Source: a virus
Lineage: Duplodnaviria > Caudoviricetes
Length of the DNA: 63,261 nucleotides
Virus record (IMG/VR): IMGVR_UViG_3300033067_002102
Location: 1-63,261 of that record
Reading direction: 5' to 3' (one strand)
Shown here: positions 1 to 63,261 of the stretch, one piece after another
Position numbering within the stretch: position 1 is the stretch's first letter
Layout: each line of letters starts with the position of its first letter
Made by a program: the position numbers and the translations under genes
Notes under the pieces: generated by a model
The model's database searches: none
What the model was told of the DNA's origin: nothing
Seen by the model: only the letters and a program-made list of their open reading frames with translations

Positions 1-153
1 GTCATAGCGGCTCACGTCCGTGTGGTCCGCGTAGTTCACCACATCGAATTCAAACGCGCCGCCCGCTTGCTCGCGCAGTACGGAGAGCGGCGAGACGATG
101 CGCCACCAGCACGTGCCGTCCTTCGGGTCCGGGGCAATGACAAGCACCTTCAT
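1..153 (-). CDS. N-terminal 51 codons of GT-B (GT4-like) glycosyltransferase; continues at 63261
   Basis: ATG at 153 overlaps TGA of the upstream gene (ATGA); MKVLVIAPDPKDGTCWWRIVSPL...DVSRYD joins in frame to LLILQRP... at the window end. Confidence 0.88.
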   Translation of the reverse strand, partial: MKVLVIAPDPKDGTCWWRIVSPLSVLREQAGGAFEFDVVNYADHTDVSRYD

Positions 154-590
154 CGCGCACGCTCGCGCTTCTGCTTGGCGCGTTCACGGTCTTCGGCCTC
201 CAGCTCCAAGCGGTCCTCTTCGGCCTTTTTGAGCGCGTCCACTTCGGCCCACGATGCAACCGCGAAGCGATACTCCACGGCAATGCCGAGTTGGCGCGCG
301 AGGTCGCCCACAGCGCGCACCGCTTCACGGCGCGCGATGCCCGCTTGAAACTCCTCTTCGTCTTGATGCTTGGCGAGCGTCTTGGCCCACTTCTCGCGCG
401 GCACCGGCTTCTCCACGACGATGAGCCGGATGATGTTTTGTGGCGGCGGAGCCTTTTTGAAGAAGCCCTTGGGCGCGGCTGGGATGTAGTTGTCCAGTTG
501 AACCGCTAGCGCATGCACGTAGGAGTGGTTTTTGACCACCGCCTCCACGAGCTGCTCTTTTGCGGCCTCGAAATCGAAAACACCTTGCAT
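150..590 (-). CDS. Hypothetical protein (146 aa)
   Basis: AGGAG RBS upstream; fits the minus-strand gene string. Confidence 0.75.
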   Translation of the reverse strand: MQGVFDFEAAKEQLVEAVVKNHSYVHALAVQLDNYIPAAPKGFFKKAPPPQNIIRLIVVEKPVPREKWAKTLAKHQDEEEFQAGIARREAVRAVGDLARQLGIAVEYRFAVASWAEVDALKKAEEDRLELEAEDRERAKQKRERAR

Positions 591-603
591 GATTCGGCTC
601 CTT

Positions 604-915
604 TTATTCTTCGAGATAGATGGCGGTCACCACGCCCGAGTGCGGGTGACGTTCCACACCCGCGAACGCATAGGTGCGGGTGCGTTGTTTGAAGTCCTCG
701 TCCTCTGGCTTCGGCGCTTCGCGCGTGTCTTGGCCGGGCGCCACAAGCGTGGACTGGAGCTGGCGGTGGACCTTGCGCGAGAGCATCGTGTCCGAGCCGT
801 AGGGCTGCTCCAGCGAGAGTCCGTCACGAGCGATGAAGCGCACGAAGTGGACAACAGTCGGCGCCTTGCCGCGCTCCGCGAGCGGGCTATTGAAAGGGAT
901 GATGGGCGGGGTCAT
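604..915 (-). CDS. Hypothetical protein (103 aa)
   Basis: GGAGG RBS; operon packing. Confidence 0.7.
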   Translation of the reverse strand: MTPPIIPFNSPLAERGKAPTVVHFVRFIARDGLSLEQPYGSDTMLSRKVHRQLQSTLVAPGQDTREAPKPEDEDFKQRTRTYAFAGVERHPHSGVVTAIYLEE

Positions 916-941
916 TGTTCCTCCAAGGGTGAGAGCGTGGG

Positions 942-1484
942 TTAGTTGACGTAGCCGTTTTCACCGGGCTGCGCGAGCAACTCCGGGCGCTTTTGAATGA
1001 GGCGCTCCGCGGCGCGAAGCATGAAGCCGAGCGGGTTCTCCACGTGGCGCACATCGCGCCGCGGGACCGCGACGTGGCCGCTTATGCCGCGGGCGTGGAA
1101 GGTTTCAGAGACCGGGCAATACCAGATGTCCGCGGCCAGCTCGCCCACGTGCACCACGCCGAGGTGCGCGCAGCACGTGCCGCGCTCTTGCGTGCCGTAG
1201 ACCGGTTGCTCATGGTAGAAAACCACGGTCCCATAGTCTTGCCCGGCCGGCGTACACACTGGCGTGAAGCTCACTGACACGTTGCCACGCTCGACAAGCG
1301 CGCTCGTGCACTTCGCTACGGCCGCCTCCATGCTGCTCTGGACGTGCTCATCGTCACGCTCGCCGGACGTGTGGAGCTGCTTTGCGCAAGCGTTCAACTC
1401 GCGCATCATGTCCGCGCCGTAAAGCGCCCACAGCTCGGGCTTGCGGGCCCGGAGCTTTTGCATTTCGCTTTGCGGCTCGTTCAT
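942..1484 (-). CDS. Hypothetical protein (180 aa; start re-called at MNEPQSE)
   Basis: GGAGG RBS; ATGA overlap with upstream stop. Confidence 0.7.
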   Translation of the reverse strand: MNEPQSEMQKLRARKPELWALYGADMMRELNACAKQLHTSGERDDEHVQSSMEAAVAKCTSALVERGNVSVSFTPVCTPAGQDYGTVVFYHEQPVYGTQERGTCCAHLGVVHVGELAADIWYCPVSETFHARGISGHVAVPRRDVRHVENPLGFMLRAAERLIQKRPELLAQPGENGYVN

Positions 1485-2005
1485 ATGCCGGCCTCCGTCG
1501 CCAAGCGCTTCCACTCCAGATAGGCCACGAGGAGGAGCGAGTAATTCGAGAGGTCGCGGAGCGTGTCCTTGATGCTCTCGTCCTTCACGTGCGTTTTGCC
1601 GCTCTTCAAAATGTTGTTGATGCGGCAGAGCTTGTCCGTCATGCGCGTGAGGAAGCCTTGCTCCGTCGTCGCGATGCCGAGCAACTCCACGCGCGTGAAG
1701 TTGGCGAAGGGGTCCGAGTCCGCCCCGGCATAGTCCGCGTTTTTGGCGCGAGCGATAGCCAACATTTGCGCCATCTCCTTCTCCAAGAAGGGGATGAGCT
1801 GAAAGTCTTGGCGCTTGCGGAGCAAGCCCGCGGCGCGCTCGATGAGGTCGTCCGCCGTCATGCGCTCGCCCGGCTCGGGGAGCGGGCACTCGTTGTGATG
1901 TTCGTGCGCGTCCGCTGTGTCTGTGAACGTGGCGCCGCACGAGCACCCCGCCACCACTTCTTTTTTCTGTAGGTCGTTCATCGGTCTTTCCCAGTCCCTC
2001 TCCAT
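1481..2005 (-). CDS. DUF1599 / nucleotide-modification-associated domain 1 (Nmad1) protein
   Basis: KNADYAG..DPFANF...RMTDKLCRI...DESIKDTLRDLSNY motifs; start may instead be 1981. Confidence 0.8.
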   Translation of the reverse strand: MERDWERPMNDLQKKEVVAGCSCGATFTDTADAHEHHNECPLPEPGERMTADDLIERAAGLLRKRQDFQLIPFLEKEMAQMLAIARAKNADYAGADSDPFANFTRVELLGIATTEQGFLTRMTDKLCRINNILKSGKTHVKDESIKDTLRDLSNYSLLLVAYLEWKRLATEAGI

Positions 2006-2006
2006 G

Positions 2007-2258
2007 TTAGGTGTCCATCGTCTGTGGCGGCTTCTTGAAAATCGGCATGATGTGCTTGCCCCAGCACTCGTAACAAACATCGTAGCTTTCGCGTTCGGAG
2101 GCGTCCGGGTAGATGTACATCACCCGCTCCACCGTCGTGTCGTATTGACGCCCGAAGACGCGGTCTTGCTTCTCCAAGTCATCGCCGCAGAGGTCGCAAA
2201 AGAGCGTTTCCTCTTTCTCCTCGCGCATGACCTTCTTGACCTTGACCGTGCGGCTCAT
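2007..2258 (-). CDS. Small zinc-binding protein (CDLC...CYEC)
   Basis: Two CxxC pairs; ATGA overlap. Confidence 0.65.
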   Translation of the reverse strand: MSRTVKVKKVMREEKEETLFCDLCGDDLEKQDRVFGRQYDTTVERVMYIYPDASERESYDVCYECWGKHIMPIFKKPPQTMDT

Positions 2259-2518
2259 CGAGCACCGCCGCGGCGCTTCCAGTCGTGGCGCTTCCGCCAC
2301 GCCGTGGCCAAGATTTTGACGTACAACTCATCGCCGGCCAGCGCTTCAAGGATGACTTTCTCCGAGAGCTTCTCCACGCTGATGAATCGCGCGACCGCAG
2401 CCCGGAGGCGGGGCCAGCGGATACGTACCATTGTGCGGTTCAAGTCTACGCCGGAGCGCAAAAGCCTGGCAGTGCGCGGCGTCCGCATCGCCTCCATTAT
2501 CCCCTCGTGACCCTGCAT
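2255..2518 (-). CDS. Hypothetical protein
   Basis: GGAGGAG RBS; stop overlaps next start. Confidence 0.55.
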   Translation of the reverse strand: MQGHEGIMEAMRTPRTARLLRSGVDLNRTMVRIRWPRLRAAVARFISVEKLSEKVILEALAGDELYVKILATAWRKRHDWKRRGGAR

Positions 2519-2681
2519 TTTCCAACTCCTCCATCGCGCGCTGATAAGCGCGCTTCGTGTCCGTTGCCACCTTCCACGCCGCGGTCCCGTGCGCGGCGAG
2601 CGTCGCACCAGCGACCGCTACAGGGGCGCAACCCTGTAGAGTCGCGAGCGCTAATAACCAAACAGCCGGGCGCGCAACCAT
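2346..2681 (-). CDS. Possible lipoprotein (MVARPAVWLLALATLQGC)
   Basis: Lipobox-like LQGC after a hydrophobic stretch; overlaps 2255-2518 in another frame, so uncertain. Confidence 0.4.
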   Translation of the reverse strand: MVARPAVWLLALATLQGCAPVAVAGATLAAHGTAAWKVATDTKRAYQRAMEELENAGSRGDNGGDADAAHCQAFALRRRLEPHNGTYPLAPPPGCGRAIHQRGEALGESHP

Positions 2682-2755
2682 GTGTAAACCCACCGCGAGC
2701 ACCAGCCGCCGAAGAAGCCGACGATGAGGCTCATGTGCCATTCGTGGAAGTGCAT
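2651..2755 (-). CDS. Possible 34-aa membrane peptide (MHFHEWHMSLIVGFFGGWCSRWVYTWLRARLFGY)
   Basis: Translated by hand; GGAG RBS; start abuts upstream stop; below ORF-track size cutoff. Confidence 0.45.
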   Translation of the reverse strand: MHFHEWHMSLIVGFFGGWCSRWVYTWLRARLFGY

Positions 2756-2970
2756 CACTGCTCCCCGTTCGTGGCTTCATATAGCTCGGCCCTATCTTGC
2801 ACCTCAGTGCAAAAGCCCACGGACTCGGCGCCCATCGCCACCACGAGCTTGTAGGCCAGGGAGTTGTGAAGGCTCCCGCTCCGCTCGTAAACGCCCACGT
2901 TGATGAGGCTCACGAGCTGCTCCGCTTCGTGCTCATTGAGCGTGAGTTTGACCTCTCGTAGCTCGCTCAT
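2755..2970 (-). CDS. Hypothetical protein (71 aa)
   Basis: GGAGG RBS; ATGA overlap. Confidence 0.7.
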   Translation of the reverse strand: MSELREVKLTLNEHEAEQLVSLINVGVYERSGSLHNSLAYKLVVAMGAESVGFCTEVQDRAELYEATNGEQ

Positions 2971-3599
2971 GACGCCTCCCGTTGCGAAGCGGTCACGCGC
3001 ACGGTGCGGTTGTCGGTCACGGCCACGCCAAACTTCGCGGCGTTCTCGGGCGTGATTTCTTCGGCGTCAACCGCCGCTTGGAGCGCGTCCTCGTCCACCA
3101 CGAGCTTGAAAAACTTCTTGGGCAACTTCTCGCGGTCGATAACTTCCACGTCCATCTTGCCCACGAACGCGATGCCCTTGACCTTCGGTGGGAGGACGGC
3201 TTCGGCGTCCGATTGGAGCGCTCGCGCCTTCGTCGCGTCCTTCTTGCCGAGCTTCGTGGCTTCACGCATGAGCTTGAGGCGCTCGGACTCTCGCGCCACG
3301 TTATACTCGCGCACGAGCCCCTTGGCGGTCTCTTCGAGCACCGCGAGCGCGTCCTCCGCGGGCTTACACCACTTGTTGACCGCGGCGATGATGGCCTTGG
3401 CTGGCCCGACGATTTCGTCCTTGCGCGCGGCCACGGCCTTCTTCTTGGTCGCGACCTCAAAGAGGATGTCACACACGCCCTTGTAGTCGGCGTCATCCTT
3501 GACGGGGAGCCCGCTCAAGAGGTTCGTGCTGTGCGCGACCTCCGTCTTGACCGTGGCCACATACTCTTGCACCGGCTGCTCATTCACTTCTGCTTTCAT
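2967..3599 (-). CDS. Coiled-coil phage protein, Gp157/DUF1351-like architecture
   Basis: Long amphipathic helices then EVIDREKLPKKFFKLVVDE motif typical of such phage proteins. Confidence 0.55.
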   Translation of the reverse strand: MKAEVNEQPVQEYVATVKTEVAHSTNLLSGLPVKDDADYKGVCDILFEVATKKKAVAARKDEIVGPAKAIIAAVNKWCKPAEDALAVLEETAKGLVREYNVARESERLKLMREATKLGKKDATKARALQSDAEAVLPPKVKGIAFVGKMDVEVIDREKLPKKFFKLVVDEDALQAAVDAEEITPENAAKFGVAVTDNRTVRVTASQREAS

Positions 3600-3640
3600 C
3601 GTTCGTTCTCCTCTTGCTGTAGTTGTTAAAGCCGCTTGCG

Positions 3641-3669
3641 GTTCTATCCTACGCGCCTCGCTTCGTCAA
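3641..3669 (-). promoter_or_regulatory. Sigma70-like promoter TTGACG-N17-TAGAAC
   Basis: Shares TTGACG and GGATAGAA with the element at 4120-4148; lies upstream of the 3599 start. Confidence 0.55.
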
Positions 3670-3819
3670 GTAGTCTTCCAAGATGATGTTCACTTTCTCG
3701 GACTCCGAGAGCTTCGGCATGACCTTCTTGAGGCGTTCACGGAGGGCCGTGTAACACCGCACGTAAATCACCGAATCGAAACCCGGCACCTTGTTCTTAC
3801 TGCCTGCTTTGCGCGCCAT
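3649..3819 (-). CDS. 56-aa ribbon-helix-helix-like DNA-binding protein (not in ORF track)
   Basis: MARKAGSKNKVPGFDSVIYVRCYTALRERLKKVMPKLSESEKVNIILEDYLTKRGA; AAGGAG RBS; strand-helix-helix pattern. Confidence 0.6.
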   Translation of the reverse strand: MARKAGSKNKVPGFDSVIYVRCYTALRERLKKVMPKLSESEKVNIILEDYLTKRGA

Positions 3820-3837
3820 CTTCTTCTCCTTCTGGGG

Positions 3838-4086
3838 TTACTTGTTCGTGACCGCGTACTTCACGCGGTCGAAACGCTCCAACTGTTTGCGGAGCTTTTG
3901 AGCGTCTTTTGCGGTCAACTCCGGCTCAATGCCGAGCTGGGTATTGACCCAGGTTTTCAGCTCGGCGAGGACCTTGTCCGGGTCCTCCTTTGCGCCCACT
4001 TCGGCCTCCGCTTCCACGCGTTCGGCCTCGTAGTTGCCGAGGTTGCTGACCCGTTGATACATAACTTTCGTGATTTTCAATGCCAT
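3838..4086 (-). CDS. Hypothetical protein (82 aa)
   Basis: AAGGAG RBS; NLGNYE motif common in small phage proteins. Confidence 0.75.
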   Translation of the reverse strand: MALKITKVMYQRVSNLGNYEAERVEAEAEVGAKEDPDKVLAELKTWVNTQLGIEPELTAKDAQKLRKQLERFDRVKYAVTNK

Positions 4087-4119
4087 GACCCTTCTCCTTT
4101 TGTGTTTCTGCCGTTAGCG

Positions 4120-4148
4120 CTTCTATCCGATAAATCCGCGAGCGTCAA
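4120..4148 (-). promoter_or_regulatory. Sigma70-like promoter TTGACG-N17-TAGAAG
   Basis: Same geometry as 3641-3669. Confidence 0.55.
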
Positions 4149-4339
4149 ACCTTGCGCTCACCCCTTGTTGCCCACCAATAGCAGCCGGGCTCGTGGTCCG
4201 GCTTGAGCTGCTCCCAGCTCGCGTCATCGTTGACCGTCGGTATCATCCCGGCGCGGAGCCCGGCGTGCCTCATGTACGCAAGCACCTTCATGTAGCGCTT
4301 GCAGTACGGGCACGAGCGTTGCTCTTGCTCTCGTGTCAT
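4145..4339 (-). CDS. Small Cys/His protein (CPYC...HEPGC)
   Basis: ATGA overlap; RBS. Confidence 0.6.
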   Translation of the reverse strand: MTREQEQRSCPYCKRYMKVLAYMRHAGLRAGMIPTVNDDASWEQLKPDHEPGCYWWATRGERKV

Positions 4340-4575
4340 GGTCGTTCCTTTCTGCGGCATCCGTGCCGCGCCTCGTGTTGCTCTACGTTCTCTCGCGCCT
4401 CGTCAACGGCGCGCTTCATGCTCGGCCACCACTCGCCCGAGCTGAGTGACGAGCCGCACGTGCAATCGACGAACGCGAAAAACTCCATACCGTGCCGCGC
4501 CTTCTTATCCGTGCGGCCCATCAAGCGCACCTTGCGCCCGTCCGCCAGCTTCCCAAACGTCTCTTCGTAAGCCAT
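4336..4575 (-). CDS. Hypothetical protein (MAYEETFGK)
   Basis: AAGGGAG RBS directly after the repeated hairpin element. Confidence 0.65.
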   Translation of the reverse strand: MAYEETFGKLADGRKVRLMGRTDKKARHGMEFFAFVDCTCGSSLSSGEWWPSMKRAVDEARENVEQHEARHGCRRKERP

Positions 4576-4591
4576 TGCCCGCTCCCTTGTT

Positions 4592-4647
4592 GTTCGGCCG
4601 TTCAATCGGGCCGCCGAGTCTCCTCGGCGACCCTCAGAACATCCGAC
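4592..4647 (-). ncRNA. Repeated structured RNA-like element, copy 1
   Basis: GTCGGATGTTC-TGA-GGGTCGCCGAG-GAGA-CTCGGCGGCCC-GATT-GAAC-GGCCGAAC; same fold as copies 2 and 3 with a different stem sequence. Confidence 0.7.
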
Positions 4648-4648
4648 G

Positions 4649-4855
4649 CTAGGCGATGATGGCGCCGGCCTCGAAGCCCTGCGCCCACTCGCGCGCCCAT
4701 TGCGCGGTCGCGAAGAACGCTTGGCCGAGCATCACGCCGTCCCGGGCCACGCGGACTTCGTAAGCCGTACCGCCGAGCACCTTCGTGTAGCTCCGAATCA
4801 TCGCCCGCAAACCGCCCGCCAGCTCCATGTGCTCAACCGTGTGTTTCGTATTCAT
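4649..4855 (-). CDS. Hypothetical early protein (68 aa), probably leaderless
   Basis: ATG lies 7 nt after the -10 box of the repeated promoter. Confidence 0.75.
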   Translation of the reverse strand: MNTKHTVEHMELAGGLRAMIRSYTKVLGGTAYEVRVARDGVMLGQAFFATAQWAREWAQGFEAGAIIA

Positions 4856-4900
4856 GAGAGGTACTCTACTCCTCTAAAATAAAAGTGCAAGCTCTTTTAT
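4851..4900 (-). promoter_or_regulatory. Early promoter repeat A: AT-rich-AAGAGC-TTGCAC-N16-TAGAGT-N7-ATG
   Basis: 50 bp identical to 5958-6007; AT-rich island in a GC-rich genome. Confidence 0.8.
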
Positions 4901-5121
4901 TAAAATTTTTCTACCATCTCCACGTCCAGCGTCTCCACGTCGCAATCCGTAGTCCACGTGCGGATGATGCCGGTCCATAGCTCCACGACCTTGAACGGGC
5001 CGTCCTCGGCGCGCTTCTCCACCACGGCCATGTAAGGGCCTTGATGCTCGCGCATGAAGACGGTCCCCGGTGTGAGCCGAAAGAAGCGGTCCTTGATGCG
5101 GGTCGGCGTGCGGAACCTCAC
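4900..5121 (-). CDS. Hypothetical protein (GTG start)
   Basis: GTGA overlap with upstream stop. Confidence 0.6.
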   Translation of the reverse strand: MRFRTPTRIKDRFFRLTPGTVFMREHQGPYMAVVEKRAEDGPFKVVELWTGIIRTWTTDCDVETLDVEMVEKF

Positions 5122-5360
5122 GAGCGCCTCACCTTCTCGGCCATCAGGCTCGCGAGCGTAAAGTCCGAGTTGATGCCGAAATCGTCTTGCGGGTCGCCAT
5201 TCATCTCGTGGTATTGCCGCGAGAGGTCGCGAAGCTCCGCGGCCGTGAACAACTCCGCCCATTCGTCGGGCAAATCGTTACAGCCGTTGTTGCTCAATTC
5301 GTCGTAGAGCCGGTCCAACATGCGCGCCACTAGCTCTTTCTCTTTTTCGCTTAGCTTCAT
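5118..5360 (-). CDS. Acidic hypothetical protein (MKLSEKEK)
   Basis: AGGAG RBS. Confidence 0.7.
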   Translation of the reverse strand: MKLSEKEKELVARMLDRLYDELSNNGCNDLPDEWAELFTAAELRDLSRQYHEMNGDPQDDFGINSDFTLASLMAEKVRRS

Positions 5361-5371
5361 CTCTTCGTCTC

Positions 5372-5590
5372 CTAGTAGGTGTGTCCACAGTAAATGCACG
5401 GCGCCGCCCACGACCCGTCCCGGTCATTGTAGCCTTGCGCCGGGTGCTTGTGTTTGCACGTGTCGCGCACGGCCTTGAGAAGGCCGCGGAGCGCTCGCAC
5501 CTCGTGCTCCGCTTGCGCGAGCGCCGCACTGATGCGGTCGGTCTCCTCTTTCATCCGCGTTTGCTCTACGGGCAACGTAACCGAAATCAT
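5372..5590 (-). CDS. Small protein with Cys/His cluster
   Basis: AAGGAG RBS; CKHKH...CIYCG. Confidence 0.65.
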   Translation of the reverse strand: MISVTLPVEQTRMKEETDRISAALAQAEHEVRALRGLLKAVRDTCKHKHPAQGYNDRDGSWAAPCIYCGHTY

Positions 5591-5602
5591 ACATAGCTCC
5601 TT

Positions 5603-5659
5603 GTTCAGCCGTTCAATCGGGCGCCGGAGTCTCGCTCCGGCGCCCTCAGAACCTCCGAA
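5603..5659 (-). ncRNA. Repeated structured RNA-like element, copy 2
   Basis: TTCGGAGGTTC-TGA-GGGCGCCGGAG-CGAGA-CTCCGGCGCCC-GATT-GAAC-GGCTGAAC. Confidence 0.7.
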
Positions 5660-5962
5660 TCAAAGCGAGAGGTAGAGGCCGGTCGCGGACTCCACGACGC
5701 GGCGGAGCGAGTCCGCGTAGACATCCGAGGCCACGTGCGTCTCTTCATAGGCCGCGTTGAACACGGACACGCTGTAGGTGTCGGTCGCGTCCAGCGTGAT
5801 GCAAACCGCCTTCACCTTCTTGTTGTTGCGGCCCACCTTGAACGTGAGGCTATGGCTACCGCCGATGAAGTCCTTGGCGCCGGCCATCACCTTGAGCTTC
5901 GCAGCTCCGCCGAGTTGAGCGAGAATCGTTTGCGCGACAGGCATTGTGTTTTGTGTGTTCAT
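5660..5962 (-). CDS. Conserved-looking phage early protein (ILAQLGG...DTY...DVY...TGLYLSL), probably leaderless
   Basis: Pattern resembles a widespread uncharacterised phage family; ATG 7 nt after -10 box. Confidence 0.8.
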   Translation of the reverse strand: MNTQNTMPVAQTILAQLGGAAKLKVMAGAKDFIGGSHSLTFKVGRNNKKVKAVCITLDATDTYSVSVFNAAYEETHVASDVYADSLRRVVESATGLYLSL

Positions 5963-6007
5963 GAGAGGTACTCTACTCCTCTAAAATAAAAGTGCAAGCT
6001 CTTTTAT
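5958..6007 (-). promoter_or_regulatory. Early promoter repeat B (identical to 4851-4900)
   Basis: 50-bp direct repeat. Confidence 0.8.
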
Positions 6008-6014
6008 AAAAATA

Positions 6015-6072
6015 GTTCGGCCGTTCAATCGGGCGCCGGAGTCTCGCTCCGGCGCCCTCAGAACCTCCGAAC
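6015..6072 (-). ncRNA. Repeated structured RNA-like element, copy 3
   Basis: Nearly identical to copy 2; begins immediately after the DUF932 stop codon. Confidence 0.7.
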
Positions 6073-6073
6073 G

Positions 6074-7237
6074 TTACGCCACCATATCCATCAGCTTGCC
6101 CGCGCGGGTTTCCAAGTCCGTGCGGTCATCAGCGTTCGCGATGTCACGCGCCACGGCGGTCAAGCCTTGCTCCACGTTCCACAGGGAGAGCGGGTTGCCG
6201 GGGCGGGTCTCAGCGTAATCAAGCGCTTCGGCCACTTGCGTTTGCGTGAACTTCATCCCCGCAAGCTTCGCCTTCACCGCCTTGACGTTGTCGCCGAGCG
6301 TGAGGTCTTGTGCGCGTCGAATCATCTCCACAGTGCTTTGCGTGCCGCTCTCCAAGTAGCGGGTGAGCGCCGGGCGAGCTTCGCGCAAGAAGCGGTCAGG
6401 CGCACCGGCCGTGTGACGGATACGCAACTCCTTGAAGTCCCGCACGCCCCACACGTTGCGGTTGTCGCAAACGTGGTCATAGAGGAACGAGGCGAGCACG
6501 AGCGAACCGTGCATGGTCTCAGAGTTGCTCACGTAGAAGCCGCGGAACAACTCGTGGCCGGGCTCGCCGGGCACTTCGATGGGGTGCGAGTCATCCACGA
6601 GGAACACGAACACGTCACGGTCAGAGGCATAGAGCGTGGTCGCGCGCTTCGGGTCCTTTGCCGCGTAGCTCGCGCTCGGGACCTTCCACTCCGGGCCACA
6701 GTTGCGCATGACGGCGTCCACCACCTCGATGTCCCAGATACGGCCGTAGCTCGGGCTCGTGATGCACCGCGCTTGTGTGGGCGTCTCCGAGCCCGCGAGG
6801 TCGTCACGCGTGATGAGGAGCTTAGCGTCTTGGCGCTCTGCCTTGCTCAAGCTGTAGCTCAGGTTGAGCGCGGCGAGTGGTGCCGGGAGCTTGCGGAGGT
6901 ACGCGGCCGGCACTTGGGCGCGTGAGCAGAGCTGACCAAAGCTCGCGTGGGTGAGGCGAGCGCCCGAGCCGCCCTTATCCTTGTTGAATACCACGACCTC
7001 TTGCTCCATGCCGTCCGCGTCCTTGTCGGCGGCGCGCACGTCGAAACGCTCCAGGGCCGCGCCCGGAAGCTCGCGGCTACGGTTGCGGCGGTCCAAGACC
7101 GAGGCGCGGAGCGTGGCCATGTCCACAAAGCGCTGGTCATCGGGGCGGCTCGCCCACTGGCGCGAGACGGTGCCGAGGACGGCCATTTCTTTCACTTCGC
7201 GGACTTGGACGGGGCTGGTTTCGGTTTGCGTGTTCAT
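6074..7237 (-). CDS. DUF932 family protein
   Basis: VSRQWASRPDDQRF, ITSPSYGRIWD, TLYASDRDVFVFLVD, RGFYVSNSE, VCDNRNVWG. Confidence 0.85.
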   Translation of the reverse strand: MNTQTETSPVQVREVKEMAVLGTVSRQWASRPDDQRFVDMATLRASVLDRRNRSRELPGAALERFDVRAADKDADGMEQEVVVFNKDKGGSGARLTHASFGQLCSRAQVPAAYLRKLPAPLAALNLSYSLSKAERQDAKLLITRDDLAGSETPTQARCITSPSYGRIWDIEVVDAVMRNCGPEWKVPSASYAAKDPKRATTLYASDRDVFVFLVDDSHPIEVPGEPGHELFRGFYVSNSETMHGSLVLASFLYDHVCDNRNVWGVRDFKELRIRHTAGAPDRFLREARPALTRYLESGTQSTVEMIRRAQDLTLGDNVKAVKAKLAGMKFTQTQVAEALDYAETRPGNPLSLWNVEQGLTAVARDIANADDRTDLETRAGKLMDMVA

Positions 7238-7303
7238 CTTCGTATCTCCTTCGGTCGGCGGCTTCCGGGACCATCCCGGACGGCGTCAACCGTTGATAGA
7301 GAC

Positions 7304-7337
7304 ACTTTACACTAACCAAATTAAACCGCAAGCTCTT
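7304..7337 (-). promoter_or_regulatory. Early promoter variant AAGAGC-TTGCGG-N16-TAAAGT
   Basis: Same geometry as repeats A/B; AT-rich upstream tract. Confidence 0.7.
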
Positions 7338-7434
7338 CTATGCTCTTTTTTGAAAAATAATTTAGCTTGCGTTTCTATTCTAGGTGTTCTAGGGGCGGTA
7401 GCCGAAGGGTGCGGGCTCGCGCTTCGAGGGGCGC

Positions 7435-7974
7435 TTAGCGGCCTTGGCCCCAGCGCGCGAGGGCGATGGCGTCCACGACGTTGTGGCGGTAGCTGCGCGC
7501 CGGCCAGACCACGCGCTCATGCTCTTCTTTCGTGAGCCCGAGCGGCGGCGCGAGGAACAAGCGCGACTCCAGCGCATCCGTAGGGACGCCACGCTTCCAC
7601 ACGCTCACGGGCGCGCGGGCGATGTGCGCGCTCGGGAAGCCGTTGCGGATGCCCTCCACGATGCGCCCGATGACGAAGCACAGCTCCAAGAGGTCCGAGG
7701 TAGCGGCATTGCCGCGCGCCTTGCCGTTCTCGGTCTCGGGCATTTCCACAACGAAGCGTAGCTCATCGCTCGGTTGATAGATGGCCCACGGCCCGGGGCG
7801 GCTGATGCCGAGCACAACGGCGCGCATGGTAGCGTCCACGATGTCCGAAGAAAGCGCTTCGGCCGTAGTGGTGCGCGCCCACATCGCATGACGGAGCACG
7901 CTTTGCTGGACGACGGCCACGCCGCATGCGTGCACGCCAGGGTCAATGCCGATGTAAATCGCGCTCGGGCTCAT
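7435..7974 (-). CDS. RuvC-like Holliday junction resolvase
   Basis: IGIDPG, VVEMP, VWK, DAIALA acidic motifs of the RNase H fold. Confidence 0.8.
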   Translation of the reverse strand: MSPSAIYIGIDPGVHACGVAVVQQSVLRHAMWARTTTAEALSSDIVDATMRAVVLGISRPGPWAIYQPSDELRFVVEMPETENGKARGNAATSDLLELCFVIGRIVEGIRNGFPSAHIARAPVSVWKRGVPTDALESRLFLAPPLGLTKEEHERVVWPARSYRHNVVDAIALARWGQGR

Positions 7975-8372
7975 ACGATGAACGTCCCCTTGATTTCGAT
8001 TTGGCGCAGCTCGGGGAGCGTGCGCACCACTTCAAGCTTTATTTCGCCGGGCGGCATGATGAGCAATTCTCCGCGTAGCTCGGCTTCTGCCAAGGTCTTC
8101 TTGATGGACGCTTCTATCGCGGCGATGCGTTCGTCATCCCACTTGAGCGGAGACAAGCCGTAGCTCGGCGCCGGTATCTTTGTGGGGTAGAGCGCTTCGA
8201 GGATGTTGGCCTCCATCTCGACACGCAAGCATTGCAACACGTGGAGCACGTCAACAATGAACCAAAACTCGTCTTGCGTCCACGTGCGCCGAGCGCCGCC
8301 CGGTAGCTCGAATTTGGCGCGAGTTGCCGCGGCTAGACGGCGGTCGCGCACGCGGCGTTGCTTGGCGTTCAT
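7971..8372 (-). CDS. Stand-alone protein resembling the C-terminal domain of the tail sheath
   Basis: Hand alignment to the C-terminus of 38248-39582 (see findings). Confidence 0.6.
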   Translation of the reverse strand: MNAKQRRVRDRRLAAATRAKFELPGGARRTWTQDEFWFIVDVLHVLQCLRVEMEANILEALYPTKIPAPSYGLSPLKWDDERIAAIEASIKKTLAEAELRGELLIMPPGEIKLEVVRTLPELRQIEIKGTFIV

Positions 8373-8551
8373 TCGTGCCCCTCACAGACGCACTTGACCT
8401 CGTGCTCCTCCACGTCGCGCGAGCGATAGGTCTCTTGGACCTTGGCCGCTTCGTGTCGCGCGGCCTTTTCGCAAACGTAGACGCCCACGGTCTCGCGGTC
8501 GCCATGCCCGTAGCCGTCGCCCCAGCTCTCGATGACCACGTAGACCTTCAT
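8369..8551 (-). CDS. Small DUF7336-like protein (MKVYVV...VGVY..EKAA)
   Basis: Motif pattern; ATGA overlaps at both ends. Confidence 0.65.
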   Translation of the reverse strand: MKVYVVIESWGDGYGHGDRETVGVYVCEKAARHEAAKVQETYRSRDVEEHEVKCVCEGHE

Positions 8552-8721
8552 GGCTCGTCCGCGCAGCGCTCGGCCACTTCGTCGCAGAGATAGCCGTCCG
8601 CGATGGCGCAGTGTTGCACGGCCTCCTTGCAATTCTTGGCCGGGCACGCCTCGTAGCAGATGGCCAAGAAGATGAGCGCCGCGACAGAGCCAACGATTTC
8701 AGCCCAAAAATCGTCACGCAT
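8548..8721 (-). CDS. Small membrane-anchored Cys-rich protein
   Basis: Hydrophobic N-terminal helix, 6 Cys. Confidence 0.55.
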   Translation of the reverse strand: MRDDFWAEIVGSVAALIFLAICYEACPAKNCKEAVQHCAIADGYLCDEVAERCADEP

Positions 8722-8998
8722 CGAGCACCTCTGGCGCAAAGCGCGTGCGTAACTTGTTCATGACCTTGAGGAGTGGCGCCTTTTCGTAGCCAGCTCGCGC
8801 GAGCGCGAAGAGCACCTCATCAAGCGTGGCATCCACCGTGCGCTCCACGACGAAACGGCACGTGGCGTCCACCAGCGCGCTCGTGTCGGGCGGCGTCCAG
8901 CCCGTGTCCGTCTGCACATCTTGTCCGCGTTCCACAGCTTCACGAAGCATCTTGCTCACGAACGCATCGCGCTTGAGCGCTTCGGGTGAGCGTCTCAT
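8714..8998 (-). CDS. Hypothetical protein (MRRSPEAL)
   Basis: ATGA overlap. Confidence 0.6.
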   Translation of the reverse strand: MRRSPEALKRDAFVSKMLREAVERGQDVQTDTGWTPPDTSALVDATCRFVVERTVDATLDEVLFALARAGYEKAPLLKVMNKLRTRFAPEVLDA

Positions 8999-9393
8999 AG
9001 ACACCCCACTTGTTCCAGCACTTCGACACGCGCGAGCACGCCGACCGGGCACGCTTGCCGGAGCGCCGTCTCGGCCGCAAGCTGCGCGCCGTCCACAGAG
9101 AAGCTCGTGCGGCGCACGATGACGATGAAGCACGCGCGCAGCTCCACACGCGGCTTCTCTCGCAAGAACCAACGCCGCCACCACGAAGGTTCGTAGCGTG
9201 TGGTCTCGTCACGATAGGCCGCCGTGATGGCTTCGGGCGTAGCCTCCAAGAGCTGCGCGGCAATGTCATGCACGGAGCCGCCGCGGTTGCCTCGCGCCAT
9301 CACGCGTTTGACGCGCGCCCGGAGTTGTTCGTCCGTCTCGTCCGGCTTGCGCTCCACGCCGAGGAGCGTGCCTAAAAAGTCTTCATGGTTCAT
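8995..9393 (-). CDS. Stand-alone baseplate-wedge-like (P2 gpI/DUF2612-type) protein in the early region
   Basis: DFLGTLLGVERKPDETDEQLRARV...GGS and C-terminal ALRQACPVGV motifs. Confidence 0.65.
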   Translation of the reverse strand: MNHEDFLGTLLGVERKPDETDEQLRARVKRVMARGNRGGSVHDIAAQLLEATPEAITAAYRDETTRYEPSWWRRWFLREKPRVELRACFIVIVRRTSFSVDGAQLAAETALRQACPVGVLARVEVLEQVGCL

Positions 9394-9670
9394 CGTTCCA
9401 TCCGTCCTTCACCAGCCGTTGTTTGATTTGGCGCACGCGCTCCTCGCGCCGTTCGTTCTTCTCGGAGAGCTGCCACATGCGGCTAGACGAGCCTCCACAC
9501 GCTGCCCAGAAGCAACACGGGCATCCGCCTTCGCCCACAAACTTCGCTTGAGCGCGGTCTATCGTGTCTTGCGTGCGCTTGATTTGGCGCAGCAAGTGAT
9601 ACAGCTCCAGCCGTAGCCCGCGAAGCTTGCGCTTCGGGCTACAGCCGAGGAAGCAAAGCAGCTTACGCAT
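9383..9670 (-). CDS. Hypothetical basic protein
   Basis: Operon packing. Confidence 0.55.
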   Translation of the reverse strand: MRKLLCFLGCSPKRKLRGLRLELYHLLRQIKRTQDTIDRAQAKFVGEGGCPCCFWAACGGSSSRMWQLSEKNERREERVRQIKQRLVKDGWNDEP

Positions 9671-9917
9671 AACCCCTAGCCTCATCTTGCAACCTCGCCA
9701 CGTTCTCCTTGAGCGCGCCCACTTCCTCTTGCAGCTTCGTCACCGCGCCCTCGGCGTGGACGAGCGAGATATGCAGCACGGCCAACTCTCGGAGCAGCTC
9801 CATCGTGACGTGCCACGGTTGCGGGCCCGGGCCGTGCACAGTGACGAGGCGCTCCTTGAAGGAGTCCATGAACGCCCGAGCGAGCTTTTTCTCTTCTTCG
9901 GTCCATTCGTTAGACAT
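9663..9917 (-). CDS. Hypothetical coiled-coil protein
   Basis: GAGGT RBS; operon packing. Confidence 0.65.
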   Translation of the reverse strand: MSNEWTEEEKKLARAFMDSFKERLVTVHGPGPQPWHVTMELLRELAVLHISLVHAEGAVTKLQEEVGALKENVARLQDEARGYA

Positions 9918-10338
9918 CGGCCACCTCATCGCCGAGCGGCTCCCACAGCCGGCGCATGTAGTCCCAGCGCGCCTTGAGCCACTCGCGCACCTTCGGCTCG
10001 TCCTCGGCTTTGATGTTCTTGACGGTGTGGCTCGCGAACATCCCCTTACGCTGGTGCATCATGAAGATGGTCAGCTCCGGCGTTTCGCGCCCGTTCCACT
10101 CGGGTCCGGCCGGGTCCCAGTCCCAACGGAAGACCATGTTGTAGTCCTCGTCCGAGTCGCCGAATTCCTCGAAGAACGCCGCCCAGCTCTCCCAAGAGTG
10201 CTCGCAATTGTTGCTGTAGTAGTTGGCCGTGGAGCAGTGATACGGGTGCTCCGCGCCCCACAGCTTGCCCGCTTGTCGCCCGGCGAGCCTCCACGCCTTC
10301 TCTTCTTTATCGTTCTTGACTGGTGTCTCGTAGTTCAT
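9910..10338 (-). CDS. Conserved-looking phage hypothetical protein (HPYHC...DYNMVFRWDW...QRKG...LWEPL)
   Basis: AGGAG RBS; aromatic-rich motifs. Confidence 0.75.
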   Translation of the reverse strand: MNYETPVKNDKEEKAWRLAGRQAGKLWGAEHPYHCSTANYYSNNCEHSWESWAAFFEEFGDSDEDYNMVFRWDWDPAGPEWNGRETPELTIFMMHQRKGMFASHTVKNIKAEDEPKVREWLKARWDYMRRLWEPLGDEVADV

Positions 10339-10374
10339 GTCCCCTTCTCCTTTGCCCTGCCAAGGGCGTTTAGC

Positions 10375-10818
10375 TCACTGCGTTTGTTTAGGCGCTAGCG
10401 CTTTTAGCTCTTGCAGGTATTGGCAGAATTCGTCAATACACCGCACCGGAATGTGGATGCTTTCGTGCGCGCCCGTGAGGTCCATGCGCACCTCCACCGC
10501 GGCGTGGTTCGGACTGCCTTCGTCCTTGAGCTGCATAAAGTAGCGCCAGAAGTGCCGGCGCGTGAGCTTGTCCACATCCGCCGCGGCGCTTGCCGCAGCG
10601 CTGGCCAAGTCCTTCGCCACCGCCCGGCGCCGCTCCAGCTCTAGGCGCTGGAGCGGGCCACAGTTATGACCTTGCTTTTGCTCCTCGCTGCAATGGTCGC
10701 ACATCGGAAGCGAGCCCGAGCCGGCGCACCGCTCGCAACGTTCGTACTGAAAGCGGAGCCCGAGCGGTGCCTTGAGCGCGCCCGAGCCCTCGCACACGGG
10801 GCACATCTTACCGCTCAT
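10375..10818 (-). CDS. Protein with DnaJ-type CxxCxGxG zinc-finger repeats
   Basis: CPVCEGSG, CERCAGSG, CDHC. Confidence 0.7.
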   Translation of the reverse strand: MSGKMCPVCEGSGALKAPLGLRFQYERCERCAGSGSLPMCDHCSEEQKQGHNCGPLQRLELERRRAVAKDLASAAASAAADVDKLTRRHFWRYFMQLKDEGSPNHAAVEVRMDLTGAHESIHIPVRCIDEFCQYLQELKALAPKQTQ

Positions 10819-11177
10819 GATGACGCCCCAAGTTGCACAAGCGGCTCCATCGTGCACCCGCGCCCCACGTGGTCGCACGCTCCGCCGTAGGGGTATTCAC
10901 TGCACATGCGCGGGCGCTTTTCGTAGGCCGTACAGTCGCCGGTCTCCTTGTTGAGGTGCCGGCACGTGTAATATTCGCCTTGGTCGCCGTTCGGGTACGT
11001 CTTGGGCTCGCCGAGCGGGATGAGCATGTCATGGATGTAAACCACGTCCGAGAAGACCTTGCGGCCGTTCATGTCTATCGGCAGCCCTCGCAAAGCCGCT
11101 TGCGCATTTGCGGTGATGTCCTTGAGCGTGACCGGCAACGGAAAGCGCCGGCAGCAATGTCCCGTGCACCGGCTCAC
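10815..11177 (-). CDS. YkgJ-family (CxxxCC) cysteine-cluster protein
   Basis: CTGHCC...CRHL...CTAYEKRPRMCSEYP; GTG start. Confidence 0.8.
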   Translation of the reverse strand: MSRCTGHCCRRFPLPVTLKDITANAQAALRGLPIDMNGRKVFSDVVYIHDMLIPLGEPKTYPNGDQGEYYTCRHLNKETGDCTAYEKRPRMCSEYPYGGACDHVGRGCTMEPLVQLGASS

Positions 11178-11635
11178 AGCGGGCTCCTTTCCAGCTCGGC
11201 CATGCGCTCGGGCGTGAGCGGCTCCAGCTCGCGGTGCTGCGCCTCGAAGCATACGAAGGCCGGGAGCTTGAAGTGTGCCGCGTCGTGCTTGATGTGCGCG
11301 CCGTCGCGGAACGGCGTGTCCAGCCGCGCGCAATACTCGCGCGACCCACCGCCGCCCACCTTCGTGGAGCTGAGAGGCGTAGCAATGAGGTGCCCAAGGT
11401 AGTGACGTTGCACGAGCAAGTAGTCACAGATGGCGTTGTCCCCATCGAGCGCGCGCCAGCGCAGCTCCAAGCGCGGGATGGGGAGGCCGTTGTTCTCCGT
11501 GATGCTCACCTTGCGGATGTCGCGCCACCTCCACGAGTCCACATACTTCGCATCGTTTTCGGCGCGGAGCTTCTTCTCCAGCTCGTTTTCAAGCTCATTG
11601 ATGCGCTCGTTGAGCCGTTCTTCTAGCGTTGCCAT
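11174..11635 (-). CDS. Hypothetical protein
   Basis: TAATG coupling with upstream gene. Confidence 0.7.
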   Translation of the reverse strand: MATLEERLNERINELENELEKKLRAENDAKYVDSWRWRDIRKVSITENNGLPIPRLELRWRALDGDNAICDYLLVQRHYLGHLIATPLSSTKVGGGGSREYCARLDTPFRDGAHIKHDAAHFKLPAFVCFEAQHRELEPLTPERMAELERSPL

Positions 11636-11865
11636 TAGCAGCACCCCGCGTCCGCGAAAGCGTGCGTGGATGGCTCCGTGTGAGTCGGCGCGTCGAAGGT
11701 GAAGTCCGGTGCCTTGCTCAAGTCCGGCTTCTCACCGTCGTTCCCGCGCTGCTCCACGCCGAGCTTGCGCGCCGCTTCGAGGTCCGGCGCGATGACGAGC
11801 AACGCGCCTCCGTCGTGCCAGTTGTTCGTGATGTGATTGACGTTGCTCCAGATAAACGCTTTCAT
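11635..11865 (-). CDS. Hypothetical protein (MKAFIWSNV...DAGCC)
   Basis: GGAGG RBS; ATGA overlap. Confidence 0.7.
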   Translation of the reverse strand: MKAFIWSNVNHITNNWHDGGALLVIAPDLEAARKLGVEQRGNDGEKPDLSKAPDFTFDAPTHTEPSTHAFADAGCC

Positions 11866-12185
11866 CGGTACTTCGCCTCCGCCTCTTCTCGGGTGTAGAT
11901 TTTGTGGCCTTCGTCGTCTTCGTTGTAGATGTCCGCGAGCGTCTTGCCGGTCATGCGGAAGTGCTCCAGCTCCTCTACGGTGCACCGGCACTCCGGCTTG
12001 ACCTCGCCCATGAGCCGGGCCTCTTCGTAGCAGCTCGGCGCGAACACCAGCCGTTGTCCTCCGCAACGGCGGCAATAGTTATCGCGGTCACGTATGGCGT
12101 TGAGCCCGTGCCATTGCGGCACCGGTCGCCCGTCTTGCCGCGCTCGCGTCTCCGCGAGCCGTTTGGTGAAAACTTCATCGTTCAT
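11862..12185 (-). CDS. Hypothetical Cys-containing protein
   Basis: GGAGG RBS; ATGA overlap. Confidence 0.65.
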   Translation of the reverse strand: MNDEVFTKRLAETRARQDGRPVPQWHGLNAIRDRDNYCRRCGGQRLVFAPSCYEEARLMGEVKPECRCTVEELEHFRMTGKTLADIYNEDDEGHKIYTREEAEAKYR

Positions 12186-12499
12186 GGTGCCTCCACCGCG
12201 TCGCGGACACGCTTGTATTCGTCGCGCGCCTTGCTGCTACGCGAACATGCGATGTTCACAGCGAGTGGGCATGTGGCCGCGAAATAGACGCCTCGGGCGC
12301 TATCACGCACCGGATTGATGCGCCGGCCGCACGAAACGCAGTGCGTCTCCAGCTCCATCGCCTCCACGTGTAAGCCCGTAGGCATCGGATTGAAGTTGAT
12401 GCGGAAGCGCGGATTCTTGTGCCCGCCATCGCGCGAGTAAAGCTCTATACGCACGAAGGGCCTGAGCTTCGGAAAAAGTGGGTGCTCTGTGAACGTCAC
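12182..12499 (-). CDS. Hypothetical protein (CVSC...C...C)
   Basis: GTGA overlap with ligase stop. Confidence 0.65.
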   Translation of the reverse strand: MTFTEHPLFPKLRPFVRIELYSRDGGHKNPRFRINFNPMPTGLHVEAMELETHCVSCGRRINPVRDSARGVYFAATCPLAVNIACSRSSKARDEYKRVRDAVEAP

Positions 12500-13473
12500 A
12501 TGTCACTCCGGTCTCGGAAGCCGAGAAACACGGGCGAGCGTGGCGCGTCCTTCGCGCCGTGCGGCTGATGTTTGAACTTCACCGTGGCAAGGAGGAGGTC
12601 TTCTTGGATGCGCCAGAAATGGTCCTTCTGCACATCCGTCGTGCCCGAGCCGCACCGAAAGGTGAGCTTGCCCGAGCCCAAGCACTCCTCGCACCACGAC
12701 GTGGAGGAGGTGCGCTTGTCCGCCTTGCACGCGGTGCACGGGCGTTCTTCATTCGGAAATTGGAGGATGAACGCGCCGAGGCGCGAGGTCATGACCAAGC
12801 CCTCCTTCGAGCTGGAGCGTTTGGCGTAGCCGCGCTCGTCCCGCTTTTGCTCGTTCTCGTTCACATAGAGCGGCTCAAAGCCGACAACGATTGCCTCCGC
12901 ATCCTCGAAGCGCTTGACCTTGAGGAGCGCGCCCTCCCGCATCGTGCTCCGGCCCCACTTGTAGAGACCGTTCGGGTCGCGGAGCATGATGCCCTCGTAG
13001 CCCTTCTTGAGCTGGTGTTGCTCGTAGGTGGCTAGCTCCTCCCCGCTCGTGATGAGCACGTGCTCCACGGCGCGCACGAAGTGGCGCTCTTGCAAGCGCT
13101 CAATCGTAGCGATGTCCAGCGCACGGCGATAGCGCTCTTGGAACGGGAGCGCCGGGTCCGTGTGGTGGTCGAAGACGTTGAACGTGATGCCGTCCGTCTC
13201 GCCGTCGTGGCTCATGACGGCGCTCGTCACGTCTTGGAAGGTCTCACCGGCCATCAGCTCGCCGTCTAGGCCCTCCAGCTCGGGGCGCTGGAGAAGCTCG
13301 CGGAGCTTCTTGTTCGGGACCGGCTTGAGCGAGCGCGTGAGCGCGAGCCCATCACGCACCACGCACCGGATGCCGTCCAGCTTCGGCGAAGCTACGAGCG
13401 GGTAACGCAACGTCTCGAAGTCCGGCAACTCGCTACACGCGAGCATTGGCTTGAAGGTTTTCTCTTTGCTCAC
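12496..13473 (-). CDS. lig: ATP-dependent DNA ligase
   Basis: SPKLDGIR (motif I), LDGEL, FNVFD, EGIMLR, LLKVKRFEDAEA, PRSPVF. Confidence 0.95.
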   Translation of the reverse strand: MSKEKTFKPMLACSELPDFETLRYPLVASPKLDGIRCVVRDGLALTRSLKPVPNKKLRELLQRPELEGLDGELMAGETFQDVTSAVMSHDGETDGITFNVFDHHTDPALPFQERYRRALDIATIERLQERHFVRAVEHVLITSGEELATYEQHQLKKGYEGIMLRDPNGLYKWGRSTMREGALLKVKRFEDAEAIVVGFEPLYVNENEQKRDERGYAKRSSSKEGLVMTSRLGAFILQFPNEERPCTACKADKRTSSTSWCEECLGSGKLTFRCGSGTTDVQKDHFWRIQEDLLLATVKFKHQPHGAKDAPRSPVFLGFRDRSDM

Positions 13474-13694
13474 TTAAGCACCGTGCCTATCTCGCCGCGC
13501 ACGAGCCCGAGCGTCTCCCGGATAAACTCCTCCGCCTCGCCCACGCTCTTAGCGTTGACGATGGAACGGCGCACCTCGATGCGCTGCGCTTCCGTCAAGC
13601 CCGACATGGCCGTTTCAACCCGCTTCAAAAACTCGCTTGGGAGTTGGCTGACCGGGAAGCGCTCAAAGCTCACTTCTTTTTCTTGCTTGCTCAT
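13470..13694 (-). CDS. Hypothetical protein (74 aa)
   Basis: GGAGGAG RBS. Confidence 0.7.
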   Translation of the reverse strand: MSKQEKEVSFERFPVSQLPSEFLKRVETAMSGLTEAQRIEVRRSIVNAKSVGEAEEFIRETLGLVRGEIGTVLK

Positions 13695-13940
13695 TTATGT
13701 CTCCTCCACGTAGGCATCTGCGTTGAACGAGCCGTGTGGGTTTGGGCCGTCGTCCGCCACGCGTTCTAAGTAACGTCGAAATTTTTCCACTAGCTCGGTG
13801 CGCTTCTCCGGCGTGAGGTCTTTGCGCTCACCGTAGAACAACATGCCGTGGCTTCCTCCCGTGAGCCCGGCGCCTACAATCGCCTCAGACACGCGGATGT
13901 AGCGCCGGCTCGGGTGTCCCTTCTTGAAATCGTCGTTCAT
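13695..13940 (-). CDS. Hypothetical protein (MNDDFKK)
   Basis: ATGA overlap with thyX stop. Confidence 0.65.
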   Translation of the reverse strand: MNDDFKKGHPSRRYIRVSEAIVGAGLTGGSHGMLFYGERKDLTPEKRTELVEKFRRYLERVADDGPNPHGSFNADAYVEET

Positions 13941-14767
13941 CGCGCCCGCCCTTCCACGAAAAGCTCCCACGTGCGCGGGAAGCGCGCGGCGATGAGCGAA
14001 CCCACCACGTTCGCGTATTCACGGATTTCCCATTGCGCTTTCTCGTCCATGCGCAACGTGAGGAACGCGAGCCAGTTGCGAAGGTTCGCGCTCGCCCGCA
14101 TCCGCGAGTAGGTGTTGACCGGGAGCACGAGCCGGGCGACCTCGCGCGCCACGCCCTTGTCCAGCATGCGCCGATACGCCTCGAAGCACTCGTGGGCCGT
14201 CTCGCGGATTTCCTCGCGGCACACCGCCGCGACGTAGGCGTCTAGGCCGTCCTCCGAACCCTGCTTATTGTGCTTGCCTTGCTGCGCCTTCTCCAAGCGC
14301 TCTTGCGAGGGCACGTAGAACAGCTCGGGCAACTCGATGTAACGCCCGCTCATCTCGTTGTAGCTCTGCGTCCGGTGACGGTGCCACTCGCGAAAGATGA
14401 ATATAGGCGCTTGCACCTCTATGACCAAGCCGGCCATCTCGAAGGGCGTGGCGTGTTTGTTCTCGTAGAGGTAGCGGAGGAGCTTCTCATCGCCCGCCTT
14501 GACCTCGTAGCCCTCGTGCCCGCACACGTTGCATGCCATGGCCGCGACCTCATCGAGGACGTGACCCACGCGCTTGTCGTCTTGCAGCTCGCCCGAGTGC
14601 ACCCAACGGATGGACTTGCACTTCGTGCAATAGGCGTTTGGTCCCCAGCCGAGGAAGCCCTTGCCCGTGGACATGCGTGCCGCTTCTACGATGCGCTCGT
14701 CCGAGCCCCAGCCCTCCACGAGCTGGACGTAGCCGTGGTCCAATACCTTCACAGGCTCCAGACTCAT
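13937..14767 (-). CDS. thyX: Flavin-dependent thymidylate synthase
   Basis: HATPFE, RHRTQSYNEMSGRY (RHRx7S), REVARLVLP, AQWEIR. Confidence 0.97.
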   Translation of the reverse strand: MSLEPVKVLDHGYVQLVEGWGSDERIVEAARMSTGKGFLGWGPNAYCTKCKSIRWVHSGELQDDKRVGHVLDEVAAMACNVCGHEGYEVKAGDEKLLRYLYENKHATPFEMAGLVIEVQAPIFIFREWHRHRTQSYNEMSGRYIELPELFYVPSQERLEKAQQGKHNKQGSEDGLDAYVAAVCREEIRETAHECFEAYRRMLDKGVAREVARLVLPVNTYSRMRASANLRNWLAFLTLRMDEKAQWEIREYANVVGSLIAARFPRTWELFVEGRAR

Positions 14768-14946
14768 GCGACGCTCCGCCGCACGAAGCCCTCAGCCCGT
14801 GTCACCTTCGCCATCTCCGCCGTGACAGCGCTCGCGAGCTTGGGGCTCACCGGGCGCACCACGTCCCGCAACGCGGGCAGGGAGAAGCTCTGCACTTGCT
14901 CAACCGTCCAGCCGAGCGCCGTTGCAATGCGTTCGCGCAAGCTCAC
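14764..14946 (-). CDS. Small hypothetical protein
   Basis: GTGA/ATGA overlaps. Confidence 0.6.
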   Translation of the reverse strand: MSLRERIATALGWTVEQVQSFSLPALRDVVRPVSPKLASAVTAEMAKVTRAEGFVRRSVA

Positions 14947-15299
14947 TGTAGCACCGTCCCGCCAGCGGCTTCGATGAGCGCTTGTGCCGTGGGATACTTG
15001 CTCACCCACGACTGGTAGTCACCGCGCGGCACGTCCGGGATGATGTGCCACGTGTCGGGCTCTTCGGCCGGCGCGATGATGCTCGGCTTGTTGCGGATGT
15101 AGAGCTTGACCATCCGCCCGTTCCAATAGTCCAACGTGATTTCGCGCGTGCCCTGACCCAGCTCGCGGAACTTGAAGTCCTCGGGCTTCGCCTCGTGGCG
15201 CTTGTCGTAGTGAATGAGCCCCATGCCCATCCCGGCGCTCGCGTTGCACGCAAGGGCCGCCATCGTCTTCACTTGTTCATCGGTCGCTTTGAATTTCAT
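14943..15299 (-). CDS. Hypothetical protein (118 aa)
   Basis: RBS; LDYWNGRMVKL...YQSW..KYPT motifs. Confidence 0.75.
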   Translation of the reverse strand: MKFKATDEQVKTMAALACNASAGMGMGLIHYDKRHEAKPEDFKFRELGQGTREITLDYWNGRMVKLYIRNKPSIIAPAEEPDTWHIIPDVPRGDYQSWVSKYPTAQALIEAAGGTVLQ

Positions 15300-15326
15300 T
15301 TTTGTTTCCCTTCTCCGTTGTCTGCC

Positions 15327-15593
15327 TTATGCGGTCGCTTCGGGTGCCGTGGGCTTGGCGCGCGGCATGGCCTGGAACCACGTGCCGTTCGTGTCGCGTT
15401 TCGTATCGAGCACGAAGCGAGAGCCGTCCGCCGTGATGAGCGTGCCCTCCTTCATTAGCTCTTGCGTGGCGCGCCGCGCGCTCGGGAGCGGCATGCCGCA
15501 CGCATCGGCGATGTCCGCATAGGACACCCACGTCCCCGCTTTGTCTGTGAGGTACTTGGAAATCTTCTCTTGTTGCTGGTTTGCTTTTGCCAT
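15327..15593 (-). CDS. Winged-helix DNA-binding protein
   Basis: VSYADIADACGMPLPSARRATQELMKEG HTH; AAGGAGG RBS. Confidence 0.8.
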   Translation of the reverse strand: MAKANQQQEKISKYLTDKAGTWVSYADIADACGMPLPSARRATQELMKEGTLITADGSRFVLDTKRDTNGTWFQAMPRAKPTAPEATA

Positions 15594-15615
15594 GAAATGG
15601 CCTCCTTGGATAAAG

Positions 15616-15646
15616 ACGCTAGCGCCTCCAGAATAGAAACGCAAGC
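15616..15646 (-). promoter_or_regulatory. Promoter TTGCGT-N17-TAGCGT for the wHTH gene
   Basis: Sigma70 geometry; 17-bp segment shared with 7365-7381. Confidence 0.55.
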
Positions 15647-15662
15647 GGTTGTGAGAGATTTT

Positions 15663-15917
15663 TTATAGCGGGCGGATGTCGAATTCGTCGGACGTGCAAA
15701 TCTCCTCGTCCGGTTTGCCGTCCTTCGTGCCCGAGAAGAGCCCGGCCCACATTTCCTTGCCGTCGTCATCGAAGCACACATAAAGCGGCTCGCCGAGTAG
15801 CTCCGCCTCCGTGCCCGCATCAAACCACGTGTCCGGCTTGGCGAAGTAGCGTTGCGGTGGAGGTGTGGGCGGCACGCCAGCGGGCAACCTGATGGTGCTG
15901 ACCTTTGGCTCCGTCAT
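15663..15917 (-). CDS. Hypothetical acidic protein
   Basis: ATGA overlap. Confidence 0.65.
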   Translation of the reverse strand: MTEPKVSTIRLPAGVPPTPPPQRYFAKPDTWFDAGTEAELLGEPLYVCFDDDGKEMWAGLFSGTKDGKPDEEICTSDEFDIRPL

Positions 15918-16315
15918 GTGATGTCCCACTCAATGACGCTGATGCGGTGGTCATCATCGCACTTGCGCTCGCGCAACGCCTCCATGCACTCGTCCGCGGC
16001 CTTCTGCGCCGCGATGCGGGAGTAGAAGATGCCGCGGATGGTGCCGGCCGGGTTCGTCTCCTCTTCGTAAACGTAGACCTCGTGCACGATATAGATTTTG
16101 CCGGAGAGGAATTGCCGCACGCGGTCAGCGAGCTTGCTGGCCACGGCGCGCTCCACGCCGCCTACGTCCCCGCCCGTGACCACCTCACGGAGCGCCAGCT
16201 CTTGCCGCGCCGTGACCTCGAAGGTGCGCGTGAGGTTACCGTCCGGCTGGACCTTGCCGCCCACCTCCCAGACGTGCGTGCGTTGAATGGTGTTATGCAG
16301 GAAGTGCGTGGTCAT
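15914..16315 (-). CDS. Hypothetical protein with C-terminal DUF7336-like domain
   Basis: KIYIVH...IRGIFYSRIAA; ATGA overlap with polymerase stop. Confidence 0.65.
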   Translation of the reverse strand: MTTHFLHNTIQRTHVWEVGGKVQPDGNLTRTFEVTARQELALREVVTGGDVGGVERAVASKLADRVRQFLSGKIYIVHEVYVYEEETNPAGTIRGIFYSRIAAQKAADECMEALRERKCDDDHRISVIEWDIT

Positions 16316-18366
16316 GCCGCTTTCTCCTTTGGCACCCACGGAACGAGGACGCCGTTTTGATAGACTGGGTCAGCTCCTTTGTACCAGCGCTCCATGAGCG
16401 CGGGCTCTGCCTTGCTCTTCACATCGGGCGCGTAGCGGCGCCCGGCCTCCAACATCACCGCGGCCAGCTCGTGGGCCGCATCGTGCGCGCGGTGCTTCGG
16501 CACCTCGGCGATGATTTCGTCATGCACGAACGCTACGACGCGTGAGCCTTCGAGCGCGCTCGGCTTGCTATCATCCGCCCAGCCCAAGGTGCGCTCGCCT
16601 GTGTAGCAGCGCATCACCGCTTCGTAGGTGGCGCACTTGCTCATGTCCGCGGCCAAGCCCTGAAAGAAGCCGTTAGCCGTGTCGGAGAAGCCCATGCCGC
16701 CGCGCACGCGCCGCGAGATGAATTGCCGCACCCATCCCTCTTGACTGACCGAATCAACCCAACGGAAGTAGGCGCGAGCTTCGGGCCACATCGCGAACCA
16801 TTGTGCGCGCACCTCTTCGGCTTCCGCGAGCGTGTAGAATTCTGGCGGGTCTTGCGAGCGCATGTGCCCGACGAAGCGCGGCGCACCCATGCCTCCGGGG
16901 AAACCGAAGTTCGGGCCCTTGGCCTTTTGGCGCTTGTCGGACACGAGCGCGTCACCGGCCTTGCGGCGGCGCTTGCCCTCCTCATAATCGATTTTGAGCA
17001 TTTGCTCGCACGCGAAGAGGAGGTGGGGGTCAAGGTCTTCATTCAGTGCATTCGCTAGCGCATTTGGTCCGACGCTCCACAGCATCACTTGCGCGAACGT
17101 CACAAGCTCTTGGGCGCCATAGTCCACGCTCACGAGGTGATAGCCCTCGCGCGCCACGTAACACTCGCGAACCTTCCCCTTGCGCGGGAGGTTTTGAATG
17201 TTCGGGTCATAGCTCGTAGAGCGCCCGGTGCCGGCGAGGTCGTAGCGTGCGTGTACCACGCCGCCCTTGAGCACGGGCACGTAGCTCGTGAGCATCTTTT
17301 CCGAGTGCTTGTAGTCCTTCCATGGCTTCAAGCGCTCATCGTCGCAGCCCTCCACCGTCTCCGAGTCCGTGGCCACTTGGCCCTCGGGGAACTTCGAGGA
17401 CGGGTCCGTGCGCGGGACCGGGAGCCCTTGCGCTTCGTAGGCCGCGGTCACGAGCGCTTGGAGCACCTTCGTGTTTGTTTTCCACTTCTCGCCCGTCTCG
17501 CCTGCGTCGCGTTCCTCTTTCGTGAGCTTGCGAAGCTCGATGAGCGGGAGCGTTTGAATGGTCGTCTCTTTGAGCTTCTCCCCCTTGCGCGTGTAGGAGC
17601 GCGTGACCGGCACATCCATCGTGAGCTTTGAGAGCCCTACTTGCTGCTCCTCTAAAGTCGCTTGCAACTCTATTTCATACTCACACGCCGCGGCGGGGTC
17701 CGTCGCGAAACCCCACGCGCTGATGAGGTGGAGCGCCCAGTAGGCTTTGCATTGCTCGGAGAGGTTCGCGAGCGGGCCGCGCTTGTCCTTGAGCGCTCGC
17801 GCCCATTGGCACTCCGCCACGCCGCCCGTGCTGCGCGCATCGAGGAGCGCATAGTCCTTGTACTCGGGCGGCCATTCGGCGAGTGGGACGCCGCGGAGCC
17901 ACGCGTAATTCTCGCGCGGGCCGCCGTCCTTGTTCAGCTCCCAGCCAAGATACTTCTTGGTCATGCGCTTGAGGCCGTACCAGCCCGCGCCCTTCGGCGG
18001 CCGGCGTCCATCGGGCATGCGGTTGAGGCACCCGTCCGCCGTGTCCATGAGCTGCTCTGAGAGCTTGCAGTCCCAGACGCGCATGCGGTCGTAGAGCTGG
18101 CGGATTTTCTTGAAGAGGTGCATGGAGCCGGACTCACGCACCATCACCGCAAAGTCGTAGGGACCGTTTTGCGTGGCGATGATGAGCGGGTCTTCGTCGG
18201 GCGAGGCGAGCGCTTCGTCAATGAGCGCCTCCAGCACCGCCACGGCTTGGTCAATGCCGTAAAGCGAGGTTTCGCCGTCGCGGTGTAGGCTCAAGCAGAC
18301 GAGCCGCGGCACCATGTTCGCGGACGCAAAGGGCTCCGTTTCCGTGTCGAAGGCGGCGAACCTCAT
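16312..18366 (-). CDS. polA: Family A DNA polymerase with 3'-5' exonuclease
   Basis: FDTET (ExoI), YALLDA (ExoIII), TGRST..PNIQNLP, DYGAQE (A), RQKAKGPNFG (B), VHDE (C). Confidence 0.96.
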   Translation of the reverse strand: MRFAAFDTETEPFASANMVPRLVCLSLHRDGETSLYGIDQAVAVLEALIDEALASPDEDPLIIATQNGPYDFAVMVRESGSMHLFKKIRQLYDRMRVWDCKLSEQLMDTADGCLNRMPDGRRPPKGAGWYGLKRMTKKYLGWELNKDGGPRENYAWLRGVPLAEWPPEYKDYALLDARSTGGVAECQWARALKDKRGPLANLSEQCKAYWALHLISAWGFATDPAAACEYEIELQATLEEQQVGLSKLTMDVPVTRSYTRKGEKLKETTIQTLPLIELRKLTKEERDAGETGEKWKTNTKVLQALVTAAYEAQGLPVPRTDPSSKFPEGQVATDSETVEGCDDERLKPWKDYKHSEKMLTSYVPVLKGGVVHARYDLAGTGRSTSYDPNIQNLPRKGKVRECYVAREGYHLVSVDYGAQELVTFAQVMLWSVGPNALANALNEDLDPHLLFACEQMLKIDYEEGKRRRKAGDALVSDKRQKAKGPNFGFPGGMGAPRFVGHMRSQDPPEFYTLAEAEEVRAQWFAMWPEARAYFRWVDSVSQEGWVRQFISRRVRGGMGFSDTANGFFQGLAADMSKCATYEAVMRCYTGERTLGWADDSKPSALEGSRVVAFVHDEIIAEVPKHRAHDAAHELAAVMLEAGRRYAPDVKSKAEPALMERWYKGADPVYQNGVLVPWVPKEKAA

Positions 18367-18701
18367 CGTGCGCTCCTCGCCTTCCACAAGAGGTCATGAA
18401 GCTCGCGGATGAAGCCTTGCAAGTAGGTGATGCGCTGGCGGAGTTGCTCGTTCTCCTTGCGCGTCGCGTTCTCCTCTTCGAGCGAAGCGAAGAGGCGCAC
18501 CTCAAGGTTCGTCGTCATCACGAGCTTGGCGCGCTCGATGGCGAGGTCCAGCTCCGCGCGTAGCTCGGTCGCGAGCTTCTCCGCTTCGGAGTCCTTGAGC
18601 CGGAGCGTGAAGGTCACGGGCTCCAGCTCGCGCTTGCCGGGCTTGATGTCCATGAACACGCGCGGCCCTACGCCGCTGGTTTTTTTCCGCTTGCGCTTCA
18701 T
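18363..18701 (-). CDS. Hypothetical coiled-coil protein
   Basis: ATGA overlaps. Confidence 0.65.
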   Translation of the reverse strand: MKRKRKKTSGVGPRVFMDIKPGKRELEPVTFTLRLKDSEAEKLATELRAELDLAIERAKLVMTTNLEVRLFASLEEENATRKENEQLRQRITYLQGFIRELHDLLWKARSAR

Positions 18702-19147
18702 GAGAGCACCTCGTGGAGCTTGATGGAAAAGGTGGTGAAACGACCTGTAGAACATTTGAGCAACGCGCGGTGCGCGCTCTCCTCGCTCTTGTAGAGCCCG
18801 AGCAAAGTGTCATGGCCGCTGCAATCGGGCTGCTCTTCATGGCGCCACACGGCGAAGACGTGCGGGCGCTTCATCATGTCCGCCTTCTCTGCCCGAGCGG
18901 CGTGCTCGCGCGCCTCGGCGGCGCTCACCTTCTTGCCGGTCTCCAGCTCGATGCGAACGCGCGCCGCGAGGCCGCCCGGCCGCTTGCGCGTCGGTAGCTC
19001 CATCGCCTCTTCTTCGTCTTGTTCTGCGTCCGCGTCGTAGCAGCCTTCGTGCACGTAGGCGCTGTGGACATTCGAGCGGCGTATCTCATCGCCCGCATAA
19101 ATACGGTCTTCGCACGCTGGACACGTGCTGCCAAAACTCGCTTGCAT
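18698..19147 (-). CDS. Zinc-finger (CPAC...HEGC) plus DUF7336-like domain protein
   Basis: Start re-called at MQASFGSTC with GAAGGGA RBS. Confidence 0.7.
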   Translation of the reverse strand: MQASFGSTCPACEDRIYAGDEIRRSNVHSAYVHEGCYDADAEQDEEEAMELPTRKRPGGLAARVRIELETGKKVSAAEAREHAARAEKADMMKRPHVFAVWRHEEQPDCSGHDTLLGLYKSEESAHRALLKCSTGRFTTFSIKLHEVLS

Positions 19148-19164
19148 GTTTATCCCTTCTCTTT

Positions 19165-19300
19165 CTTGTCGGCTTAGCCAGGGCCGCAAGAACCGCCGAA
19201 CGGGGGGGGGGTCATTCGGAGGTTCTTGTAGCCGGCCAAGTCCTGACCACCACCGCTTGAAGCGGGCAGCATAGGCGGTGGTGGTCAGGATGGCAGGGTC
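19165..19300 (-). ncRNA. Structured intergenic region: hairpin with C10 loop plus a 16-bp perfect hairpin
   Basis: Stems 19187-19200/19215-19228 and 19241-19256/19275-19290. Confidence 0.5.
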
Positions 19301-19316
19301 ACGGAGAAGGGATTTC

Positions 19317-19805
19317 TTACGCGACCTGACTGTTAGTACCACCTTCCGTCACCGCAGTGAAGTCCACAGCGGTGAAATCGGAGCCTTTGTTCGTGGTGAC
19401 GTTCGTGGCGATGGCCTTGAGGCGCTTGCCGGCCGCCGCTTGCTTCTTCTCGTCCGTGACGAGCGCGAGCAAGTCCCCGTCAATATCCGCGGGGTCGTCC
19501 GTGCCGAAGGCCGGCATGAGCACCTTTTTGATGTTCTTGAAGTAGAACGGATTCGGCGAACCGTCCTTGAGCTTCTTCTTGATGACGTGGTCAATCACGG
19601 TGCCGGCCGGGCGCGTGGCCACTTGGCTCTTGATGACCTCGAAGGCGAAGATGACCGTGTCCACGCCCTTGAACGTCTCCTCCGCCGAGCGGAATTTGAC
19701 ATGCTTGATGACCAGCTCGTCATAGGTGCCGGGGATGAAGTAAATCCCCGAGCCGGAGCCGTCCATCTTTTCGTTCTCGATGCCTTCAAACGGGTTCTTT
19801 GCCAT
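19317..19805 (-). CDS. Probable single-stranded DNA-binding (OB-fold) protein
   Basis: PGTY motif, beta-rich, located between helicase and polymerase. Confidence 0.55.
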   Translation of the reverse strand: MAKNPFEGIENEKMDGSGSGIYFIPGTYDELVIKHVKFRSAEETFKGVDTVIFAFEVIKSQVATRPAGTVIDHVIKKKLKDGSPNPFYFKNIKKVLMPAFGTDDPADIDGDLLALVTDEKKQAAAGKRLKAIATNVTTNKGSDFTAVDFTAVTEGGTNSQVA

Positions 19806-19881
19806 ATCGTTCCTCTTTCTCTTTTTGTTCGCCTAGCTCTACGTCCCGGCACCATGCCGAAGCGTTGATGCGATAGCGTGT

Positions 19882-21723
19882 TTAACCCAAAGTCCAGCCC
19901 CGTGCAACACACGAGAGCAACTTTTGTGGTGCCTTGAAAGTCTCCGTGCTGTAGCGCGCGCGCTTGACCGCCTCGGCCATGGACCGAAAGCTCACGTCCG
20001 TGTGCGCCAAGAAATCGCACCACACCGTCTCCGCGAGCTGCTTAGCGCGGTGCGTGCGCCCTAGGAGTTGCTGCCAGGTTTTGCCGTTCGGCATCGGCGT
20101 GAGCACGAGGTTATTGTGCCACGCTTGGAGGTTCTTGCCTTGGTAGTGCGAGCGCGTGGAGAGCACGAGCGAACGCCGCCCGGCCTCCTTGCTCTTCGCG
20201 TAGGCTATCAGCTCCTCCGACGTGCCGCCCTCGTAGACGCTCGCGCCAGCGCGCGCGAACCACGAGAGCACGGCGTCATGCTCGCACCACACGAGCCCGG
20301 GGTGCTCGCTACGCTCGGCGTCCTCCATCCACTCCATCGCCCACACGAGCGCGAAGTCCGAGAGCCACACGGGCTTCGTCTCGGGCTCGGGCTTGACCCG
20401 TTGCTCGTCCCATTGCTGGAGCGTCGCGAGCGCCATGTCTTGGATGCTCTTTGGCAGCGAGCCCGCGCGCGTCGCGTTGCGCACGCGCAGCTCGCTATCT
20501 AGCTGGGCGTTGCCGCGCCGGCAAATGTCGCGCACGAGCTGACTCCACGCCGAGCGCGCGCGGAGCCACTCTTGGTCCGGTCGGCCGTCCTTCGTGACCT
20601 TGCTCCAGTCCCATACGTAGTAGAAGCCCAAGGACAGCTCGCGCATGCGCTGCGCCCATCGCGCGCCATCGGGCACGGGCTCCATGTCCGGCGTGACCCA
20701 CGCATCGTCCAAAAGCGCTAGCGCATCTAGTACGTTCTTCGGCGTCTCAAGGTCGCGCCGCGCCGTCACGATGAGCGGCGTCTTGATGCTTTCGACTTGC
20801 GCGAGCATGAAGCCCGAGGTCTCGGACATGCGACGCTGTAGCCCCTCGCGCGCGCTTTCGCCGTCCTCGCACAGCTCCAGCAACGCGCCGGGCGGCATGC
20901 GCTCCAGGGGGTCCACGCCCGCATCCACCGCGTTCGCCCAGTCTTCAAGCTCGACCCACTTGGTAGGGAGCGGGGCATCATGCGGGTGCGTCCAAAGCAG
21001 GATGTGCCAGAAGTCCCGGAGGCTCTTGTCTGAGAGCGTGCCGGTCATCGCGATGACCTTCGTCTCAGGGTGTTCCTTCATCCACACCTTCACGCGCTTG
21101 CTGCGCGCGCTGGTGAGGTTTTTGAGGTTGTGGGCCTCGTCCACGATGAGCACGTCCGGGCGCAGCTCATTGAGGATGTCCGCTTTCTTCGCCGTCTGTA
21201 GCTCGCTGTACGCCACGAGCTTTAGATTTGGGTGAATGCGGTAGTGCTTAGAGAGCGTCGGGATGACGGTGCCGGTCATCTCCGCCTTGACGCTCGGGGG
21301 TAACAACATCACGGGGCGCTCGCATTGGATTTGCGGCCAAAGCTCCCGCGGCTTTTGGTCGGTCACAAACAGCGGCGCTGCCCAGCTCTTGCCGGCGCCT
21401 ACGTCCAGCGAGATGAGCAAGCCTTCGTGCTCGGCGGCATCCACGAGCATCGCCGCTTGAAGCGGGCGGAGGGGGAGCGGGCTCGGGCCATGTCCACCGT
21501 TCGCTCCGTAGAGCAAATCAGACACGACCGTGGCCAGCTCCTCCCCCGCCGCTTCATCCTCCAAGACCTCCATGGCCCTACGCGGCAGATTCTTCACACG
21601 GAGGAATTCCGCACTACGGATGACCCCACGCTCCCGAAGGGAGCGGGAGAGGCCCGAATTCCTTGACATGTTATCAAGGAACCCTTTCTCCGCTAGAATC
21701 TGCGCTACGAGCTTGGAGGCCAT
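19882..21723 (-). CDS. Superfamily 2 (SNF2-like/DEAH) helicase
   Basis: VGAGKS, VDEAH, MTGT, GKNLQ, QLLGRTHR. Confidence 0.92.
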   Translation of the reverse strand: MASKLVAQILAEKGFLDNMSRNSGLSRSLRERGVIRSAEFLRVKNLPRRAMEVLEDEAAGEELATVVSDLLYGANGGHGPSPLPLRPLQAAMLVDAAEHEGLLISLDVGAGKSWAAPLFVTDQKPRELWPQIQCERPVMLLPPSVKAEMTGTVIPTLSKHYRIHPNLKLVAYSELQTAKKADILNELRPDVLIVDEAHNLKNLTSARSKRVKVWMKEHPETKVIAMTGTLSDKSLRDFWHILLWTHPHDAPLPTKWVELEDWANAVDAGVDPLERMPPGALLELCEDGESAREGLQRRMSETSGFMLAQVESIKTPLIVTARRDLETPKNVLDALALLDDAWVTPDMEPVPDGARWAQRMRELSLGFYYVWDWSKVTKDGRPDQEWLRARSAWSQLVRDICRRGNAQLDSELRVRNATRAGSLPKSIQDMALATLQQWDEQRVKPEPETKPVWLSDFALVWAMEWMEDAERSEHPGLVWCEHDAVLSWFARAGASVYEGGTSEELIAYAKSKEAGRRSLVLSTRSHYQGKNLQAWHNNLVLTPMPNGKTWQQLLGRTHRAKQLAETVWCDFLAHTDVSFRSMAEAVKRARYSTETFKAPQKLLSCVARGWTLG

Positions 21724-21726
21724 GGC

Positions 21727-21999
21727 TTACAGCTCCGGCAGCTCTTCGACGGCCGGGGCGGCTTTCGTTGCCGCGGGCTTCGGCGCCTTCTTGCCGGGGC
21801 CCTTCTTCGCCGGGGCCGGCGCGGGGGCTGGTGCCTCGGGCTCTTCGCCCTTCATCTCGGCATAGGCCGCCTTGACCGCCGCGAGGGCGGCGAGCACTTG
21901 CGTGTTGGACGCGGCGAGCGCTTGCTCCGCCTTCTCCAATGCCTTCTCCAAGGTTTGAAGCTGCTTTTCCGAAACCACTGATACGCCTTTGACTGCCAT
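21727..21999 (-). CDS. Coiled-coil plus Pro/Ala/Lys-rich tail protein
   Basis: AAGGAG RBS; low-complexity basic tail. Confidence 0.75.
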   Translation of the reverse strand: MAVKGVSVVSEKQLQTLEKALEKAEQALAASNTQVLAALAAVKAAYAEMKGEEPEAPAPAPAPAKKGPGKKAPKPAATKAAPAVEELPEL

Positions 22000-22056
22000 T
22001 TTTCCTTCTCCTTTTGCTCTATCGTCTACGGTATTATAGACGTGCTAGCTCTTTTA

Positions 22057-22266
22057 TTACTCGTTCGCGGGCTTTGTCAACTTCTCCCACAAAATATCCA
22101 TGCCGCGGTGCTCGGTCATCTCCATCGTGCCAGCGATGAACGACGCGGCGCGGTTGCCGTGCTTCTCCACGAGGTGCTCCGCCGCGGTCCGGTACGTCGT
22201 GAACGTCACGGTCTGCCCCGTCCAGCGCTCGCATTGAGCGCACGACCATTGAAGTGCTTGCGCCAT
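22057..22266 (-). CDS. Small C2H2-like zinc-finger protein
   Basis: CAQC...HLVEKH; TAATG coupling. Confidence 0.6.
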   Translation of the reverse strand: MAQALQWSCAQCERWTGQTVTFTTYRTAAEHLVEKHGNRAASFIAGTMEMTEHRGMDILWEKLTKPANE

Positions 22267-23840
22267 TAGATGCCCGAAGCCTGAATGTAGCTCGAAGCGC
22301 GCGGCGCGAGCACGTTGACCGCCACCTCGGCCGCGAGCCCGGTCATGGGCGCGCGCACGTTCTTGCCGCCGAGCAGGGCCGGGTCTTTGTCCACGGTCTG
22401 CGCGATGAGGTCCATGACGCGCTTTTGGACTTCGCCGAAGCGGAGCGCCTCGTTCCAGTCCTTGCCGTTCTTCTCGAATTGCAGACGCAGCGCTTCGACC
22501 GCGCCGCTCACGAGGTCCGCGACAAGCATCGTCTCACGCTTGGCGCCCTTCACGGGCTCGCAGCCCACGAAGAGGTTGAACCCTGCGCCGCTCGGTGCGG
22601 CGGGCTTTGTGGTGGTCTCCTCTTTGCTCTCACGCATGGCGCGCTCACTCGGGCGCTCGGCCTTCGAGGCCGCCACGGCGTTGAGGATGGTCTCGTTTGT
22701 GACGGTCGCAGCGCCCGCGGCAATGCTCTCCGAGAGCTTGCCCTTTTTGACCTTGACCTCTTCGGGCTTCGCTTCAACCGGCGCTTGTGCCGGGGCGCTC
22801 GGCGCCGCGGTCGCTTCCTTCACGGTCGCAAACGGGCTCGCTTGCGGCGCTGGCGGATTCATCGCCGGGGCGTCTCCCTTGGTCTCGGTCTTCTTCGTTT
22901 CCTTCGCCTCTTTCATCAAGCTGTCTGCCAATTTTCCCACGGTTCTTTCTCCTTCGCCTGTAGCGGCATTGTTTGCGCGTGGACCTCTGTAGTCCACACA
23001 GTAGCTTCGGTGGGGACATCCCCCGAAGGCATCGCAATGGTCTTCGTGCGCCGGCACTTGAGCAAGGCTCGGGCGCTTCGTGTGTTGGATGTGCATCAGC
23101 TCCACGACGGGGAGCAGCTCGTCACGCCATTGCGTGGTGGCTTGCTCCTTCGTGATGAAGGTGGCGACGGGCACGGCCGGGAGGCCGTTCTTTTGGTAGT
23201 AGACCCACTTGAGGTTGACGCCCTTTTGCACGTCAAAACGGCGGATGAGCGCGAGCGCGTAAGCGAGCGCTTGCGGGTCCTTCGAGAGGTACTTGCGCGC
23301 CGGGCCCGTGTCCTCATCGGCAGACAGCGCCCAGCCGTTACGCGCATAGCGCGAGTAGTCACCCGTCGTCTTGTGGTCGTAGAGGTCCACAACGTCCGGT
23401 GGCGGCCCGTCGTCCCAGCGCTCGTCCGTCTTCTCGATGGTCGGACCCACGAAGAGGTCTTGGGTCCCGGTGAACGTCGGGCCGTTCGGCCACGCCACGA
23501 AGGAGAAGGGTGCCTCCACTTGCATGCCCGGTGTGCCCGGGAGTGGAAGGTGCTTGAGGCCCGTCGCGGCCAAGCGTTCCTCGGGCTCTGCGTTTGGACC
23601 TACCCGCGGCACGATGCCGTGCTTAAGGTAGCGTTCCAGATGCGCATGCACTTTTGTTCCAAAGAGAAGCGCCGGGCCCACAGGCGCGTCAATGCCCACC
23701 ACTTGCTCGAAGTAGTGGCGGCGCTGACACGCCATGATGCTCTTGAGCGTCGTGGCGCTGTAGCGCGCGGGCTTGCCGTTCAAGGGCTTCGGCGGGACGT
23801 GTCCAGCATGAAGGTGTTGCGCAATCTCTGCAATTTTCAT
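22266..23840 (-). CDS. PD-(D/E)XK (Cas4/RecB-like) exonuclease with low-complexity C-terminal extension
   Basis: YSAT...C, GTKVH, GTQDL, DHKTT, HCDAFGGCPHRSYC. Confidence 0.88.
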   Translation of the reverse strand: MKIAEIAQHLHAGHVPPKPLNGKPARYSATTLKSIMACQRRHYFEQVVGIDAPVGPALLFGTKVHAHLERYLKHGIVPRVGPNAEPEERLAATGLKHLPLPGTPGMQVEAPFSFVAWPNGPTFTGTQDLFVGPTIEKTDERWDDGPPPDVVDLYDHKTTGDYSRYARNGWALSADEDTGPARKYLSKDPQALAYALALIRRFDVQKGVNLKWVYYQKNGLPAVPVATFITKEQATTQWRDELLPVVELMHIQHTKRPSLAQVPAHEDHCDAFGGCPHRSYCVDYRGPRANNAATGEGERTVGKLADSLMKEAKETKKTETKGDAPAMNPPAPQASPFATVKEATAAPSAPAQAPVEAKPEEVKVKKGKLSESIAAGAATVTNETILNAVAASKAERPSERAMRESKEETTTKPAAPSGAGFNLFVGCEPVKGAKRETMLVADLVSGAVEALRLQFEKNGKDWNEALRFGEVQKRVMDLIAQTVDKDPALLGGKNVRAPMTGLAAEVAVNVLAPRASSYIQASGI

Positions 23841-26536
23841 AGCGCTTCGTCTTGCCCTTCTTCTTTGGTGCCAGCGTTTTTAACCGCTCGCGAGTTTATT
23901 TGCAATGGCGGAGGAAGGTCCGCCAGCTCTTTTTTGTCCACGAAGACGGCCGTCTCATCGGCGCGCGCCATCACCGCACGCACCACGGCCTCACCGCCAA
24001 AGCCAAGGCGCTCGGCGTAATACTCCAAGTAGTTCATGCGCACGCGCCAGTAGTGGCGCGTGGCTCCTTGGCGTTGCACCTTGGCCTTGCCGCTTGAGAT
24101 GGTCTCCAGCGCGGCCAAGAAAGGCTCCTCACTGGCCATGCGGTAGCTCGGGCGGAACGCCTCCCATGTGGTCGTGATGCAATCGAGCGTGACCCACAGC
24201 TCGCCGTCTTTCGAGAAGAGCCCGTGGGAGAGGTGGCTTTGCGCCTCGGTGCCGCCCTTGCTCGCGGTGCGGTTCGCGCGCAACGCGTGGGTGATGAACC
24301 ACGAGAGGAGCTGAGAGGTCAGCTCATCGCCGACCACGAGCTTGAACAAGGCTTGCTCGGCGTTGCCCTCCACGAGGAAGCGCCGGCCAGGCTCGGCGAT
24401 GGTGCGCGTCTTGGCGAGCCAAAGCGCGTGCTCTGCAATCTTGTTGTGCTCGCGCCACGAGTCCAACTCTTCGCGCGGGAAGCTCTCAAGGTACTTCACC
24501 GGCTCTTGCCCGGCTTCGATGAAGAGCAAGCGCTCGGCGATGGCGTGGATGTCCGCCTCCGTAAGCTGGGAGCCTTTCTGGCCGAAGTCCTTGAGCGGGT
24601 TGTCCGAGTTGGCGGCCACGAACAAACGCACGTAGCCCGAGCATTTGACGTTCGGGAGAAACTTGCGGCGAATGGTGATGTCCGGGTTGCTCACGAGCTG
24701 GCGCAACTCGGCGCCGAGGCTCTTGCCGTAGAAGCGCGGTAGCTCTTCGTCTGCGAAGATGAACGGCGTCTCCGCAAGGTCGCCATTGAAACTTGAGGCT
24801 AGTGTCTCCTTTGCGTCGGCTGGCGAGCCCCTCAGCCACAGACGTGAGAGCCCGTGGGCTAAGAGGTTCTTGCCGGCGTTTTTCGGGATGACGAGCATGA
24901 GGATGGAGAGCGCCTTGTCCGTTTGTGGTACGGCGGCAATCCAGTCCACGAGCTTCTCCCCGCCGAGGAGGAGGAGCCACTTGTGGATGGCGGGGTGTTC
25001 TTTCGGCTCCAGCATGCGCCGCGGCCCGAGTGCCTCCACAAGGTGGCGGTCTCGGCGGTCGAAGTAGGTTTGCGACGCGAGGTAGCTCGCGCGGATGCCC
25101 GCGGCGTGGACGGCGTGCTTCTCCAAAATCTCGGGGAGCTTGAGCGGTTTGAATTCTTGGGCGTCTTCGTCGAAGCGGCGCCGGCTGATGCCGCACGAGG
25201 CGAGCACCGCGCGCGCCACACCTATCGTCAACTCGCGCGTGTGGAAGGGGCGAGGGAAATAGCGGTTCACCATCCACACATAGGTGTGCTTGTCGTTCAG
25301 CACGAAGAGCTGGCGCTGTAGCTCTTCGGACGTGAGCCCTTGTTGCTTGGCGAGGATGACTAACTCCTCCTCGCTGATGCCGCTTTGGCGCTGCCCGTCT
25401 GACCACTCGCTGATGTGACGGGCTTCTTCTTCGGTGACGAGCACGTGCCCGAGCGGATTGCGCGCCTGCGTCCGGCGCCACTCGACTTGTTCAATCGCCC
25501 ACTCGCAGAGGGTCCGGGGGTCCGGGATGTTCGGCTTGATGGGGTCGTTCGGGTCTTCGTCGTGCGAACGCTGGAGCGTTGGGAGGAGGAGCGCGGCGAG
25601 GAGTGGGCGCGGTTCATGCTGGAGGAAGCGGTTAGTGAAGATGCCGAGCAAGCCTGTGAGGCCGTTGTCCCGGTGGCCCTTCTTGAGGGCCGCGGCGTGT
25701 GCGATGGCTTCGAGCGCGAGCCGCGTGTCCCACTGGAGGCGGTCATTGCCTTGGCCGATTTGCGCGCACTCCAAGCGCAACGTGTTCACCAGCTCGGCAG
25801 GGAGACCGAAGCGTGAGCCCTCCACCTCATGGACGGGCGTGTAGATGGTCGGTTGCTTCCTCTGGTGCTTGGCGCCGTAGCGCTTGAAGCGCTGCTCCAC
25901 GGGCATGAGGTCCCAGACCTCAAGCACGTCTTTGTAGATGGCGAGTTGGCTCGGGTCTGTACCGTGAAAGCCCGCGGCAAAGGTGGCGACGCGGTCAGGG
26001 TGCGCGGCCGGGAGGCGCATCAAGCGCTCGGGGTTGTAGCACGTGGAGTCGCAGATACCGTCAAAGATGCCTTGGTTGATGGCGTGGTTTGCCTCCCGCC
26101 AGCGGTCCAAGCCCTCGGGGCCGGGGAGCACGTCCTCCGCGAGCGGTATCCACACGCGGTAGCCGAGCCGGGTTACATCGTTGTGACTGTGCGTCGTGTG
26201 CCACAGGTAGGCCGTGTCCGAATTCTTCAACCGGTCTAAGCCAGCGAAGAAGGTACGGCGAAAGATACCGGAGCGCACCTTCCAAGCATGTTCGGTCTCC
26301 TCGGGCTCCGGCTTGGCATCAAGGTCCATCACGAGCATGGAGCGTGAGGCGACATGAATGTCCCCACGCTGACCGTCATTCGTGCCCGCCATGATGAGCG
26401 GGACCTCTTCGCGCTCGGCGGTAAGCTTCAATGGTTTGGTGAAGCCTGCGATGGCGTCCTCTGGCCACTCGAAGGTCACGCGTTTAGACTCTTTCGCCAT
26501 GGTGTTGGCGAAGTGCTGGACTGCTAGTATGCGCAT
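23837..26536 (-). CDS. AEP primase fused to SF3/DUF5906-type helicase
   Basis: MDLD, HTTHSH, YRVWIPL primase motifs; PKNAGKN, FIFADE, FVAAN, ERLL helicase motifs. Confidence 0.85.
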   Translation of the reverse strand: MRILAVQHFANTMAKESKRVTFEWPEDAIAGFTKPLKLTAEREEVPLIMAGTNDGQRGDIHVASRSMLVMDLDAKPEPEETEHAWKVRSGIFRRTFFAGLDRLKNSDTAYLWHTTHSHNDVTRLGYRVWIPLAEDVLPGPEGLDRWREANHAINQGIFDGICDSTCYNPERLMRLPAAHPDRVATFAAGFHGTDPSQLAIYKDVLEVWDLMPVEQRFKRYGAKHQRKQPTIYTPVHEVEGSRFGLPAELVNTLRLECAQIGQGNDRLQWDTRLALEAIAHAAALKKGHRDNGLTGLLGIFTNRFLQHEPRPLLAALLLPTLQRSHDEDPNDPIKPNIPDPRTLCEWAIEQVEWRRTQARNPLGHVLVTEEEARHISEWSDGQRQSGISEEELVILAKQQGLTSEELQRQLFVLNDKHTYVWMVNRYFPRPFHTRELTIGVARAVLASCGISRRRFDEDAQEFKPLKLPEILEKHAVHAAGIRASYLASQTYFDRRDRHLVEALGPRRMLEPKEHPAIHKWLLLLGGEKLVDWIAAVPQTDKALSILMLVIPKNAGKNLLAHGLSRLWLRGSPADAKETLASSFNGDLAETPFIFADEELPRFYGKSLGAELRQLVSNPDITIRRKFLPNVKCSGYVRLFVAANSDNPLKDFGQKGSQLTEADIHAIAERLLFIEAGQEPVKYLESFPREELDSWREHNKIAEHALWLAKTRTIAEPGRRFLVEGNAEQALFKLVVGDELTSQLLSWFITHALRANRTASKGGTEAQSHLSHGLFSKDGELWVTLDCITTTWEAFRPSYRMASEEPFLAALETISSGKAKVQRQGATRHYWRVRMNYLEYYAERLGFGGEAVVRAVMARADETAVFVDKKELADLPPPLQINSRAVKNAGTKEEGQDEAL

Positions 26537-26639
26537 GTGCCCGCTCCTTTGAGCTGTGTGCGTGCCATAGGCTGGGGCGCATTGCAACAAGGCTTGTCTC
26601 TTTTTGTCATGTCGCGGTGCATAAACGTCACCAGCTTAT

Positions 26640-26828
26640 GGGATAGCTACCCTCCCGGCATAGATGGGGGGTATCTATCTATCTCTACACGTGGGGTGTT
26701 GACCCTTAGAAATAGAACATAAGGATGCGGGCGCCCGCTACTTCCTTATTATCTATTTCTAAGGGTCAACACCCCACGTGTAGAGATAGATAGATAGGGG
26801 GTATCTGTCCCGGGAGGGTATCTATCCC
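26640..26828. repeat. ~190-bp imperfect palindrome (45-bp perfect arms 26672-26716 / 26752-26796)
   Basis: Arms checked base by base; outer 19-bp arms with one mismatch; central GCGGGCGCCCGC. Confidence 0.95.
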
Positions 26829-26899
26829 GTGAGGGTGTCCTATTCTTCGCAACGTGCGGCGCGCTTGCGGGCCGGCGAGCCGTGTGGTCTTCTTGGGCT

Positions 26900-27457
26900 A
26901 TGCATGCTCACTTGCAAGAGCGCTCCGTGTGCGTGGACGATTTGCGGGCTGACCCTCGCAATGCCCGCAAGCATGGCCGGCGCAACATCAAGGCGCTCAA
27001 GTCCTCGCTCCTTCGGTTCGGCCAGGTTGAGCCGCTCATCGTCCAAGAGCGGACCATGCAACTCATCGCCGGTCACGGTCGGCTCCAAGCGATGAAGGAG
27101 CTAGGCTTCTCACATGCGCGGTGCGTGGTGCTCGATGTCTCGGACAAGCGCGCTCGCTCTCTTGGCGTGGCGCTCAATCGGACGGCCGAGCTTGCGGAGT
27201 GGGACTTTGATGTTTTGGCCTCGCTCCTCCAAGAGGCGCCGGACGATGGGCTCGGGCTCGAAGACCTCGGCTTCGTGCAAGAGGAGCTGGACGCCATGTT
27301 GCTCACGGTCGAAGACCTCACGGGCGACAAGCCGCAGAAGGTGAAGACCACGGTGACGCTCAAGGTCGTGTGTGCGCCGGGCGATGCCGGCGAGGTGCAA
27401 GAGGCCATCGAGCGCGCGCTTGAGGAGGCCGGACTAGAGGCCGAGGTCAAGTCCTGA
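26900..27457 (+). CDS. ParB/Srx N-terminal-domain protein
   Basis: DPRNARKH...SLLRFGQVEPLIV...IAGHGRLQA...NRTAELAEWD. Confidence 0.88.
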   Translation: MHAHLQERSVCVDDLRADPRNARKHGRRNIKALKSSLLRFGQVEPLIVQERTMQLIAGHGRLQAMKELGFSHARCVVLDVSDKRARSLGVALNRTAELAEWDFDVLASLLQEAPDDGLGLEDLGFVQEELDAMLLTVEDLTGDKPQKVKTTVTLKVVCAPGDAGEVQEAIERALEEAGLEAEVKS

Positions 27458-27506
27458 ACGCAAAGCGTAGTTGACGCGCTAGCGCTCTTTAGGCACCCTT
27501 CGGTGC

Positions 27507-27722
27507 ATGGACACCCCTAAGCAGAGATTTGAGCGTCAAGACGCCTACTGGGAGACGGAGTTGGACGCGCTCATCGTTCGCTTCAATGCCCGGCCGGTCA
27601 ATGACATCGTGCGCCTGGCGTTCAGGCAACAACTTCGCCAGCTCGCCGAGCGCTCGGGTCACATGGGCGGCATGCCGGCGATGAAGCGCGCGCTTGAGCG
27701 CCGCGGCGTGGTGCTCTCGTGA
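27507..27722 (+). CDS. Hypothetical protein (71 aa)
   Basis: GTGA overlap with terS; TTGACG at 27471 upstream. Confidence 0.6.
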   Translation: MDTPKQRFERQDAYWETELDALIVRFNARPVNDIVRLAFRQQLRQLAERSGHMGGMPAMKRALERRGVVLS

Positions 27723-28222
27723 GCGGTAAGAAGAAGCCAGGCCCGGCACCGGGCACGGGCGGCCGGGCGAAGAAGCCGGTGGACTTCGCCGCTTTGGACA
27801 AGCTCCTCGCGATGCAAGGCACGGCGGAGGAATGTGCGGGCGTGCTCAATGTTTCGGTGGACACGTTGGATGCGCGCGTGCGTGAGAAGTTCGGCATAAC
27901 CTTCGCGGAGTATGCGGCACCAAGAAGAGCTAGCGGAAGAATGAGCCTGCGCCGAGCGCAGTTTGTGACGGCGGTCCAGAAGCAAAACCCCACGATGCTC
28001 ATTTGGCTCGGCAAGAACGTCTTGGGCCAGACGGACAAGCAAGAGATTACGGGCGCGGGCGGCGCACCGCTCGTGCCGGCGAAGGCGCTACCCGACTATT
28101 CGCAGCTCACTACGGAGGAGCTGCGCACGTTCCTCGCGCTTGCTGAGAAGGCGCGACCGAAGGGGCAGAGCGGCGAAGAGCACGAGCCCGAGGCGGGCGA
28201 AGATGCCGAACCATCCGAATAG
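27719..28222 (+). CDS. terS: Terminase small subunit
   Basis: HTH (EECAGVLNVSVDTL), TMLIWLGKNVLGQTDKQEITGAGG; upstream of terL. Confidence 0.85.
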   Translation: MSGKKKPGPAPGTGGRAKKPVDFAALDKLLAMQGTAEECAGVLNVSVDTLDARVREKFGITFAEYAAPRRASGRMSLRRAQFVTAVQKQNPTMLIWLGKNVLGQTDKQEITGAGGAPLVPAKALPDYSQLTTEELRTFLALAEKARPKGQSGEEHEPEAGEDAEPSE

Positions 28223-29807
28223 GCTCCAGCGCGTGCCCCACGCGCCGCGCGGCGATGCACCGCGCTCGTTCTACGCAAAGCAAGGCGCGGCACGACATCC
28301 GGTGAAGATGCCGAGCGCCTATGTCGCGGACGTGGCCGAGCTGGAGCGCGAGTTGCTCCCGCGCTCGTTCAGGGACTTCGTGCCGCGGGCGTTCCCCTAC
28401 ATCGAGAAGAGCGAGCAGTACGTCCACGGCACGCACGTGGATGTGGTGTGCGAGCACTTGCAGGCGTGCGCGGACGGGCAAATCCCCCGCCTCGTCATCA
28501 ACATCCCGCCCGGCCACATGAAGAGCATCTTGGCGTCCGTGGCGTTCCCGGCGTGGGTGTGGTCGCGCCAGCAAGCGCGCTACCGTGAGGCGTGCAACCT
28601 CAGCGGACCTCATGCGCGCTTCATCTTCACGTCCTATTCAGACGACTTCGTCAAACGTGACTCGTTAAAGACGCAAGCACTTATAGAAAGCCCTTGGTAT
28701 CAAGAGCGGTGGCCGCTCGGGCTGGAGCTGGCGAACACCACCGAATTCGTCAACGAGAAAGGCGGCTGGCGCCTCGGCGTGGGTACGGGCGGCGGCGTCA
28801 CCGGCAAGCACACGCATTGGGCGATTGCGGACGACCCTTTGAAGGCGCAAGAGGCGCACTCGAAGGCCGCGCGCGAGGCGGCCGTGCGCTTCTGGCAAGA
28901 GACGATGACCACGCGCATGCTGCCCGGCGCGTGCCGCATCGTCGTGATGCAGCGCTTGCACCAAGACGACCTCACGGGCTTCTTGATCAAGGAAGGCGGC
29001 TATGAGCTGCTCATGCTGCCCGAGGCATTCGAGAAGAAACGCGCGTGCGTGACGGTGCTCGGGCTCGCGGACAAACGCGAGAAGGAAGGGGACCTCCTAT
29101 GGCCCGAGCGCTTCCCGGAGAGCGCCCACAAGGTGCGCGCGAAAGAGCTGGGCTCGTTCGGTAACGCTGGCCAGCTCCAGCAACGCCCGGCACCCGAGGA
29201 GGGCGGCATCGTCAAGCGCGCCGTGCTCAAGCGGTGGAACGCCGCGAGCCTCCCGCCCATCTTCGATTTGATTTGGCAGTCGTGGGACCTCACGCTCAAG
29301 AACACGAACGACTGGGTAGCAGGCGGCCTCTTCGCTTCGAGCGGGCCGAACGTCTACCTCCTCAAAATAACGCATGCGCATTTATCCTTCACCCAGATGA
29401 TTGAGAGCATCAACATCATGCGTGAGGCGAGCCGCGGCAAGCCGCCCTACATCGTCATCGAGGATGCGGCGGCCGGCGCGCCCGCGGAGGACACGCTCCG
29501 ACTGGACGGTGTGGACGGCGTCATCCTCATGCGGCCCGAGGGGTCGAAGCTCATGCGGCTTCACGCCATCGTGCCGTTCCTCGAAGCCGGGAATTACTAC
29601 ATCCCCGAATCGCCGAACGAAGACCCGAAGGACCCGGTCAACGCCTACGTTGACGAGCTAACCACCTTCCCGAATGCGACCCATGACGACCAAGTGGACA
29701 TGACGACGCAAGCCGTTTTATGGTGGCGCAAGCATCGTGCCGACTCCTATACCTCCATGGAGTTGCCCGGTGGTGAGCGGGAGAGCCCTAACGTCTACTC
29801 GTTCTAA
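28203..29807 (+). CDS. terL: Terminase large subunit
   Basis: INIPPGHMKS, IADDP, VMQRLHQDDL, QSWD, HDDQVD; start may be 28308. Confidence 0.95.
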   Translation: MPNHPNRLQRVPHAPRGDAPRSFYAKQGAARHPVKMPSAYVADVAELERELLPRSFRDFVPRAFPYIEKSEQYVHGTHVDVVCEHLQACADGQIPRLVINIPPGHMKSILASVAFPAWVWSRQQARYREACNLSGPHARFIFTSYSDDFVKRDSLKTQALIESPWYQERWPLGLELANTTEFVNEKGGWRLGVGTGGGVTGKHTHWAIADDPLKAQEAHSKAAREAAVRFWQETMTTRMLPGACRIVVMQRLHQDDLTGFLIKEGGYELLMLPEAFEKKRACVTVLGLADKREKEGDLLWPERFPESAHKVRAKELGSFGNAGQLQQRPAPEEGGIVKRAVLKRWNAASLPPIFDLIWQSWDLTLKNTNDWVAGGLFASSGPNVYLLKITHAHLSFTQMIESINIMREASRGKPPYIVIEDAAAGAPAEDTLRLDGVDGVILMRPEGSKLMRLHAIVPFLEAGNYYIPESPNEDPKDPVNAYVDELTTFPNATHDDQVDMTTQAVLWWRKHRADSYTSMELPGGERESPNVYSF

Positions 29808-29816
29808 CGGAGCAAC

Positions 29817-31427
29817 ATGAGCAACGAAGCTAAGCTGGCGTATGACATCCTAGGCACAACGGGTCTCAAGCAGACGGGCGGCTGGGTCCTCGAAGAGTTT
29901 TTGCGCCAGCTCCGCGGCCCGCGTGGCGCCGAGCTTATCAAGGAGATGACGTGGAACAGCGCGCAAGTGGGCGCCGTTCGCACGCTGATACATACGCTAG
30001 CGCGTCAAGTGGAGTGGAACGTGGAGGCGGCCAAGGAGCCGACCGACCCACAGCAAGCGCAGCTTGGCGAACGCTTGGTCCGCACGAGCAAAGACGACAT
30101 GGAGCATAGCTGGCACGCCTTCATCACGGAGGCGCTCAGCCACTACGATTACGGGTTCAGCTTCCACGAAATCGTCTACAAGCTCCGCCGCGGCCCCAAG
30201 GGCTTGCCCATCACGCGCAGCAAGTTTGATGACGGGCTCATCGGCTGGCGCAAGGTGGAGCTGCGCTCACAAGACTCGCTCGACCGCTGGGAATTCAACG
30301 AAGAGCACGAGCTTGAGGGCTTCTGGCAGCGTGACCCCTACGCCAACTCCTACAGCTTCATCCCGAGCAACCGCGCTATCCACTTCCGCACGGAGACGTT
30401 CAAGAACAACCCGGAAGGGCGCTCGGGCTTCCGCAATGCGGTGGTGAGCTACCTCCGCCTCAAGCACATCGAGGATGTGGAGGCCATCGGCGTAGAGCGC
30501 GACCTCGCCGGCATGCCGTTCCTCCAAGTGCCGCCCGAGATTTTGGCGCCAGGGCAGAATGCCGAATATCGCGCGTTGCGCACGGCGCTGGAGACGCAGC
30601 TCGGCCAAATCAAGCGCGACCAACGCGACTTCATTTTGATGCCGGCCGAGGTCAACAAGGACGGCAAAAACACGGGCTTCAAGTTCCAGCTCTTGGCCAG
30701 CTCGGGCACGCGCCAACTGGACATCGTTGCCATCAAGAACAGTTACAAGACGGACATCCTGATGACCGTCTTGGCGCAATTCCTCCAGCTCGGCGTGGCC
30801 AGCATCACGGGCTCTCGTTCGCTCGCCTCTAGCTCCACGGACCTCTTCACGCTCTCGCTCGGCGCGTTGCTCGACAACATGCAAGAGACCATCAACGCGC
30901 AGCTTGTAGACCCGCTGTGTGAGCTGAACGGCATTGCGGCGGAGAACCGCCCGCGCATCGTACACGGCGACATTGAGACGCCGGACCTCGGGCCGCTTGG
31001 CACGTTCCTTCAACAGATGTTCACCACGGGCACCTTGGAGGACAGCGAGAAGTTGCGCGAGGCACTCCACCGCATGGCGGGCGTTCCCTACGAGCCGCAA
31101 AAGCCGATGGCCGCGACCGCACCGGGCGGCGTGAAGACGGCGGAGCAACTCATCGCCGAAGTGATGGGCGGCGCGAAGCCAGCGGCACCGGGCGGTGTGG
31201 CTGGAGGCGCAAGCGCTTCTAATCCCACGGCAGATACGCCGGCCCCAGGTGCGCCACAGGGCGCTCCAGTGAAGACCGCAGACGAGCTTATCTCTCGCAC
31301 GCGCGCGGAGGTGCGCGGCGTGAAGCCGGCCGAAGACCTCATGCGCGAGGCGAAGCTCAACGCCAACGGCGTCAAGAGCGCGGACCAACTCATCGAAGAA
31401 GCCAAGAAGCCGACTGAGGACGCGTGA
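29817..31427 (+). CDS. Portal protein (DUF935/Mu gp29-like)
   Basis: YGFSFHEIVY, NPEGRS, IGVERDLAGMP; follows terL. Confidence 0.92.
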   Translation: MSNEAKLAYDILGTTGLKQTGGWVLEEFLRQLRGPRGAELIKEMTWNSAQVGAVRTLIHTLARQVEWNVEAAKEPTDPQQAQLGERLVRTSKDDMEHSWHAFITEALSHYDYGFSFHEIVYKLRRGPKGLPITRSKFDDGLIGWRKVELRSQDSLDRWEFNEEHELEGFWQRDPYANSYSFIPSNRAIHFRTETFKNNPEGRSGFRNAVVSYLRLKHIEDVEAIGVERDLAGMPFLQVPPEILAPGQNAEYRALRTALETQLGQIKRDQRDFILMPAEVNKDGKNTGFKFQLLASSGTRQLDIVAIKNSYKTDILMTVLAQFLQLGVASITGSRSLASSSTDLFTLSLGALLDNMQETINAQLVDPLCELNGIAAENRPRIVHGDIETPDLGPLGTFLQQMFTTGTLEDSEKLREALHRMAGVPYEPQKPMAATAPGGVKTAEQLIAEVMGGAKPAAPGGVAGGASASNPTADTPAPGAPQGAPVKTADELISRTRAEVRGVKPAEDLMREAKLNANGVKSADQLIEEAKKPTEDA

Positions 31428-32431
31428 ACGAGCGCGCGGTCAGAGAGCTAGCGGAGGCATGGCGGGCGGTATCGCTGCTCTACGTGGACGAGTCCGTCCT
31501 CTCCAACATGCGTGCGGCGCTGGAGCATCATGACCTAGGCGGCGCTATGCGCGCACTACCGACGCTCGACCAAGCACGCGACAAAGCGCGAGCGCTGGTA
31601 ATGGTGCTTGCGGATAAAATGCGGGACATCGTGCGCTCCGCCTCGGCAGAGGAATATGCGCGCGTGAAGGCGATGGCTCGGCGCGTGCGCAAGGCACCAA
31701 ACGAAGAGAAGTGGACGGGCCGCAGAGCGCAGCGCCCCGAGCGCTCGCCAAGCCGCCCGAGCGAGTGGGACCCGCACAAGCTCTTGGACCCGCGCAGCTC
31801 GCGCAAGGTGCCGCAGGGTCACACGCTCCCGGAGAACCAAGGGCGTAGCGATGAGAATCCCATGTCTCAAGTGCCGCAAGATGAGACGTGGCTCTTGCAG
31901 GAAGCGGCGAAGCTCGTGGTGGATATCACGGACGAGCAACGGGACAACCTCCGGCAAGTGCTCATCACGCGCTACGACCCGACGAAGCGCCCGGACTTCA
32001 TCCTCCGCGACGTGCAAAAGGTCGTGGGTCTCACAGACCGTGAGACGCGCGCCGTGTTCAACAAGCAACAAGCGCTCATTGACGCGGGCATGTCCGAGGA
32101 GGACGCGCAGCGCAAAACGAAGGCTTACGCGGAGGAGCTTCATCAGCTCCGCGCCGAACGCATCGCCCGCACGGAGGGCGTGTTCTTGGAGACCGAGGCG
32201 CGAGACGGCGCGTGGGGCCAAGCGCGGGCGGATGGTACGTTACCCGATGACACGCTCAAGGAGTGGGTGACGGACAATACGGGTTGCGCTGAATGTCGTG
32301 CTATGGACGGCGAGACCGCGCCCATCAACGGGATGTTTCACACGCCGGCCGGCCCCATGAAGGGGCCGCCGTATCATCCAAACTGTGGGTGTGGTGTAGA
32401 GCTGTCTTTTGCCGGACATCGGAGGAAGTGA
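31424..32431 (+). CDS. Head morphogenesis protein (MuF/SPP1 gp7-like)
   Basis: RAERIARTE, KEW, CAEC..MDG, PPYHPNCGC. Confidence 0.9.
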   Translation: MNERAVRELAEAWRAVSLLYVDESVLSNMRAALEHHDLGGAMRALPTLDQARDKARALVMVLADKMRDIVRSASAEEYARVKAMARRVRKAPNEEKWTGRRAQRPERSPSRPSEWDPHKLLDPRSSRKVPQGHTLPENQGRSDENPMSQVPQDETWLLQEAAKLVVDITDEQRDNLRQVLITRYDPTKRPDFILRDVQKVVGLTDRETRAVFNKQQALIDAGMSEEDAQRKTKAYAEELHQLRAERIARTEGVFLETEARDGAWGQARADGTLPDDTLKEWVTDNTGCAECRAMDGETAPINGMFHTPAGPMKGPPYHPNCGCGVELSFAGHRRK

Positions 32432-32433
32432 GC

Positions 32434-33408
32434 ATGGGTGACATTGAACCGAAAGCGTTTCTAGCCGTAGGGAAAGGCCGCATATGCATCGTGAAGGGCG
32501 CGCCGTCCTTCGCCGAGCTTCTACGCGGGCAACCCTTCGTGGGCGGAGACGCCAAGCTCCTTGAGCAAGAGGTGCTCAAGCCGCTCGGGCTCACGCGCGC
32601 CGATGTGGTGCTTGCGTGGTGTGACCCTATCCACGACGGCGAGAAGGCAATGCAGACCTTCGTGGAAAAGTGCAACTTCGATGTGCTCGTCTCGATGAGC
32701 GAGGCCACGGGCTTCGCCAAGGACAAGCGCTCGTGGAACCTTCCGACCACGGAGGAGCTGCGCAAGGAACAGGGCAAGTTTTCAATTGAGCTAGCGCGTA
32801 AATTGAACGCCATCCGAAAGAGACTTGACGCCACGGCCCATCGTGCGGCACATTCAGTGCACCTCGTCTCAAAGGGCGCAAAGCCGACCGGCGAAGGAAC
32901 GATAACCGCACCGGTCTTCAAGGCGAACGCGCAAAAGCAAATCATCTACGCCGTGGTGCTCGACCCTTACCAAGTGGACACCCAAGACGATTGGTGCCCA
33001 CCAAAGGACATCGAGGACACGGCTCACGCGTTCGTCAAATCATCTCGGGTGATGGACCTCCAACATGAAGTTGTCGTGGATGACGCCTTCGTGGTGGAGA
33101 GCTTCGTAGAAATCTACCCGAGCGAAAGCGACAAGGTGAAAGCGTTCAACAACGAACCACACCGGGCTTACGCTCGGCAGTTTGGCAAGGACGTGATTCA
33201 CTCAGGCGCTTGGATTCTTGGCGTCCAACTCTCTGACCGGCTGTGGGCCATGTATGAAAAGGGTGACATCGGTGCGTTTTCCATCGGTGGTCTCGGACGA
33301 AGGTCCGAGGCGAGCGTAGAAGACATGCCGGAAGTGACGTTTGTTGAAATCGGAGAGGTCGGGCGTGCAACAGTCGGGAGGACGGATACGTCGGTTGACC
33401 AACGTTGA
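32434..33408 (+). CDS. XkdF-like prohead protease with N-terminal UDG-family-4-like segment
   Basis: IIYAVVLDP..VDTQDD, DLQH, VVESF, GAWILGV, AFSIGG; N-terminal GQPFVG..LL..LGLTR.DV. Confidence 0.85.
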   Translation: MGDIEPKAFLAVGKGRICIVKGAPSFAELLRGQPFVGGDAKLLEQEVLKPLGLTRADVVLAWCDPIHDGEKAMQTFVEKCNFDVLVSMSEATGFAKDKRSWNLPTTEELRKEQGKFSIELARKLNAIRKRLDATAHRAAHSVHLVSKGAKPTGEGTITAPVFKANAQKQIIYAVVLDPYQVDTQDDWCPPKDIEDTAHAFVKSSRVMDLQHEVVVDDAFVVESFVEIYPSESDKVKAFNNEPHRAYARQFGKDVIHSGAWILGVQLSDRLWAMYEKGDIGAFSIGGLGRRSEASVEDMPEVTFVEIGEVGRATVGRTDTSVDQR

Positions 33409-34393
33409 GACTCTCAGCGTCGCGCTCGTCACGCGCGGTGCCAACAAAAAGCGCGTCGCTCTCACCAAATCCCAAGGAGACGGCGTGACCACCACAGAAT
33501 TGCTCGCTCAGATTATCCAAAAGGGCGACATGCCCATGAGCGATGAAGAAATTGACAAGCTCTGCCAAGAAGGCGGCGTGGACGCGCAAGGCGCGGAGAC
33601 GTTCAAGGCCATGCTCAAGCTCGGCCAGTCCTTCTCGGACAATGAGTCCTTTGGCAAGCTCGTCAAAGAGAAGCTCCCGAGCTTGCTCGGGCTCGCGGAC
33701 AAGACGACCGAGCCAGCGAAGCCGGCAGCGACCGAAGGCGGGGAAGGGCCGAAGAAGCCAAACCCGCAAGCACAAGAAACCCAAACCGAAGAGCCGGCCA
33801 AAGAGCCCGGCGAGGAGCCCGAAGTGACCACGAAGACGGACGACGTGAAGAAGATGGACGACATGAAGGTGGCCTTGGAGAAGGCGGAGAAGACTGCCGC
33901 GGACGCGACGGTCAAGCTCGGCGCGCTCGAAGAGGTCACGAAGACCCAGGCCGAGACCATCAAGAAGATGCAAGACGACCTCGGCAAAGAGCGCGATGAG
34001 CGCAACTTGGCCGAGTGGGTGACCAAGTCCGAGAAGGACTTGGCGTTCATCCCCGGCAAATCCGCGAAGGAGCTGGGCGAGATGTTCCACAAGCTCGAAA
34101 AGGGCGTGGGCAAAGAAGCGGCGCAAGCCAACTTCGATGTGCAGAAGGCCGCGAGCGAAGCGCTCAGCAAGAGCGCCGCGTTCAAAGCCTCGGGCTCGGC
34201 GGTGCGCGGCTCGGCGGCGAAAGACGCCTACGCCAAGCTCGAAGAAATCGCCGCGGGTCTCATCGAGAAGGCGGACACCGGCAAGCCGGAGAGCGTGCGC
34301 AAGGCCGCCGCGATGGCCAAGGCCATCGAGCAAAACCCGGACCTCTACAAGGCGTATCTCGATGAGAACGCCGCGCAGACCGGCAAGCGCTAA
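33365..34393 (+). CDS. Capsid scaffolding protein
   Basis: LSVALVTRGAN N-terminus, long K/E/A-rich coiled coil, NPDLYKAY C-terminus; position before capsid genes. Confidence 0.75.
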   Translation: MQQSGGRIRRLTNVETLSVALVTRGANKKRVALTKSQGDGVTTTELLAQIIQKGDMPMSDEEIDKLCQEGGVDAQGAETFKAMLKLGQSFSDNESFGKLVKEKLPSLLGLADKTTEPAKPAATEGGEGPKKPNPQAQETQTEEPAKEPGEEPEVTTKTDDVKKMDDMKVALEKAEKTAADATVKLGALEEVTKTQAETIKKMQDDLGKERDERNLAEWVTKSEKDLAFIPGKSAKELGEMFHKLEKGVGKEAAQANFDVQKAASEALSKSAAFKASGSAVRGSAAKDAYAKLEEIAAGLIEKADTGKPESVRKAAAMAKAIEQNPDLYKAYLDENAAQTGKR

Positions 34394-34563
34394 GGCGCCC
34401 GCATGACTTCCCCGGCTCGCGCATGCGGGCCGCATATCAGGCGCTCAGCCTGACCCGGCGCAGCCGGACCCAAACCAAATCAGCAAGCGAAAGAAACCAC
34501 GCCGAGCGCGCGAGCGCGCCGGCTCAACTTCGGACCAAAGGGTCCATGTAAGGAGATTTGCAC

Positions 34564-34956
34564 ATGGCTTACGAAGGCGCATTGAACAAACTGCCCGGCA
34601 TTGAGAGCGGCGCGCTGGCGCTCTCCGCGTCGCAATTCAAGTTCGTCCAGCTCAACTCCTCGGGTCAGGCCATCTTGGCCGCGACCGCGGGGCAAATGGG
34701 CGTCATCGGCGTCTTGCAAGACAAGCCCGCCGCGGTCGGTCAGCCGGCGAGCATCGCCCACGCGGGCGTGACCAAAATCGTGACCGGCTCGGCCATCACG
34801 GCGGGCGGCAAGGTGCTCACGGACGCGAACGGCGCCGCCATCTCGGCCGCGGCCACCTCGGTCCAAGCGGTGCTCGGTCGCGCGCTCGAAAGTGCGACCG
34901 CCGCGGGCGCCACCATCTCGATGATTTTCCAGCGCGAAGGAACCAACGACCTCTAA
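34564..34956 (+). CDS. Capsid cement/decoration protein (DUF2190-like)
   Basis: IGVLQDKP, AITAGGKV..DANG.A, LGRALESA. Confidence 0.8.
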   Translation: MAYEGALNKLPGIESGALALSASQFKFVQLNSSGQAILAATAGQMGVIGVLQDKPAAVGQPASIAHAGVTKIVTGSAITAGGKVLTDANGAAISAAATSVQAVLGRALESATAAGATISMIFQREGTNDL

Positions 34957-35033
34957 CCCGGGTCGCGAACCGCAAAACGAAAACAACGCGGCGCGATGCG
35001 ACCGCAACAAAACGAAAGGAAGGTTAGAGTCAT

Positions 35034-36005
35034 ATGCCGCAACCCACTTTGAGCGATGTCCATGTCAACCGACCGTTGACGGACATGAGCTTCGCCTACG
35101 CGGCGGAGCAAGAGACCGTGGCGGACAAGATGTTCCCGGTCATCCCGCACATGAGCAAATCGGATTCGTTCTACACGTATCCGAAGGGCAACTGGTTCCG
35201 CTTGCAGGCCAAGAAGCGCGCGCCGGGCGTGGAAAGCGCCGGCTCGGGCTACGAGGTCAGCACGGACACGTTCAACTGTGACGTGTTCGCCATCCACAAG
35301 GACGTGGATGACCAAATCCGCGCGAACGCGGACCCCAACTTCAACTTGGACGCCGAAGCCGCGCGCTTCGTGACGATGCAACTCTTGCTCAAGCGAGAGT
35401 ATGACTTCGCTCAGGCGTTCTTCAAGGCGTCCACGTGGACGGGCTCCACCTCCGGTGGCGACATCACGCCGTCCAACAAGTGGGACACCGCCAACGGCAC
35501 GCCCATCAAGGACATCTCCTTGCAGCTCGATGCGGTGCAAGGCAAGACGGGCATTCGCCCGAACAAGGCCCTCTTCGGCAAGGCCGCGTGGTCGTGCTTC
35601 TTGAACAACGCGGAGGTGCTGGACCGCATCAAGTACAGCTCCTCGCCGCAGAATCCGGCGATGGCGAGCAAGCAGCTCGCGGCGCAATTGCTCGGCGTGG
35701 ACGAAGTCCTCGTGGCGGGCGCGGTGTACAACAACACCATCGAAGGCGCGACCGATGCGCTTTCGTACATGTTCACCACGGACAGCGTCTTGCTGACCTA
35801 CGCGCCTCCGGCCGCGGGCATCATGACGCCGAGCGCCGGCTACATCTTCTCGTGGACGCAATACCTCGCGGCGGCGAACAGCCTCCGCGTGTCGCGCTTC
35901 CGCATGGATGAGCTGCGCTCCGACCGCGTGGAAGGTGAAATGGCCTACGCCATGAAGCTCGTGGCCGCCGACCTCGGCGCCTACTTCGTGAGCGTGGACA
36001 CCTAA
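35034..36005 (+). CDS. Major capsid protein
   Basis: DVHVNRPLTDMSFAY...ADKMFPVIP; size and position. Confidence 0.88.
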   Translation: MPQPTLSDVHVNRPLTDMSFAYAAEQETVADKMFPVIPHMSKSDSFYTYPKGNWFRLQAKKRAPGVESAGSGYEVSTDTFNCDVFAIHKDVDDQIRANADPNFNLDAEAARFVTMQLLLKREYDFAQAFFKASTWTGSTSGGDITPSNKWDTANGTPIKDISLQLDAVQGKTGIRPNKALFGKAAWSCFLNNAEVLDRIKYSSSPQNPAMASKQLAAQLLGVDEVLVAGAVYNNTIEGATDALSYMFTTDSVLLTYAPPAAGIMTPSAGYIFSWTQYLAAANSLRVSRFRMDELRSDRVEGEMAYAMKLVAADLGAYFVSVDT

Positions 36006-36088
36006 GCGATAATATCGCTTGCGCTTCTAATTCCTCCCTGGGGTGAGAGGACGCAGGGAAAGCCGCATGTGGAGCAAAGCCAGGCTTG

Positions 36089-36125
36089 ACGGCGGGAGAG
36101 ACCGCACCGTTTTCGCTCACTCACC
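36089..36125 (+). promoter_or_regulatory. GAGAGA-loop hairpin followed by TTTT and CTCACC (terminator/attenuator candidate)
   Basis: GCGG-GAGAGA-CCGC; parallels 40074-40100. Confidence 0.4.
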
Positions 36126-36139
36126 TATCGGAGGAAATT

Positions 36140-36376
36140 ATGGGATACGTTGCAAATCGGCCCGGCATCAAAGTGGTGCGCGAGGGTCAGACCGTGGAGT
36201 TGCTCGTAGGGGACGCGTTCCCCGAGGCACCGAAGTCCCCAAACTTCAACGCGCTCGTGCGCACGAACCAAGTGGTCTTCATCCCGGATGAAGCGCCCTT
36301 GGTCGCGGGCGGACAACCGGCGCAGGTCGCGCAAGCGCAGAATGCCGGCATCAAGGCCGCGAACAAGGGGAAGTAA
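36140..36376 (+). CDS. Small virion-associated hypothetical protein
   Basis: GGAGG RBS. Confidence 0.7.
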   Translation: MGYVANRPGIKVVREGQTVELLVGDAFPEAPKSPNFNALVRTNQVVFIPDEAPLVAGGQPAQVAQAQNAGIKAANKGK

Positions 36377-36379
36377 GCG

Positions 36380-36817
36380 GTGACGTGGACCTACACGAAT
36401 AGCCCCGGCACGAGCCAGCGCGATGAAGTGCGGCTCACCATCGGGGACACGGACACCTCAGACCAACTCATAAGCGACGAAGAAATCGCTTACGCGCTGG
36501 CGAAGACGGGGTCCGTGCTCGGCGCATCGGCGCAGATGGCGCGAGCCATCGCGGCGAAGTTTGCCCGGCTCGTGACATCAGCCGTGGGCTCGGTCTCCGA
36601 ATCCGCCAGCGATTTGTGGCAGCACTACAAGGAGCTTGCGGACGACTTGGAGCTACAGGCGGCCACGCTCTCCATGCCGAGCTTCGGCGGCCTCACGGTC
36701 GCGGAGCACCTCAGCGATGCGCAAGACACGGGGCTCGTTCAGGCCGCGAACAAGCGCGACCAATTCGACAACCCGCAGGCCGTCTCCTCGCAAGACAGCC
36801 CGGAGTGGAAGCGCTGA
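36380..36817 (+). CDS. Head-tail adaptor
   Basis: DEVRLTIGDTD...LISDEEI..L; position. Confidence 0.8.
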   Translation: MTWTYTNSPGTSQRDEVRLTIGDTDTSDQLISDEEIAYALAKTGSVLGASAQMARAIAAKFARLVTSAVGSVSESASDLWQHYKELADDLELQAATLSMPSFGGLTVAEHLSDAQDTGLVQAANKRDQFDNPQAVSSQDSPEWKR

Positions 36818-37305
36818 TGGGCTTCTCCGTCATCATGCCGAAGAAGACCACGGCGCAGTTTGAAGACGTGGTGGCGCGCCTCAAGGATGCGGCGCGCAAC
36901 CCTGCGCTTACGGTCGGCGTGCATCGTGACGAGGCCCGCAAGCGCGAAGAGCCGGGCGGCCCAACAAACGCAGACCTCGCGCTGTGGCACGAATTCGGTA
37001 CGGAGGATGTGCCGGCGCGCCCGTTCATCCGCCCCGTGCTTGCGGCAAACCGCGCCATCTACGCCAAGCTCCTCAAGCAGTATTACAAGAGCGGCAAGAC
37101 GCCCGTGGAATGCCTCAAGTTGCTCGGGATGGTCATCGTCTCGGACATGCGCAAGGGGCTCCTCCGCGGCGTCAAGCCGGACCTCTCCGAAGGTCGTGTG
37201 GAGGCGAAGCGCGAGGCCGGTTATCCGCGCCCGCATACGCCGCTCTTTGCGACCGGCGCGCTCTTCAACTCCATCGCCGCGAAGGTGGAGGAGACGAAGA
37301 AGTGA
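36817..37305 (+). CDS. Neck/tail-completion protein
   Basis: HEFGT..VPARPFIRP, PLFATGAL.NSI. Confidence 0.8.
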   Translation: MGFSVIMPKKTTAQFEDVVARLKDAARNPALTVGVHRDEARKREEPGGPTNADLALWHEFGTEDVPARPFIRPVLAANRAIYAKLLKQYYKSGKTPVECLKLLGMVIVSDMRKGLLRGVKPDLSEGRVEAKREAGYPRPHTPLFATGALFNSIAAKVEETKK

Positions 37306-37682
37306 GCCTCATCCGTCGCAAACTTCGGATGGACCGAGTGGTCAAGCGCTTCGCTTTGACTGCGGACCTCATGATTGAACGCTTCGGCGGTGGTGCCTAC
37401 GTGGACGGCCGCTGGGTGAACGAGCAACCCACGCAAGTGGCGCTCACGGCGAACGTTCAGCCCGCGGGCGGGCGGCAGCTTATGCGCCTCCCCGAGGGCG
37501 ACCGCACGCGCGACAACATCACGGTGTGGAGCACGAGCGAGCTACGCCCCGTTGCGCGAGCACAGGGCAAGCCGGGAGACCTCGTGCTCTGGAACGGCGA
37601 GCGCTACGAGGTCATTCAGCTCAACGATTGGAGCGCGAACGGCGACTACTGGGAAGCCACGTGCGCGAAGGTGGACCAATGA
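37302..37682 (+). CDS. Head closure protein
   Basis: ANVQPA...LPEGDR...DLVLWNGERYEV; position. Confidence 0.75.
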   Translation: MSLIRRKLRMDRVVKRFALTADLMIERFGGGAYVDGRWVNEQPTQVALTANVQPAGGRQLMRLPEGDRTRDNITVWSTSELRPVARAQGKPGDLVLWNGERYEVIQLNDWSANGDYWEATCAKVDQ

Positions 37683-38248
37683 CGAGCACCGCAATGGACT
37701 GGCGCGCCATCGAGGCGGCGTTCAAAGGGCTCGTCAAGGGCGCCATCGGGCTTGAGTGCGTGTGGGGGAACAGCAACGGCGTTCAACCTGACCGCTCCTA
37801 CGTCATGCTTACGTGGCTCGGCTTTGACAATATTTCCGATAGCGGTTCTTATGATTCTTTCGACGAAGCGCGCAACGTCATCTCGCGCAACTACTACGCC
37901 AGCCGCACGGCGCAAGTAGATGTGCAAGCGATTGCAAAGAGCAATCGAGCCGGTGACAACGCGCTCGCGTTCGTGGACGCGCTCATGGTCGCCTTCGACA
38001 TGGAAGCGCTCCCGAAGAGATGGCTTGCGCCGGTAGGCATAGCCGTGTCAGATTTCACCGCAGCGCGACTTCTCGACGCAGTCGAGGACGGTGGCCGCAT
38101 CGTCAGCCGCGCAGCATTCACCCTAAAACTCAACCTGGCCGCTAACGTGGCCGGGGCAGAGACGCCGACCACCATCGAATCGGTGGCGCTCACCGGCAAT
38201 GTTTCTGGCCTAACCGGCGCGTTGAGCGTCGCACGAGAGGACACCTAA
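37679..38248 (+). CDS. Tail terminator protein
   Basis: Position directly before sheath; QPDRSYV motif. Confidence 0.7.
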   Translation: MTSTAMDWRAIEAAFKGLVKGAIGLECVWGNSNGVQPDRSYVMLTWLGFDNISDSGSYDSFDEARNVISRNYYASRTAQVDVQAIAKSNRAGDNALAFVDALMVAFDMEALPKRWLAPVGIAVSDFTAARLLDAVEDGGRIVSRAAFTLKLNLAANVAGAETPTTIESVALTGNVSGLTGALSVAREDT

Positions 38249-39582
38249 TGGCTGGCTTGGACGACATCATCAACCTGACCATCACCATCGAATCCAGCTC
38301 CATCACGCGGGCGGGCTTCGGCACGCCACTCGTGGCGGACTACAACACGCGCTATTCCGGCGCGCTTGTGCGGAGCTACAGCAAGCCGAGCGCGATGGTG
38401 GCGGACGGCTTCGTCGTGTCGGACCCGGCTTACGTCGCGGCGAATGCGATGATGAGCCAGAACCCGCGCCCGCGCACCGTGAAAATCGGACGCCGCACGC
38501 ACGGCCCGGCGCAGCGCTTCAACTTCACGCCGCTCACCGGCACCGCGCGCACCTACGCGTTCGGCATCGCCATCACAGGCGGCGCCAAGCAATCGGTGAG
38601 CTATGCCGCGGCCTCCGCGGACTCGGCGAACACCATCGTCAACGCGCTCACGGCGCAAGTGGCCGCACTCTCGGGCTACGGTGGCGCCGGCCTCACGGCG
38701 AGCAACCAAACGGGCGTGCTCCGCATCCAAGGCCCGGCAACGGGTCCGAAGTTCGTGGTCACGGACGCGGACATCTCGCAATGGACGAGCATCCTCGATG
38801 ATACGCAAGACGCGTCACTCGCCACGGACCTCGATGCCATCGAGCTGGAGGACTCGGACTGGTACGGCTTCATCAGCACGTCCAAGGGAACGAACGAGCT
38901 GAACGCCGCGGCCGGCTGGGTCGCGTCGCGCCGCAAGTTCTTCATCGGCGGCACGCAAAACAGTGACATCGCCAGCGCGGTCACGAATGACATCGCCTCT
39001 ACGCTCAAGGCCGCGAGCCAAGTGCGCACGGCCTTGTTCGTGAACGACGGCGCGCACAACCAAGGCGACGCGGCGGCGCTCGGCAAGTGGCTTCCGTACA
39101 CGCCGGGCTCCGAGACCATGAAGTTCAAGACCATCGTCGGCGTGTTGCCGACGAAGTGGACGGACACCCAGCTCGGCTACATCAAGGCCAAGAACGCCAA
39201 CTACTACATCACGGTGGCCGGCACCTCGATGTTTGGCGAGGGCAAGACGTGCCAGGGCGAATTCATGGACACGATTCGTTTCGTGGACTGGCTCTACGCG
39301 AACATCCAAGAGGAAATCTTCGGCATCCTCAACCGTGAAATCAAGGTGCCATTCACGGACGATGGCGTGGCGCAAATCGAAAGCGGTATCCGCGCGGTGC
39401 TCAAGCGCGGTGTGAACGCGGGCGGCTTGGCGAAGAACCCGGCTTTCTCGGTCACGGTGCCGCTCGTGGCGGACGTGAGCACGCTCGACAAGAGCGCGCG
39501 CCGCCTCCCGGACATCACCTTTAACGCAACCTTGGCCGGCGCGATTCACGAGCTGGACATCTCTGGAACCGTGTCCGTCTAA
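38248..39582 (+). CDS. Contractile tail sheath protein (DUF3383-like)
   Basis: AGFGTPL, MKFKTIVGV, GEFMDTIRFVDWL, KVPFTDDG, AGAIH. Confidence 0.93.
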   Translation: MAGLDDIINLTITIESSSITRAGFGTPLVADYNTRYSGALVRSYSKPSAMVADGFVVSDPAYVAANAMMSQNPRPRTVKIGRRTHGPAQRFNFTPLTGTARTYAFGIAITGGAKQSVSYAAASADSANTIVNALTAQVAALSGYGGAGLTASNQTGVLRIQGPATGPKFVVTDADISQWTSILDDTQDASLATDLDAIELEDSDWYGFISTSKGTNELNAAAGWVASRRKFFIGGTQNSDIASAVTNDIASTLKAASQVRTALFVNDGAHNQGDAAALGKWLPYTPGSETMKFKTIVGVLPTKWTDTQLGYIKAKNANYYITVAGTSMFGEGKTCQGEFMDTIRFVDWLYANIQEEIFGILNREIKVPFTDDGVAQIESGIRAVLKRGVNAGGLAKNPAFSVTVPLVADVSTLDKSARRLPDITFNATLAGAIHELDISGTVSV

Positions 39583-39606
39583 GACGGGCGAGAAAGGACG
39601 AGCATC

Positions 39607-40044
39607 ATGGGTTTGAAAGTTTACGACCCCGCGCAAGTGGTGGTCATTTTCGGCGGGGCGAAAATCGACGGCATGGCGCCGTCCAGCCGAGTCAAAATCA
39701 CCTTCCCCGAGCTTTACACGAAGGTGGTGGGCATTGACGGCGAGGTGGGCCGCGGCAAGAAGAACGACCGCACGGCCTCCGTCACCATTGAGTTGCTCCA
39801 GACGAGCTTGAGCAACGATGTGTTGATGGCCTTTTTCGTGGCGGACGACGCGAGCCCCATCGGCGCGATTCTCCCGCTCATGATTAAGAACCTCAACGGG
39901 ACCACGCTCTTCGTCACGCCTGGCGCGTGGATTAAGAAGCTCCCCGAGGTCACCTACGCGGCGGAGGTCGGGACCAACACGTGGGAAATCGACTGCTCCG
40001 ACGTGGAGAGCTTCGTGGGCGGACAAGTCAGCGTCACGGGCTAA
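39607..40044 (+). CDS. Tail tube protein (DUF3277-like)
   Basis: YDPAQVVV, VGIDGE, TIELLQTS.SN, WEI. Confidence 0.9.
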   Translation: MGLKVYDPAQVVVIFGGAKIDGMAPSSRVKITFPELYTKVVGIDGEVGRGKKNDRTASVTIELLQTSLSNDVLMAFFVADDASPIGAILPLMIKNLNGTTLFVTPGAWIKKLPEVTYAAEVGTNTWEIDCSDVESFVGGQVSVTG

Positions 40045-40073
40045 CCTTTTTCCGAACGCGGGAGTGCGTGACA

Positions 40074-40100
40074 GCGCGGAGAGACGCGCAGCTCTCACCC
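40074..40100 (+). promoter_or_regulatory. GAGAGA-loop hairpin plus CTCACC before RBS
   Basis: GCGCG-GAGAGA-CGCGC. Confidence 0.4.
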
Positions 40101-40113
40101 AAGGAGGACGAAC

Positions 40114-40572
40114 ATGCCACAGTTTCCGGTCAGCAAAGTCATCAACGGCACCACCTACGAGCTTCGGGCGATGGACCCGTTGCTCGTCTTCGACCACGGG
40201 TCAAAGCTCGTGGCGGAGATTGCGGGCCCCGTCACGGACAAGCTCGCGCTCGGCGGCTCGGTCGAATTCACCAAAGCCGCCTTTGTCCAAGTGGGCGTGG
40301 GCGCTATCGGCGAAATCTTGAAGCGCTTGAGCGCACCGGCCGTGCGCGCGGCGGTGCTCGACCTCTTCAAGTACGCGACCGCGAACAATGTGGAGCTGGA
40401 GGCAACGTGGAAAGTCCACTTCCTCGGCAAGACCAAAGACCTTGTGGCGTTTCTCGCGTTTGCCCTGGAGGTGCAATTCGGGGATTTTTTCGTCGGGCTG
40501 GGAGAACAGGTAGCCGGCGCTCTGAAAGAGCGTTTCGCGTTGCTCGCCTCAGCCACGGCGCAAAAAGCGTAG
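40114..40572 (+). CDS. Tail assembly chaperone (G-like)
   Basis: Between tube and TMP; ALEVQFGDFF motif. Confidence 0.8.
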   Translation: MPQFPVSKVINGTTYELRAMDPLLVFDHGSKLVAEIAGPVTDKLALGGSVEFTKAAFVQVGVGAIGEILKRLSAPAVRAAVLDLFKYATANNVELEATWKVHFLGKTKDLVAFLAFALEVQFGDFFVGLGEQVAGALKERFALLASATAQKA

Positions 40573-40772
40573 GGCTCCCGCCGCACCTCTCTTGGCAGTA
40601 TCCGATTATGCGGCTCGTGCTGGAGCGCATCGCGAGCCTGGAGGAGATACGGAGGAGTTGGACGGTGGGACAAGTGCTTGATTACAACGAAGCCTTGGAC
40701 CTCCAAACAGACGCCGAGCTGAACGTGGCGGAAGCGCAGCGGGACGCGATGGAGGCGCAGAGAACGAGGTAG
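40485..40772 (+). CDS. -1 frameshift extension of the tail chaperone (GT-like)
   Basis: Open -1 frame; slippery T TTT TTC at 40485-40491 or CAAAAAG at 40561; SLEEI..WT..V.D.NEALD motif. Confidence 0.65.
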   Translation, partial: FFRRAGRTGSRRSERAFRVARLSHGAKSVGLPPHLSWQYPIMRLVLERIASLEEIRRSWTVGQVLDYNEALDLQTDAELNVAEAQRDAMEAQRTR

Positions 40773-40779
40773 GAGCCAC

Positions 40780-42447
40780 ATGGCAACCGTGCTTGAAGAA
40801 TACTTGGTCAAGTTCGGCTTCGACACGAAGCTTGAAGGCGTTGACCGCATGGTGGGCCTGCTCAAATCGAGCAAGGAGCTTTTCAGCTCCATCCGCGAGC
40901 CCTTCGACGCATTCAACCAAGCGCTGACCGCGCTCGGCACCATCACCAGCACCATCACGAAGCCGATTGCGGATGTCATCAACATGACCACGCAAACGGC
41001 GCTCGCGGCGAACGAGCTGAACGACTCCGCCAAGCGCCTCGGCGTAGCGTCTGAGGACTTGGAGCGCTTCGGTTACGTCGCGGACATGAGCGGCAGCTCG
41101 GCCGAGAGCATGAACCAGGCGCTCTTCTTCTTGAACAAGGAGATGGCGAACGCCGCCTCCGGCAACAAGGAGAGCATCAAGACGTTCACGGACCTCGGCG
41201 TGAAGCTCACGGACGTGAACGGCAAGACGCGCGAGACCGGCGCGGTCATGCAAGAGACGCTGGCCGCCATCGCAAAGATTGAAGACCCGGCGAAGAAGAA
41301 CGCCGCGGCGCTCAGTGTGTTTTCTAAATCCGCTTTCGACATTAAAGGCGTGCTCGAAAACGACGCACAAGCGCTTGCGGATTTGAACGCAGAATTTGAA
41401 GTCCTCGGCGGGCCCACGAGTCAGAAGCTCATTGCGCAAGGCGCCGAGCTGGACGACTCGTTCAACCGTATCAAGCGAGCGGTGGACAGCTTCAAGCGGA
41501 GCTTCACCGAAGGCATCATGCCGGCGTTCAACGGCTTCACGAAGTGGGTAGAAAAGTTCCTCAAGGAGAACGGGCCGGGCATCCGGCGTTTCTTTGAGAC
41601 GCTTGGGACCATCATCGCGACCATGGCAGACGTGGCGGGCGGCGCGCTCGACACGTTTTATCAGGCGCTCAAGCACGTCTTCGACAACTTCGAGGTCTAC
41701 GGCACCATCCTCGCCATCTTCAAAGCCAAGAGCATCGCCGCGGCGGTCGCTTCGGGCGCGGCGTGGGCCATTGCAAACGCGCCGTTGCTGCTCACCATCG
41801 CCGCGGTGCTCCTTGCCATCGTTGCCTTGGAGGACTTCTTCGGCTTTTTGCAGGGCAAGGACTCGGTCATCGGTGACATCGTCGCGCACTGGGACGAGTG
41901 GTCCGAGAAGATGCGCGAGATTTCGCCCATCCTCGGCTACATCATGGATGCGCTCGGCGGCGTAGGGCGCGGCATCATGGCCGTGGTGGAGATGTTCCGC
42001 GGACTCCTCGCGGCGTTTCAAGAGGGCGGCTGGAGCGCGGTGTGGAAGGAAATCACCGCGAGCTTCGACACGGCCGTGACCTACTGGAAAAACACCTTCA
42101 TGAATTTCCTCTCGTGGCTCGGCGAAGTTTTCACGAGTGCGGGCGGAGCGATTTGGGCCAAGTTGACCGGTGGGCTCAAGAGCCTTGCCGGCTCGCTGGG
42201 CATTGACATCGGCGGAGGCACGGGTGCCGCGGCGAGCATCGGCGCGAGCACGAGCACCGTGTCCAACTCGATGATGTCCAGCTCAAGCAGCAAGAACACC
42301 ACGAACCAAGTGAGCGCGCCTATCACCATCCAAGCCACGCCCGGCATGAACGAGCGCGAGCTTGCCACGCAAGTGGAGCAGCGCTTCCAAGAAATGTTCC
42401 GCTCTGAGGTGCGCTCGTCCTACCCGGACGTAGCGTATTCGAGGTAA
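40780..42447 (+). CDS. Tape measure protein (555 aa)
   Basis: Helical, Ala-rich; EYLVKFGF start; position. Confidence 0.88.
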   Translation: MATVLEEYLVKFGFDTKLEGVDRMVGLLKSSKELFSSIREPFDAFNQALTALGTITSTITKPIADVINMTTQTALAANELNDSAKRLGVASEDLERFGYVADMSGSSAESMNQALFFLNKEMANAASGNKESIKTFTDLGVKLTDVNGKTRETGAVMQETLAAIAKIEDPAKKNAAALSVFSKSAFDIKGVLENDAQALADLNAEFEVLGGPTSQKLIAQGAELDDSFNRIKRAVDSFKRSFTEGIMPAFNGFTKWVEKFLKENGPGIRRFFETLGTIIATMADVAGGALDTFYQALKHVFDNFEVYGTILAIFKAKSIAAAVASGAAWAIANAPLLLTIAAVLLAIVALEDFFGFLQGKDSVIGDIVAHWDEWSEKMREISPILGYIMDALGGVGRGIMAVVEMFRGLLAAFQEGGWSAVWKEITASFDTAVTYWKNTFMNFLSWLGEVFTSAGGAIWAKLTGGLKSLAGSLGIDIGGGTGAAASIGASTSTVSNSMMSSSSSKNTTNQVSAPITIQATPGMNERELATQVEQRFQEMFRSEVRSSYPDVAYSR

Positions 42448-42450
42448 CGC

Positions 42451-43053
42451 ATGCCGCTTCCGTTTGTACCGGTGCACGCCAAGCTCACCGCGTTCGATGA
42501 GAACGGCATCCCGGTCTACTTCAAGACGGTGGACGTGATGCTCTCTGAGACGCACGTGAGCAAGGTGGTGGTGTCACGGCACCCGGTGGGCAAGGGCATC
42601 CCCATTGCGGACAACGTGCGACCCGAGCCCAAGACCTTCGAGTGTGTGGCGTACTTTACGGACACGCCCGCGGCGGTGGACCAAATCATCGAGAAGACCG
42701 CGAAGGGGCTGGAGAGTGTCAGCGAGACCTATGACCAGCTAGCGGAAATAATGACGAAGGCGTGGACCTTCACCGTCAAGACGAGCTTCCGTGAGTATGA
42801 AAACATGGTGCTCGAATCGATGAGCGTCCCGCGCGCGAACGACCGCGCAAACTGCATTGAGGCAAGCCTCAAGTTCGTGGAGTTTCGCAAGGCGCAGAGC
42901 GTGCGCGTCGGCATACCAGCGAAGAAGCCCGCGGCGAAAGCGGCGGGCAAGGCCGCGGCGAAGGGCGCGCAGACGGCCACGACCGCGGCGAAGGAGACCT
43001 CCAAGACGGTAGCCAAAAAGGCGTTGAACTTCGTGACCAAGCTTTTGAAATAG
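42451..43053 (+). CDS. Tail-tube initiator / baseplate (Dit-like) protein
   Basis: SETH...RHPV..G..IADNV...YENMVLES. Confidence 0.8.
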   Translation: MPLPFVPVHAKLTAFDENGIPVYFKTVDVMLSETHVSKVVVSRHPVGKGIPIADNVRPEPKTFECVAYFTDTPAAVDQIIEKTAKGLESVSETYDQLAEIMTKAWTFTVKTSFREYENMVLESMSVPRANDRANCIEASLKFVEFRKAQSVRVGIPAKKPAAKAAGKAAAKGAQTATTAAKETSKTVAKKALNFVTKLLK

Positions 43054-43061
43054 GACGGACC

Positions 43062-43436
43062 ATGTTGCTCGTGACGACGTACCCGCAAGAGGAAAACTAC
43101 AACATGCAAGTGAGCCTTGAGGGCGTCACTTACGTGTTGTCGTTTCTGTGGAACGCGCGGTGTGAGGCGTTCTTCATTAGCATGTCCAGCGTGGACGGCA
43201 CGAAGCTCGTCTCCGGCGTGAAGCTCTGCGCGAGCACGCCGCTTTTTGCAAATGTGCGCCTCGGGCCGCCCGGCGTGCTCTTCGTTTACGACTCCTCGGG
43301 CCAAGACAAAGACCCGGGCAAGCTGGAGCTGGGCAAGGACAAGCGGTGCCAGCTCTACTATCTCACGGCCGCGGAGGTCGCGCTCCTCCAGCAAGGCTAT
43401 GACGTGTTCGCGGGGGCGGTAGATGCCTCAACGTGA
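43062..43436 (+). CDS. Baseplate plug-like protein
   Basis: VSLEGVTY.LSF.WNAR...LYY. Confidence 0.7.
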   Translation: MLLVTTYPQEENYNMQVSLEGVTYVLSFLWNARCEAFFISMSSVDGTKLVSGVKLCASTPLFANVRLGPPGVLFVYDSSGQDKDPGKLELGKDKRCQLYYLTAAEVALLQQGYDVFAGAVDAST

Positions 43437-44268
43437 CCTCTTTGACCGCGTGTGCATCGTCAACGTTGACGGCTCGGAGCTGATAAACTTCGACGTTGAC
43501 GGCGAGGTCGTGCTCACGACCGAGACCACGCCGAACAAAGCCAAAATCAAAATTTACAACTTGGACAAAGACCTCCAAGCGGCGGTGCGCAAGAAGGACG
43601 CGCGCGTGGCTCTCACGCTCGGCTACCAAAACGCGGACTTCGCGGAGGTGTTCTTAGGGGACATCCGCTACGCGCCGAGCGGGCTCGTGGGCTCGGATTG
43701 GGTGACGGTGCTCGAAGCGGGCGACGCGGAGCGCGCGATTCAACAGAGCCAAGCGGCCATCACGTGGGCCAAGGGTAAGGACGTGTCGAAGGTCGTGGAG
43801 GAGCTGCTCCAGACCTTCGAGGACGTGGATATGGGGGACTTTCAGCAGACCTTCAAGTCCAAGGTGATGGAGCAATTCCCGAACGGCGGCGCGTTCAGCG
43901 GTAACAGCATGCGCGTGCTCGATGAGATTTTGCGCGGCTACGGCTGGACCGTGAGCGTCCAGAAACGCAAGTTCCAATTCATTCAGCTCAGCACCGGCAA
44001 GAACACGGAGATAGTGCAATCGCTCGACCCAAGCACCGGGCTTATTGACGAGCCGGACGTGGGCGAGCCGGACAAGAAGACCGGCAAGGCGAAGGCGAAA
44101 ATTACATCCTTGCTCATGCCCAAGATTATCCCGGGGTGCCAAGTGCACGTGACCGGCACGACGGACGGGCTCCGCGATGGTGACTACACGGTGCAAAAGG
44201 TCACGCATCAATTCTCCAACTGGCAACCGAAACCGTTCTATACGGTGATGGAGGCCACGACCACATGA
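43423..44268 (+). CDS. Baseplate hub protein
   Basis: NKAKIKIYNL, LTLGY, VFLGDI, TGLIDEP, LLMPKI.PG. Confidence 0.85.
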   Translation: MPQRDLFDRVCIVNVDGSELINFDVDGEVVLTTETTPNKAKIKIYNLDKDLQAAVRKKDARVALTLGYQNADFAEVFLGDIRYAPSGLVGSDWVTVLEAGDAERAIQQSQAAITWAKGKDVSKVVEELLQTFEDVDMGDFQQTFKSKVMEQFPNGGAFSGNSMRVLDEILRGYGWTVSVQKRKFQFIQLSTGKNTEIVQSLDPSTGLIDEPDVGEPDKKTGKAKAKITSLLMPKIIPGCQVHVTGTTDGLRDGDYTVQKVTHQFSNWQPKPFYTVMEATTT

Positions 44269-44462
44269 GACAAAAAACCATCCAAGGTGAAGAGCACGTC
44301 CTCGTGCTGCTCAAGGTGTTGGAGAAAGACGAATTTGAGCGCCCGCGCGCGTGTGAAATCGTCTACGACGATATGCGTGTGAAGCTCGAAGACGGCGCCG
44401 AATTCATCACGGCGTGGATACCACTCCACCTCACCACCGCTGTGACGAAGGGTGAAGCATGA
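44265..44462 (+). CDS. Hypothetical protein (65 aa)
   Basis: ATGA overlaps on both sides. Confidence 0.65.
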   Translation: MRQKTIQGEEHVLVLLKVLEKDEFERPRACEIVYDDMRVKLEDGAEFITAWIPLHLTTAVTKGEA

Positions 44463-45154
44463 GCGAGCGCGAGCCTACGCTTACGATGCTGCTCACGGCC
44501 GCGATTCAATCGCGGCTTTTGGAGTTTCACGTCATGTTGCCGGCGACCATCGAGTCTTACGACGCGGCGACCGGCACGGTGAACGTGAAGATTCTCTTGA
44601 AGAAGCAACAACCGCTCCCGGACGGGACGGTGGACCTCAAGGACTTCCCTCCCATCGAGGACGTGCCGGTGATGTGGCAGCGGTGCGGCAAGGCGTGGAT
44701 TACGATGCCGCTCGCGCAAGGTGACACGGGCATGGTCATCTTTGCAGACCGCTCGCTCAGCAAGTGGAACCAAACGGACAAGGGTCAAGTGGTGGACCCA
44801 CAAACGCTCAGCATGCACAACTTGGACGGCGCCGTGTTCATGCCGGGGCTCACGCCACCGAAAAACGCGCTTGAGTCGCCGGACACGGACAACGTGGTCA
44901 TCCACACGGAAACCAAGTTGGACTTGGGCGAAAAAGGGTTGAACGACACGGACAACCTAATTGCGCTTGCGAAAAAAACGAAGGACGAAATTAGCGCGCT
45001 ACGCCAGTCGTTCGTGGACTTCATCAACAACAATTACACGGGGCACATGCACCCGAGCGCGATGGGCCCGACCGGCAACCCCATCCCAGCGCCGCCAGTC
45101 ATCCCGCCGAATCCGGTGCAAGACGTGGCTGCCACGAAGGTGAGGGCCAAGTGA
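44459..45154 (+). CDS. Baseplate spike (Gp138-like)
   Basis: PATIESYD, DVPV, GDTGMVIFADR, HNLDGAVF, HMH metal-tip motif. Confidence 0.88.
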   Translation: MSEREPTLTMLLTAAIQSRLLEFHVMLPATIESYDAATGTVNVKILLKKQQPLPDGTVDLKDFPPIEDVPVMWQRCGKAWITMPLAQGDTGMVIFADRSLSKWNQTDKGQVVDPQTLSMHNLDGAVFMPGLTPPKNALESPDTDNVVIHTETKLDLGEKGLNDTDNLIALAKKTKDEISALRQSFVDFINNNYTGHMHPSAMGPTGNPIPAPPVIPPNPVQDVAATKVRAK

Positions 45155-45657
45155 GCTTTCGTCCCACTGAATTTGCCGCAGACCTCGCCAACATCTCGGG
45201 CGCTGATGAAGCCGCGACCATCGCGTCATGGCGCGCAGCGTTCTACACCTACGAGCGGCAGTGCATCACGGACAACGGCGTCTCTATCACCGCGAGTGGC
45301 GCGGCACACTCGACCGCGCTTGATGCTTTCTCGGCGGCAATGGTCGGCTTGTCCGACCTCAGTACCGGGGGCGCGCCAAAGATTCAAGCGGCCATCATCG
45401 CGTTTTGGGACTACATCGCGAACCCTAGTAACATCGGTTTTTATTTCGCTGGCGGTTCTAACATGGTGAAGCCGGCCGGTCTCACGGGCATTCAAGCAGC
45501 CATTGAGGCGACCTATCCGGGAAACCTTGCGATTGATGTGAACTTGCCGATTGCCACGCAACGCTCCATGGCATGCACGAACGTCGCAAACGCCATTCAC
45601 GGTTGCCACTCGGGCGGGACGGTGCGCATCGGCGGCGTGGATAGGGTAATTTCATGA
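45151..45657 (+). CDS. Hypothetical baseplate-associated protein
   Basis: Overlapping starts/stops within the baseplate operon. Confidence 0.65.
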   Translation: MSFRPTEFAADLANISGADEAATIASWRAAFYTYERQCITDNGVSITASGAAHSTALDAFSAAMVGLSDLSTGGAPKIQAAIIAFWDYIANPSNIGFYFAGGSNMVKPAGLTGIQAAIEATYPGNLAIDVNLPIATQRSMACTNVANAIHGCHSGGTVRIGGVDRVIS

Positions 45658-46037
45658 GTGACATCAAGCTGGACAACACGCACGACATTGACGTGACTAA
45701 CTCAGAGGTCACGCTCGTCTACGACGAAGAGGCCATCACCCAAGAAATCAAAATCGGGATGCGCTTCTTTCAGGGCGAGTGGTTCTTGGACCAACGCGTG
45801 GGCATCCCCTACTTTCAGCGCATCTTCACCGGAGAGAAAACGGATGACATGGCCATCGTTCAGGCCACGTACCGGCGTGCGCTGTACAGCATCCCCGGGG
45901 TGCTCAACGTGGATTACGTCAACGCGAGCTATGACGATGATGCGTCACTTCGTCGCGTGAACGTGGAGTGGCGCTGCCAGGTTTCGGGCGAGCCGGAGAC
46001 ATTCATTGAGGGCGTGGAAGCGCTCGTGATACCGTAA
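45654..46037 (+). CDS. Baseplate wedge / sheath initiator (gp25-like)
   Basis: FQGEWFLD..GIPY, IPGV..V. Confidence 0.85.
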   Translation: MSDIKLDNTHDIDVTNSEVTLVYDEEAITQEIKIGMRFFQGEWFLDQRVGIPYFQRIFTGEKTDDMAIVQATYRRALYSIPGVLNVDYVNASYDDDASLRRVNVEWRCQVSGEPETFIEGVEALVIP

Positions 46038-46059
46038 AAACGCGGGTCAGGAAGGGACT

Positions 46060-47211
46060 ATGCCAGGGCTCACGACCTCGGGCTTTGAAATCAAGGACTT
46101 GGATACCATCCTCACGGAGTGTGAGGCCGAGGAGAAGAACCTCTTGGGTCAATCGCTCAACGTGCGACCCACCTCCGTGCCGGGCGTCTTCAACGGCGTT
46201 TTCTCGGCGAAGCTCTCCGAGATGTGGGAGGTTACGGAGGAGGTCTACTCGGCGTGGAACCCGGACACTGCCACGGGTGTGTCCCTGGACCAACTTTGCC
46301 AAATCACGGGCGTCATCCGACTTGCGGCAACGCAAAGCACGGTGACACTTTCGCTCACCGGCACGCCCGGCACGCCCATCCCGACGGGGCGCCGAGTCAA
46401 AAACGCTAGCACAAATACCTATTGGACGAACCCGCTCTCCGGCGTCATTGGTGGCGGCAGCTCTGTGCTCATCGGCTTCCAAGCTGAGGCGACGGGTCCG
46501 AGCATCGGCGTTGCAGGGACGCTTACCATCATTGACACGCCGGTCTCCGGCTGGAGCGCGGTCACGAACCCGGCCGATGCGACGCTTGGCCGTGACGAAG
46601 AGACGGACGCGGACCTCCGCGTGCGTCGCGCCGAGTTGCTCACGGCCGCGGGTAAGGGCACCGTGGACTCCATCCGCGCGGACGTGCGCGACGTGGACGA
46701 GGTCACGGACGTGGAGGTGTACGAAAACACCACGCTCGTGACGGACGTGGATGGGCTCCCGGGCAAGGCGTTTGAGGTGCTTGTCTCGGGCGGAGACAAT
46801 GACGAAATCGCTCAAGCGATTTGGAACAGCAAGCCGGCCGGCATCAGCGCGCACGGCTCGGCGAGTGGCATGGCCTATGACGCGCTCAGCGCGCAACGCC
46901 CCATGTTCTTCACGCGCCCGACGCTCAAGAACACCTATCTGGCGGTCACCGCGACCACGGGCGTAGGGTTCAGCGGGCTCACCGCAGACATCGCGCTTTC
47001 GCTCGTGAGCTTCGGCAATGTTGCTTACGGCATCGGCGATGATGTTGTCCGCCAGCGCTTGCGCGGCGCCACCTTCGTTACGGGCGTGGTCGATAACCCG
47101 GCCTTTGCGCTCGATTACTACGCCTCGCCCACGGCCACCTCCAACTTGCCGGTGGGCTCGCGTGAGCGCGCGGTCTTCGACACCTCGCGCGTATCGGTGA
47201 CGTTGCTATGA
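46060..47211 (+). CDS. Baseplate J-like protein
   Basis: ATGVSLD, VTNP..ATLGRDEETDADLR.R, KPAGI. Confidence 0.92.
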   Translation: MPGLTTSGFEIKDLDTILTECEAEEKNLLGQSLNVRPTSVPGVFNGVFSAKLSEMWEVTEEVYSAWNPDTATGVSLDQLCQITGVIRLAATQSTVTLSLTGTPGTPIPTGRRVKNASTNTYWTNPLSGVIGGGSSVLIGFQAEATGPSIGVAGTLTIIDTPVSGWSAVTNPADATLGRDEETDADLRVRRAELLTAAGKGTVDSIRADVRDVDEVTDVEVYENTTLVTDVDGLPGKAFEVLVSGGDNDEIAQAIWNSKPAGISAHGSASGMAYDALSAQRPMFFTRPTLKNTYLAVTATTGVGFSGLTADIALSLVSFGNVAYGIGDDVVRQRLRGATFVTGVVDNPAFALDYYASPTATSNLPVGSRERAVFDTSRVSVTLL

Positions 47212-48695
47212 GCAAGAACCTTGAGCACAACACACAGCACCGCCAGCAAGCGCGAGACCTCGTCATCGAGCAATTCAAGCGTTCGCAGCGGTTCAACGAT
47301 TGGCTTGGGGTCTACGTAGACCAAATCCAAGACATCGAAGACGCGCTGTGGGACCTCTACACGAAGCGCGGCGTGGACACGGCTGAGGGTGCCCAGCTCG
47401 ATGTGCTCGGCGTCATTGTCGGACAACCGCGCAACGGGCTCGATGACACGGACTATCGCACGCGCATCAAGGTCCGCATCCGTCTTAATCGCGCTAGCGG
47501 AATTGCGGACGACATCTACGACGTGTTTGGGCTCATGCTCGGCAACCAAATCGGTGCGGTCTCGCTCCAAGAGGCGTACCCAGCCGGGCTTATCGTTCAG
47601 ATGAACGAGTACGTGGACACGTCACCCGCTGTGCTCGCGGAGATTTTGCGCGAAGCGCGCGGCGCCGGCATTGACACGAGTCTCGTATGGCTTCCGAGCG
47701 CGGACGGCATCTTCGAGTGTAGCTCAGACGCGGCACCCGAAGTGGATAGCCCGGACGAAGGTTTCGCCACGGAGACGTTCAAGGCTTCCGTCTACAACCA
47801 TGGGAGCAGCGCACCGGGCGAATACACCTCCATTGCGCATGCTCCGGCGTTGAATGTGACGATTGCGGTGGGCGCGCAAATCACCACCTCCTCGCGCATC
47901 ATGCGCTCCACGGACGGCGGCCAGACATGGACCGCTATCACGCCGCCGACCGGCGCTTACTGGGTTACGGTGGCGTGGGCGCAAGCTCACAACATGTTCT
48001 ATGCCTTCGGGCACGATGGCACCGTTATCCGCTCGACCACGGGCACTTCGTGGTCTGTGGTCGCGACGCTGACTTACGGCTACACGTCCATGGCGTGCTC
48101 GGATTCGGGCTTGCTTGTAGCGGTCTATGGGGCAAACCGCTCTGCCACATCCACGAACGGGACCTCATGGACAGAGAACAACACGGGGTTGAACCTCAAC
48201 CAAGTAGCCTATTCTTCGTTGGAGAATCGCTTTGTGGCCGCGGGCGCGCCTGGGCTCTATTACTCCACCAACGGCGTGTCATGGACGCAGGGCTATGCGG
48301 GGCCTGGCTCGGGCCAAGGCTACGTGGCGTGGAATGCCAAGCTCCAAATCTTCTTCGCGTTCCTCACCGCCGCAACGGGCTCGTTTTACAGCTCGACTGA
48401 TGGTATCAACTGGGACATCGTTGTGGACGCTACGTCCGAGATTTGGGTAGCCATCGCCGCGTGCGGCAACAAGTTCTTGGCTCTCACCTATAACGATGCA
48501 AGCACAACTATTGCCGTCTTCGACGGGGCGAACCTCAGCACGTTCTACGATGCCTCGTTGCAATACGGCTACAGCTCCATGTGCACGATGGGCTTGGAGC
48601 AAGACAAAGCAATCTCACCCACGCTGGGAAACCAGATAGTTGCGGTGTTCGCCGTCCCTTCGGGCGGTCAACTCGCTGGCGTTTTGGAGGCTTAA
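47208..48695 (+). CDS. DUF2612-like baseplate wedge protein carrying a BNR/Asp-box beta-propeller
   Basis: DTAEGAQLDVLGVIVGQPR..DDTDYR; five Asp-box-like ST(D/N/T)G..W repeats. Confidence 0.8.
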   Translation: MSKNLEHNTQHRQQARDLVIEQFKRSQRFNDWLGVYVDQIQDIEDALWDLYTKRGVDTAEGAQLDVLGVIVGQPRNGLDDTDYRTRIKVRIRLNRASGIADDIYDVFGLMLGNQIGAVSLQEAYPAGLIVQMNEYVDTSPAVLAEILREARGAGIDTSLVWLPSADGIFECSSDAAPEVDSPDEGFATETFKASVYNHGSSAPGEYTSIAHAPALNVTIAVGAQITTSSRIMRSTDGGQTWTAITPPTGAYWVTVAWAQAHNMFYAFGHDGTVIRSTTGTSWSVVATLTYGYTSMACSDSGLLVAVYGANRSATSTNGTSWTENNTGLNLNQVAYSSLENRFVAAGAPGLYYSTNGVSWTQGYAGPGSGQGYVAWNAKLQIFFAFLTAATGSFYSSTDGINWDIVVDATSEIWVAIAACGNKFLALTYNDASTTIAVFDGANLSTFYDASLQYGYSSMCTMGLEQDKAISPTLGNQIVAVFAVPSGGQLAGVLEA

Positions 48696-48698
48696 AGC

Positions 48699-49910
48699 AT
48701 GAGCGGCGCAGCACCTACAGAAGACCTAACCTGGGCGGAAAGCGCACCGGGTTACGGCATTGTTGAGCCGACCACGAAGCGCGTGGCCGGATGGAACCCA
48801 GGCGATAAACCGCCCGCGGAGTGGCTCAACTATTGGATGCGCGGTGTGGGCCGCATGCGCGTCTACTACGGCAACAAGAACGTAGCGGGCGGCATCGTCG
48901 GCTTGCACGACACGAACGTTTCCGCCGCTTGGGCGGCAACCGCCGCGAGCGCGAACGCGCTCTCTGTCACCGGTCACGGTACGGGCGCGGGCGTGGTCGG
49001 TGCGGGCGGTGCCTCGGGCTCGGGCGTGGTCGGCAGCACGACGGCGGGCAGCGCCGCGAGTGCCGCGGGCGGATTCTTCACTTCGTCCGGCTCGCACGGA
49101 CGCGCCGTGTGGGCCATCGCTGGCGCAGGCGCGAGCGGTACGGGTGTCTTTGCGACGGCGCCAAGCGGCACCGGTCAAGCGATTTGGGCGGTCGGCGTCT
49201 CCAACTCCAACGCCATTTGGGCGCAAGGTCCCGCGAGCGGTGTGGCGTTGCTCGCGGAAGGCGCCGGCTCTTACACGCTGGACGTGCGCAACAACCGCGC
49301 GGCAACCGGTGCGGTCATCGGGCGCTATCTCTACACGGGCTCCAGCGCCGCGGCCACGGGCCACTTTGTATCCGTTACCGCTTCGGCGAGCGGCGTGGGC
49401 GGCGTCTTTGAAGGTGCGACAGCCGCGGGCACGGGCGTTGTGGCCTCGGGCTTCATCGGCATGTCTCTCTCTGGTGCCGCGGCGGCTTCGAGCCGCGGCT
49501 TGACCATCAGCACGGGCGCCGCCGCGGGCGCGTTCGGCGCGGTCATCTCGGCAGCTTCGGCAGCTTCGGGCGCGTTGCAGCTCACGCAATCCTTCGGTGG
49601 CTCCAACACGAGCTATGGTCTTTACATCAACACGAGCGGCGGCAGCACGAACGGCCGCGCGCTCTACATCGGCGACAACAACAACGCGCCGGCCGCACAG
49701 ATTGACGCGTTCGGCTCGGGCGCGGCGGCGGTGGTCATCACCCACTCCGGCACCCTCAACGGCGGCGTGCCTTTGCGTCTCACGCCGAAGGCCACGACGG
49801 CAGCGACGGGCAGCTACACGCCGGTTGCGGGCGACATCTACATTGACTCCACCACGAACGCCATCCGCTACTACGTAGGCGGCGCGTGGCGTTCACTGAC
49901 CGGCGCGTAA
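48699..49910 (+). CDS. Tail fibre (Gly/Ala/Ser-rich repetitive)
   Basis: GW.PGDKPPAEWLNYW N-terminal fibre anchor; GDIYID...Y.GGAW C-terminus. Confidence 0.8.
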   Translation: MSGAAPTEDLTWAESAPGYGIVEPTTKRVAGWNPGDKPPAEWLNYWMRGVGRMRVYYGNKNVAGGIVGLHDTNVSAAWAATAASANALSVTGHGTGAGVVGAGGASGSGVVGSTTAGSAASAAGGFFTSSGSHGRAVWAIAGAGASGTGVFATAPSGTGQAIWAVGVSNSNAIWAQGPASGVALLAEGAGSYTLDVRNNRAATGAVIGRYLYTGSSAAATGHFVSVTASASGVGGVFEGATAAGTGVVASGFIGMSLSGAAAASSRGLTISTGAAAGAFGAVISAASAASGALQLTQSFGGSNTSYGLYINTSGGSTNGRALYIGDNNNAPAAQIDAFGSGAAAVVITHSGTLNGGVPLRLTPKATTAATGSYTPVAGDIYIDSTTNAIRYYVGGAWRSLTGA

Positions 49911-49921
49911 GGGAGGTCCGT

Positions 49922-50317
49922 TTGTCGTCTACCAATGGCATGTCCGAGCCCGCTGAATTTGACATCGTCATCAAGAAGGGCGCGGAGTTTGAACTTCCGT
50001 TCCTCCTCGAAGACGCGAGCGGCCCGATGAACCTCTCCACATGGAGCTTCAAGTCACAAGTGCGCGACCCGAACGGCGTGCTCTTGCTGGAGCTGTACGT
50101 GGTGAACGTCAACTTGGCGGCGGGCTCGGGCAAGCTCTACGCGAGCGCGAGCGCCACGGCCGCCATCACGGCCGCGCTCACAGACCCGCGCAACCCGGCG
50201 CGTTTCGCGGTCGGCAACTGGGACTTTTTCGGCGGACCCGCGGCGGCCACGGCGACCGAGGACAATTGCTACATGCAAGGCGCCGCCAAGATTTATCCAC
50301 GCTACAGCGTCCGTTAA
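49922..50317 (+). CDS. Fibre-associated Ig-like/BppU-like protein
   Basis: DIVIKKGAEF...MNLSTWSFKSQVR; TTG start after GGAGG (or ATG at 49940). Confidence 0.65.
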   Translation: MSSTNGMSEPAEFDIVIKKGAEFELPFLLEDASGPMNLSTWSFKSQVRDPNGVLLLELYVVNVNLAAGSGKLYASASATAAITAALTDPRNPARFAVGNWDFFGGPAAATATEDNCYMQGAAKIYPRYSVR

Positions 50318-50326
50318 GGAGAGCAC

Positions 50327-50878
50327 ATGGGAGTGAGACTCACGATTTCGCCTGTGACCGTCGTGGTCCAGGTGAACACGGGCGGAGGAGGTGGCGGGGA
50401 CCCCGTCACCTTCGAGACAGTGCGGGATGCGCTCGCGCAAGCAGACACGCCGGTAGACTTCAACGGCGAAGAGTTGACGAGCTTGGCGGACCCCACGGGA
50501 CCGCAAAGCGCCGCGACGCGCGCTTATGTGGATGCGAACGCTTCGGGTGTGGGCTCGCGCATAGAGCTGGACGATGACATCGCGCTCACGAACGTGTCGC
50601 GCGGCAACACCTACGTGGCGACGGCCGCGGAGCAAGTGACCGCAACGCTCCCGGCAAGCAACACCATCGGCGCGGGTGTGCGATGGGTCAACCGCTTCGT
50701 AGCAAGCTCGGACGGGCTCGTGGTGCTCGCACAAGGTGGGGACTCGCTGCTCTATTATGGCGCGAGCGGCGCCGGGCTTACGAGCATCAACGCGGGCGAT
50801 TCGATAGATATTGAGTATATCGGTAACGGCACCTACAACGTTGTGGGTGTCGTAGGACAAGGATGGGTGTTCCCATGA
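50327..50878 (+). CDS. Fibre-associated protein
   Basis: LADPTGPQSAATRAYVD motif; VTATLPA domain. Confidence 0.7.
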   Translation: MGVRLTISPVTVVVQVNTGGGGGGDPVTFETVRDALAQADTPVDFNGEELTSLADPTGPQSAATRAYVDANASGVGSRIELDDDIALTNVSRGNTYVATAAEQVTATLPASNTIGAGVRWVNRFVASSDGLVVLAQGGDSLLYYGASGAGLTSINAGDSIDIEYIGNGTYNVVGVVGQGWVFP

Positions 50879-53800
50879 TGAAACGTTTTTATCCGCTTGC
50901 GCTTTTTGCTCTTTTGGTCGTGCTCGCGGGCGCGACCAAGATTGCTTCGCTACCGCCGTTCGATGACGCTCAAGACATCGGCAAGGGTGCGGTCATCGGG
51001 CCGAGTGGCAATGTCGCGTGGCGCCGGCCCATCTCGCGCATCAGCAAGACCGGGACCGTCACGCTCACGCCGCAAGAGAGCGGTTCGCAAATCTCGATGA
51101 ACCAAGCGACCGTCACGCTCCCGGACTGCGACGGGACGAACGGCTTGTGGTTCGTGCTCTCGTGCTCGGACCTTCCGAGCGCAGTACGCGCCAACACGGG
51201 GGATTTGATTCAGCTCGGCCACGTCTATCTAGCCGCACCTAAAACACTCGTGTGTATGGAGGACGATGCGGTCGTCCAGCTCTACTGCTCCGGGCTCTAC
51301 TCGGGCTTTGGGTCGTGGCACGTCATCGCCTACAGCGAAGTTTTCGGCTCGTCCGAAGCCGGTGTGGTCGCGCCCACAGGCGTGGACGAGGTTTACCCCA
51401 CCATCAACTCCTTCGCCACGACCGTGCCCGATTACTCTTCGGTGCCGCTCAATGATGCGACCTTCGGCGTGCTGTGGTGGGACCGCGGCTACACTTGGTA
51501 TGGCGACTGGGTCAGCGGCGTCTACTTGCGTAACAGCATCGTGGAGCATGGCGGACAGCTCTATCGCTCCACCACCGCGTTCACGACGCAAGAACCCCCG
51601 GACACGGAATGGACCACGTTTGACATCGGCGGCGCAGGCTCGCCGGGACCGACCGGGCCCACGGGCGCAAACGGTGCGCCTGGCGCAACTGGCCCCACGG
51701 GTGCGAACGGAGCAAACGGTGCCACGGGCGCGACCGGGCCGGGCTTCTCCGATGGCGATAAGGGCGACATCACGGTCAGCTCGGGCGCCACGGTGCTCAC
51801 CATCGATAACGACGCGGTCACCTACGCGAAGATTCAAAACGTGTCGGCGACTGACCGCTTGCTCGGGCGCGTGAGCACGGGTGCAGGAGATATCGAGGAG
51901 CTTGTTTGCACGGACCTTGCGCAATCGCTCTTGGACGACACCACGACCGGCGCCATGCAAACGACGCTCGGGCTCGTCATCGGCACGAACGTCCAAGCCT
52001 ATGACGCAGAGCTTGCAGCACTGGCGAGCACCACGAGCGCCGCGGACGCGGTGCCCTACTTCACCGGCTCCGGCACGGCTAGCACTCTCACGTGCACGAG
52101 CGCGGCGCGGACGGTGCTCGATGACACGACGGTGGCGGCGATGGTGGACACGCTCGGCGGTGCTTCAAGCACTGGTTCGGGCGGGCTCGTTCGCGCAACC
52201 TCTCCGACCATCACCACGCCGACCATCAGCGGCCCGCTGACACAATCGGGCGGCTCGTCTTATGGCGGCTGGTTTCAAAGCGGCAACTCCGGTCAGCCGG
52301 GTGTGCTCGGCTACTCCGTCAACGCCGTCACGAGCTTCGGCCTCATCGGCGAAGGTCGCGGCAGTGATGGCGGCGGTGTCCGCGGTTACACACCGAACGG
52401 CGGTAATCACGCGCTCGAAGCTTACGGCGACAACACAAGCCCGGTCATCGCATCGTTCTACATCCGGCCTGCGGACGCTGCGCCTTCGGGCACGGCTTCG
52501 GTAGGCGAATTCTATGTCACGACCGGGCCCACGGGCGGCACGGGCATGTTGATGTCCTACTACTCGGGCTCGTGGGGCAAGGTCGCAAATCAAGCGGACT
52601 CGCTCGCGGCGAGCGTCATCACGAGCGGCACGATGGCCACGGCGCGGCTTGGTAGCGGCACGGCGGACAACACCACGTGTCTCTACGGTGACCAAACCTA
52701 CAAGACTTGCGGCTCGGGCACGCAAGGTCCGACCGGTCCCACTGGCCCGGCCGGCGCGGGACTCTCGGACGGAGACAAGGGCGACATCACGGTCAGCTCC
52801 AGCGGCACCGTGTGGGACATTGATGCGAACGTTGTAGGCAACGCCGAGCTTCGGCAGGGCGGCGCCACGAGCGTCATCGGTCGCAGCGCGAATAGCACGG
52901 GCAACGTGGCGGACATCTCCGCGTCCTCGGACGGCGATGTCCTCAGACACGCGAGCGGTATTATTTCATTCGGCACGCTCGCCACGGCGAGCTATGCGAA
53001 CGACTCCGTGACCTACGCCAAGGTCCAAAACGTGAGCGCCACAGACCGCATCCTCGGGCGCGTAAGCACGGGCGCGGGCGACATTGAAGAGCTGGTGTGC
53101 ACGGACCTCGCGCAATCGCTCTTGGATGATGCGACGGCCAGCGACATGCGCACCACGCTCGGCGTGGTCATCGGCACGAACGTCCAAGCATATGACGCAG
53201 AGCTGGCCGCCATCGCGGGACTCACGAGCGCGGCGGACTCCTTCCCCTACTTCACCGGCTCGGGTACGGCCGCGCTGGCGACCATCACGAGCGCCGCGCG
53301 CGGCGTGCTCGATGAAACGACCACCGCGAACATGCGCACAGCGATGGGCGTGGCCATTGGTTCGGATGTGCAAGCCTACGACGCGGAGCTTGCGGCACTC
53401 GCGAGCACCACGAGCGCAGCGGATGCGGTGCCTTACTTCACGGGCTCCGGCACCGCCTCCACGCTCACGTGCACGAGCGCAGCGCGCACCGTCTTGGATG
53501 ACACGACCGTCGCCAACATGGTCAACACGCTCGGCGGCGCCACGAGCACGGGCACGGGCGGCCTTGTGCGCATTGACGGCGCGAGCCTTACGGGCACTGT
53601 GGGCGTTTCGGGCTCGCTCGGCGTTACCGGGCCGGCGTGGAGTCGCCAGCCGTCAACGGTCACGACGGGCGGCACCACCTTCACGTGTGACTTCGCGCTC
53701 GGCAACGAATGCGTATTTGACGCGCAAGGTAGCTCGGGCAACCTGACCGCGACGTTCAGCAACCCGAACGCGGGCGCGTCCTACATCATCAAGCTCATTC

Positions 53801-53958
53801 AGGGCTCCAGCGCGCGCACGTACACATGGCCTGGCACGGCGAAATGGCCGAGCGGTACCGCGCCGACCGTCACCGCGACGAACGACGCGGTGGACGTTAT
53901 CTCGTGCTACTACGATGGCACGAACTACCTTTGCTCCTTCATCTTGGACGTGCGCTGA
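50875..53958 (+). CDS. Large fibre/adhesin with collagen repeats, internal duplications and a signal-peptide-like N-terminus
   Basis: GPTGPTGANG collagen tracts; repeated DGDKGDITVS and VQAYDAELAA blocks; WP...KWPSGTAP C-terminal domain. Confidence 0.8.
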   Translation: MMKRFYPLALFALLVVLAGATKIASLPPFDDAQDIGKGAVIGPSGNVAWRRPISRISKTGTVTLTPQESGSQISMNQATVTLPDCDGTNGLWFVLSCSDLPSAVRANTGDLIQLGHVYLAAPKTLVCMEDDAVVQLYCSGLYSGFGSWHVIAYSEVFGSSEAGVVAPTGVDEVYPTINSFATTVPDYSSVPLNDATFGVLWWDRGYTWYGDWVSGVYLRNSIVEHGGQLYRSTTAFTTQEPPDTEWTTFDIGGAGSPGPTGPTGANGAPGATGPTGANGANGATGATGPGFSDGDKGDITVSSGATVLTIDNDAVTYAKIQNVSATDRLLGRVSTGAGDIEELVCTDLAQSLLDDTTTGAMQTTLGLVIGTNVQAYDAELAALASTTSAADAVPYFTGSGTASTLTCTSAARTVLDDTTVAAMVDTLGGASSTGSGGLVRATSPTITTPTISGPLTQSGGSSYGGWFQSGNSGQPGVLGYSVNAVTSFGLIGEGRGSDGGGVRGYTPNGGNHALEAYGDNTSPVIASFYIRPADAAPSGTASVGEFYVTTGPTGGTGMLMSYYSGSWGKVANQADSLAASVITSGTMATARLGSGTADNTTCLYGDQTYKTCGSGTQGPTGPTGPAGAGLSDGDKGDITVSSSGTVWDIDANVVGNAELRQGGATSVIGRSANSTGNVADISASSDGDVLRHASGIISFGTLATASYANDSVTYAKVQNVSATDRILGRVSTGAGDIEELVCTDLAQSLLDDATASDMRTTLGVVIGTNVQAYDAELAAIAGLTSAADSFPYFTGSGTAALATITSAARGVLDETTTANMRTAMGVAIGSDVQAYDAELAALASTTSAADAVPYFTGSGTASTLTCTSAARTVLDDTTVANMVNTLGGATSTGTGGLVRIDGASLTGTVGVSGSLGVTGPAWSRQPSTVTTGGTTFTCDFALGNECVFDAQGSSGNLTATFSNPNAGASYIIKLIQGSSARTYTWPGTAKWPSGTAPTVTATNDAVDVISCYYDGTNYLCSFILDVR
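51745..53575 (+). repeat. Internal duplicated blocks in the large fibre gene
   Basis: VTYAK.QNVSATDR.LGRVSTGAGDIEELVCTDLAQSLLDD twice; VQAYDAELAA...PYFTGSGTA three times. Confidence 0.85.
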
Positions 53959-54782
53959 TGCGTTTCCACCGGCTCTTCATCCTTGCCCTTGCGCTCGTAG
54001 TTTCGGGCTTCAATCATCACGTCCGCGTCACCATCAAGACGAGCGGCTCTCCTCCGCCGAGCTGGAGCAACACGAAGTCTTGCAAGTATGCCGGTACCGC
54101 AACCGGCACGGCCGGCCGCACCAATTGGGGCCAGCCTGCGGCATGGTGTACAAGTCCGCTCATCAACGCCTACTCCTTTTCGTTTTGGTTTCGCGCCAAC
54201 ACAGGCGGTAGCGAAAACGTAGACGGCGCGCTACTCACATCAGCCGACCAAAGCTCCAACTCGCATATGCGCACGGGGTTCTCCGGCACAGCCATCAACA
54301 ACATCTATGCGGGCGGCAACTTCGTCTCCGGCACATGCACTGGCATGACCTCGGGCACTTGGTATCTCGTCACCTACGTCTTCACGGGGACGGGGCAAAT
54401 GAACCTCTACGTAGGTAATAGCTCCACCGCGTGCGTGACCCAGAACCCCGTGGGCACGGATACATGCACTCGCGATTTTATTTTCAACACGCTTCGCTCC
54501 ACAACGAACGCGGACACGGCGTTCGGCGAGTGGGGTACACCGAACCTCGATGAATTCACCGTGTGGAACACGGCCTTGACCGGCACGGACCACGTGAATT
54601 TGCAGAGCAGCGGCCATGCAATCGACCCCACGACGCACGCGAAGGCCGCGAACCTCATCAACTACTATCGTTGCGGGGACGACCCGACCGATAGCAGCAC
54701 GCTTCTCAATGACCAAATCGGCACCGTTGACGGGACTCACTCGGGCTCGGACGGCGTCACGTATCCATCAGCCGTTCCCTAG
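53958..54782 (+). CDS. LamG/ConA-like lectin-fold protein with signal-peptide-like N-terminus
   Basis: YSFSFWFR, GTWYLVTYV, NLDEFTVWNTALT, LINYYR. Confidence 0.8.
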   Translation: MRFHRLFILALALVVSGFNHHVRVTIKTSGSPPPSWSNTKSCKYAGTATGTAGRTNWGQPAAWCTSPLINAYSFSFWFRANTGGSENVDGALLTSADQSSNSHMRTGFSGTAINNIYAGGNFVSGTCTGMTSGTWYLVTYVFTGTGQMNLYVGNSSTACVTQNPVGTDTCTRDFIFNTLRSTTNADTAFGEWGTPNLDEFTVWNTALTGTDHVNLQSSGHAIDPTTHAKAANLINYYRCGDDPTDSSTLLNDQIGTVDGTHSGSDGVTYPSAVP

Positions 54783-54790
54783 GAGGTTCT

Positions 54791-55030
54791 ATGTCTCAGT
54801 ACACCGAAGCCATCGCATCGCTCAATGACGACCTGATAGCCATCGAGCTGAAAGTGGTTGCGTTGCGCGCCAAGTTCAGCGCAGTCGAGAAGGTGGACCC
54901 GGCGTTCATCGAGGTGATGGACAATATGACCAACGCCTTCGAGCTGCTCAAGCTCAGCATGAGCAAGCTCGATGTAGCATCCGGCAAAGAACGCAGCCCC
55001 ATCAAAGAAAGCTCAGAGGTAACGAAATGA
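54791..55030 (+). CDS. Hypothetical helical protein
   Basis: AGGAGG RBS. Confidence 0.7.
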   Translation: MSQYTEAIASLNDDLIAIELKVVALRAKFSAVEKVDPAFIEVMDNMTNAFELLKLSMSKLDVASGKERSPIKESSEVTK

Positions 55031-55048
55031 CAGTCCCGCGAAGAATTC

Positions 55049-55246
55049 ATGGCCGCCGCAACCGTAGAGCCCATAATGGAGTATTTCACCTATGACCACT
55101 TGCCCGAGAAGTTGCAGGCGGTCAGCAAGCAATTCGGGGAGCTGGCGTTGCAGATGTTCCGCACGGTCCCGCGCAGCGCGGAGCGAGCGGCCGGTCTCCG
55201 CAAGCTCTTGGAAGGCAAGGACTGCTTGGTGAGGGCCGCAAAATGA
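55049..55246 (+). CDS. Small conserved helical-hairpin protein, Acb2/Tad1-like candidate
   Basis: YFTYDHLPEKLQAVSKQF...AERAAGLRKLLEGKDCLVRA. Confidence 0.55.
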   Translation: MAAATVEPIMEYFTYDHLPEKLQAVSKQFGELALQMFRTVPRSAERAAGLRKLLEGKDCLVRAAK

Positions 55247-55677
55247 AGTGGCTTGCGCTTTTATTCGTCACATCATGCGCGCCCGCGGGCGGCATTCTCC
55301 TCTCTCCTACGGAGGAGGTCTACAACGTCACGCAGCGCGCGGCGCTCGCCATCAATGCCGCCGTGGGCGAGGAGAAAGTCATCCTCGGCACGGGCGGCTT
55401 GCACGTCACGGCCGGCGAGAAGGAGTGCGGCTTCTTCGACGGCCTTATCATCGAGGTGGCGCGCGAGTGCATCACTCTCGATGATGACGCCGGCTCATGC
55501 GTTGTCGTGCATGAGGTCGGGCATGCGCTCGGGCTCGGACATTCTCAAGACCCGGGCTCAGTCATGTGGCCGAGCATCGTGGTAGGCCGGCGCCTGCAAT
55601 ACTGTGCAGAATCGCTAGCGAAAGAATTGGCCAAAGCCGGCAAGATTCTCTTGCCGCCAAACGAAGGAAGCCCATGA
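55243..55677 (+). CDS. Matrixin-like (metzincin) metalloprotease lipoprotein
   Basis: Lipobox VTSC; HEVGHALGLGH; Met-turn SVMWP. Confidence 0.88.
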   Translation: MKWLALLFVTSCAPAGGILLSPTEEVYNVTQRAALAINAAVGEEKVILGTGGLHVTAGEKECGFFDGLIIEVARECITLDDDAGSCVVVHEVGHALGLGHSQDPGSVMWPSIVVGRRLQYCAESLAKELAKAGKILLPPNEGSP

Positions 55678-55982
55678 AGTATTTGGGTCACGCGTTCGAT
55701 GTGTTCTTGGTCGGTTCGGGTGTCACCACCGCGGGCTTTCTTGCTGCGGGAGGTAGTGGCAGCGGTGGCGGGGAGGTCGGCGGTATCTCCATTCCGAGCA
55801 CCGTGCTCGGGCCCATCCTCGTGGGCGCGTTCACGCTCATCGCGTTCTTTCTCAAGCAGTATTACACGGCCATGGTCAACGTGATGACTCGGCAAAACAC
55901 GGAGCTAAAGACGCTCAACACGACCATCACCGCCATGGACAAGCGTCTCGCCATCGTGGAGACGAAGGTGGGCTCCAAGTGA
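55674..55982 (+). CDS. Membrane protein, holin/antiholin candidate
   Basis: Hydrophobic segments plus C-terminal coiled coil directly upstream of the amidase. Confidence 0.6.
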   Translation: MKYLGHAFDVFLVGSGVTTAGFLAAGGSGSGGGEVGGISIPSTVLGPILVGAFTLIAFFLKQYYTAMVNVMTRQNTELKTLNTTITAMDKRLAIVETKVGSK

Positions 55983-56524
55983 TTCTGTTGAGCGTGGCGC
56001 ACACGTTCAAGGCGCAGGGCGCCGCCTATGGCGGACTCACCGAATACGAGGTCAGCAAGCGCGCGAGCCGCGCGGCGTATGACTGGCTTTGCGGCCAGGG
56101 CATCCCGTGTTGCCTCTTCGAGACCGGGAGCTTCACGCAAGTGGAGAGCGTGCGCCCCAAGCAGCTCGCCGGAGCGATGGCGGACCTCTCTGTAGAAATG
56201 CACCTCAACGCGTGGACAGACCCCGCGAGCAACTACTCCGAGGTCATCTACCATCCGAGCAGCCCCAAGGGCTTCGCCGCGGCCATGGCCGTGAGCGCGC
56301 ACCTCAAGAGCGGTTTTGGCGCGGTGAACCACAAGTGGCCGGCGCATGGTCCGCGAGGAGATGGCGGTCTCTTCTTTCTCAAAGGTCCGCGGCCTGCTAT
56401 CATCGTGGAAGGTCTTTTTCTCAGCAACCCTGAACAAGCGGCGTGGCTTGCGACACCCGGCGCTCCCGAGACATACGGGCTTCTTGTCGCCGGAGGTTTG
56501 AAACAATGGTGGCTTTCTCGTTGA
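55979..56524 (+). CDS. Endolysin, N-acetylmuramoyl-L-alanine amidase (Amidase_3)
   Basis: SVAH, TEYEV, EMHLNA, IIVEGLFLSN zinc/catalytic motifs. Confidence 0.88.
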   Translation: MILLSVAHTFKAQGAAYGGLTEYEVSKRASRAAYDWLCGQGIPCCLFETGSFTQVESVRPKQLAGAMADLSVEMHLNAWTDPASNYSEVIYHPSSPKGFAAAMAVSAHLKSGFGAVNHKWPAHGPRGDGGLFFLKGPRPAIIVEGLFLSNPEQAAWLATPGAPETYGLLVAGGLKQWWLSR

Positions 56525-56925
56525 CCCTTCTCTCGGCTCTCGTTGGCGCGGACGCGCCCGCCTCCTTGCCCACGGCGGACTTGGATGTGGGCGAGGCGCT
56601 CAAGCAGCTTTTGGCCAGCCTCGGCGGCCTCAAAGGCGCGAGCGCCCTCGGCATCGCGGTCTTTGTAGTGCAAGGCGTGCTCCTCTTTTTCCGCACTCAG
56701 CTTGCCTCGTTCACGGGCAAGTGGCGCTTGCTCATCGTGACCGGGCTTTCGCTCGTGGCCGGTGTGCTCGGGCTTTCGATGGCCGGCGTCCCCTGGACCA
56801 CGGCGCTCGTGCACGCCAACACCATCGCCGCGTTGCAAGTGTTCATCCATCAGCTCGTCAAGCAGCTCTCCGAGAAAGAGCCCGTGCCCGCTCCCATTCC
56901 ACAGGATAAGGACGGCCAGTCATGA
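56506..56925 (+). CDS. Multi-pass membrane protein, holin candidate
   Basis: 3-4 hydrophobic helices; lysis-cassette position. Confidence 0.65.
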   Translation: MVAFSLTLLSALVGADAPASLPTADLDVGEALKQLLASLGGLKGASALGIAVFVVQGVLLFFRTQLASFTGKWRLLIVTGLSLVAGVLGLSMAGVPWTTALVHANTIAALQVFIHQLVKQLSEKEPVPAPIPQDKDGQS

Positions 56926-57266
56926 GCGCAAGCGCCGCGTTCTTTTGCGGCGTGGTCGTGGGGCTGACCGTCGCGCTTATCGTGCTCGCCTTGGCGAAGG
57001 CCGCGGGCACGGAGACGCCGTGGGAAAAAGAAGAGGCCGCCAGACAAGCGGCGGACGTGAAGCGGGACGCAATCCGCCAAGACGAAGGAAAGATGCATGA
57101 CCTCGTTGCAACCGTTACGCCGGGCGAAATGGACCTCATTGTGGCTGGCCGTGTCACTCTGCGCGATGTCTTGCGCGGGCGTGACGACCCCACAAGCCCC
57201 TTCTATCTCCCCAAGCCCGGCACCAATGGCGGCGAGCAGCCTCCCAGCGAGCCAGCCAAGCCCTAA
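56922..57266 (+). CDS. i-spanin-like protein
   Basis: N-terminal TM then charged helix; overlaps a lipoprotein gene. Confidence 0.55.
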   Translation: MSASAAFFCGVVVGLTVALIVLALAKAAGTETPWEKEEAARQAADVKRDAIRQDEGKMHDLVATVTPGEMDLIVAGRVTLRDVLRGRDDPTSPFYLPKPGTNGGEQPPSEPAKP

Positions 57267-57594
57267 GCTGGCGCTCTTGGACACCACGCTCTCTTTTGAG
57301 CCTCCGCCGTTTCTGCACAAGTGCATCCTCTCGGCCGGCGATGACCGCTACTGCGCCACGGAGCTGGAGTTTCGGCTCTTTCTCCACTGGCTCGTCTCGC
57401 ACGAAACGGCCGTGAAGCTCGCGCTTTCAGACGTGGAGGAGGACCGCGACGTGTGGAAGGGCCGCGCCGAGCAAGCTGTAGCTCAACAAGGTCTCAGCAT
57501 CGGCGGTGTCATGGGCATCATTGGCGGCATTGTGGCCGCGCTCGCGGCGGGTTTCGGGCTCGGCTACGGCGTGTCTTTGGTCAAAGGAAAGTAG
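57097..57594 (+). CDS. Spanin-like lipoprotein with C-terminal TM
   Basis: Lipobox AMSC, Pro-rich linker, coiled coil, C-terminal Gly-rich hydrophobic helix. Confidence 0.6.
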   Translation: MTSLQPLRRAKWTSLWLAVSLCAMSCAGVTTPQAPSISPSPAPMAASSLPASQPSPKLALLDTTLSFEPPPFLHKCILSAGDDRYCATELEFRLFLHWLVSHETAVKLALSDVEEDRDVWKGRAEQAVAQQGLSIGGVMGIIGGIVAALAAGFGLGYGVSLVKGK

Positions 57595-57920
57595 CTACAG
57601 CGGCGCTCGATGGTGCGCGAGACGGCTTGCAGCTCGTCTACGATATGCGCTTTCCATTGCATCGAGCGCTCCACTTCGCTCGCGCACCATTCAAGCTCAC
57701 CGTTCATCACCGCAAGCTTGCGCTCAAGACGGGCGCGCTCTTCTCGCTCGGCGGTAAGCTCGCCTCCGAGGATGATGGTAACGGACACGAGAAGAAGTAG
57801 CCCACAGACGCAAGCGCTTCTGAGAATGCGCTTGAGGAGCGCCTTTCGCGTATCCACTGGCGGGGGCTGAGGCGGCTCCCCGGACCCTTCAAGGCTAAGC
57901 TCTTCAAGCATGAGCACCAT
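57564..57920 (-). CDS. Possible TM plus coiled-coil protein
   Basis: GGAGG RBS; hydrophobic helix; overlaps the GT 3' end in another frame. Confidence 0.45.
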   Translation of the reverse strand: MVLMLEELSLEGSGEPPQPPPVDTRKALLKRILRSACVCGLLLLVSVTIILGGELTAEREERARLERKLAVMNGELEWCASEVERSMQWKAHIVDELQAVSRTIERRCSYFPLTKDTP

Positions 57921-59767
57921 TCAACAACATCCTCCGATGCGATGATAGCACCCGGGAAGCCCTCGCGCTCGAAAGCCACACCGCCCGCGGGCGTGCTGAT
58001 GACCGGGAGCCCATGCGCAAGCGCTTCTAGGACCACGTTTGGATAGCCCTCGTGGAGCGAAGTGCAGATGAACGCGTCATAGCGCTCGGGGTGTAACTCC
58101 TTCCAGTCCTTGTAAATGACCGTGCGCACGGTGACGTTCGGGAGCTTCGACATCCGCGCGAGCGTATCGAGCCCGAAGAAGTCTTGCGAGTCGCCTATCA
58201 CGTCAAAGAGAAACGGCTCGTGCGTGGCCGCGGCGTGGAGTGCCACCTTGTAGAGCAGCTCCAAGTTTTTGTTGCGGTTGATGGAGCCGGCCCACAAGAA
58301 GCGGAGGAGCTTTTCCGTCTTGTGTGGCGGGGCGTCCGGCGTAGCCTCCACGGGCGTGCCGGCCATCGCCACGCGCTCGGCAGGGTAACCGAAGAGCCGG
58401 GCGAGGTCGTCCGGTAGCTTGCGATTGTCCGTGATGACGCCGCCGAGCGCCGCCATCGAGCGCGAAAACTGCCCCTCGGCCGCATAGCCGCCCACGTGCG
58501 GCGGCTCCTTGAGGTGCTCGAAGGCGTAGAGCGAGGCGTAGACCTTGCCCGTCTTGAGCGCAGGCGTGCGCGCGAGCGCCTCCCACGCGCTGCGCGAATT
58601 GACGATGTGGACGCAGCCGGCAAACTGGACCATCAGCCGGCGAATGACGAGCATGCGCTCCGGTGCATCGAGGAGGAGTAAAGCCGCCGCGGCCTCACGC
58701 GCCCACGGTTGCTCACTCCGCCCTTCGGTTGCGATGCACACCGGAAGGCCGCCGCGCTCGATGATGGCGTTACGGTAACACGCCACGCGTTTGTCTGCGC
58801 CACCGCCGAGCCCCGCGAAGAGGATGAGGTGCGTGGCCTCGGGAGGCACCACCGCGGCAATGCGGTGATAGACCTCATAGGCCATTTGCGAGCCCGGGAC
58901 CGTGTACTTCGGTCGGGCCAAAAGCTCGCGGTGGTTCGGCCAAAGCTCGGGCTCAACTTCGTGGGCGCGCTTCCACTCCCACAAGAGCCAGTCCCCGAGC
59001 GGCTCCGCCGCGGGCTTGACGGGCTCGCCGTCGTAGACCCAGCGCTTGCGCCAAAAGTCGTTCGGACGCGTAATGCGGCCTTCGCCCACGTGCTGGCTGA
59101 CCATCGAGCCTTGCCGGCGCCGGATGAAGTGCACGGTCTCGGGCACCACGGCGTGGTGAATGCCGGCGCTCAAGGTGCGCGTGTTCCACTCCCAGTCCTC
59201 GAAGCCGTAGCCCCCACCCACAGAGCCGTAAGGATGGTCCACGAAGAGCTGGCGCTCGCCGAAGACGCTGGAGGTCCAGTGATTCGTGACCATGAACGCG
59301 GACGGGTCGAAGCCCGGCGCGCGGCTGTCTGTGTGCTGCCACCACATACTCTCCCCGTCGAAGTAGACGAGGACTTGCGGATGCATCGCCACGCCTTTGC
59401 CGAGGTCCGTTTGCGCGTAGGCGAGCGCGTGCATGAGCCAGTCCGGGCCCCACACATCGTCACCATCGAGGAACGCGACGAAGCGCCCTTGGGCCGCGCG
59501 CACGCCGGCATTGCGCGCGAGACCGAGGTCTCCCACGCTCACGCTGAGGAGCTGGCGGTCAGCAACCTCGTCCACATCGAGCTGGGCGCCGAAGCGCCGC
59601 GCCGTGTTCATGGTCTCGGCGTCCGCCTCATCGAGCACCACGATAAGCTCTGCCGTCGTGTTCTTCGGCAAGTGCGAGATGGCTTGCACCGCGGACGCGA
59701 GCGAGCGCCAAAGGAGCAAGCCCTCCGTATGTGCGTTGACGATGACGCTGATGTCTATTTGACCCAT
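57707..59767 (-). CDS. Bifunctional glycosyltransferase (GT2/GT-A plus GT4/GT-B)
   Basis: ISVIV, GLARNAG, FVAFLDGDD, GFEDWEW; C-terminal HEGYPNVVLEALAHGLPVIST. Confidence 0.92.
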   Translation of the reverse strand: MGQIDISVIVNAHTEGLLLWRSLASAVQAISHLPKNTTAELIVVLDEADAETMNTARRFGAQLDVDEVADRQLLSVSVGDLGLARNAGVRAAQGRFVAFLDGDDVWGPDWLMHALAYAQTDLGKGVAMHPQVLVYFDGESMWWQHTDSRAPGFDPSAFMVTNHWTSSVFGERQLFVDHPYGSVGGGYGFEDWEWNTRTLSAGIHHAVVPETVHFIRRRQGSMVSQHVGEGRITRPNDFWRKRWVYDGEPVKPAAEPLGDWLLWEWKRAHEVEPELWPNHRELLARPKYTVPGSQMAYEVYHRIAAVVPPEATHLILFAGLGGGADKRVACYRNAIIERGGLPVCIATEGRSEQPWAREAAAALLLLDAPERMLVIRRLMVQFAGCVHIVNSRSAWEALARTPALKTGKVYASLYAFEHLKEPPHVGGYAAEGQFSRSMAALGGVITDNRKLPDDLARLFGYPAERVAMAGTPVEATPDAPPHKTEKLLRFLWAGSINRNKNLELLYKVALHAAATHEPFLFDVIGDSQDFFGLDTLARMSKLPNVTVRTVIYKDWKELHPERYDAFICTSLHEGYPNVVLEALAHGLPVISTPAGGVAFEREGFPGAIIASEDVVEWCSCLKSLALKGPGSRLSPRQWIRERRSSSAFSEALASVGYFFSCPLPSSSEASLPPSEKSAPVLSASLR

Positions 59768-60387
59768 GATGCGCTCCAGTGATGGGCGCACACCACGCCC
59801 GGTTGCTTCATACGCGCGGCCTTCTCTTCATCGCTGATGCCGCGTTCTTGCGGTGACCATGGATAAAAAGCGTGCTTCGGCATGACGATGAGGCCCGTGT
59901 CTTGATGTGAGCGCACGAGCTGAGTCAGGATGGTGGTGCCGTTGAACACCGTATCGTGGAAGGTGTCCGTGAACTTCGTGGCGCGGTACGTATCGAGCGC
60001 GCGCTTGATGAACGCGTGGCCCTTCGGCGCGATGAGCACGGCGCCGCACATGAACGTTTCATCCTCGTAGCCGATGACGAAGTCTCCTTGCGCCACCAGC
60101 TCGTCAAGGAAGTGCTCGTTTACAAGCTCCACGTCCGTGTCCAGATACACGCCGCCCAGCTCATAGAGCAGCGCAAGGCGCGCAACGTCACTCGCGCCGG
60201 CCCAATGCTCGGCGCGATAGGCATCGTTGAAATAGGGGATTTCGTAGAGCCACGGCACGACGGAGGACAGACGCGCGCGTGACCACGTGGTCACGTTGTC
60301 GCGCTCCGGCCACGTGGCCATGCAATGAAGCGCTAGCGCGTTTGGCTCCTTCGGGCCAAACCAAATTGAATGAATGGGGTAGGTCAC
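59755..60387 (-). CDS. GT32-like DXD glycosyltransferase
   Basis: IHSIWFG, ASDVARL..LYELGGVYLDTDVE, GTTILT, FYP, HHWSASW. Confidence 0.92.
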   Translation of the reverse strand: MTYPIHSIWFGPKEPNALALHCMATWPERDNVTTWSRARLSSVVPWLYEIPYFNDAYRAEHWAGASDVARLALLYELGGVYLDTDVELVNEHFLDELVAQGDFVIGYEDETFMCGAVLIAPKGHAFIKRALDTYRATKFTDTFHDTVFNGTTILTQLVRSHQDTGLIVMPKHAFYPWSPQERGISDEEKAARMKQPGVVCAHHWSASWVK

Positions 60388-60806
60388 TAGCGTGGTTCTC
60401 CCGGTCTTTGCACAGCGGTTGCACAGCGGTCATGAAGCCGCGCAAAGATGATAGATGTGATGCTCTTGCCCATCTCTTCGGCGATGAGCTTGGCCAGCTC
60501 GCTCGGGTCGGCCTGGAGCGCCCGCAAACGTTGTTCGGTCAACTCCACGCGGATGAAGTGCGTGGAGCTGCCCACTTTGAACGTGGCGCGCAGCTCGTAG
60601 CCGAAGCCCACGGGCGAGCGTTCGGAGATGATGAACGGGACCTCAATGCCGTCACCCGCGAGCACGGCGGACATGAGAATCTTGCGGAGGAGCTTCTCCT
60701 CCATCTCTTGCAAGATGCGCATGCTCTCGTCCGTGGGCGCGCGATGCTCGTGCACCGTCTTCGTGACGTGCGAAGGGCCGCTCTGTACGGTGATGCGGTC
60801 GAACAT
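60387..60806 (-). CDS. Hypothetical protein (HEHRAPTDES motif)
   Basis: GGAGG RBS; TGATG coupling. Confidence 0.7.
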   Translation of the reverse strand: MFDRITVQSGPSHVTKTVHEHRAPTDESMRILQEMEEKLLRKILMSAVLAGDGIEVPFIISERSPVGFGYELRATFKVGSSTHFIRVELTEQRLRALQADPSELAKLIAEEMGKSITSIIFARLHDRCATAVQRPGEPR

Positions 60807-61144
60807 CAGTAGTCCTCCCCGCCCGTGTCCGAGCCCCGGAGCACGTCCAAGATGCGCTTCGGCAGTGTGCGCAAGTACCACCAGCGCCATCGCCACTTCG
60901 CGGTCCGCTCGCGCTTCTCACGCTCGGCCACTTCCTGCTTGCAGCACTCCGCGACGTTGCCCCAGCCCTCCCACGCCGTGGGCGCGGTCTTCGGCGCCGT
61001 CCCACGCGGGTATTCGAGACCACAGCGGTGCTCGTTACACCACCATCGGTCAGCGAAGATATTGAAGCTTGCGGAAATACCGCGCTTCTCTTTTGGGTCC
61101 AAACCGGGCGAAAACGCCCAGCGACACGGCGCGAGCTTACGCAT
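60806..61144 (-). CDS. Hypothetical Cys/Trp-rich protein
   Basis: Fills the gap with coupled start/stop. Confidence 0.5.
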   Translation of the reverse strand: MRKLAPCRWAFSPGLDPKEKRGISASFNIFADRWWCNEHRCGLEYPRGTAPKTAPTAWEGWGNVAECCKQEVAEREKRERTAKWRWRWWYLRTLPKRILDVLRGSDTGGEDY

Positions 61145-61802
61145 TTTTGAAGACCGCCCAGCTCTGCCAGCCGCCGTCCGTTTGCGGGCTCGTGATAAAC
61201 AGCTCGCCCACCTTGTCGTGGAACCGGCCGCCAAAGCCGAACGCTTCGTCCACGGCCTTGCGCACGTAGAAGGGGCCGCAGTGCCCCGAGTTGCCGCCCG
61301 CTTCCTCCATGGTGGCATGCGCGGTGTAAGGCTCGCCGTTCTTGTGCCAGCCGTCCACGACGTAATCGTGTCCCGCGAGCATGCCGCCTTTTTTCACAAG
61401 CGGCCACCACGCGTTGATGCCATCGCGCACGCCCTCGTAGCCGTGGTCATCGTCCAGATAGACGAAATCGAAGAGCCCGTCCGGGTGTCCCGGGAGAAGC
61501 GTGGAAAGGATGCCGGCCGCTTCCAAGCTCGTCATGCGAAGAATGCCGCTCGCGCGCCCTTGCTCGGCGAGAATGCGCATGCCCATCACGCACTCGGCCA
61601 TGTAGGCGTCGTGCATGTCTTGCGTGTCAAGCACGCCGTAGTAGGGGCGCCACGGGTCCACGAGGAGGAGGCTTGCGCCGTTCCAATGGGCGCGGATTTG
61701 GCGGGCGTTGCGGCCCGTCTGAACGCCGACCTCCACGCCGAGCCCGAGGAGGCCACGTTCGTTGAGGATGTGCGGGAGCTGGTCACGTGAATTGAAGTTC
61801 AT
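61137..61802 (-). CDS. Class I SAM-dependent methyltransferase (Methyltransf_24-like)
   Basis: GVEVGVQTG, LVDPW, FDFVYLDDDHGYE, VKKGGMLAGHDY. Confidence 0.9.
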   Translation of the reverse strand: MNFNSRDQLPHILNERGLLGLGVEVGVQTGRNARQIRAHWNGASLLLVDPWRPYYGVLDTQDMHDAYMAECVMGMRILAEQGRASGILRMTSLEAAGILSTLLPGHPDGLFDFVYLDDDHGYEGVRDGINAWWPLVKKGGMLAGHDYVVDGWHKNGEPYTAHATMEEAGGNSGHCGPFYVRKAVDEAFGFGGRFHDKVGELFITSPQTDGGWQSWAVFKNA

Positions 61803-61814
61803 GGTCTAGGTTTC

Positions 61815-62315
61815 CTATCGGGCTTTGAGGGTGTTGATTTCGTCGGTCACTTGTTTGGCGAGCGCTACGTTTTCGCCTGGGGCCATCTTGATAACGAGAG
61901 ACGGAGGCGCCGCGCGCTCGATGCCGATGGCCACGGCATCTTGCAACGCCTTGAGCTGCGCGCGGACAATCTCCAGCTCGCGGCGTGCTGCGTCACGTTG
62001 CTGACCTACGATGTGCTCGCGCTTTATCGCGTCGTTACGCGATTGATTTGCGTGGTCGATAGAGTGTTGCGCCGAGAGCTGCGCGTCCTTGATGCGCTCG
62101 CGCGCGACGCGCCGAGCAATGCCGTACTTCTGGCGCTCGCGGTTGCGCTGCTCTTCGAGCTTGCCGGCCCGCACCGTGAGGTGCCAAAGCTCCTCACGAA
62201 GGGCCACGAGCGCTTGCGCGAGGCGTGCCGACTGCGCTTGCTCGTGACGTTGCGCCCACGGCTGGCCGGCGCCCTTATCCATGAACCACGCGTTACGCTT
62301 GAGGAACGACAGCAT
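61815..62315 (-). CDS. Coiled-coil hypothetical protein
   Basis: AAGGAG RBS. Confidence 0.65.
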   Translation of the reverse strand: MLSFLKRNAWFMDKGAGQPWAQRHEQAQSARLAQALVALREELWHLTVRAGKLEEQRNRERQKYGIARRVARERIKDAQLSAQHSIDHANQSRNDAIKREHIVGQQRDAARRELEIVRAQLKALQDAVAIGIERAAPPSLVIKMAPGENVALAKQVTDEINTLKAR

Positions 62316-63261
62316 TGTCCGGCTCCTTTTCTTCGGTTTTGAGGTTGAGCGCTTCGCGCGCGATTTCGTCCAACTTGTCTTCGCCGTTCTTGAGCGGCGG
62401 GATGCGCATGCCCTTCGACTCCTCCACGAGCTTGGAGTAGAGCATCACGCGCAACTTGTTGGAGCGCGAGACGAGCAAGCGTTCACGCACCGCGTCCCAC
62501 GTTTCGTTGCTCATGGCGCGTAGCTCCTTCGCGCTCTTCTTCGTGAGCATGGTGAGCTTTTTGGCGAAGTCCTTGGGGCTCGTGTAGTTCGTGACGCCCG
62601 GCGCGCGCCAGTCGTCCCAGTCCGGCGCGAGCACCGCGGCGCCAGCCCACGCGCCCTCCAAGATGCTGATGTTGCTCTTGGCGCGATTGAAACTCGTGTC
62701 CGCGAGCGGCACCACGAGGATGGAGGGTTGCAGTTTGCCAAGAAGTTCAAACCACTCCAGCACGCCGTGCCACTCGTATTCCTCGATGCTCGCATGCGGC
62801 ATCTTCGGGTGAAGGTGGTGCATGCTCATGCCGCAGAAGGTCCACACAGCCGGCGCGCCTTCGTGCGCGGCGCGAATGAAGCCGTCTGCAAACTTCGCCA
62901 TGTCATCCACGTGCGACTGGCCGCCGCGCCACAGGATACGGCGGAAGGGGAGCCGCTCTTCGCCGCGCCGGAGGACGAAGCGGTCATCAAAGCCGTTCGG
63001 GATGACCGCGATACGCCGGTTGAGCGGGAGCCACTTCATCTTCAAATCCACTGTGGAGACCGTAAGGAGGTCCGCCTCCGTGATGAAGTTCTTGATAAAC
63101 TCTTGCACCGCGGCCGGCGAGTAGACCGGAAACATCATGTTGTGGCGCGGGATGCCGGTGTAGTCGTCATCGTAATCCACCACCACGGGGATGCCGAGCG
63201 TCTTGGCCCACTTCATGGCCGCAAGGTCTTCATTGCGGCACGGGCGCTGGAGGATGAGGAG
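62293..63261 (-). CDS. C-terminal part of the GT-B (GT4-like) glycosyltransferase that starts at 153 (373 aa in total)
   Basis: LILQRP, VVVDYDDD, ADLLTVST, VIPNG, VPL..SFNRAKSNI..LE. Confidence 0.9.
   Translation of the reverse strand, partial: LLILQRPCRNEDLAAMKWAKTLGIPVVVDYDDDYTGIPRHNMMFPVYSPAAVQEFIKNFITEADLLTVSTVDLKMKWLPLNRRIAVIPNGFDDRFVLRRGEERLPFRRILWRGGQSHVDDMAKFADGFIRAAHEGAPAVWTFCGMSMHHLHPKMPHASIEEYEWHGVLEWFELLGKLQPSILVVPLADTSFNRAKSNISILEGAWAGAAVLAPDWDDWRAPGVTNYTSPKDFAKKLTMLTKKSAKELRAMSNETWDAVRERLLVSRSNKLRVMLYSKLVEESKGMRIPPLKNGEDKLDEIAREALNLKTEEKEPDNAVVPQA

What the first reader, a model, noticed from the sequence alone, without database searches (positions are those of the whole stretch)
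7971..8372. Truncated tail-sheath look-alike encoded among early genes
Seen by hand alignment with the sheath (38248-39582): TWTQDEF..VDVLHVLQCLRVEMEANILEAL vs TCQGEFMDTIRFVDWLYANIQEEIFGIL; LKWDDERIAAIEASIKKTLAEAELRGEL vs VPFTDDGVAQIESGIRAVLKRGVNAGGL; and the terminal LRQIEIKGTFIV vs IHELDISGTVSV. It lies 30 kb from the tail operon on the opposite strand. Known: the sheath C-terminal domain and terminal strand mediate inter-subunit polymerisation. Inference: a dominant-negative poison of competing phage tails or host contractile machines (T6SS/eCIS/tailocins), or a decoy for immune sensors of tail proteins. With 8995-9393 this is my best candidate for an undescribed system.
Basis: partly seen in the sequence, partly recalled or inferred. 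Interest (0 to 1): 0.85.

Follow-up and report, generated by a model that had tools for sequence, protein, structure and literature searches.

The report
Free-standing tail-sheath C-terminal domain gene
A small phage gene in the DNA-replication operon encodes a stand-alone, well-conserved copy of the tail sheath domain that links sheath subunits, joined to a new arginine-rich helix, so it may control or block sheath assembly, though its function is untested.

Summary
ORF 7971-8372 (-), 133 aa, is a true remote homologue of the last ~105 residues of the phage's own DUF3383 sheath (38248-39582).

- **Homology.** Pairwise comparison is only marginal. An 11-member family profile matches a 32-sheath profile end to end, with hhalign probability 98.7% and E 4e-16. 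It also hits solved sheaths, the window's own sheath at E 4e-9, and the sheath C-terminus in 18 of 18 related viral records.
- **What is copied.** The matched part is the whole sheath C-terminal domain: two long helices, a beta-hairpin platform and the terminal strand. The first ~39 residues are an arginine-rich helix with no sheath counterpart.
- **Selection and context.** The gene is under purifying selection (dN/dS 0.10). It overlaps its neighbours' start and stop codons and keeps its place before a RuvC-like resolvase in a 44%-identical relative.
- **Function.** Untested. My best guess (0.35) is a modulator of the phage's own sheath polymerisation by beta-sheet augmentation. A link with ORF 8995-9393 is not supported.

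The parts
7971..8372 (-). Gene for the 133-aa small protein (P0001): basic N-terminal helix plus a sheath C-terminal-domain homologue
   Evidence: ORF list. About 11 family members. dN/dS 0.10 against L001. GC by codon position 0.63/0.42/0.74. A GAGG motif precedes the ATG, and the start and stop overlap the neighbouring genes as ATGA.
8256..8372 (-). Residues 1-39: arginine-rich N-terminal helix and linker, with no counterpart in the sheath
   Evidence: N2, Q5, R6, R7, R11 and R18 are invariant in 11 sequences. Net charge of residues 1-30 is +4 to +9 in 10 members. There are 11 synonymous and 0 non-synonymous changes against L001. hhalign against the sheath profile gives E 0.52. AF2 predicts helix 3-20.
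7974..8255 (-). Residues 40-133: homologue of sheath residues 340-444 (two long helices, beta-hairpin, C-terminal strand)
   Evidence: hhalign 98.7%, E 4.1e-16. PDB sheath hits. The family HMM hits sheath C-termini in 18 of 18 records.
7974..8012 (-). Residues 121-133: C-terminal strand, aligned with the sheath's terminal 'handshake' strand
   Evidence: I125, I127 and G129 are invariant or nearly so. It aligns to the sheath's last residues. Logan contig record 3 of run X1 covers 7651-8217 with no differences or gaps. Relative L001 has two 1-base insertions here.
38248..39582 (+). Tail sheath gene (DUF3383 type), 444 aa
   Evidence: Pfam DUF3383 E 1.3e-33. phrog_205 E 1.1e-91.
39265..39579 (+). 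Sheath residues 340-444, the part homologous to the small protein
   Evidence: hhalign. The family HMM hits 39268-39570 at E 4.4e-9.
7435..7974 (-). RuvC-like Holliday-junction resolvase gene; its ATG overlaps the small gene's stop codon
   Evidence: phrog_1770 E 1.2e-6. Adjacency is conserved in L001 and L002.
8369..8647 (-). Upstream small gene (DUF7336-like); its stop codon overlaps the small gene's ATG
   Evidence: Pfam DUF7336 E 4.8e-5, 23.6 bits, just below the 25-bit cut-off. Present in L001 but not found in L002.
45654..46037 (+). Small baseplate wedge protein of the phage's own tail module, in the position expected for a gp25-like sheath initiator
   Evidence: phrog_120 'baseplate wedge subunit' E 1.1e-15. 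It has no Pfam match of note, and GPW_gp25 is not listed. No likeness to the small-protein family by hhalign. 'gp25-like' is my inference from size and position.
37526..38248 (+). Tail/neck terminator gene directly upstream of the sheath
   Evidence: Pfam Phage_tail_terminator_9 E 1.8e-10.
39607..40044 (+). Tail tube gene
   Evidence: phrog_280 E 1.6e-33. Pfam KPP10_Orf10 E 2.6e-11. pI 4.7.

Best explanation
SHOWN. The gene encodes a stand-alone paralogue of the complete C-terminal domain (CTD) of a DUF3383-type tail sheath: two long helices, an antiparallel beta-hairpin and the C-terminal strand. A conserved arginine-rich helix that the sheath lacks sits in front of it. The gene is a selected, lineage-core gene of a small clade of high-GC myophages, and it sits in the replication/recombination operon directly before a RuvC-like resolvase.

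INFERRED. [quoted passage not shown] The small protein keeps both elements but lacks the N-terminal strand and the outer domains. It therefore most likely docks on the phage's own sheath subunits by beta-sheet augmentation and cannot propagate the lattice.

I propose that it modulates sheath polymerisation. It could cap or chaperone sheath monomers, for example to prevent off-pathway polysheath until baseplate and tube are ready. The basic helix may contact an acidic partner: the tube has pI 4.7.

I rate the homology and selection part at about 0.95 and the mechanism at about 0.35. The confidence given for this explanation is that of the mechanism.
For: Homology:
- hhalign 98.0% / E 2.2e-13 and 98.7% / E 4.1e-16, end to end.
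- The profile hits solved sheath chains: 9zdk_S E 7.5e-5, 9mt4_Q 2.6e-4, 9c39_H 6.2e-4, 7kh1 'tail sheath protein gp6' 0.013.
- 4 of 11 members hit Pfam DUF3383 and 9 of 11 hit phrog_205 'tail sheath'.
- The family HMM hits the window's own sheath at E 4.4e-9 and the sheath C-terminus in 18 of 18 viral records, with no other hit at E <= 0.01.

Real, selected gene:
- dN/dS 0.10. The N-terminal 39 codons have 11 synonymous and 0 non-synonymous changes.
- The codon-position GC pattern is that of a coding frame.

Core-gene behaviour:
- Only the ligase, this gene and the RuvC-like gene are recovered in the 44%-identical relative L002. The other small genes are not.

Domain role:
[quoted passage not shown] It is the binding platform for the handshake strands of the ring above.
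- The 117-aa gp25-like initiator there 'resembles the CTD' (PMC10457771, passages).
- AF2 secondary structure fits this: long helices at 33-61 and 80-99, then strands.

The phage already has a terminator, sheath, tube and a small wedge protein, so this protein is an extra rather than a missing part.
Against:
- Structure comparison is inconclusive. Foldseek ranks sheaths first but at E ~0.7. VIA-align Z is at most 4.5, tied with unrelated helical hairpins. The better model also used sheaths in its alignment.
- The gene lies 30 kb from the tail genes in a DNA-metabolism operon, and its only stably linked neighbour is a resolvase. That fits a DNA-related role at least as well.
- The invariant arginine-rich helix suggests nucleic-acid binding.
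- In relative L001 two 1-base insertions replace the last four residues and add 11. One member (P0132, 97 aa) lacks the hairpin. Neither element is therefore strictly kept.
- The window's own member has an insertion in the conserved K-x-P-F-T-D loop.
- 17 of 17 more distant phages with a DUF3383 sheath do without such a gene.
Confidence: 0.35

Rival explanations
1. The sheath domain has been exapted for a DNA/RNA-related job. The arginine-rich helix binds nucleic acid, and the sheath-derived domain serves as an oligomerisation or partner-binding module. The protein works with the translationally coupled RuvC-like resolvase, or in gene regulation, and has no role in the tail.
For: - Stop/start overlap with the RuvC-like gene.
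- This pairing is the only neighbourhood kept in the 44%-identical relative.
- The location is between the ligase, ThyX and polymerase genes and the resolvase.
- The N-terminal 30 residues carry net +4 to +9 with invariant R6, R7, R11 and R18, and they are the most constrained part, with 0 non-synonymous changes.
- The motif reminds me of arginine-rich RNA-binding motifs of lambdoid N proteins. That is recalled only and comes from no call.
Against: - The residues that are invariant or nearly so in sheaths (the K-x-P-[FY]-T loop, the G before the terminal strand, and the I-x-I-x-G pattern) are kept in the family. This suggests the original structural contacts still matter.
- The N-terminal 30 residues have no match in PDB chains or Pfam.
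- Adjacency of two core genes can simply reflect conserved gene order.
Confidence: 0.25
2. The protein is a dominant-negative cap that poisons contractile sheaths of co-infecting phages, tailocins or the host's T6SS/eCIS, or it is a decoy for a host sensor of sheath protein.
For: - It has the platform and the C-terminal strand but no N-terminal strand, so it could bind but not extend a sheath lattice.
- It is encoded apart from the tail genes.
- Tail-assembly blocking is an established strategy, as in Tab and Tai (PMC10884400 and PMC11364771, abstracts).
- In a tree, the family lies outside the phage's own sheath lineage.
- The family profile scores some foreign sheaths higher than the window's own: 50.9 bits against 32.3.
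Against: - Purifying selection is strong and the gene has a fixed position as a lineage-core gene. It does not look like a sporadic accessory gene.
- No integrase was found in the window or in the complete relative G001, so a lysogen-expressed exclusion function is unlikely.
- There is no meaningful PADLOC hit: 2 single-member hits at E 0.007-0.014.
- The phage's own sheath would be a target, and no immunity partner is evident.
- No target was tested.
Confidence: 0.15
3. It is a minor structural part of the phage's own tail, such as an extra adaptor at the baseplate end or neck end of the sheath that offers or occupies a handshake site.
For: - Free-standing CTD-like proteins are used in this way: the gp25-like initiator of XM1 resembles the sheath CTD.
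- The XM1 terminator donates a C-terminal strand to the sheath sheet (PMC10457771, passages).
Against: - The tail module already has a terminator and a small wedge protein.
- The gene is not in the structural module.
- 17 of 17 related phages with a DUF3383 sheath lack it.
- hhalign finds no likeness to the phage's own small wedge protein.
Confidence: 0.1
4. The likeness is chance, or the ORF is a decaying, non-functional leftover of a sheath duplication.
For: - The pair alone is not significant.
- The window's member hits no family HMM directly.
Against: - Profile-profile E 4e-16 and 18 of 18 sheath hits.
- dN/dS 0.10.
- Eleven full-length relatives.
Confidence: 0.02

Closest known systems
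C-terminal domain of DUF3383-type phage tail sheaths (Pfam PF11863; related PF17482 Phage_sheath_1C), e.g. XM1 gp6, Sf14 and Bas63 sheaths
   Same: Sequence homology over the whole domain, in register to the last residue. This includes the K-x-P-[FY]-T loop between the two helices and the terminal I-x-I-x-G-x-x-x-V strand.
   Different: - It is 133 aa instead of about 430-560.
- It has no N-terminal strand, N-terminal domain or insertion domain.
- It adds an arginine-rich helix with no sheath counterpart.
- It is encoded in the replication operon on the other strand.
gp25-like / TssE-type sheath initiators (e.g. XM1 gp15, 117 aa)
   Same: A free-standing protein of similar size. Its fold resembles the sheath CTD, and it acts as a platform for the terminal strands of sheath subunits (PMC10457771, passages).
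   Different: - No sequence match to GPW_gp25 among 11 members at E <= 10, nor to the phage's own small wedge protein.
- It is not in the baseplate module.
- It keeps a sheath-type C-terminal strand of its own.
Tab and Tai tail-assembly blockers of prophages and satellites
   Different: - Tab and Tai are expressed from prophages or satellites and come with counter-defence partners.
- No integrase or partner is seen here.
- Sequence relationship was not tested directly. PADLOC 2023 gave nothing.
- From the abstracts and section headings, Tab targets the tape-measure protein, not the sheath.
Tail terminator C-terminal strand (XM1 gp5)
   Same: It caps a sheath end by adding a beta-strand to the CTD sheet (PMC10457771, passages).
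   Different: It has a different fold and family. The window has its own terminator at 37526-38248.

Membership tests
Tail sheath protein, DUF3383 type (PF11863) | C-terminal domain homologous to the family's CTD, including the terminal strand | tested here: met
   hhalign E 4.1e-16. 4 of 11 members hit PF11863. 9 of 11 hit phrog_205. PDB sheath hits.
Tail sheath protein, DUF3383 type (PF11863) | Full-length architecture: N-terminal strand, N-terminal domain, CTD, about 430-560 aa | tested here: not met
   133 aa. Residues 1-39 have no match to the sheath profile (E 0.52). Sheath frames in relatives are 439-562 aa.
Tail sheath protein, DUF3383 type (PF11863) | Encoded in the tail module next to the terminator and tube genes | tested here: not met
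   It lies between a DUF7336-like gene and a RuvC-like gene, about 30 kb from the tail module and on the other strand.
Tail sheath protein, DUF3383 type (PF11863) | Polymerises into a six-start contractile lattice around a tube | not testable with these tools
gp25-like sheath initiator (GPW_gp25 / TssE) | Sequence match to the family model or to the phage's own baseplate copy | tested here: not met
   GPW_gp25 is not among the 8 Pfam families matched by any of 11 members at E <= 10. hhalign against 45654-46037 gives probability 0.3%.
gp25-like sheath initiator (GPW_gp25 / TssE) | Fold resembling the sheath CTD that offers a platform for sheath terminal strands | tested here: inconclusive
   Homology to the CTD is shown by sequence. 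The model is weak in the strand region (pLDDT 44-54), and fold searches are non-significant.
gp25-like sheath initiator (GPW_gp25 / TssE) | Sits on the baseplate wedge and is encoded with baseplate genes | tested here: not met
   Gene position. The baseplate genes are at 43423-47211.
Known anti-phage defence proteins (PADLOC-DB 2.0) including tail-assembly blockers | Match to a defence-family model | tested here: not met
   0 families for the window's protein. There are two single-member hits at E 0.007 and 0.014 among 11 members. Tab and Tai date from 2024 and may not be in this 2023 library.
Arginine-rich RNA-binding motif proteins (lambdoid N type) | N-terminal arginine-rich helix that binds an RNA hairpin | not tested
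   The resemblance is recalled only. phmmer of residues 1-30 against PDB chains found nothing. No RNA target was sought.

The most novel reading that the evidence does not exclude
A phage makes a soluble mimic of the sheath's 'handshake' module (platform plus C-terminal strand, no N-terminal strand). This mimic caps polymerising contractile sheaths by beta-sheet augmentation. It would be the first natural protein regulator or inhibitor of sheath polymerisation that works by subunit mimicry, and it could act on the phage's own sheath (timing or anti-polysheath control) or on rival contractile machines.
Probability: 0.3. Interest if true: 0.8.

Novelty: new variant of a known kind. Interest (0 to 1): 0.55.

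Why it matters
Sheath polymerisation in phage tails, tailocins, eCIS and T6SS is known to be started by a gp25/TssE-type platform and ended by a terminator. My six literature searches turned up no soluble sheath-domain mimic that regulates or blocks it.

A stand-alone, selected copy of exactly the inter-subunit linking module would be a simple, testable candidate for such control. If it works that way, it would also be a template for protein inhibitors of contractile injection systems.

If the domain instead works with the resolvase or on nucleic acid, it would be an example of a virion-protein domain reused in DNA metabolism.

The family is tiny. About a dozen sequences were found among 5.8 billion clustered proteins, and none among 50,697 deposited phage records. 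All come from uncultured phages, which limits immediate experiments.

Tried and rejected
**Searches and predictions that gave little**
- Pairwise BLASTP and Smith-Waterman against the window's own sheath were not significant alone.
- Megablast of 6000-12000 and tblastn of the protein against 50,697 phage records found no match.
- tblastn of member P0127 against the same records found 7 records, all matching query residues 46-135. Three are annotated 'tail sheath' and four 'hypothetical protein'. Two phages appear twice. No small homologue was found.
- The scan of 185,579 species genomes found no relative. Two viral-contig scans with the family found only the 91%-identical relative. The metagenome scan found one locus, L002.
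- AF2 with 5 family sequences gave pLDDT 59. AF2 with 43 rows, including 32 sheaths, which biases it towards the sheath fold, gave pLDDT 74, but only 44-54 over the last 30 residues.
- Foldseek against the PDB ranked three sheath chains first, but at E 0.7-0.8 and TM 0.22-0.37. VIA-align gave Z at most 4.5, tied with unrelated helical proteins. I draw no conclusion from structure.
- The ESM Atlas gave no usable hit for P0001.
- The N-terminal 30 residues matched nothing in PDB chains or Pfam.
- The promoter and terminator scan of 5500-13600 gave counts at chance level.
- Sequencing runs: no RNA holder is listed. I therefore say nothing about expression.
- Tree of the CTD (43 rows, 105 columns after dropping columns with 50% or more gaps, LG+G4, 1000 ultrafast bootstraps). 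The split between all 32 sheaths and all 11 small proteins has 98% support. The attachment point inside the sheaths is unresolved (supports 8-14). Neither origin nor date can be stated.

**ORF 8995-9393 as a partner**
- BLASTP against the phage's own baseplate J protein gave E 8.9.
- It had no PDB hit.
- It is present only in the window and G001 among 19 records, and absent from L002.
- I reject the idea that it forms a conserved pair with the small gene.

**Rows dropped or chosen**
- P0006, a 678-aa repeat protein with E 6.2e-4, was left out of all alignments as a likely spurious repeat match.
- P0129 (112 aa) was replaced in A3 by the longer reading L002:9995-10405. That reading carries two extra residues before the likely start.
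- For the sheath profile A2 I picked by hand 32 of the 120 listed sheath homologues (279 found), spanning 80% down to about 34% identity.
- For one search I picked 17 of the 80 sheath loci, those on contigs of about 44 kb or more, and added L001 and L002. L002's record was not held and was not searched.
Full report
**1. The observation**

ORF 7971-8372 (minus strand, ATG start, 133 aa) exists as described. The sheath gene at 38248-39582 is a DUF3383-type sheath, with Pfam E 1.3e-33 and phrog_205 'tail sheath' E 1.1e-91.

The pair on its own does not prove anything.
- BLASTP reports only a 17-residue match, E 0.017, to a different part of the sheath.
- The Smith-Waterman score is reached by 11 of 1000 shuffles against the whole sheath, and by 29 of 1000 against its last 115 residues.
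- The window's protein hits no Pfam or PHROG model at E <= 1.

**2. Building the family**

- An exhaustive phmmer run over 1.84 billion representatives found six proteins at E <= 1e-3.
  - Four are real relatives besides the query itself: P0002 (5.9e-22), P0003 (9.4e-17), P0004 (1.7e-6) and P0005 (4.2e-6).
  - The sixth, P0006, is a 678-aa repeat protein, which I dropped.
- A profile search then gave 11 proteins at E <= 0.01.
- The more canonical members look like a sheath C-terminus to the eye. They carry K-[IV]-P-[FY]-T-x-x-G after the first long helix and end in I-x-I-x-G-x-x-x-V.
- The window's member is one of the most divergent. It has a 9-residue insertion in that loop.

**3. Homology to the sheath**

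- hhalign of the family against a profile of 32 sheaths gave 98.0% / E 2.2e-13 with five family sequences. The 32 sheaths were chosen by hand from 120 listed.
- With eleven family sequences it gave 98.7% / E 4.1e-16.
- Both alignments cover residues 40-133 of the small protein against 340-444 of the sheath, and end at both C-termini.

Independent checks agree:
- The family profile hits solved chains. These are 9zdk_S 'gp76' (E 7.5e-5), 9mt4_Q (2.6e-4), 9c39_H (6.2e-4) and 7kh1 'tail sheath protein gp6' (0.013). All align at their C-terminal ~100 residues.
- The unrelated hits in the same list start at E 0.14.
- The Foldseek listing titles 9mt4/9mt5 and 9c39/9c3b as connector, neck and helical-tail reconstructions of phages Bas63 and Sf14.
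- 4 of 11 members hit Pfam DUF3383 directly, best E 2.4e-4, and one hits Phage_sheath_1C.
- 9 of 11 hit phrog_205 'tail sheath', best E 2.8e-8.
- In six-frame searches the family HMM hits two places in the window: itself (1.1e-43) and the sheath at 39268-39570 (4.4e-9).
- It also hits the C-terminal end of the sheath frame in 18 of 18 viral records that carry a DUF3383 sheath, at E 6e-15 to 1e-7, with no other hit at E <= 0.01.

The homology is real.

**4. What exactly is copied**

- The N-terminus of one subunit and the C-terminus of its ring neighbour form a 'handshake' sheet.
- That sheet is augmented on the CTD strands of the subunit in the ring below.
- The 117-residue gp25-like initiator 'resembles the CTD' and holds the termini of the first ring.
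- The terminator caps the top by donating a strand.

These points come from PMC10457771 (passages only).

The small protein covers that whole domain. AF2 predicts long helices at 33-61 and 80-99, followed by short strands and a terminal strand. It is therefore a complete free-standing CTD with its own C-terminal strand, and it lacks the N-terminal strand and the outer domains.

Residues 1-39 are new.
- They do not match the sheath profile (E 0.52).
- They are predicted to form a helix.
- They carry net +4 to +9 in residues 1-30.
- They hold most of the invariant positions: N2, Q5, R6, R7, R11 and R18.

**5. A working gene**

- Against the 91%-identical copy in viral contig L001, codons 1-127 show 32 synonymous and 14 non-synonymous differences, giving dN/dS 0.10. 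The N-terminal 39 codons show 11 and 0.
- The neighbouring RuvC-like gene scores 0.078.
- GC by codon position is 0.63/0.42/0.74.
- The start ATG overlaps the stop of the upstream DUF7336-like gene, and the stop overlaps the ATG of the RuvC-like gene.

One complication concerns the 3' end.
- L001 has two single-base insertions in the last 25 bases. They replace the last four residues and add eleven.
- A Logan contig of run X1 covers 7651-8217 of the window with no difference, but that run may be the source sample.

**6. Context**

- The window is a whole IMG/VR record.
- Its minus-strand half holds primase/helicase, exonuclease, helicase, DNA polymerase, thymidylate synthase and ligase. A run of small genes follows, then this gene, a RuvC-like resolvase and a DUF932-like gene.
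- The plus-strand half holds terminase, capsid, terminator, sheath, tube, chaperone, tape measure, hub, a small wedge protein and baseplate J.
- The tail module is therefore complete without the small protein.
- No tyrosine or serine recombinase was found in the window, and no tyrosine integrase in the complete relative G001.

**7. Distribution**

- The gene is confined to the window's own lineage.
- It occurs in G001 (sheath 91% identical) and in the 67.5-kb contig of L002.
- Likewise, P0131 and sheath P0016 share a longest contig of 67,978 bases. Equal contig length is only an indication.
- None of 17 more distant records with a DUF3383 sheath has a separate small copy. Fifteen of the 17 are rated at least 90% complete.
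- In L002 only the ligase, this gene and the RuvC-like gene are recovered by tblastn. The intervening small genes, including the homologues of 8369-8647 and 8995-9393, are not.
- The stable unit is therefore the small gene plus the resolvase.
- A CTD tree separates all sheaths from all small proteins with 98% support. It does not place the small family inside the phage's own sheath lineage, so origin and age stay open.

**8. Mechanism**

The following is shown:
- a selected, stand-alone sheath CTD with its C-terminal strand;
- a new basic helix;
- a fixed place in the replication/recombination operon.

The rest is inferred.
- The domain's established job is to hold and donate the strands that knit sheath subunits together.
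- A copy that can bind but not extend the lattice should cap or sequester sheath subunits.
- Because the gene behaves as a core gene under purifying selection, I favour action on the phage's own sheath (0.35). It could keep monomers from forming off-pathway polysheath until baseplate and tube are ready.
- Polysheath formation by sheath protein alone is documented (abstract of PMC6357053, seen in the listing).
- The acidic tube (pI 4.7) is a possible partner for the basic helix.

The main rival (0.25) is a nucleic-acid or resolvase-linked role, suggested by the operon, the coupling to the RuvC-like gene and the arginine-rich helix. The helix's likeness to lambdoid N-type motifs is recalled only.

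It fits less well with the core-gene behaviour, the absence of an integrase and the empty PADLOC search. A minor virion role gets 0.1, and chance or decay 0.02.

The structure comparisons were non-significant.

**9. Comparison with the known, and novelty**

- By sequence the protein belongs with the sheath CTD but fails the architecture and location criteria of a sheath.
- By design it most resembles a gp25-like initiator, but it shows no sequence link to that family or to the phage's own small wedge protein.
- Six literature searches found no description of a free-standing sheath-CTD paralogue or of a natural protein inhibitor of sheath polymerisation. They covered the following:
  - truncated or dominant-negative sheath, tail-assembly blocking, handshake, polysheath or chaperone, and beta-sheet augmentation or inhibitor;
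  - 'DUF3383', which returned 6 papers, none on this by title or abstract.
- Subscription journals and supplements were not covered.
- I class it as a new variant of a known kind.

The search of earlier findings and complex prediction were closed or unavailable. The Atlas could not read a second member.

Noticed in passing
window 8995-9393 (-): This 132-aa ORF has weak matches to baseplate families, all through an N-terminal E-T-D-E-Q-L-R-A-R-type motif. The matches are Pfam Baseplate_J (E 0.054), phrog_6 'baseplate wedge subunit' (E 0.0027), and phrog_7378 and phrog_1160 (about 0.03). BLASTP against the phage's own J protein found nothing, and there is no PDB hit. It is present only in the window and G001 among 19 records and is absent from L002. 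It may be a second tail-domain fragment, but this is unproven, and it is not a conserved partner of the sheath-like gene.
   Followed up: partly
L001 10380-10432 (the window's 7971-7995 region): The 91%-identical relative has two single-base insertions near the 3' end of the gene. They change the last four residues, add 11 residues and remove the ATGA overlap with the RuvC-like gene. Whether this is a real variant or an assembly error is unknown.
   Followed up: partly
window 8188-8290: Run X1 holds a second short contig with three differences (8237, 8238, 8256). These reproduce the L001 alleles: one L46M change and two synonymous changes, by my codon count. Two strains of this phage therefore seem to co-occur.
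   Followed up: partly
window 57707-61802 (-): A cluster of sugar-modifying genes. It holds a 694-aa fusion of GT2 and GT4 glycosyltransferase domains, a Gly_transf_sug/DXD-motif protein with a borderline TcdA/TcdB-type glycosyltransferase match (23.0 bits against a 23.6-bit cut-off), and a Methyltransf_24 protein. This could reflect DNA or host-surface modification.
   Followed up: no
window 10375-10878 (-): A 167-aa protein with CxxC repeats gives a weak match to the DnaJ central zinc-finger domain (E 0.0012, below the cut-off). It is conserved in L001.
   Followed up: no
window 6074-7237 (-): A 387-aa protein of phrog_1362 (E 6e-44) with a weak DUF932 match. It follows the resolvase after a 197-base gap, the only sizeable intergenic space nearby.
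   Followed up: no
whole window: CheckV rates the window 58% complete at 63,261 bases, while the 91%-similar 61,276-base relative G001 is rated 100%. The window is probably close to complete.
   Followed up: no
P0132 (97 aa, from a 2.8-kb contig): A short family member lacks the beta-hairpin. It keeps the basic helix, the two helices and a C-terminal nine residues identical to the window's. This suggests the hairpin platform is dispensable in some members, or that the gene call is partial.
   Followed up: no

Follow-up and report, generated by a model that had tools for sequence, protein, structure and literature searches.

A probable free-standing, truncated relative of BW3 baseplate wedge proteins in the replication arm of a myovirus-like phage

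Baseplate wedge proteins of contractile tails are familiar as virion components whose genes belong to the tail module. What, then, might a single domain of this type, freed from its usual surroundings and moved to the replication arm, be doing in a phage whose tail module is complete without it? The question is raised by ORF 8995-9393 of the window, by which we mean the whole stretch of DNA analysed here, a 63,261-bp IMG/VR virus record with 62.6% G+C that is myovirus-like and has two gene arms. An earlier note, drawn from the sequence alone, had described the ORF as a stand-alone look-alike of a baseplate wedge protein without the N-terminal helical bundle, tightly packed among its neighbours and lying about 0.6 kb from a look-alike of the tail sheath, and had suggested that the two form a maintained structural-mimic module rather than debris. 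The results below indicate that ORF 8995-9393 is very probably a functional gene, and that it encodes a diverged and truncated paralogue of BW3, the third wedge protein in contractile tails (P2 gpI / Mu gp48 / DUF2612 type). The role of this product can be proposed with far less confidence.

A conserved gene away from the tail module

The components of the tail module, from the sheath to the wedge subunits BW1, BW2 and BW3, are all present in the plus arm of the window (Table 1). A distance of 37 kb separates ORF 8995-9393 from this module, and the two are on opposite strands. The ORF is located between the genes for the ligase and the RuvC-like resolvase, in the same orientation as these genes of DNA metabolism. 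No integrase was seen among the part of the window genes that was scanned, and the phage looks virulent, with replication genes of its own. A scan of positions 7000-13000 for promoters and terminators gave no signal above shuffled sequences. The glycosyltransferase-like and methyltransferase-like minus-strand genes at the right end of the window (57707-63261) resemble a continuation of the left minus arm (1-150), and the record therefore seems circularly permuted. The window is listed as 58% complete, and a 61-kb relative as 100%.

Table 1. Positions of ORF 8995-9393, its segments and other features of the window
Feature	Position	Strand	Remarks
Plus arm	about 26.9-57.6 kb	+	complete contractile-tail module
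Sheath	38248-39582	+	
Tube	39607-40044	+	
Chaperone and tape measure			in the tail module of the plus arm
Hub	43423-44268	+	
gp25-like wedge subunit (BW1)	45654-46037	+	
J-like wedge protein (BW2)	46060-47211	+	putatively a more distant paralogue of the domain of ORF 8995-9393
Full-length BW3 (I-like) of the phage	47208-48695	+	495 aa; DUF2612 N-terminal domain and C-terminal extension
Residues 65-160 of BW3	47400-47687	+	counterpart of ORF 8995-9393 by hhalign
Minus arm		-	replication and DNA metabolism: primase/helicase, exonuclease, helicase, DNA polymerase, thymidylate synthase, ligase, RuvC-like resolvase
ATP-dependent ligase	12496-13473	-	
Upstream ORF	9383-9685	-	100 aa, basic, pI 10.0; overlaps the start of ORF 8995-9393 by 11 nt
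ORF 8995-9393	8995-9393	-	probable stand-alone BW3 (gpI/gp48-type) wedge domain; 132 aa, ATG start
Helix motif, residues 17-27	9313-9345	-	PDETDEQLRAR, (E/D)(T/S)D..LR.R; common to J-like and I-like proteins
Beta1-beta2 hairpin extension, residues 60-84	9142-9216	-	W71 W72 R73 R74 W75; specific to family A1
P(A/V)G turn and last strand, residues 115-127	9013-9051	-	counterpart of the wedge (K)PAG-strand end
Downstream ORF	8714-8998	-	94 aa, no family match; 63.5% identical in the relative
RuvC-like resolvase	7435-7974	-	

The codon composition and the divergence of ORF 8995-9393 both point to a real gene under purifying selection. Its G+C content by codon position (0.71/0.48/0.77) is coding-like. 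Between the ORF and its 94%-identical copy in the 61-kb relative, 38 codons differ, 30 of them synonymously and 8 non-synonymously. When 35 genes of the arm were queried against the relative, 28 were matched, and ORF 8995-9393 ranked third among them in protein identity (93.9%), above the DNA ligase (86.5%) and above its immediate neighbours (63.5% and 88%); the J-like protein stands at 96%. The freed wedge domain is under strong purifying selection, better conserved than the ligase of the same phage. Its stop codon overlaps the start of ORF 8714-8998 in an ATGA that is retained in the relative, and its own start is overlapped by ORF 9383-9685, so that the tight packing described in the earlier note is indeed intact. 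A fast-evolving ORF is in this way coupled by the ATGA to a constrained one.

Decay of a wedge gene after duplication would explain why the ORF spans only part of BW3, but such an origin is extremely unlikely. Besides the excess of synonymous changes, the high rank of the gene within its arm and the conserved coupling of start and stop, constant length speaks against it: the six known sequences of the family, designated A1, all measure 131-142 aa, with identities from 94% down to 33% and 24 invariant columns. We consequently rule out debris, and the maintenance of the gene proposed earlier is borne out.

The A1 members were found by a HMMER scan and a word-based search. Six matches at E <= 1e-3 were returned by the scan of 1.84 billion cluster representatives: P0002, P0004 and P0005 are full-length relatives, and P0007 shares a short motif only, while P0006 and P0008, long and repetitive proteins matching a W-rich segment only, were dropped as spurious. 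A full-length A1 copy occurs in one of 25 records of phages with related J-like genes, and this is the near-twin of the window. No A1 match was found in 14 of the 15 related records with a completeness of 90% or more, although homologous J/I wedge genes are present there, which indicates that this baseplate type does not need A1; the gene appears to be accessory, not core, to it. Metagenome contigs yielded A1 in none of 428 candidate stretches, and P0005 gave no further homologue in genome contigs or viral contigs. The A1 profile detected no longer or fused forms among longer proteins at E <= 10, which is weak evidence. By these comparisons, A1 appears to be a very rare family of free-standing, truncated BW3 domains. 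The genomic context of the A1 gene is described from two near-identical genomes.

Relationship to BW3 wedge proteins

The comparison set for BW3 consisted of the N-terminal domains of genes following a J-like gene in 80 related loci. An I-like match follows the J-like gene in 70 of these, and filtering at 80% identity left 40 non-redundant sequences, with that of the window included. Aligned with these 40 domains by hhalign, the six A1 members gave a probability of 93.1% and P 3.1e-7, residues 5-124 of the ORF pairing with residues 65-160 of the BW3 of the phage, against P 0.083 and 0.18 for reversed-sequence controls. The signal persists (P 2e-6) in the four members left after removal of the window and its near-twin, and the accepted paralogy of I-like and J-like proteins scores no better (P 6.9e-7). 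The strings quoted in the earlier note as parallels between the ORF and 47208-48695 are present in both sequences, and the alignment places them in the same register. Identity to the BW3 of the phage itself is 20% in this alignment. Pairwise BLASTP of the ORF gives E 0.059 against the I-like and E 8.9 against the J-like protein of the phage, and the I-like comparison, taken alone, does not go beyond chance.

The most distant A1 member, P0005, provides a second line of evidence. In a 2.3-Gb phage collection it matches one gene, that of the 'baseplate protein' gp132 of Lactobacillus phage Lb338-1, which is located directly after a J-like gene; residues 3-130 of P0005 align with residues 57-178 of gp132 at 28% identity (tblastn E 3e-3, pairwise E 1e-9). 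ORF 8995-9393 itself, searched by tblastn against the phage collection, returned only sub-significant baseplate or structural matches (E 0.08-0.3). When the I-like and J-like HMMs were run over the window's 910 six-frame ORFs, each ranked ORF 8995-9393 third, behind both true wedge genes. The only matches of the A1 profile in other phage records are weak, one inside a J-like gene and the other 235 nt after one (records G003 and G019), and in two viral contigs (L004 and L005) a near-identical RKP.ETDEQLR.R string lies within J-like genes that follow gp25-like genes. The A1 profile aligned more weakly to J-like proteins, by hhalign over residues 17-65 of the ORF with P 3.7e-4 and a probability of 36%.

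Family profiles detect the relationship faintly. Pfam Baseplate_J (PF04865) matches the ORF at E 0.054, with 13.2 bits against a cut-off of 21.1 and over positions 113-150 of a profile of 255, and weakly matches three of the six A1 members. PHROG baseplate families reach the ORF at E 0.0027-0.034 and match four of the six members weakly, while PF11041, PF09684 and PF10076 gave no match at E <= 1 for any of the six. A sequence-profile search of the PDB returned residues 61-99 of the phi812 baseplate protein TmpF at E 0.15; no paper on TmpF was found in the literature search. Neither PADLOC nor NCBIfam matched the ORF or its neighbours. In the protein-language-model search (Atlas), the nearest clusters carry PF27728, Tail_P2_I, Phage_Wedge1 and Mu_Gp48, with scores of 0.89-0.93. 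The single sequences of Mu gp48 and gp47 gave no signal with A1 (P 0.025 and 0.22), and Mu gp48 is not detected even by the DUF2612-type alignment (P 0.11).

An AF2 model of the ORF built on the six-sequence alignment has a mean pLDDT of 80.4 and a predicted H-H-H-E-E-H-E topology, in which three helices precede a long beta-hairpin tipped by a short helix, and a further helix and a last strand follow. Foldseek returned one PDB match at E <= 1e-3, a 179-residue baseplate chain of the Streptomyces coelicolor contractile injection system (CIS; E 4e-4, 20% identity). According to the part of PMC12237407 that describes it, the wedge of this system comprises two Cis11 and one Cis12, and the chain is, judging by its size, probably Cis12. 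Among viral models Foldseek gave 12 matches at E <= 1e-3, of which 5 are baseplate, tail or structural proteins, 1 is a BIG2-domain protein and 6 are unnamed. A Foldseek-independent scan of 48,161 chains placed a diffocin 'triplex' chain at rank 1 (Z 8.2, rmsd 2.2 Å over 67 residues), and chains of contractile baseplates make up 11 of the top 50 entries. The best superpositions are obtained with PDB chains of J-like size (Mu 9ki1 residues 195-277, Z 7.8-8.1, rmsd 2.2-2.3 Å; diffocin, Z 8.2-8.5). The C-terminal domains of MamM/CDF transporters tie with these at Z about 8, at an rmsd of 3.3-3.8 Å versus 2.1-2.3 Å for the baseplate chains. The alpha/beta fold is common and the CDF domains tie, and the fold alone is therefore not diagnostic of wedge kinship. 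The earlier note had held that a lack of any baseplate-fold match would refute its reading; chains from CIS and diffocin baseplates are found at the top, and the reading withstands this check.

The resemblance might in principle be fortuitous, the ORF being a small ferredoxin-like protein unrelated to wedge proteins, in which an ETD..LR.R-like string occurs by coincidence. The weak pairwise BLASTP values, the Pfam scores below threshold and the generic folds that tie in Z are what such a protein would give. We nevertheless regard this as very improbable, and chance is largely ruled out by the gap between the hhalign score and its reversed controls, by the match of P0005 to Lb338-1 gp132 over its full length and by the third rank among all frames under two independent wedge HMMs; the Atlas neighbours, moreover, are BW3 families. 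The hhalign and P0005 results and the agreement of the Atlas and fold searches uphold the description of the ORF as a stand-alone relative of wedge proteins.

Parts of the wedge protein kept, lost and gained

Of BW3, ORF 8995-9393 keeps only the part that comes after the first helix. This part consists of the helix with the (E/D)TD..LR.R motif and of a small alpha/beta domain that ends in P-A/V-G and a strand. The same order of helix motif, alpha/beta domain, P-A/V-G turn and strand characterizes BW3 proteins at large (Phage_Wedge1, Tail_P2_I, Phage_Mu_Gp48; Cis12; the small subunit of the pyocin and diffocin 'triplex'). In these proteins the helix motif takes the general form G..R..(E/D)(T/S)D..(L/Y)R.R, and the closing turn the form (K)P-A-G. 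At the end of the domain, hhalign pairs LRQACPVGV of the ORF with LREARGAGI of the BW3 of the phage, and P116 is invariant in A1. With BW2 proteins (Mu gp47, P2 gpJ; PF04865) the ORF shares the helix motif, nearly identical to the RKP.ETDEQLR.R of the J-like genes in the two viral contigs, but this likeness is confined to one internal domain: the multi-domain J architecture is absent and Baseplate_J stays below its gathering score.

Unlike BW3, the ORF has no N-terminal core-bundle helix. Its alignment with BW3 starts at residue 65 of the latter, and an in-frame stop lies five codons upstream of its ATG, so that no extension is possible. A split gene or frameshift, with upstream ORF 9383-9685 supplying the missing BW3 helix, was considered and rejected, as that ORF does not resemble the helix (P 0.32). 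The absence of the N-terminal helical bundle stated in the earlier note is thus confirmed. In Mu, as described in the wedge section of PMC11915804, BW3 and two BW2 conformers contribute their N-terminal regions to a core bundle of three helices, which is inserted between subunits of the tube initiator; the remainder of the BW2/BW3 heterotrimer makes up the trifurcation unit. Absent from the ORF as well is any C-terminal extension for binding a fibre or receptor: the ORF ends at the last strand of the domain, while the BW3 of the phage runs for another 330 residues. Around residues 206-330, that protein weakly resembles BNR/Asp-box, DUF6242 and F510_1955 glycosylhydrolase-like families (E 3e-10, well short of the family cut-off), and the extension may be a fused receptor- or sugar-binding domain. 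In addition, the ORF differs from Mu gp48 in its short strand 2-helix loop, where loop 133-155 of gp48, which docks the fibre (PMC11915804, in the portion that covers this loop), seems to be placed; the single gp48 sequence gives no signal against A1, and this mapping is therefore by eye only.

The gain is a 25-residue hairpin extension carrying WWRRW, invariant in A1 and facing a gap in the BW3 of the phage in the hhalign alignment; in the AF2 model, the block of residues 71-80 within this region has a pLDDT of 90. Other residues invariant in A1 only are H42, D43, R95 and E127. At the site of the hairpin, Lb338-1 gp132 has a partly similar long loop that begins EPW, which hints that ORF 8995-9393 did not arise by recent duplication of the BW3 of this phage, where such a loop is absent. 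P0007, a 128-aa metagenome protein that is otherwise unrelated, contains the P(S/T)WWRR.FLREKPR motif of the hairpin tip twice, and a stretch resembling a strand comes after each copy, as though the hairpin could act as an independent module. Whatever its role, A1 marks out the minimal autonomous unit of the BW3 fold.

Possible roles and neighbouring genes

The retained domain makes protein contacts in wedges, and the gene is accessory, constrained and located away from the virion genes; on these grounds, three readings of its function were ranked. Our leading proposal, put forward tentatively, is that the product would stay out of the virion and, by contacts of the wedge type, modulate or block the assembly of wedges. 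It would bind a BW3 partner, most plausibly the J-like BW2, without entering the core bundle or carrying a fibre, and binding would delay, guide or block the assembly of wedges, either of the phage's own baseplate or of that of a co-infecting competitor. Judged by sequence, a mimic of the phage's BW3 would be expected to resemble that protein more closely than at 20% identity, and a phage that encodes a blocker of this kind would need a means of sparing its own tails. A complex prediction with two J-like chains and ORF 8995-9393 scored 0.09, the mark being 0.32, and weighs neither for nor against the proposal. The product might alternatively act in phage-phage competition as a dominant-negative cap, occupying the BW3 site on the BW2 of co-infecting relatives or of host tailocins/CIS; we consider this improbable. 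Complexes deprived of the bundle helix and of the fibre-bearing part would then be dead ends, and the diverged wedge pair of the phage itself would be spared.

The wedge fold may instead have been recruited for a job unconnected with tails, for instance as a binder of nucleic acid, of a host protein or of the membrane, a possibility that we hold about as likely as the leading proposal and likewise open to serious doubt. Under this exaptation the wedge motif may be kept for folding only, as a support of the fold, and the WWRRW hairpin with H42-D43, R95 and E127 may form a new, unrelated site. The position of the gene among those of DNA metabolism, between ligase and resolvase, agrees with such a change of role, as do the low identity to the phage's own BW3, the generic nature of the fold, the occurrence of the Trp/Arg-rich hairpin motif twice in the unrelated P0007, and the fact that the strongest invariants are A1-specific and not wedge-typical. 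Against it, the protein is near neutral (pI 7.75) and matches no DNA-binding, enzymatic or defence family, a helix-turn-helix PHROG at E 0.095 being at chance level, and its N-terminal wedge motif is nearly letter-identical to that of true J-like proteins, beyond the apparent needs of the fold. An accessory virion part or assembly helper, that is, a peripheral subunit or a chaperone docking via a trifurcation-type domain and encoded outside the tail module, is rather unlikely. Homology to a structural protein would be expected of it, and the conservation between the two genomes is similar to that of structural genes such as the J-like one; the resolvase-type genes nearby may, as in T4 and T7, be expressed late enough to overlap with assembly. 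The opposite strand and the distance from the tail genes count against a helper of this kind, as does the lack of an A1 match in nearly all the near-complete related records that do have J/I wedge genes. Nor does the ORF have the helix by which BW3 is held in the wedge (PMC11915804, in its account of Mu).

The proposed modulation of wedge assembly has a hypothetical parallel, in logic only: Tab and Tai are non-virion proteins of mobile elements (prophage, PICI, satellite) that block the tail assembly of invading phages, as summarized in the abstracts of PMC10884400 and PMC11364771, and Tab acts on the tape measure protein, according to a section heading. The abstracts of these papers describe no copy of a tail protein, whereas ORF 8995-9393 would be a copy of a wedge domain; and unlike these defence genes of prophages and satellites, it resides in a seemingly virulent phage with its own replication genes. 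PADLOC, whose 2023 library may predate Tab and Tai, gave no match. The literature search for a baseplate paralogue, decoy or mimic, or for DUF2612, found nothing relevant. If the product does act on the assembly of wedges, part of a structural protein would serve as regulator or weapon, a mode that the abstracts on Tab and Tai do not describe. With another role, it would exemplify the recruitment of a tail domain to a new function. From canonical BW3 proteins it is set apart, beyond the truncation, by its genomic position, since it does not adjoin the J-like gene and the canonical slot is filled by 47208-48695, and by the extra WWRRW hairpin and scores under every Pfam threshold.

The sheath look-alike of the earlier note did not withstand comparison. 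Taken as an ORF about 0.6 kb away, it was sought on each side, in ORFs 7971-8372 and 9910-10338. The former, on the minus strand and probably the one the note had in mind, shares with the sheath of the phage only a 17-residue BLASTP match, at E 0.017 for that single comparison; Pfam, PHROG, PADLOC, NCBIfam and Atlas yielded no match. With 90.7% identity to its counterpart in the relative, it is a real gene. ORF 9910-10338, on the minus strand and 142 aa long, showed no similarity to the sheath when this was looked for, and strongly matches phrog_7880 (E 1.5e-43), a family of unknown function. Two tail-protein fragments in one cluster are thus not supported. Of the suggested structural-mimic module, the maintained wedge relative stands and the second fragment falls away; the idea therefore rests on one gene and keeps its conjectural standing.

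Two further minus-strand ORFs of the neighbourhood carry faint family signals. ORF 8369-8647 is DUF7336-like (E 4.8e-5), and ORF 10375-10878 contains repeats resembling the DnaJ-type CXXCXGXG zinc finger, at E 0.0012 and below the cut-off.
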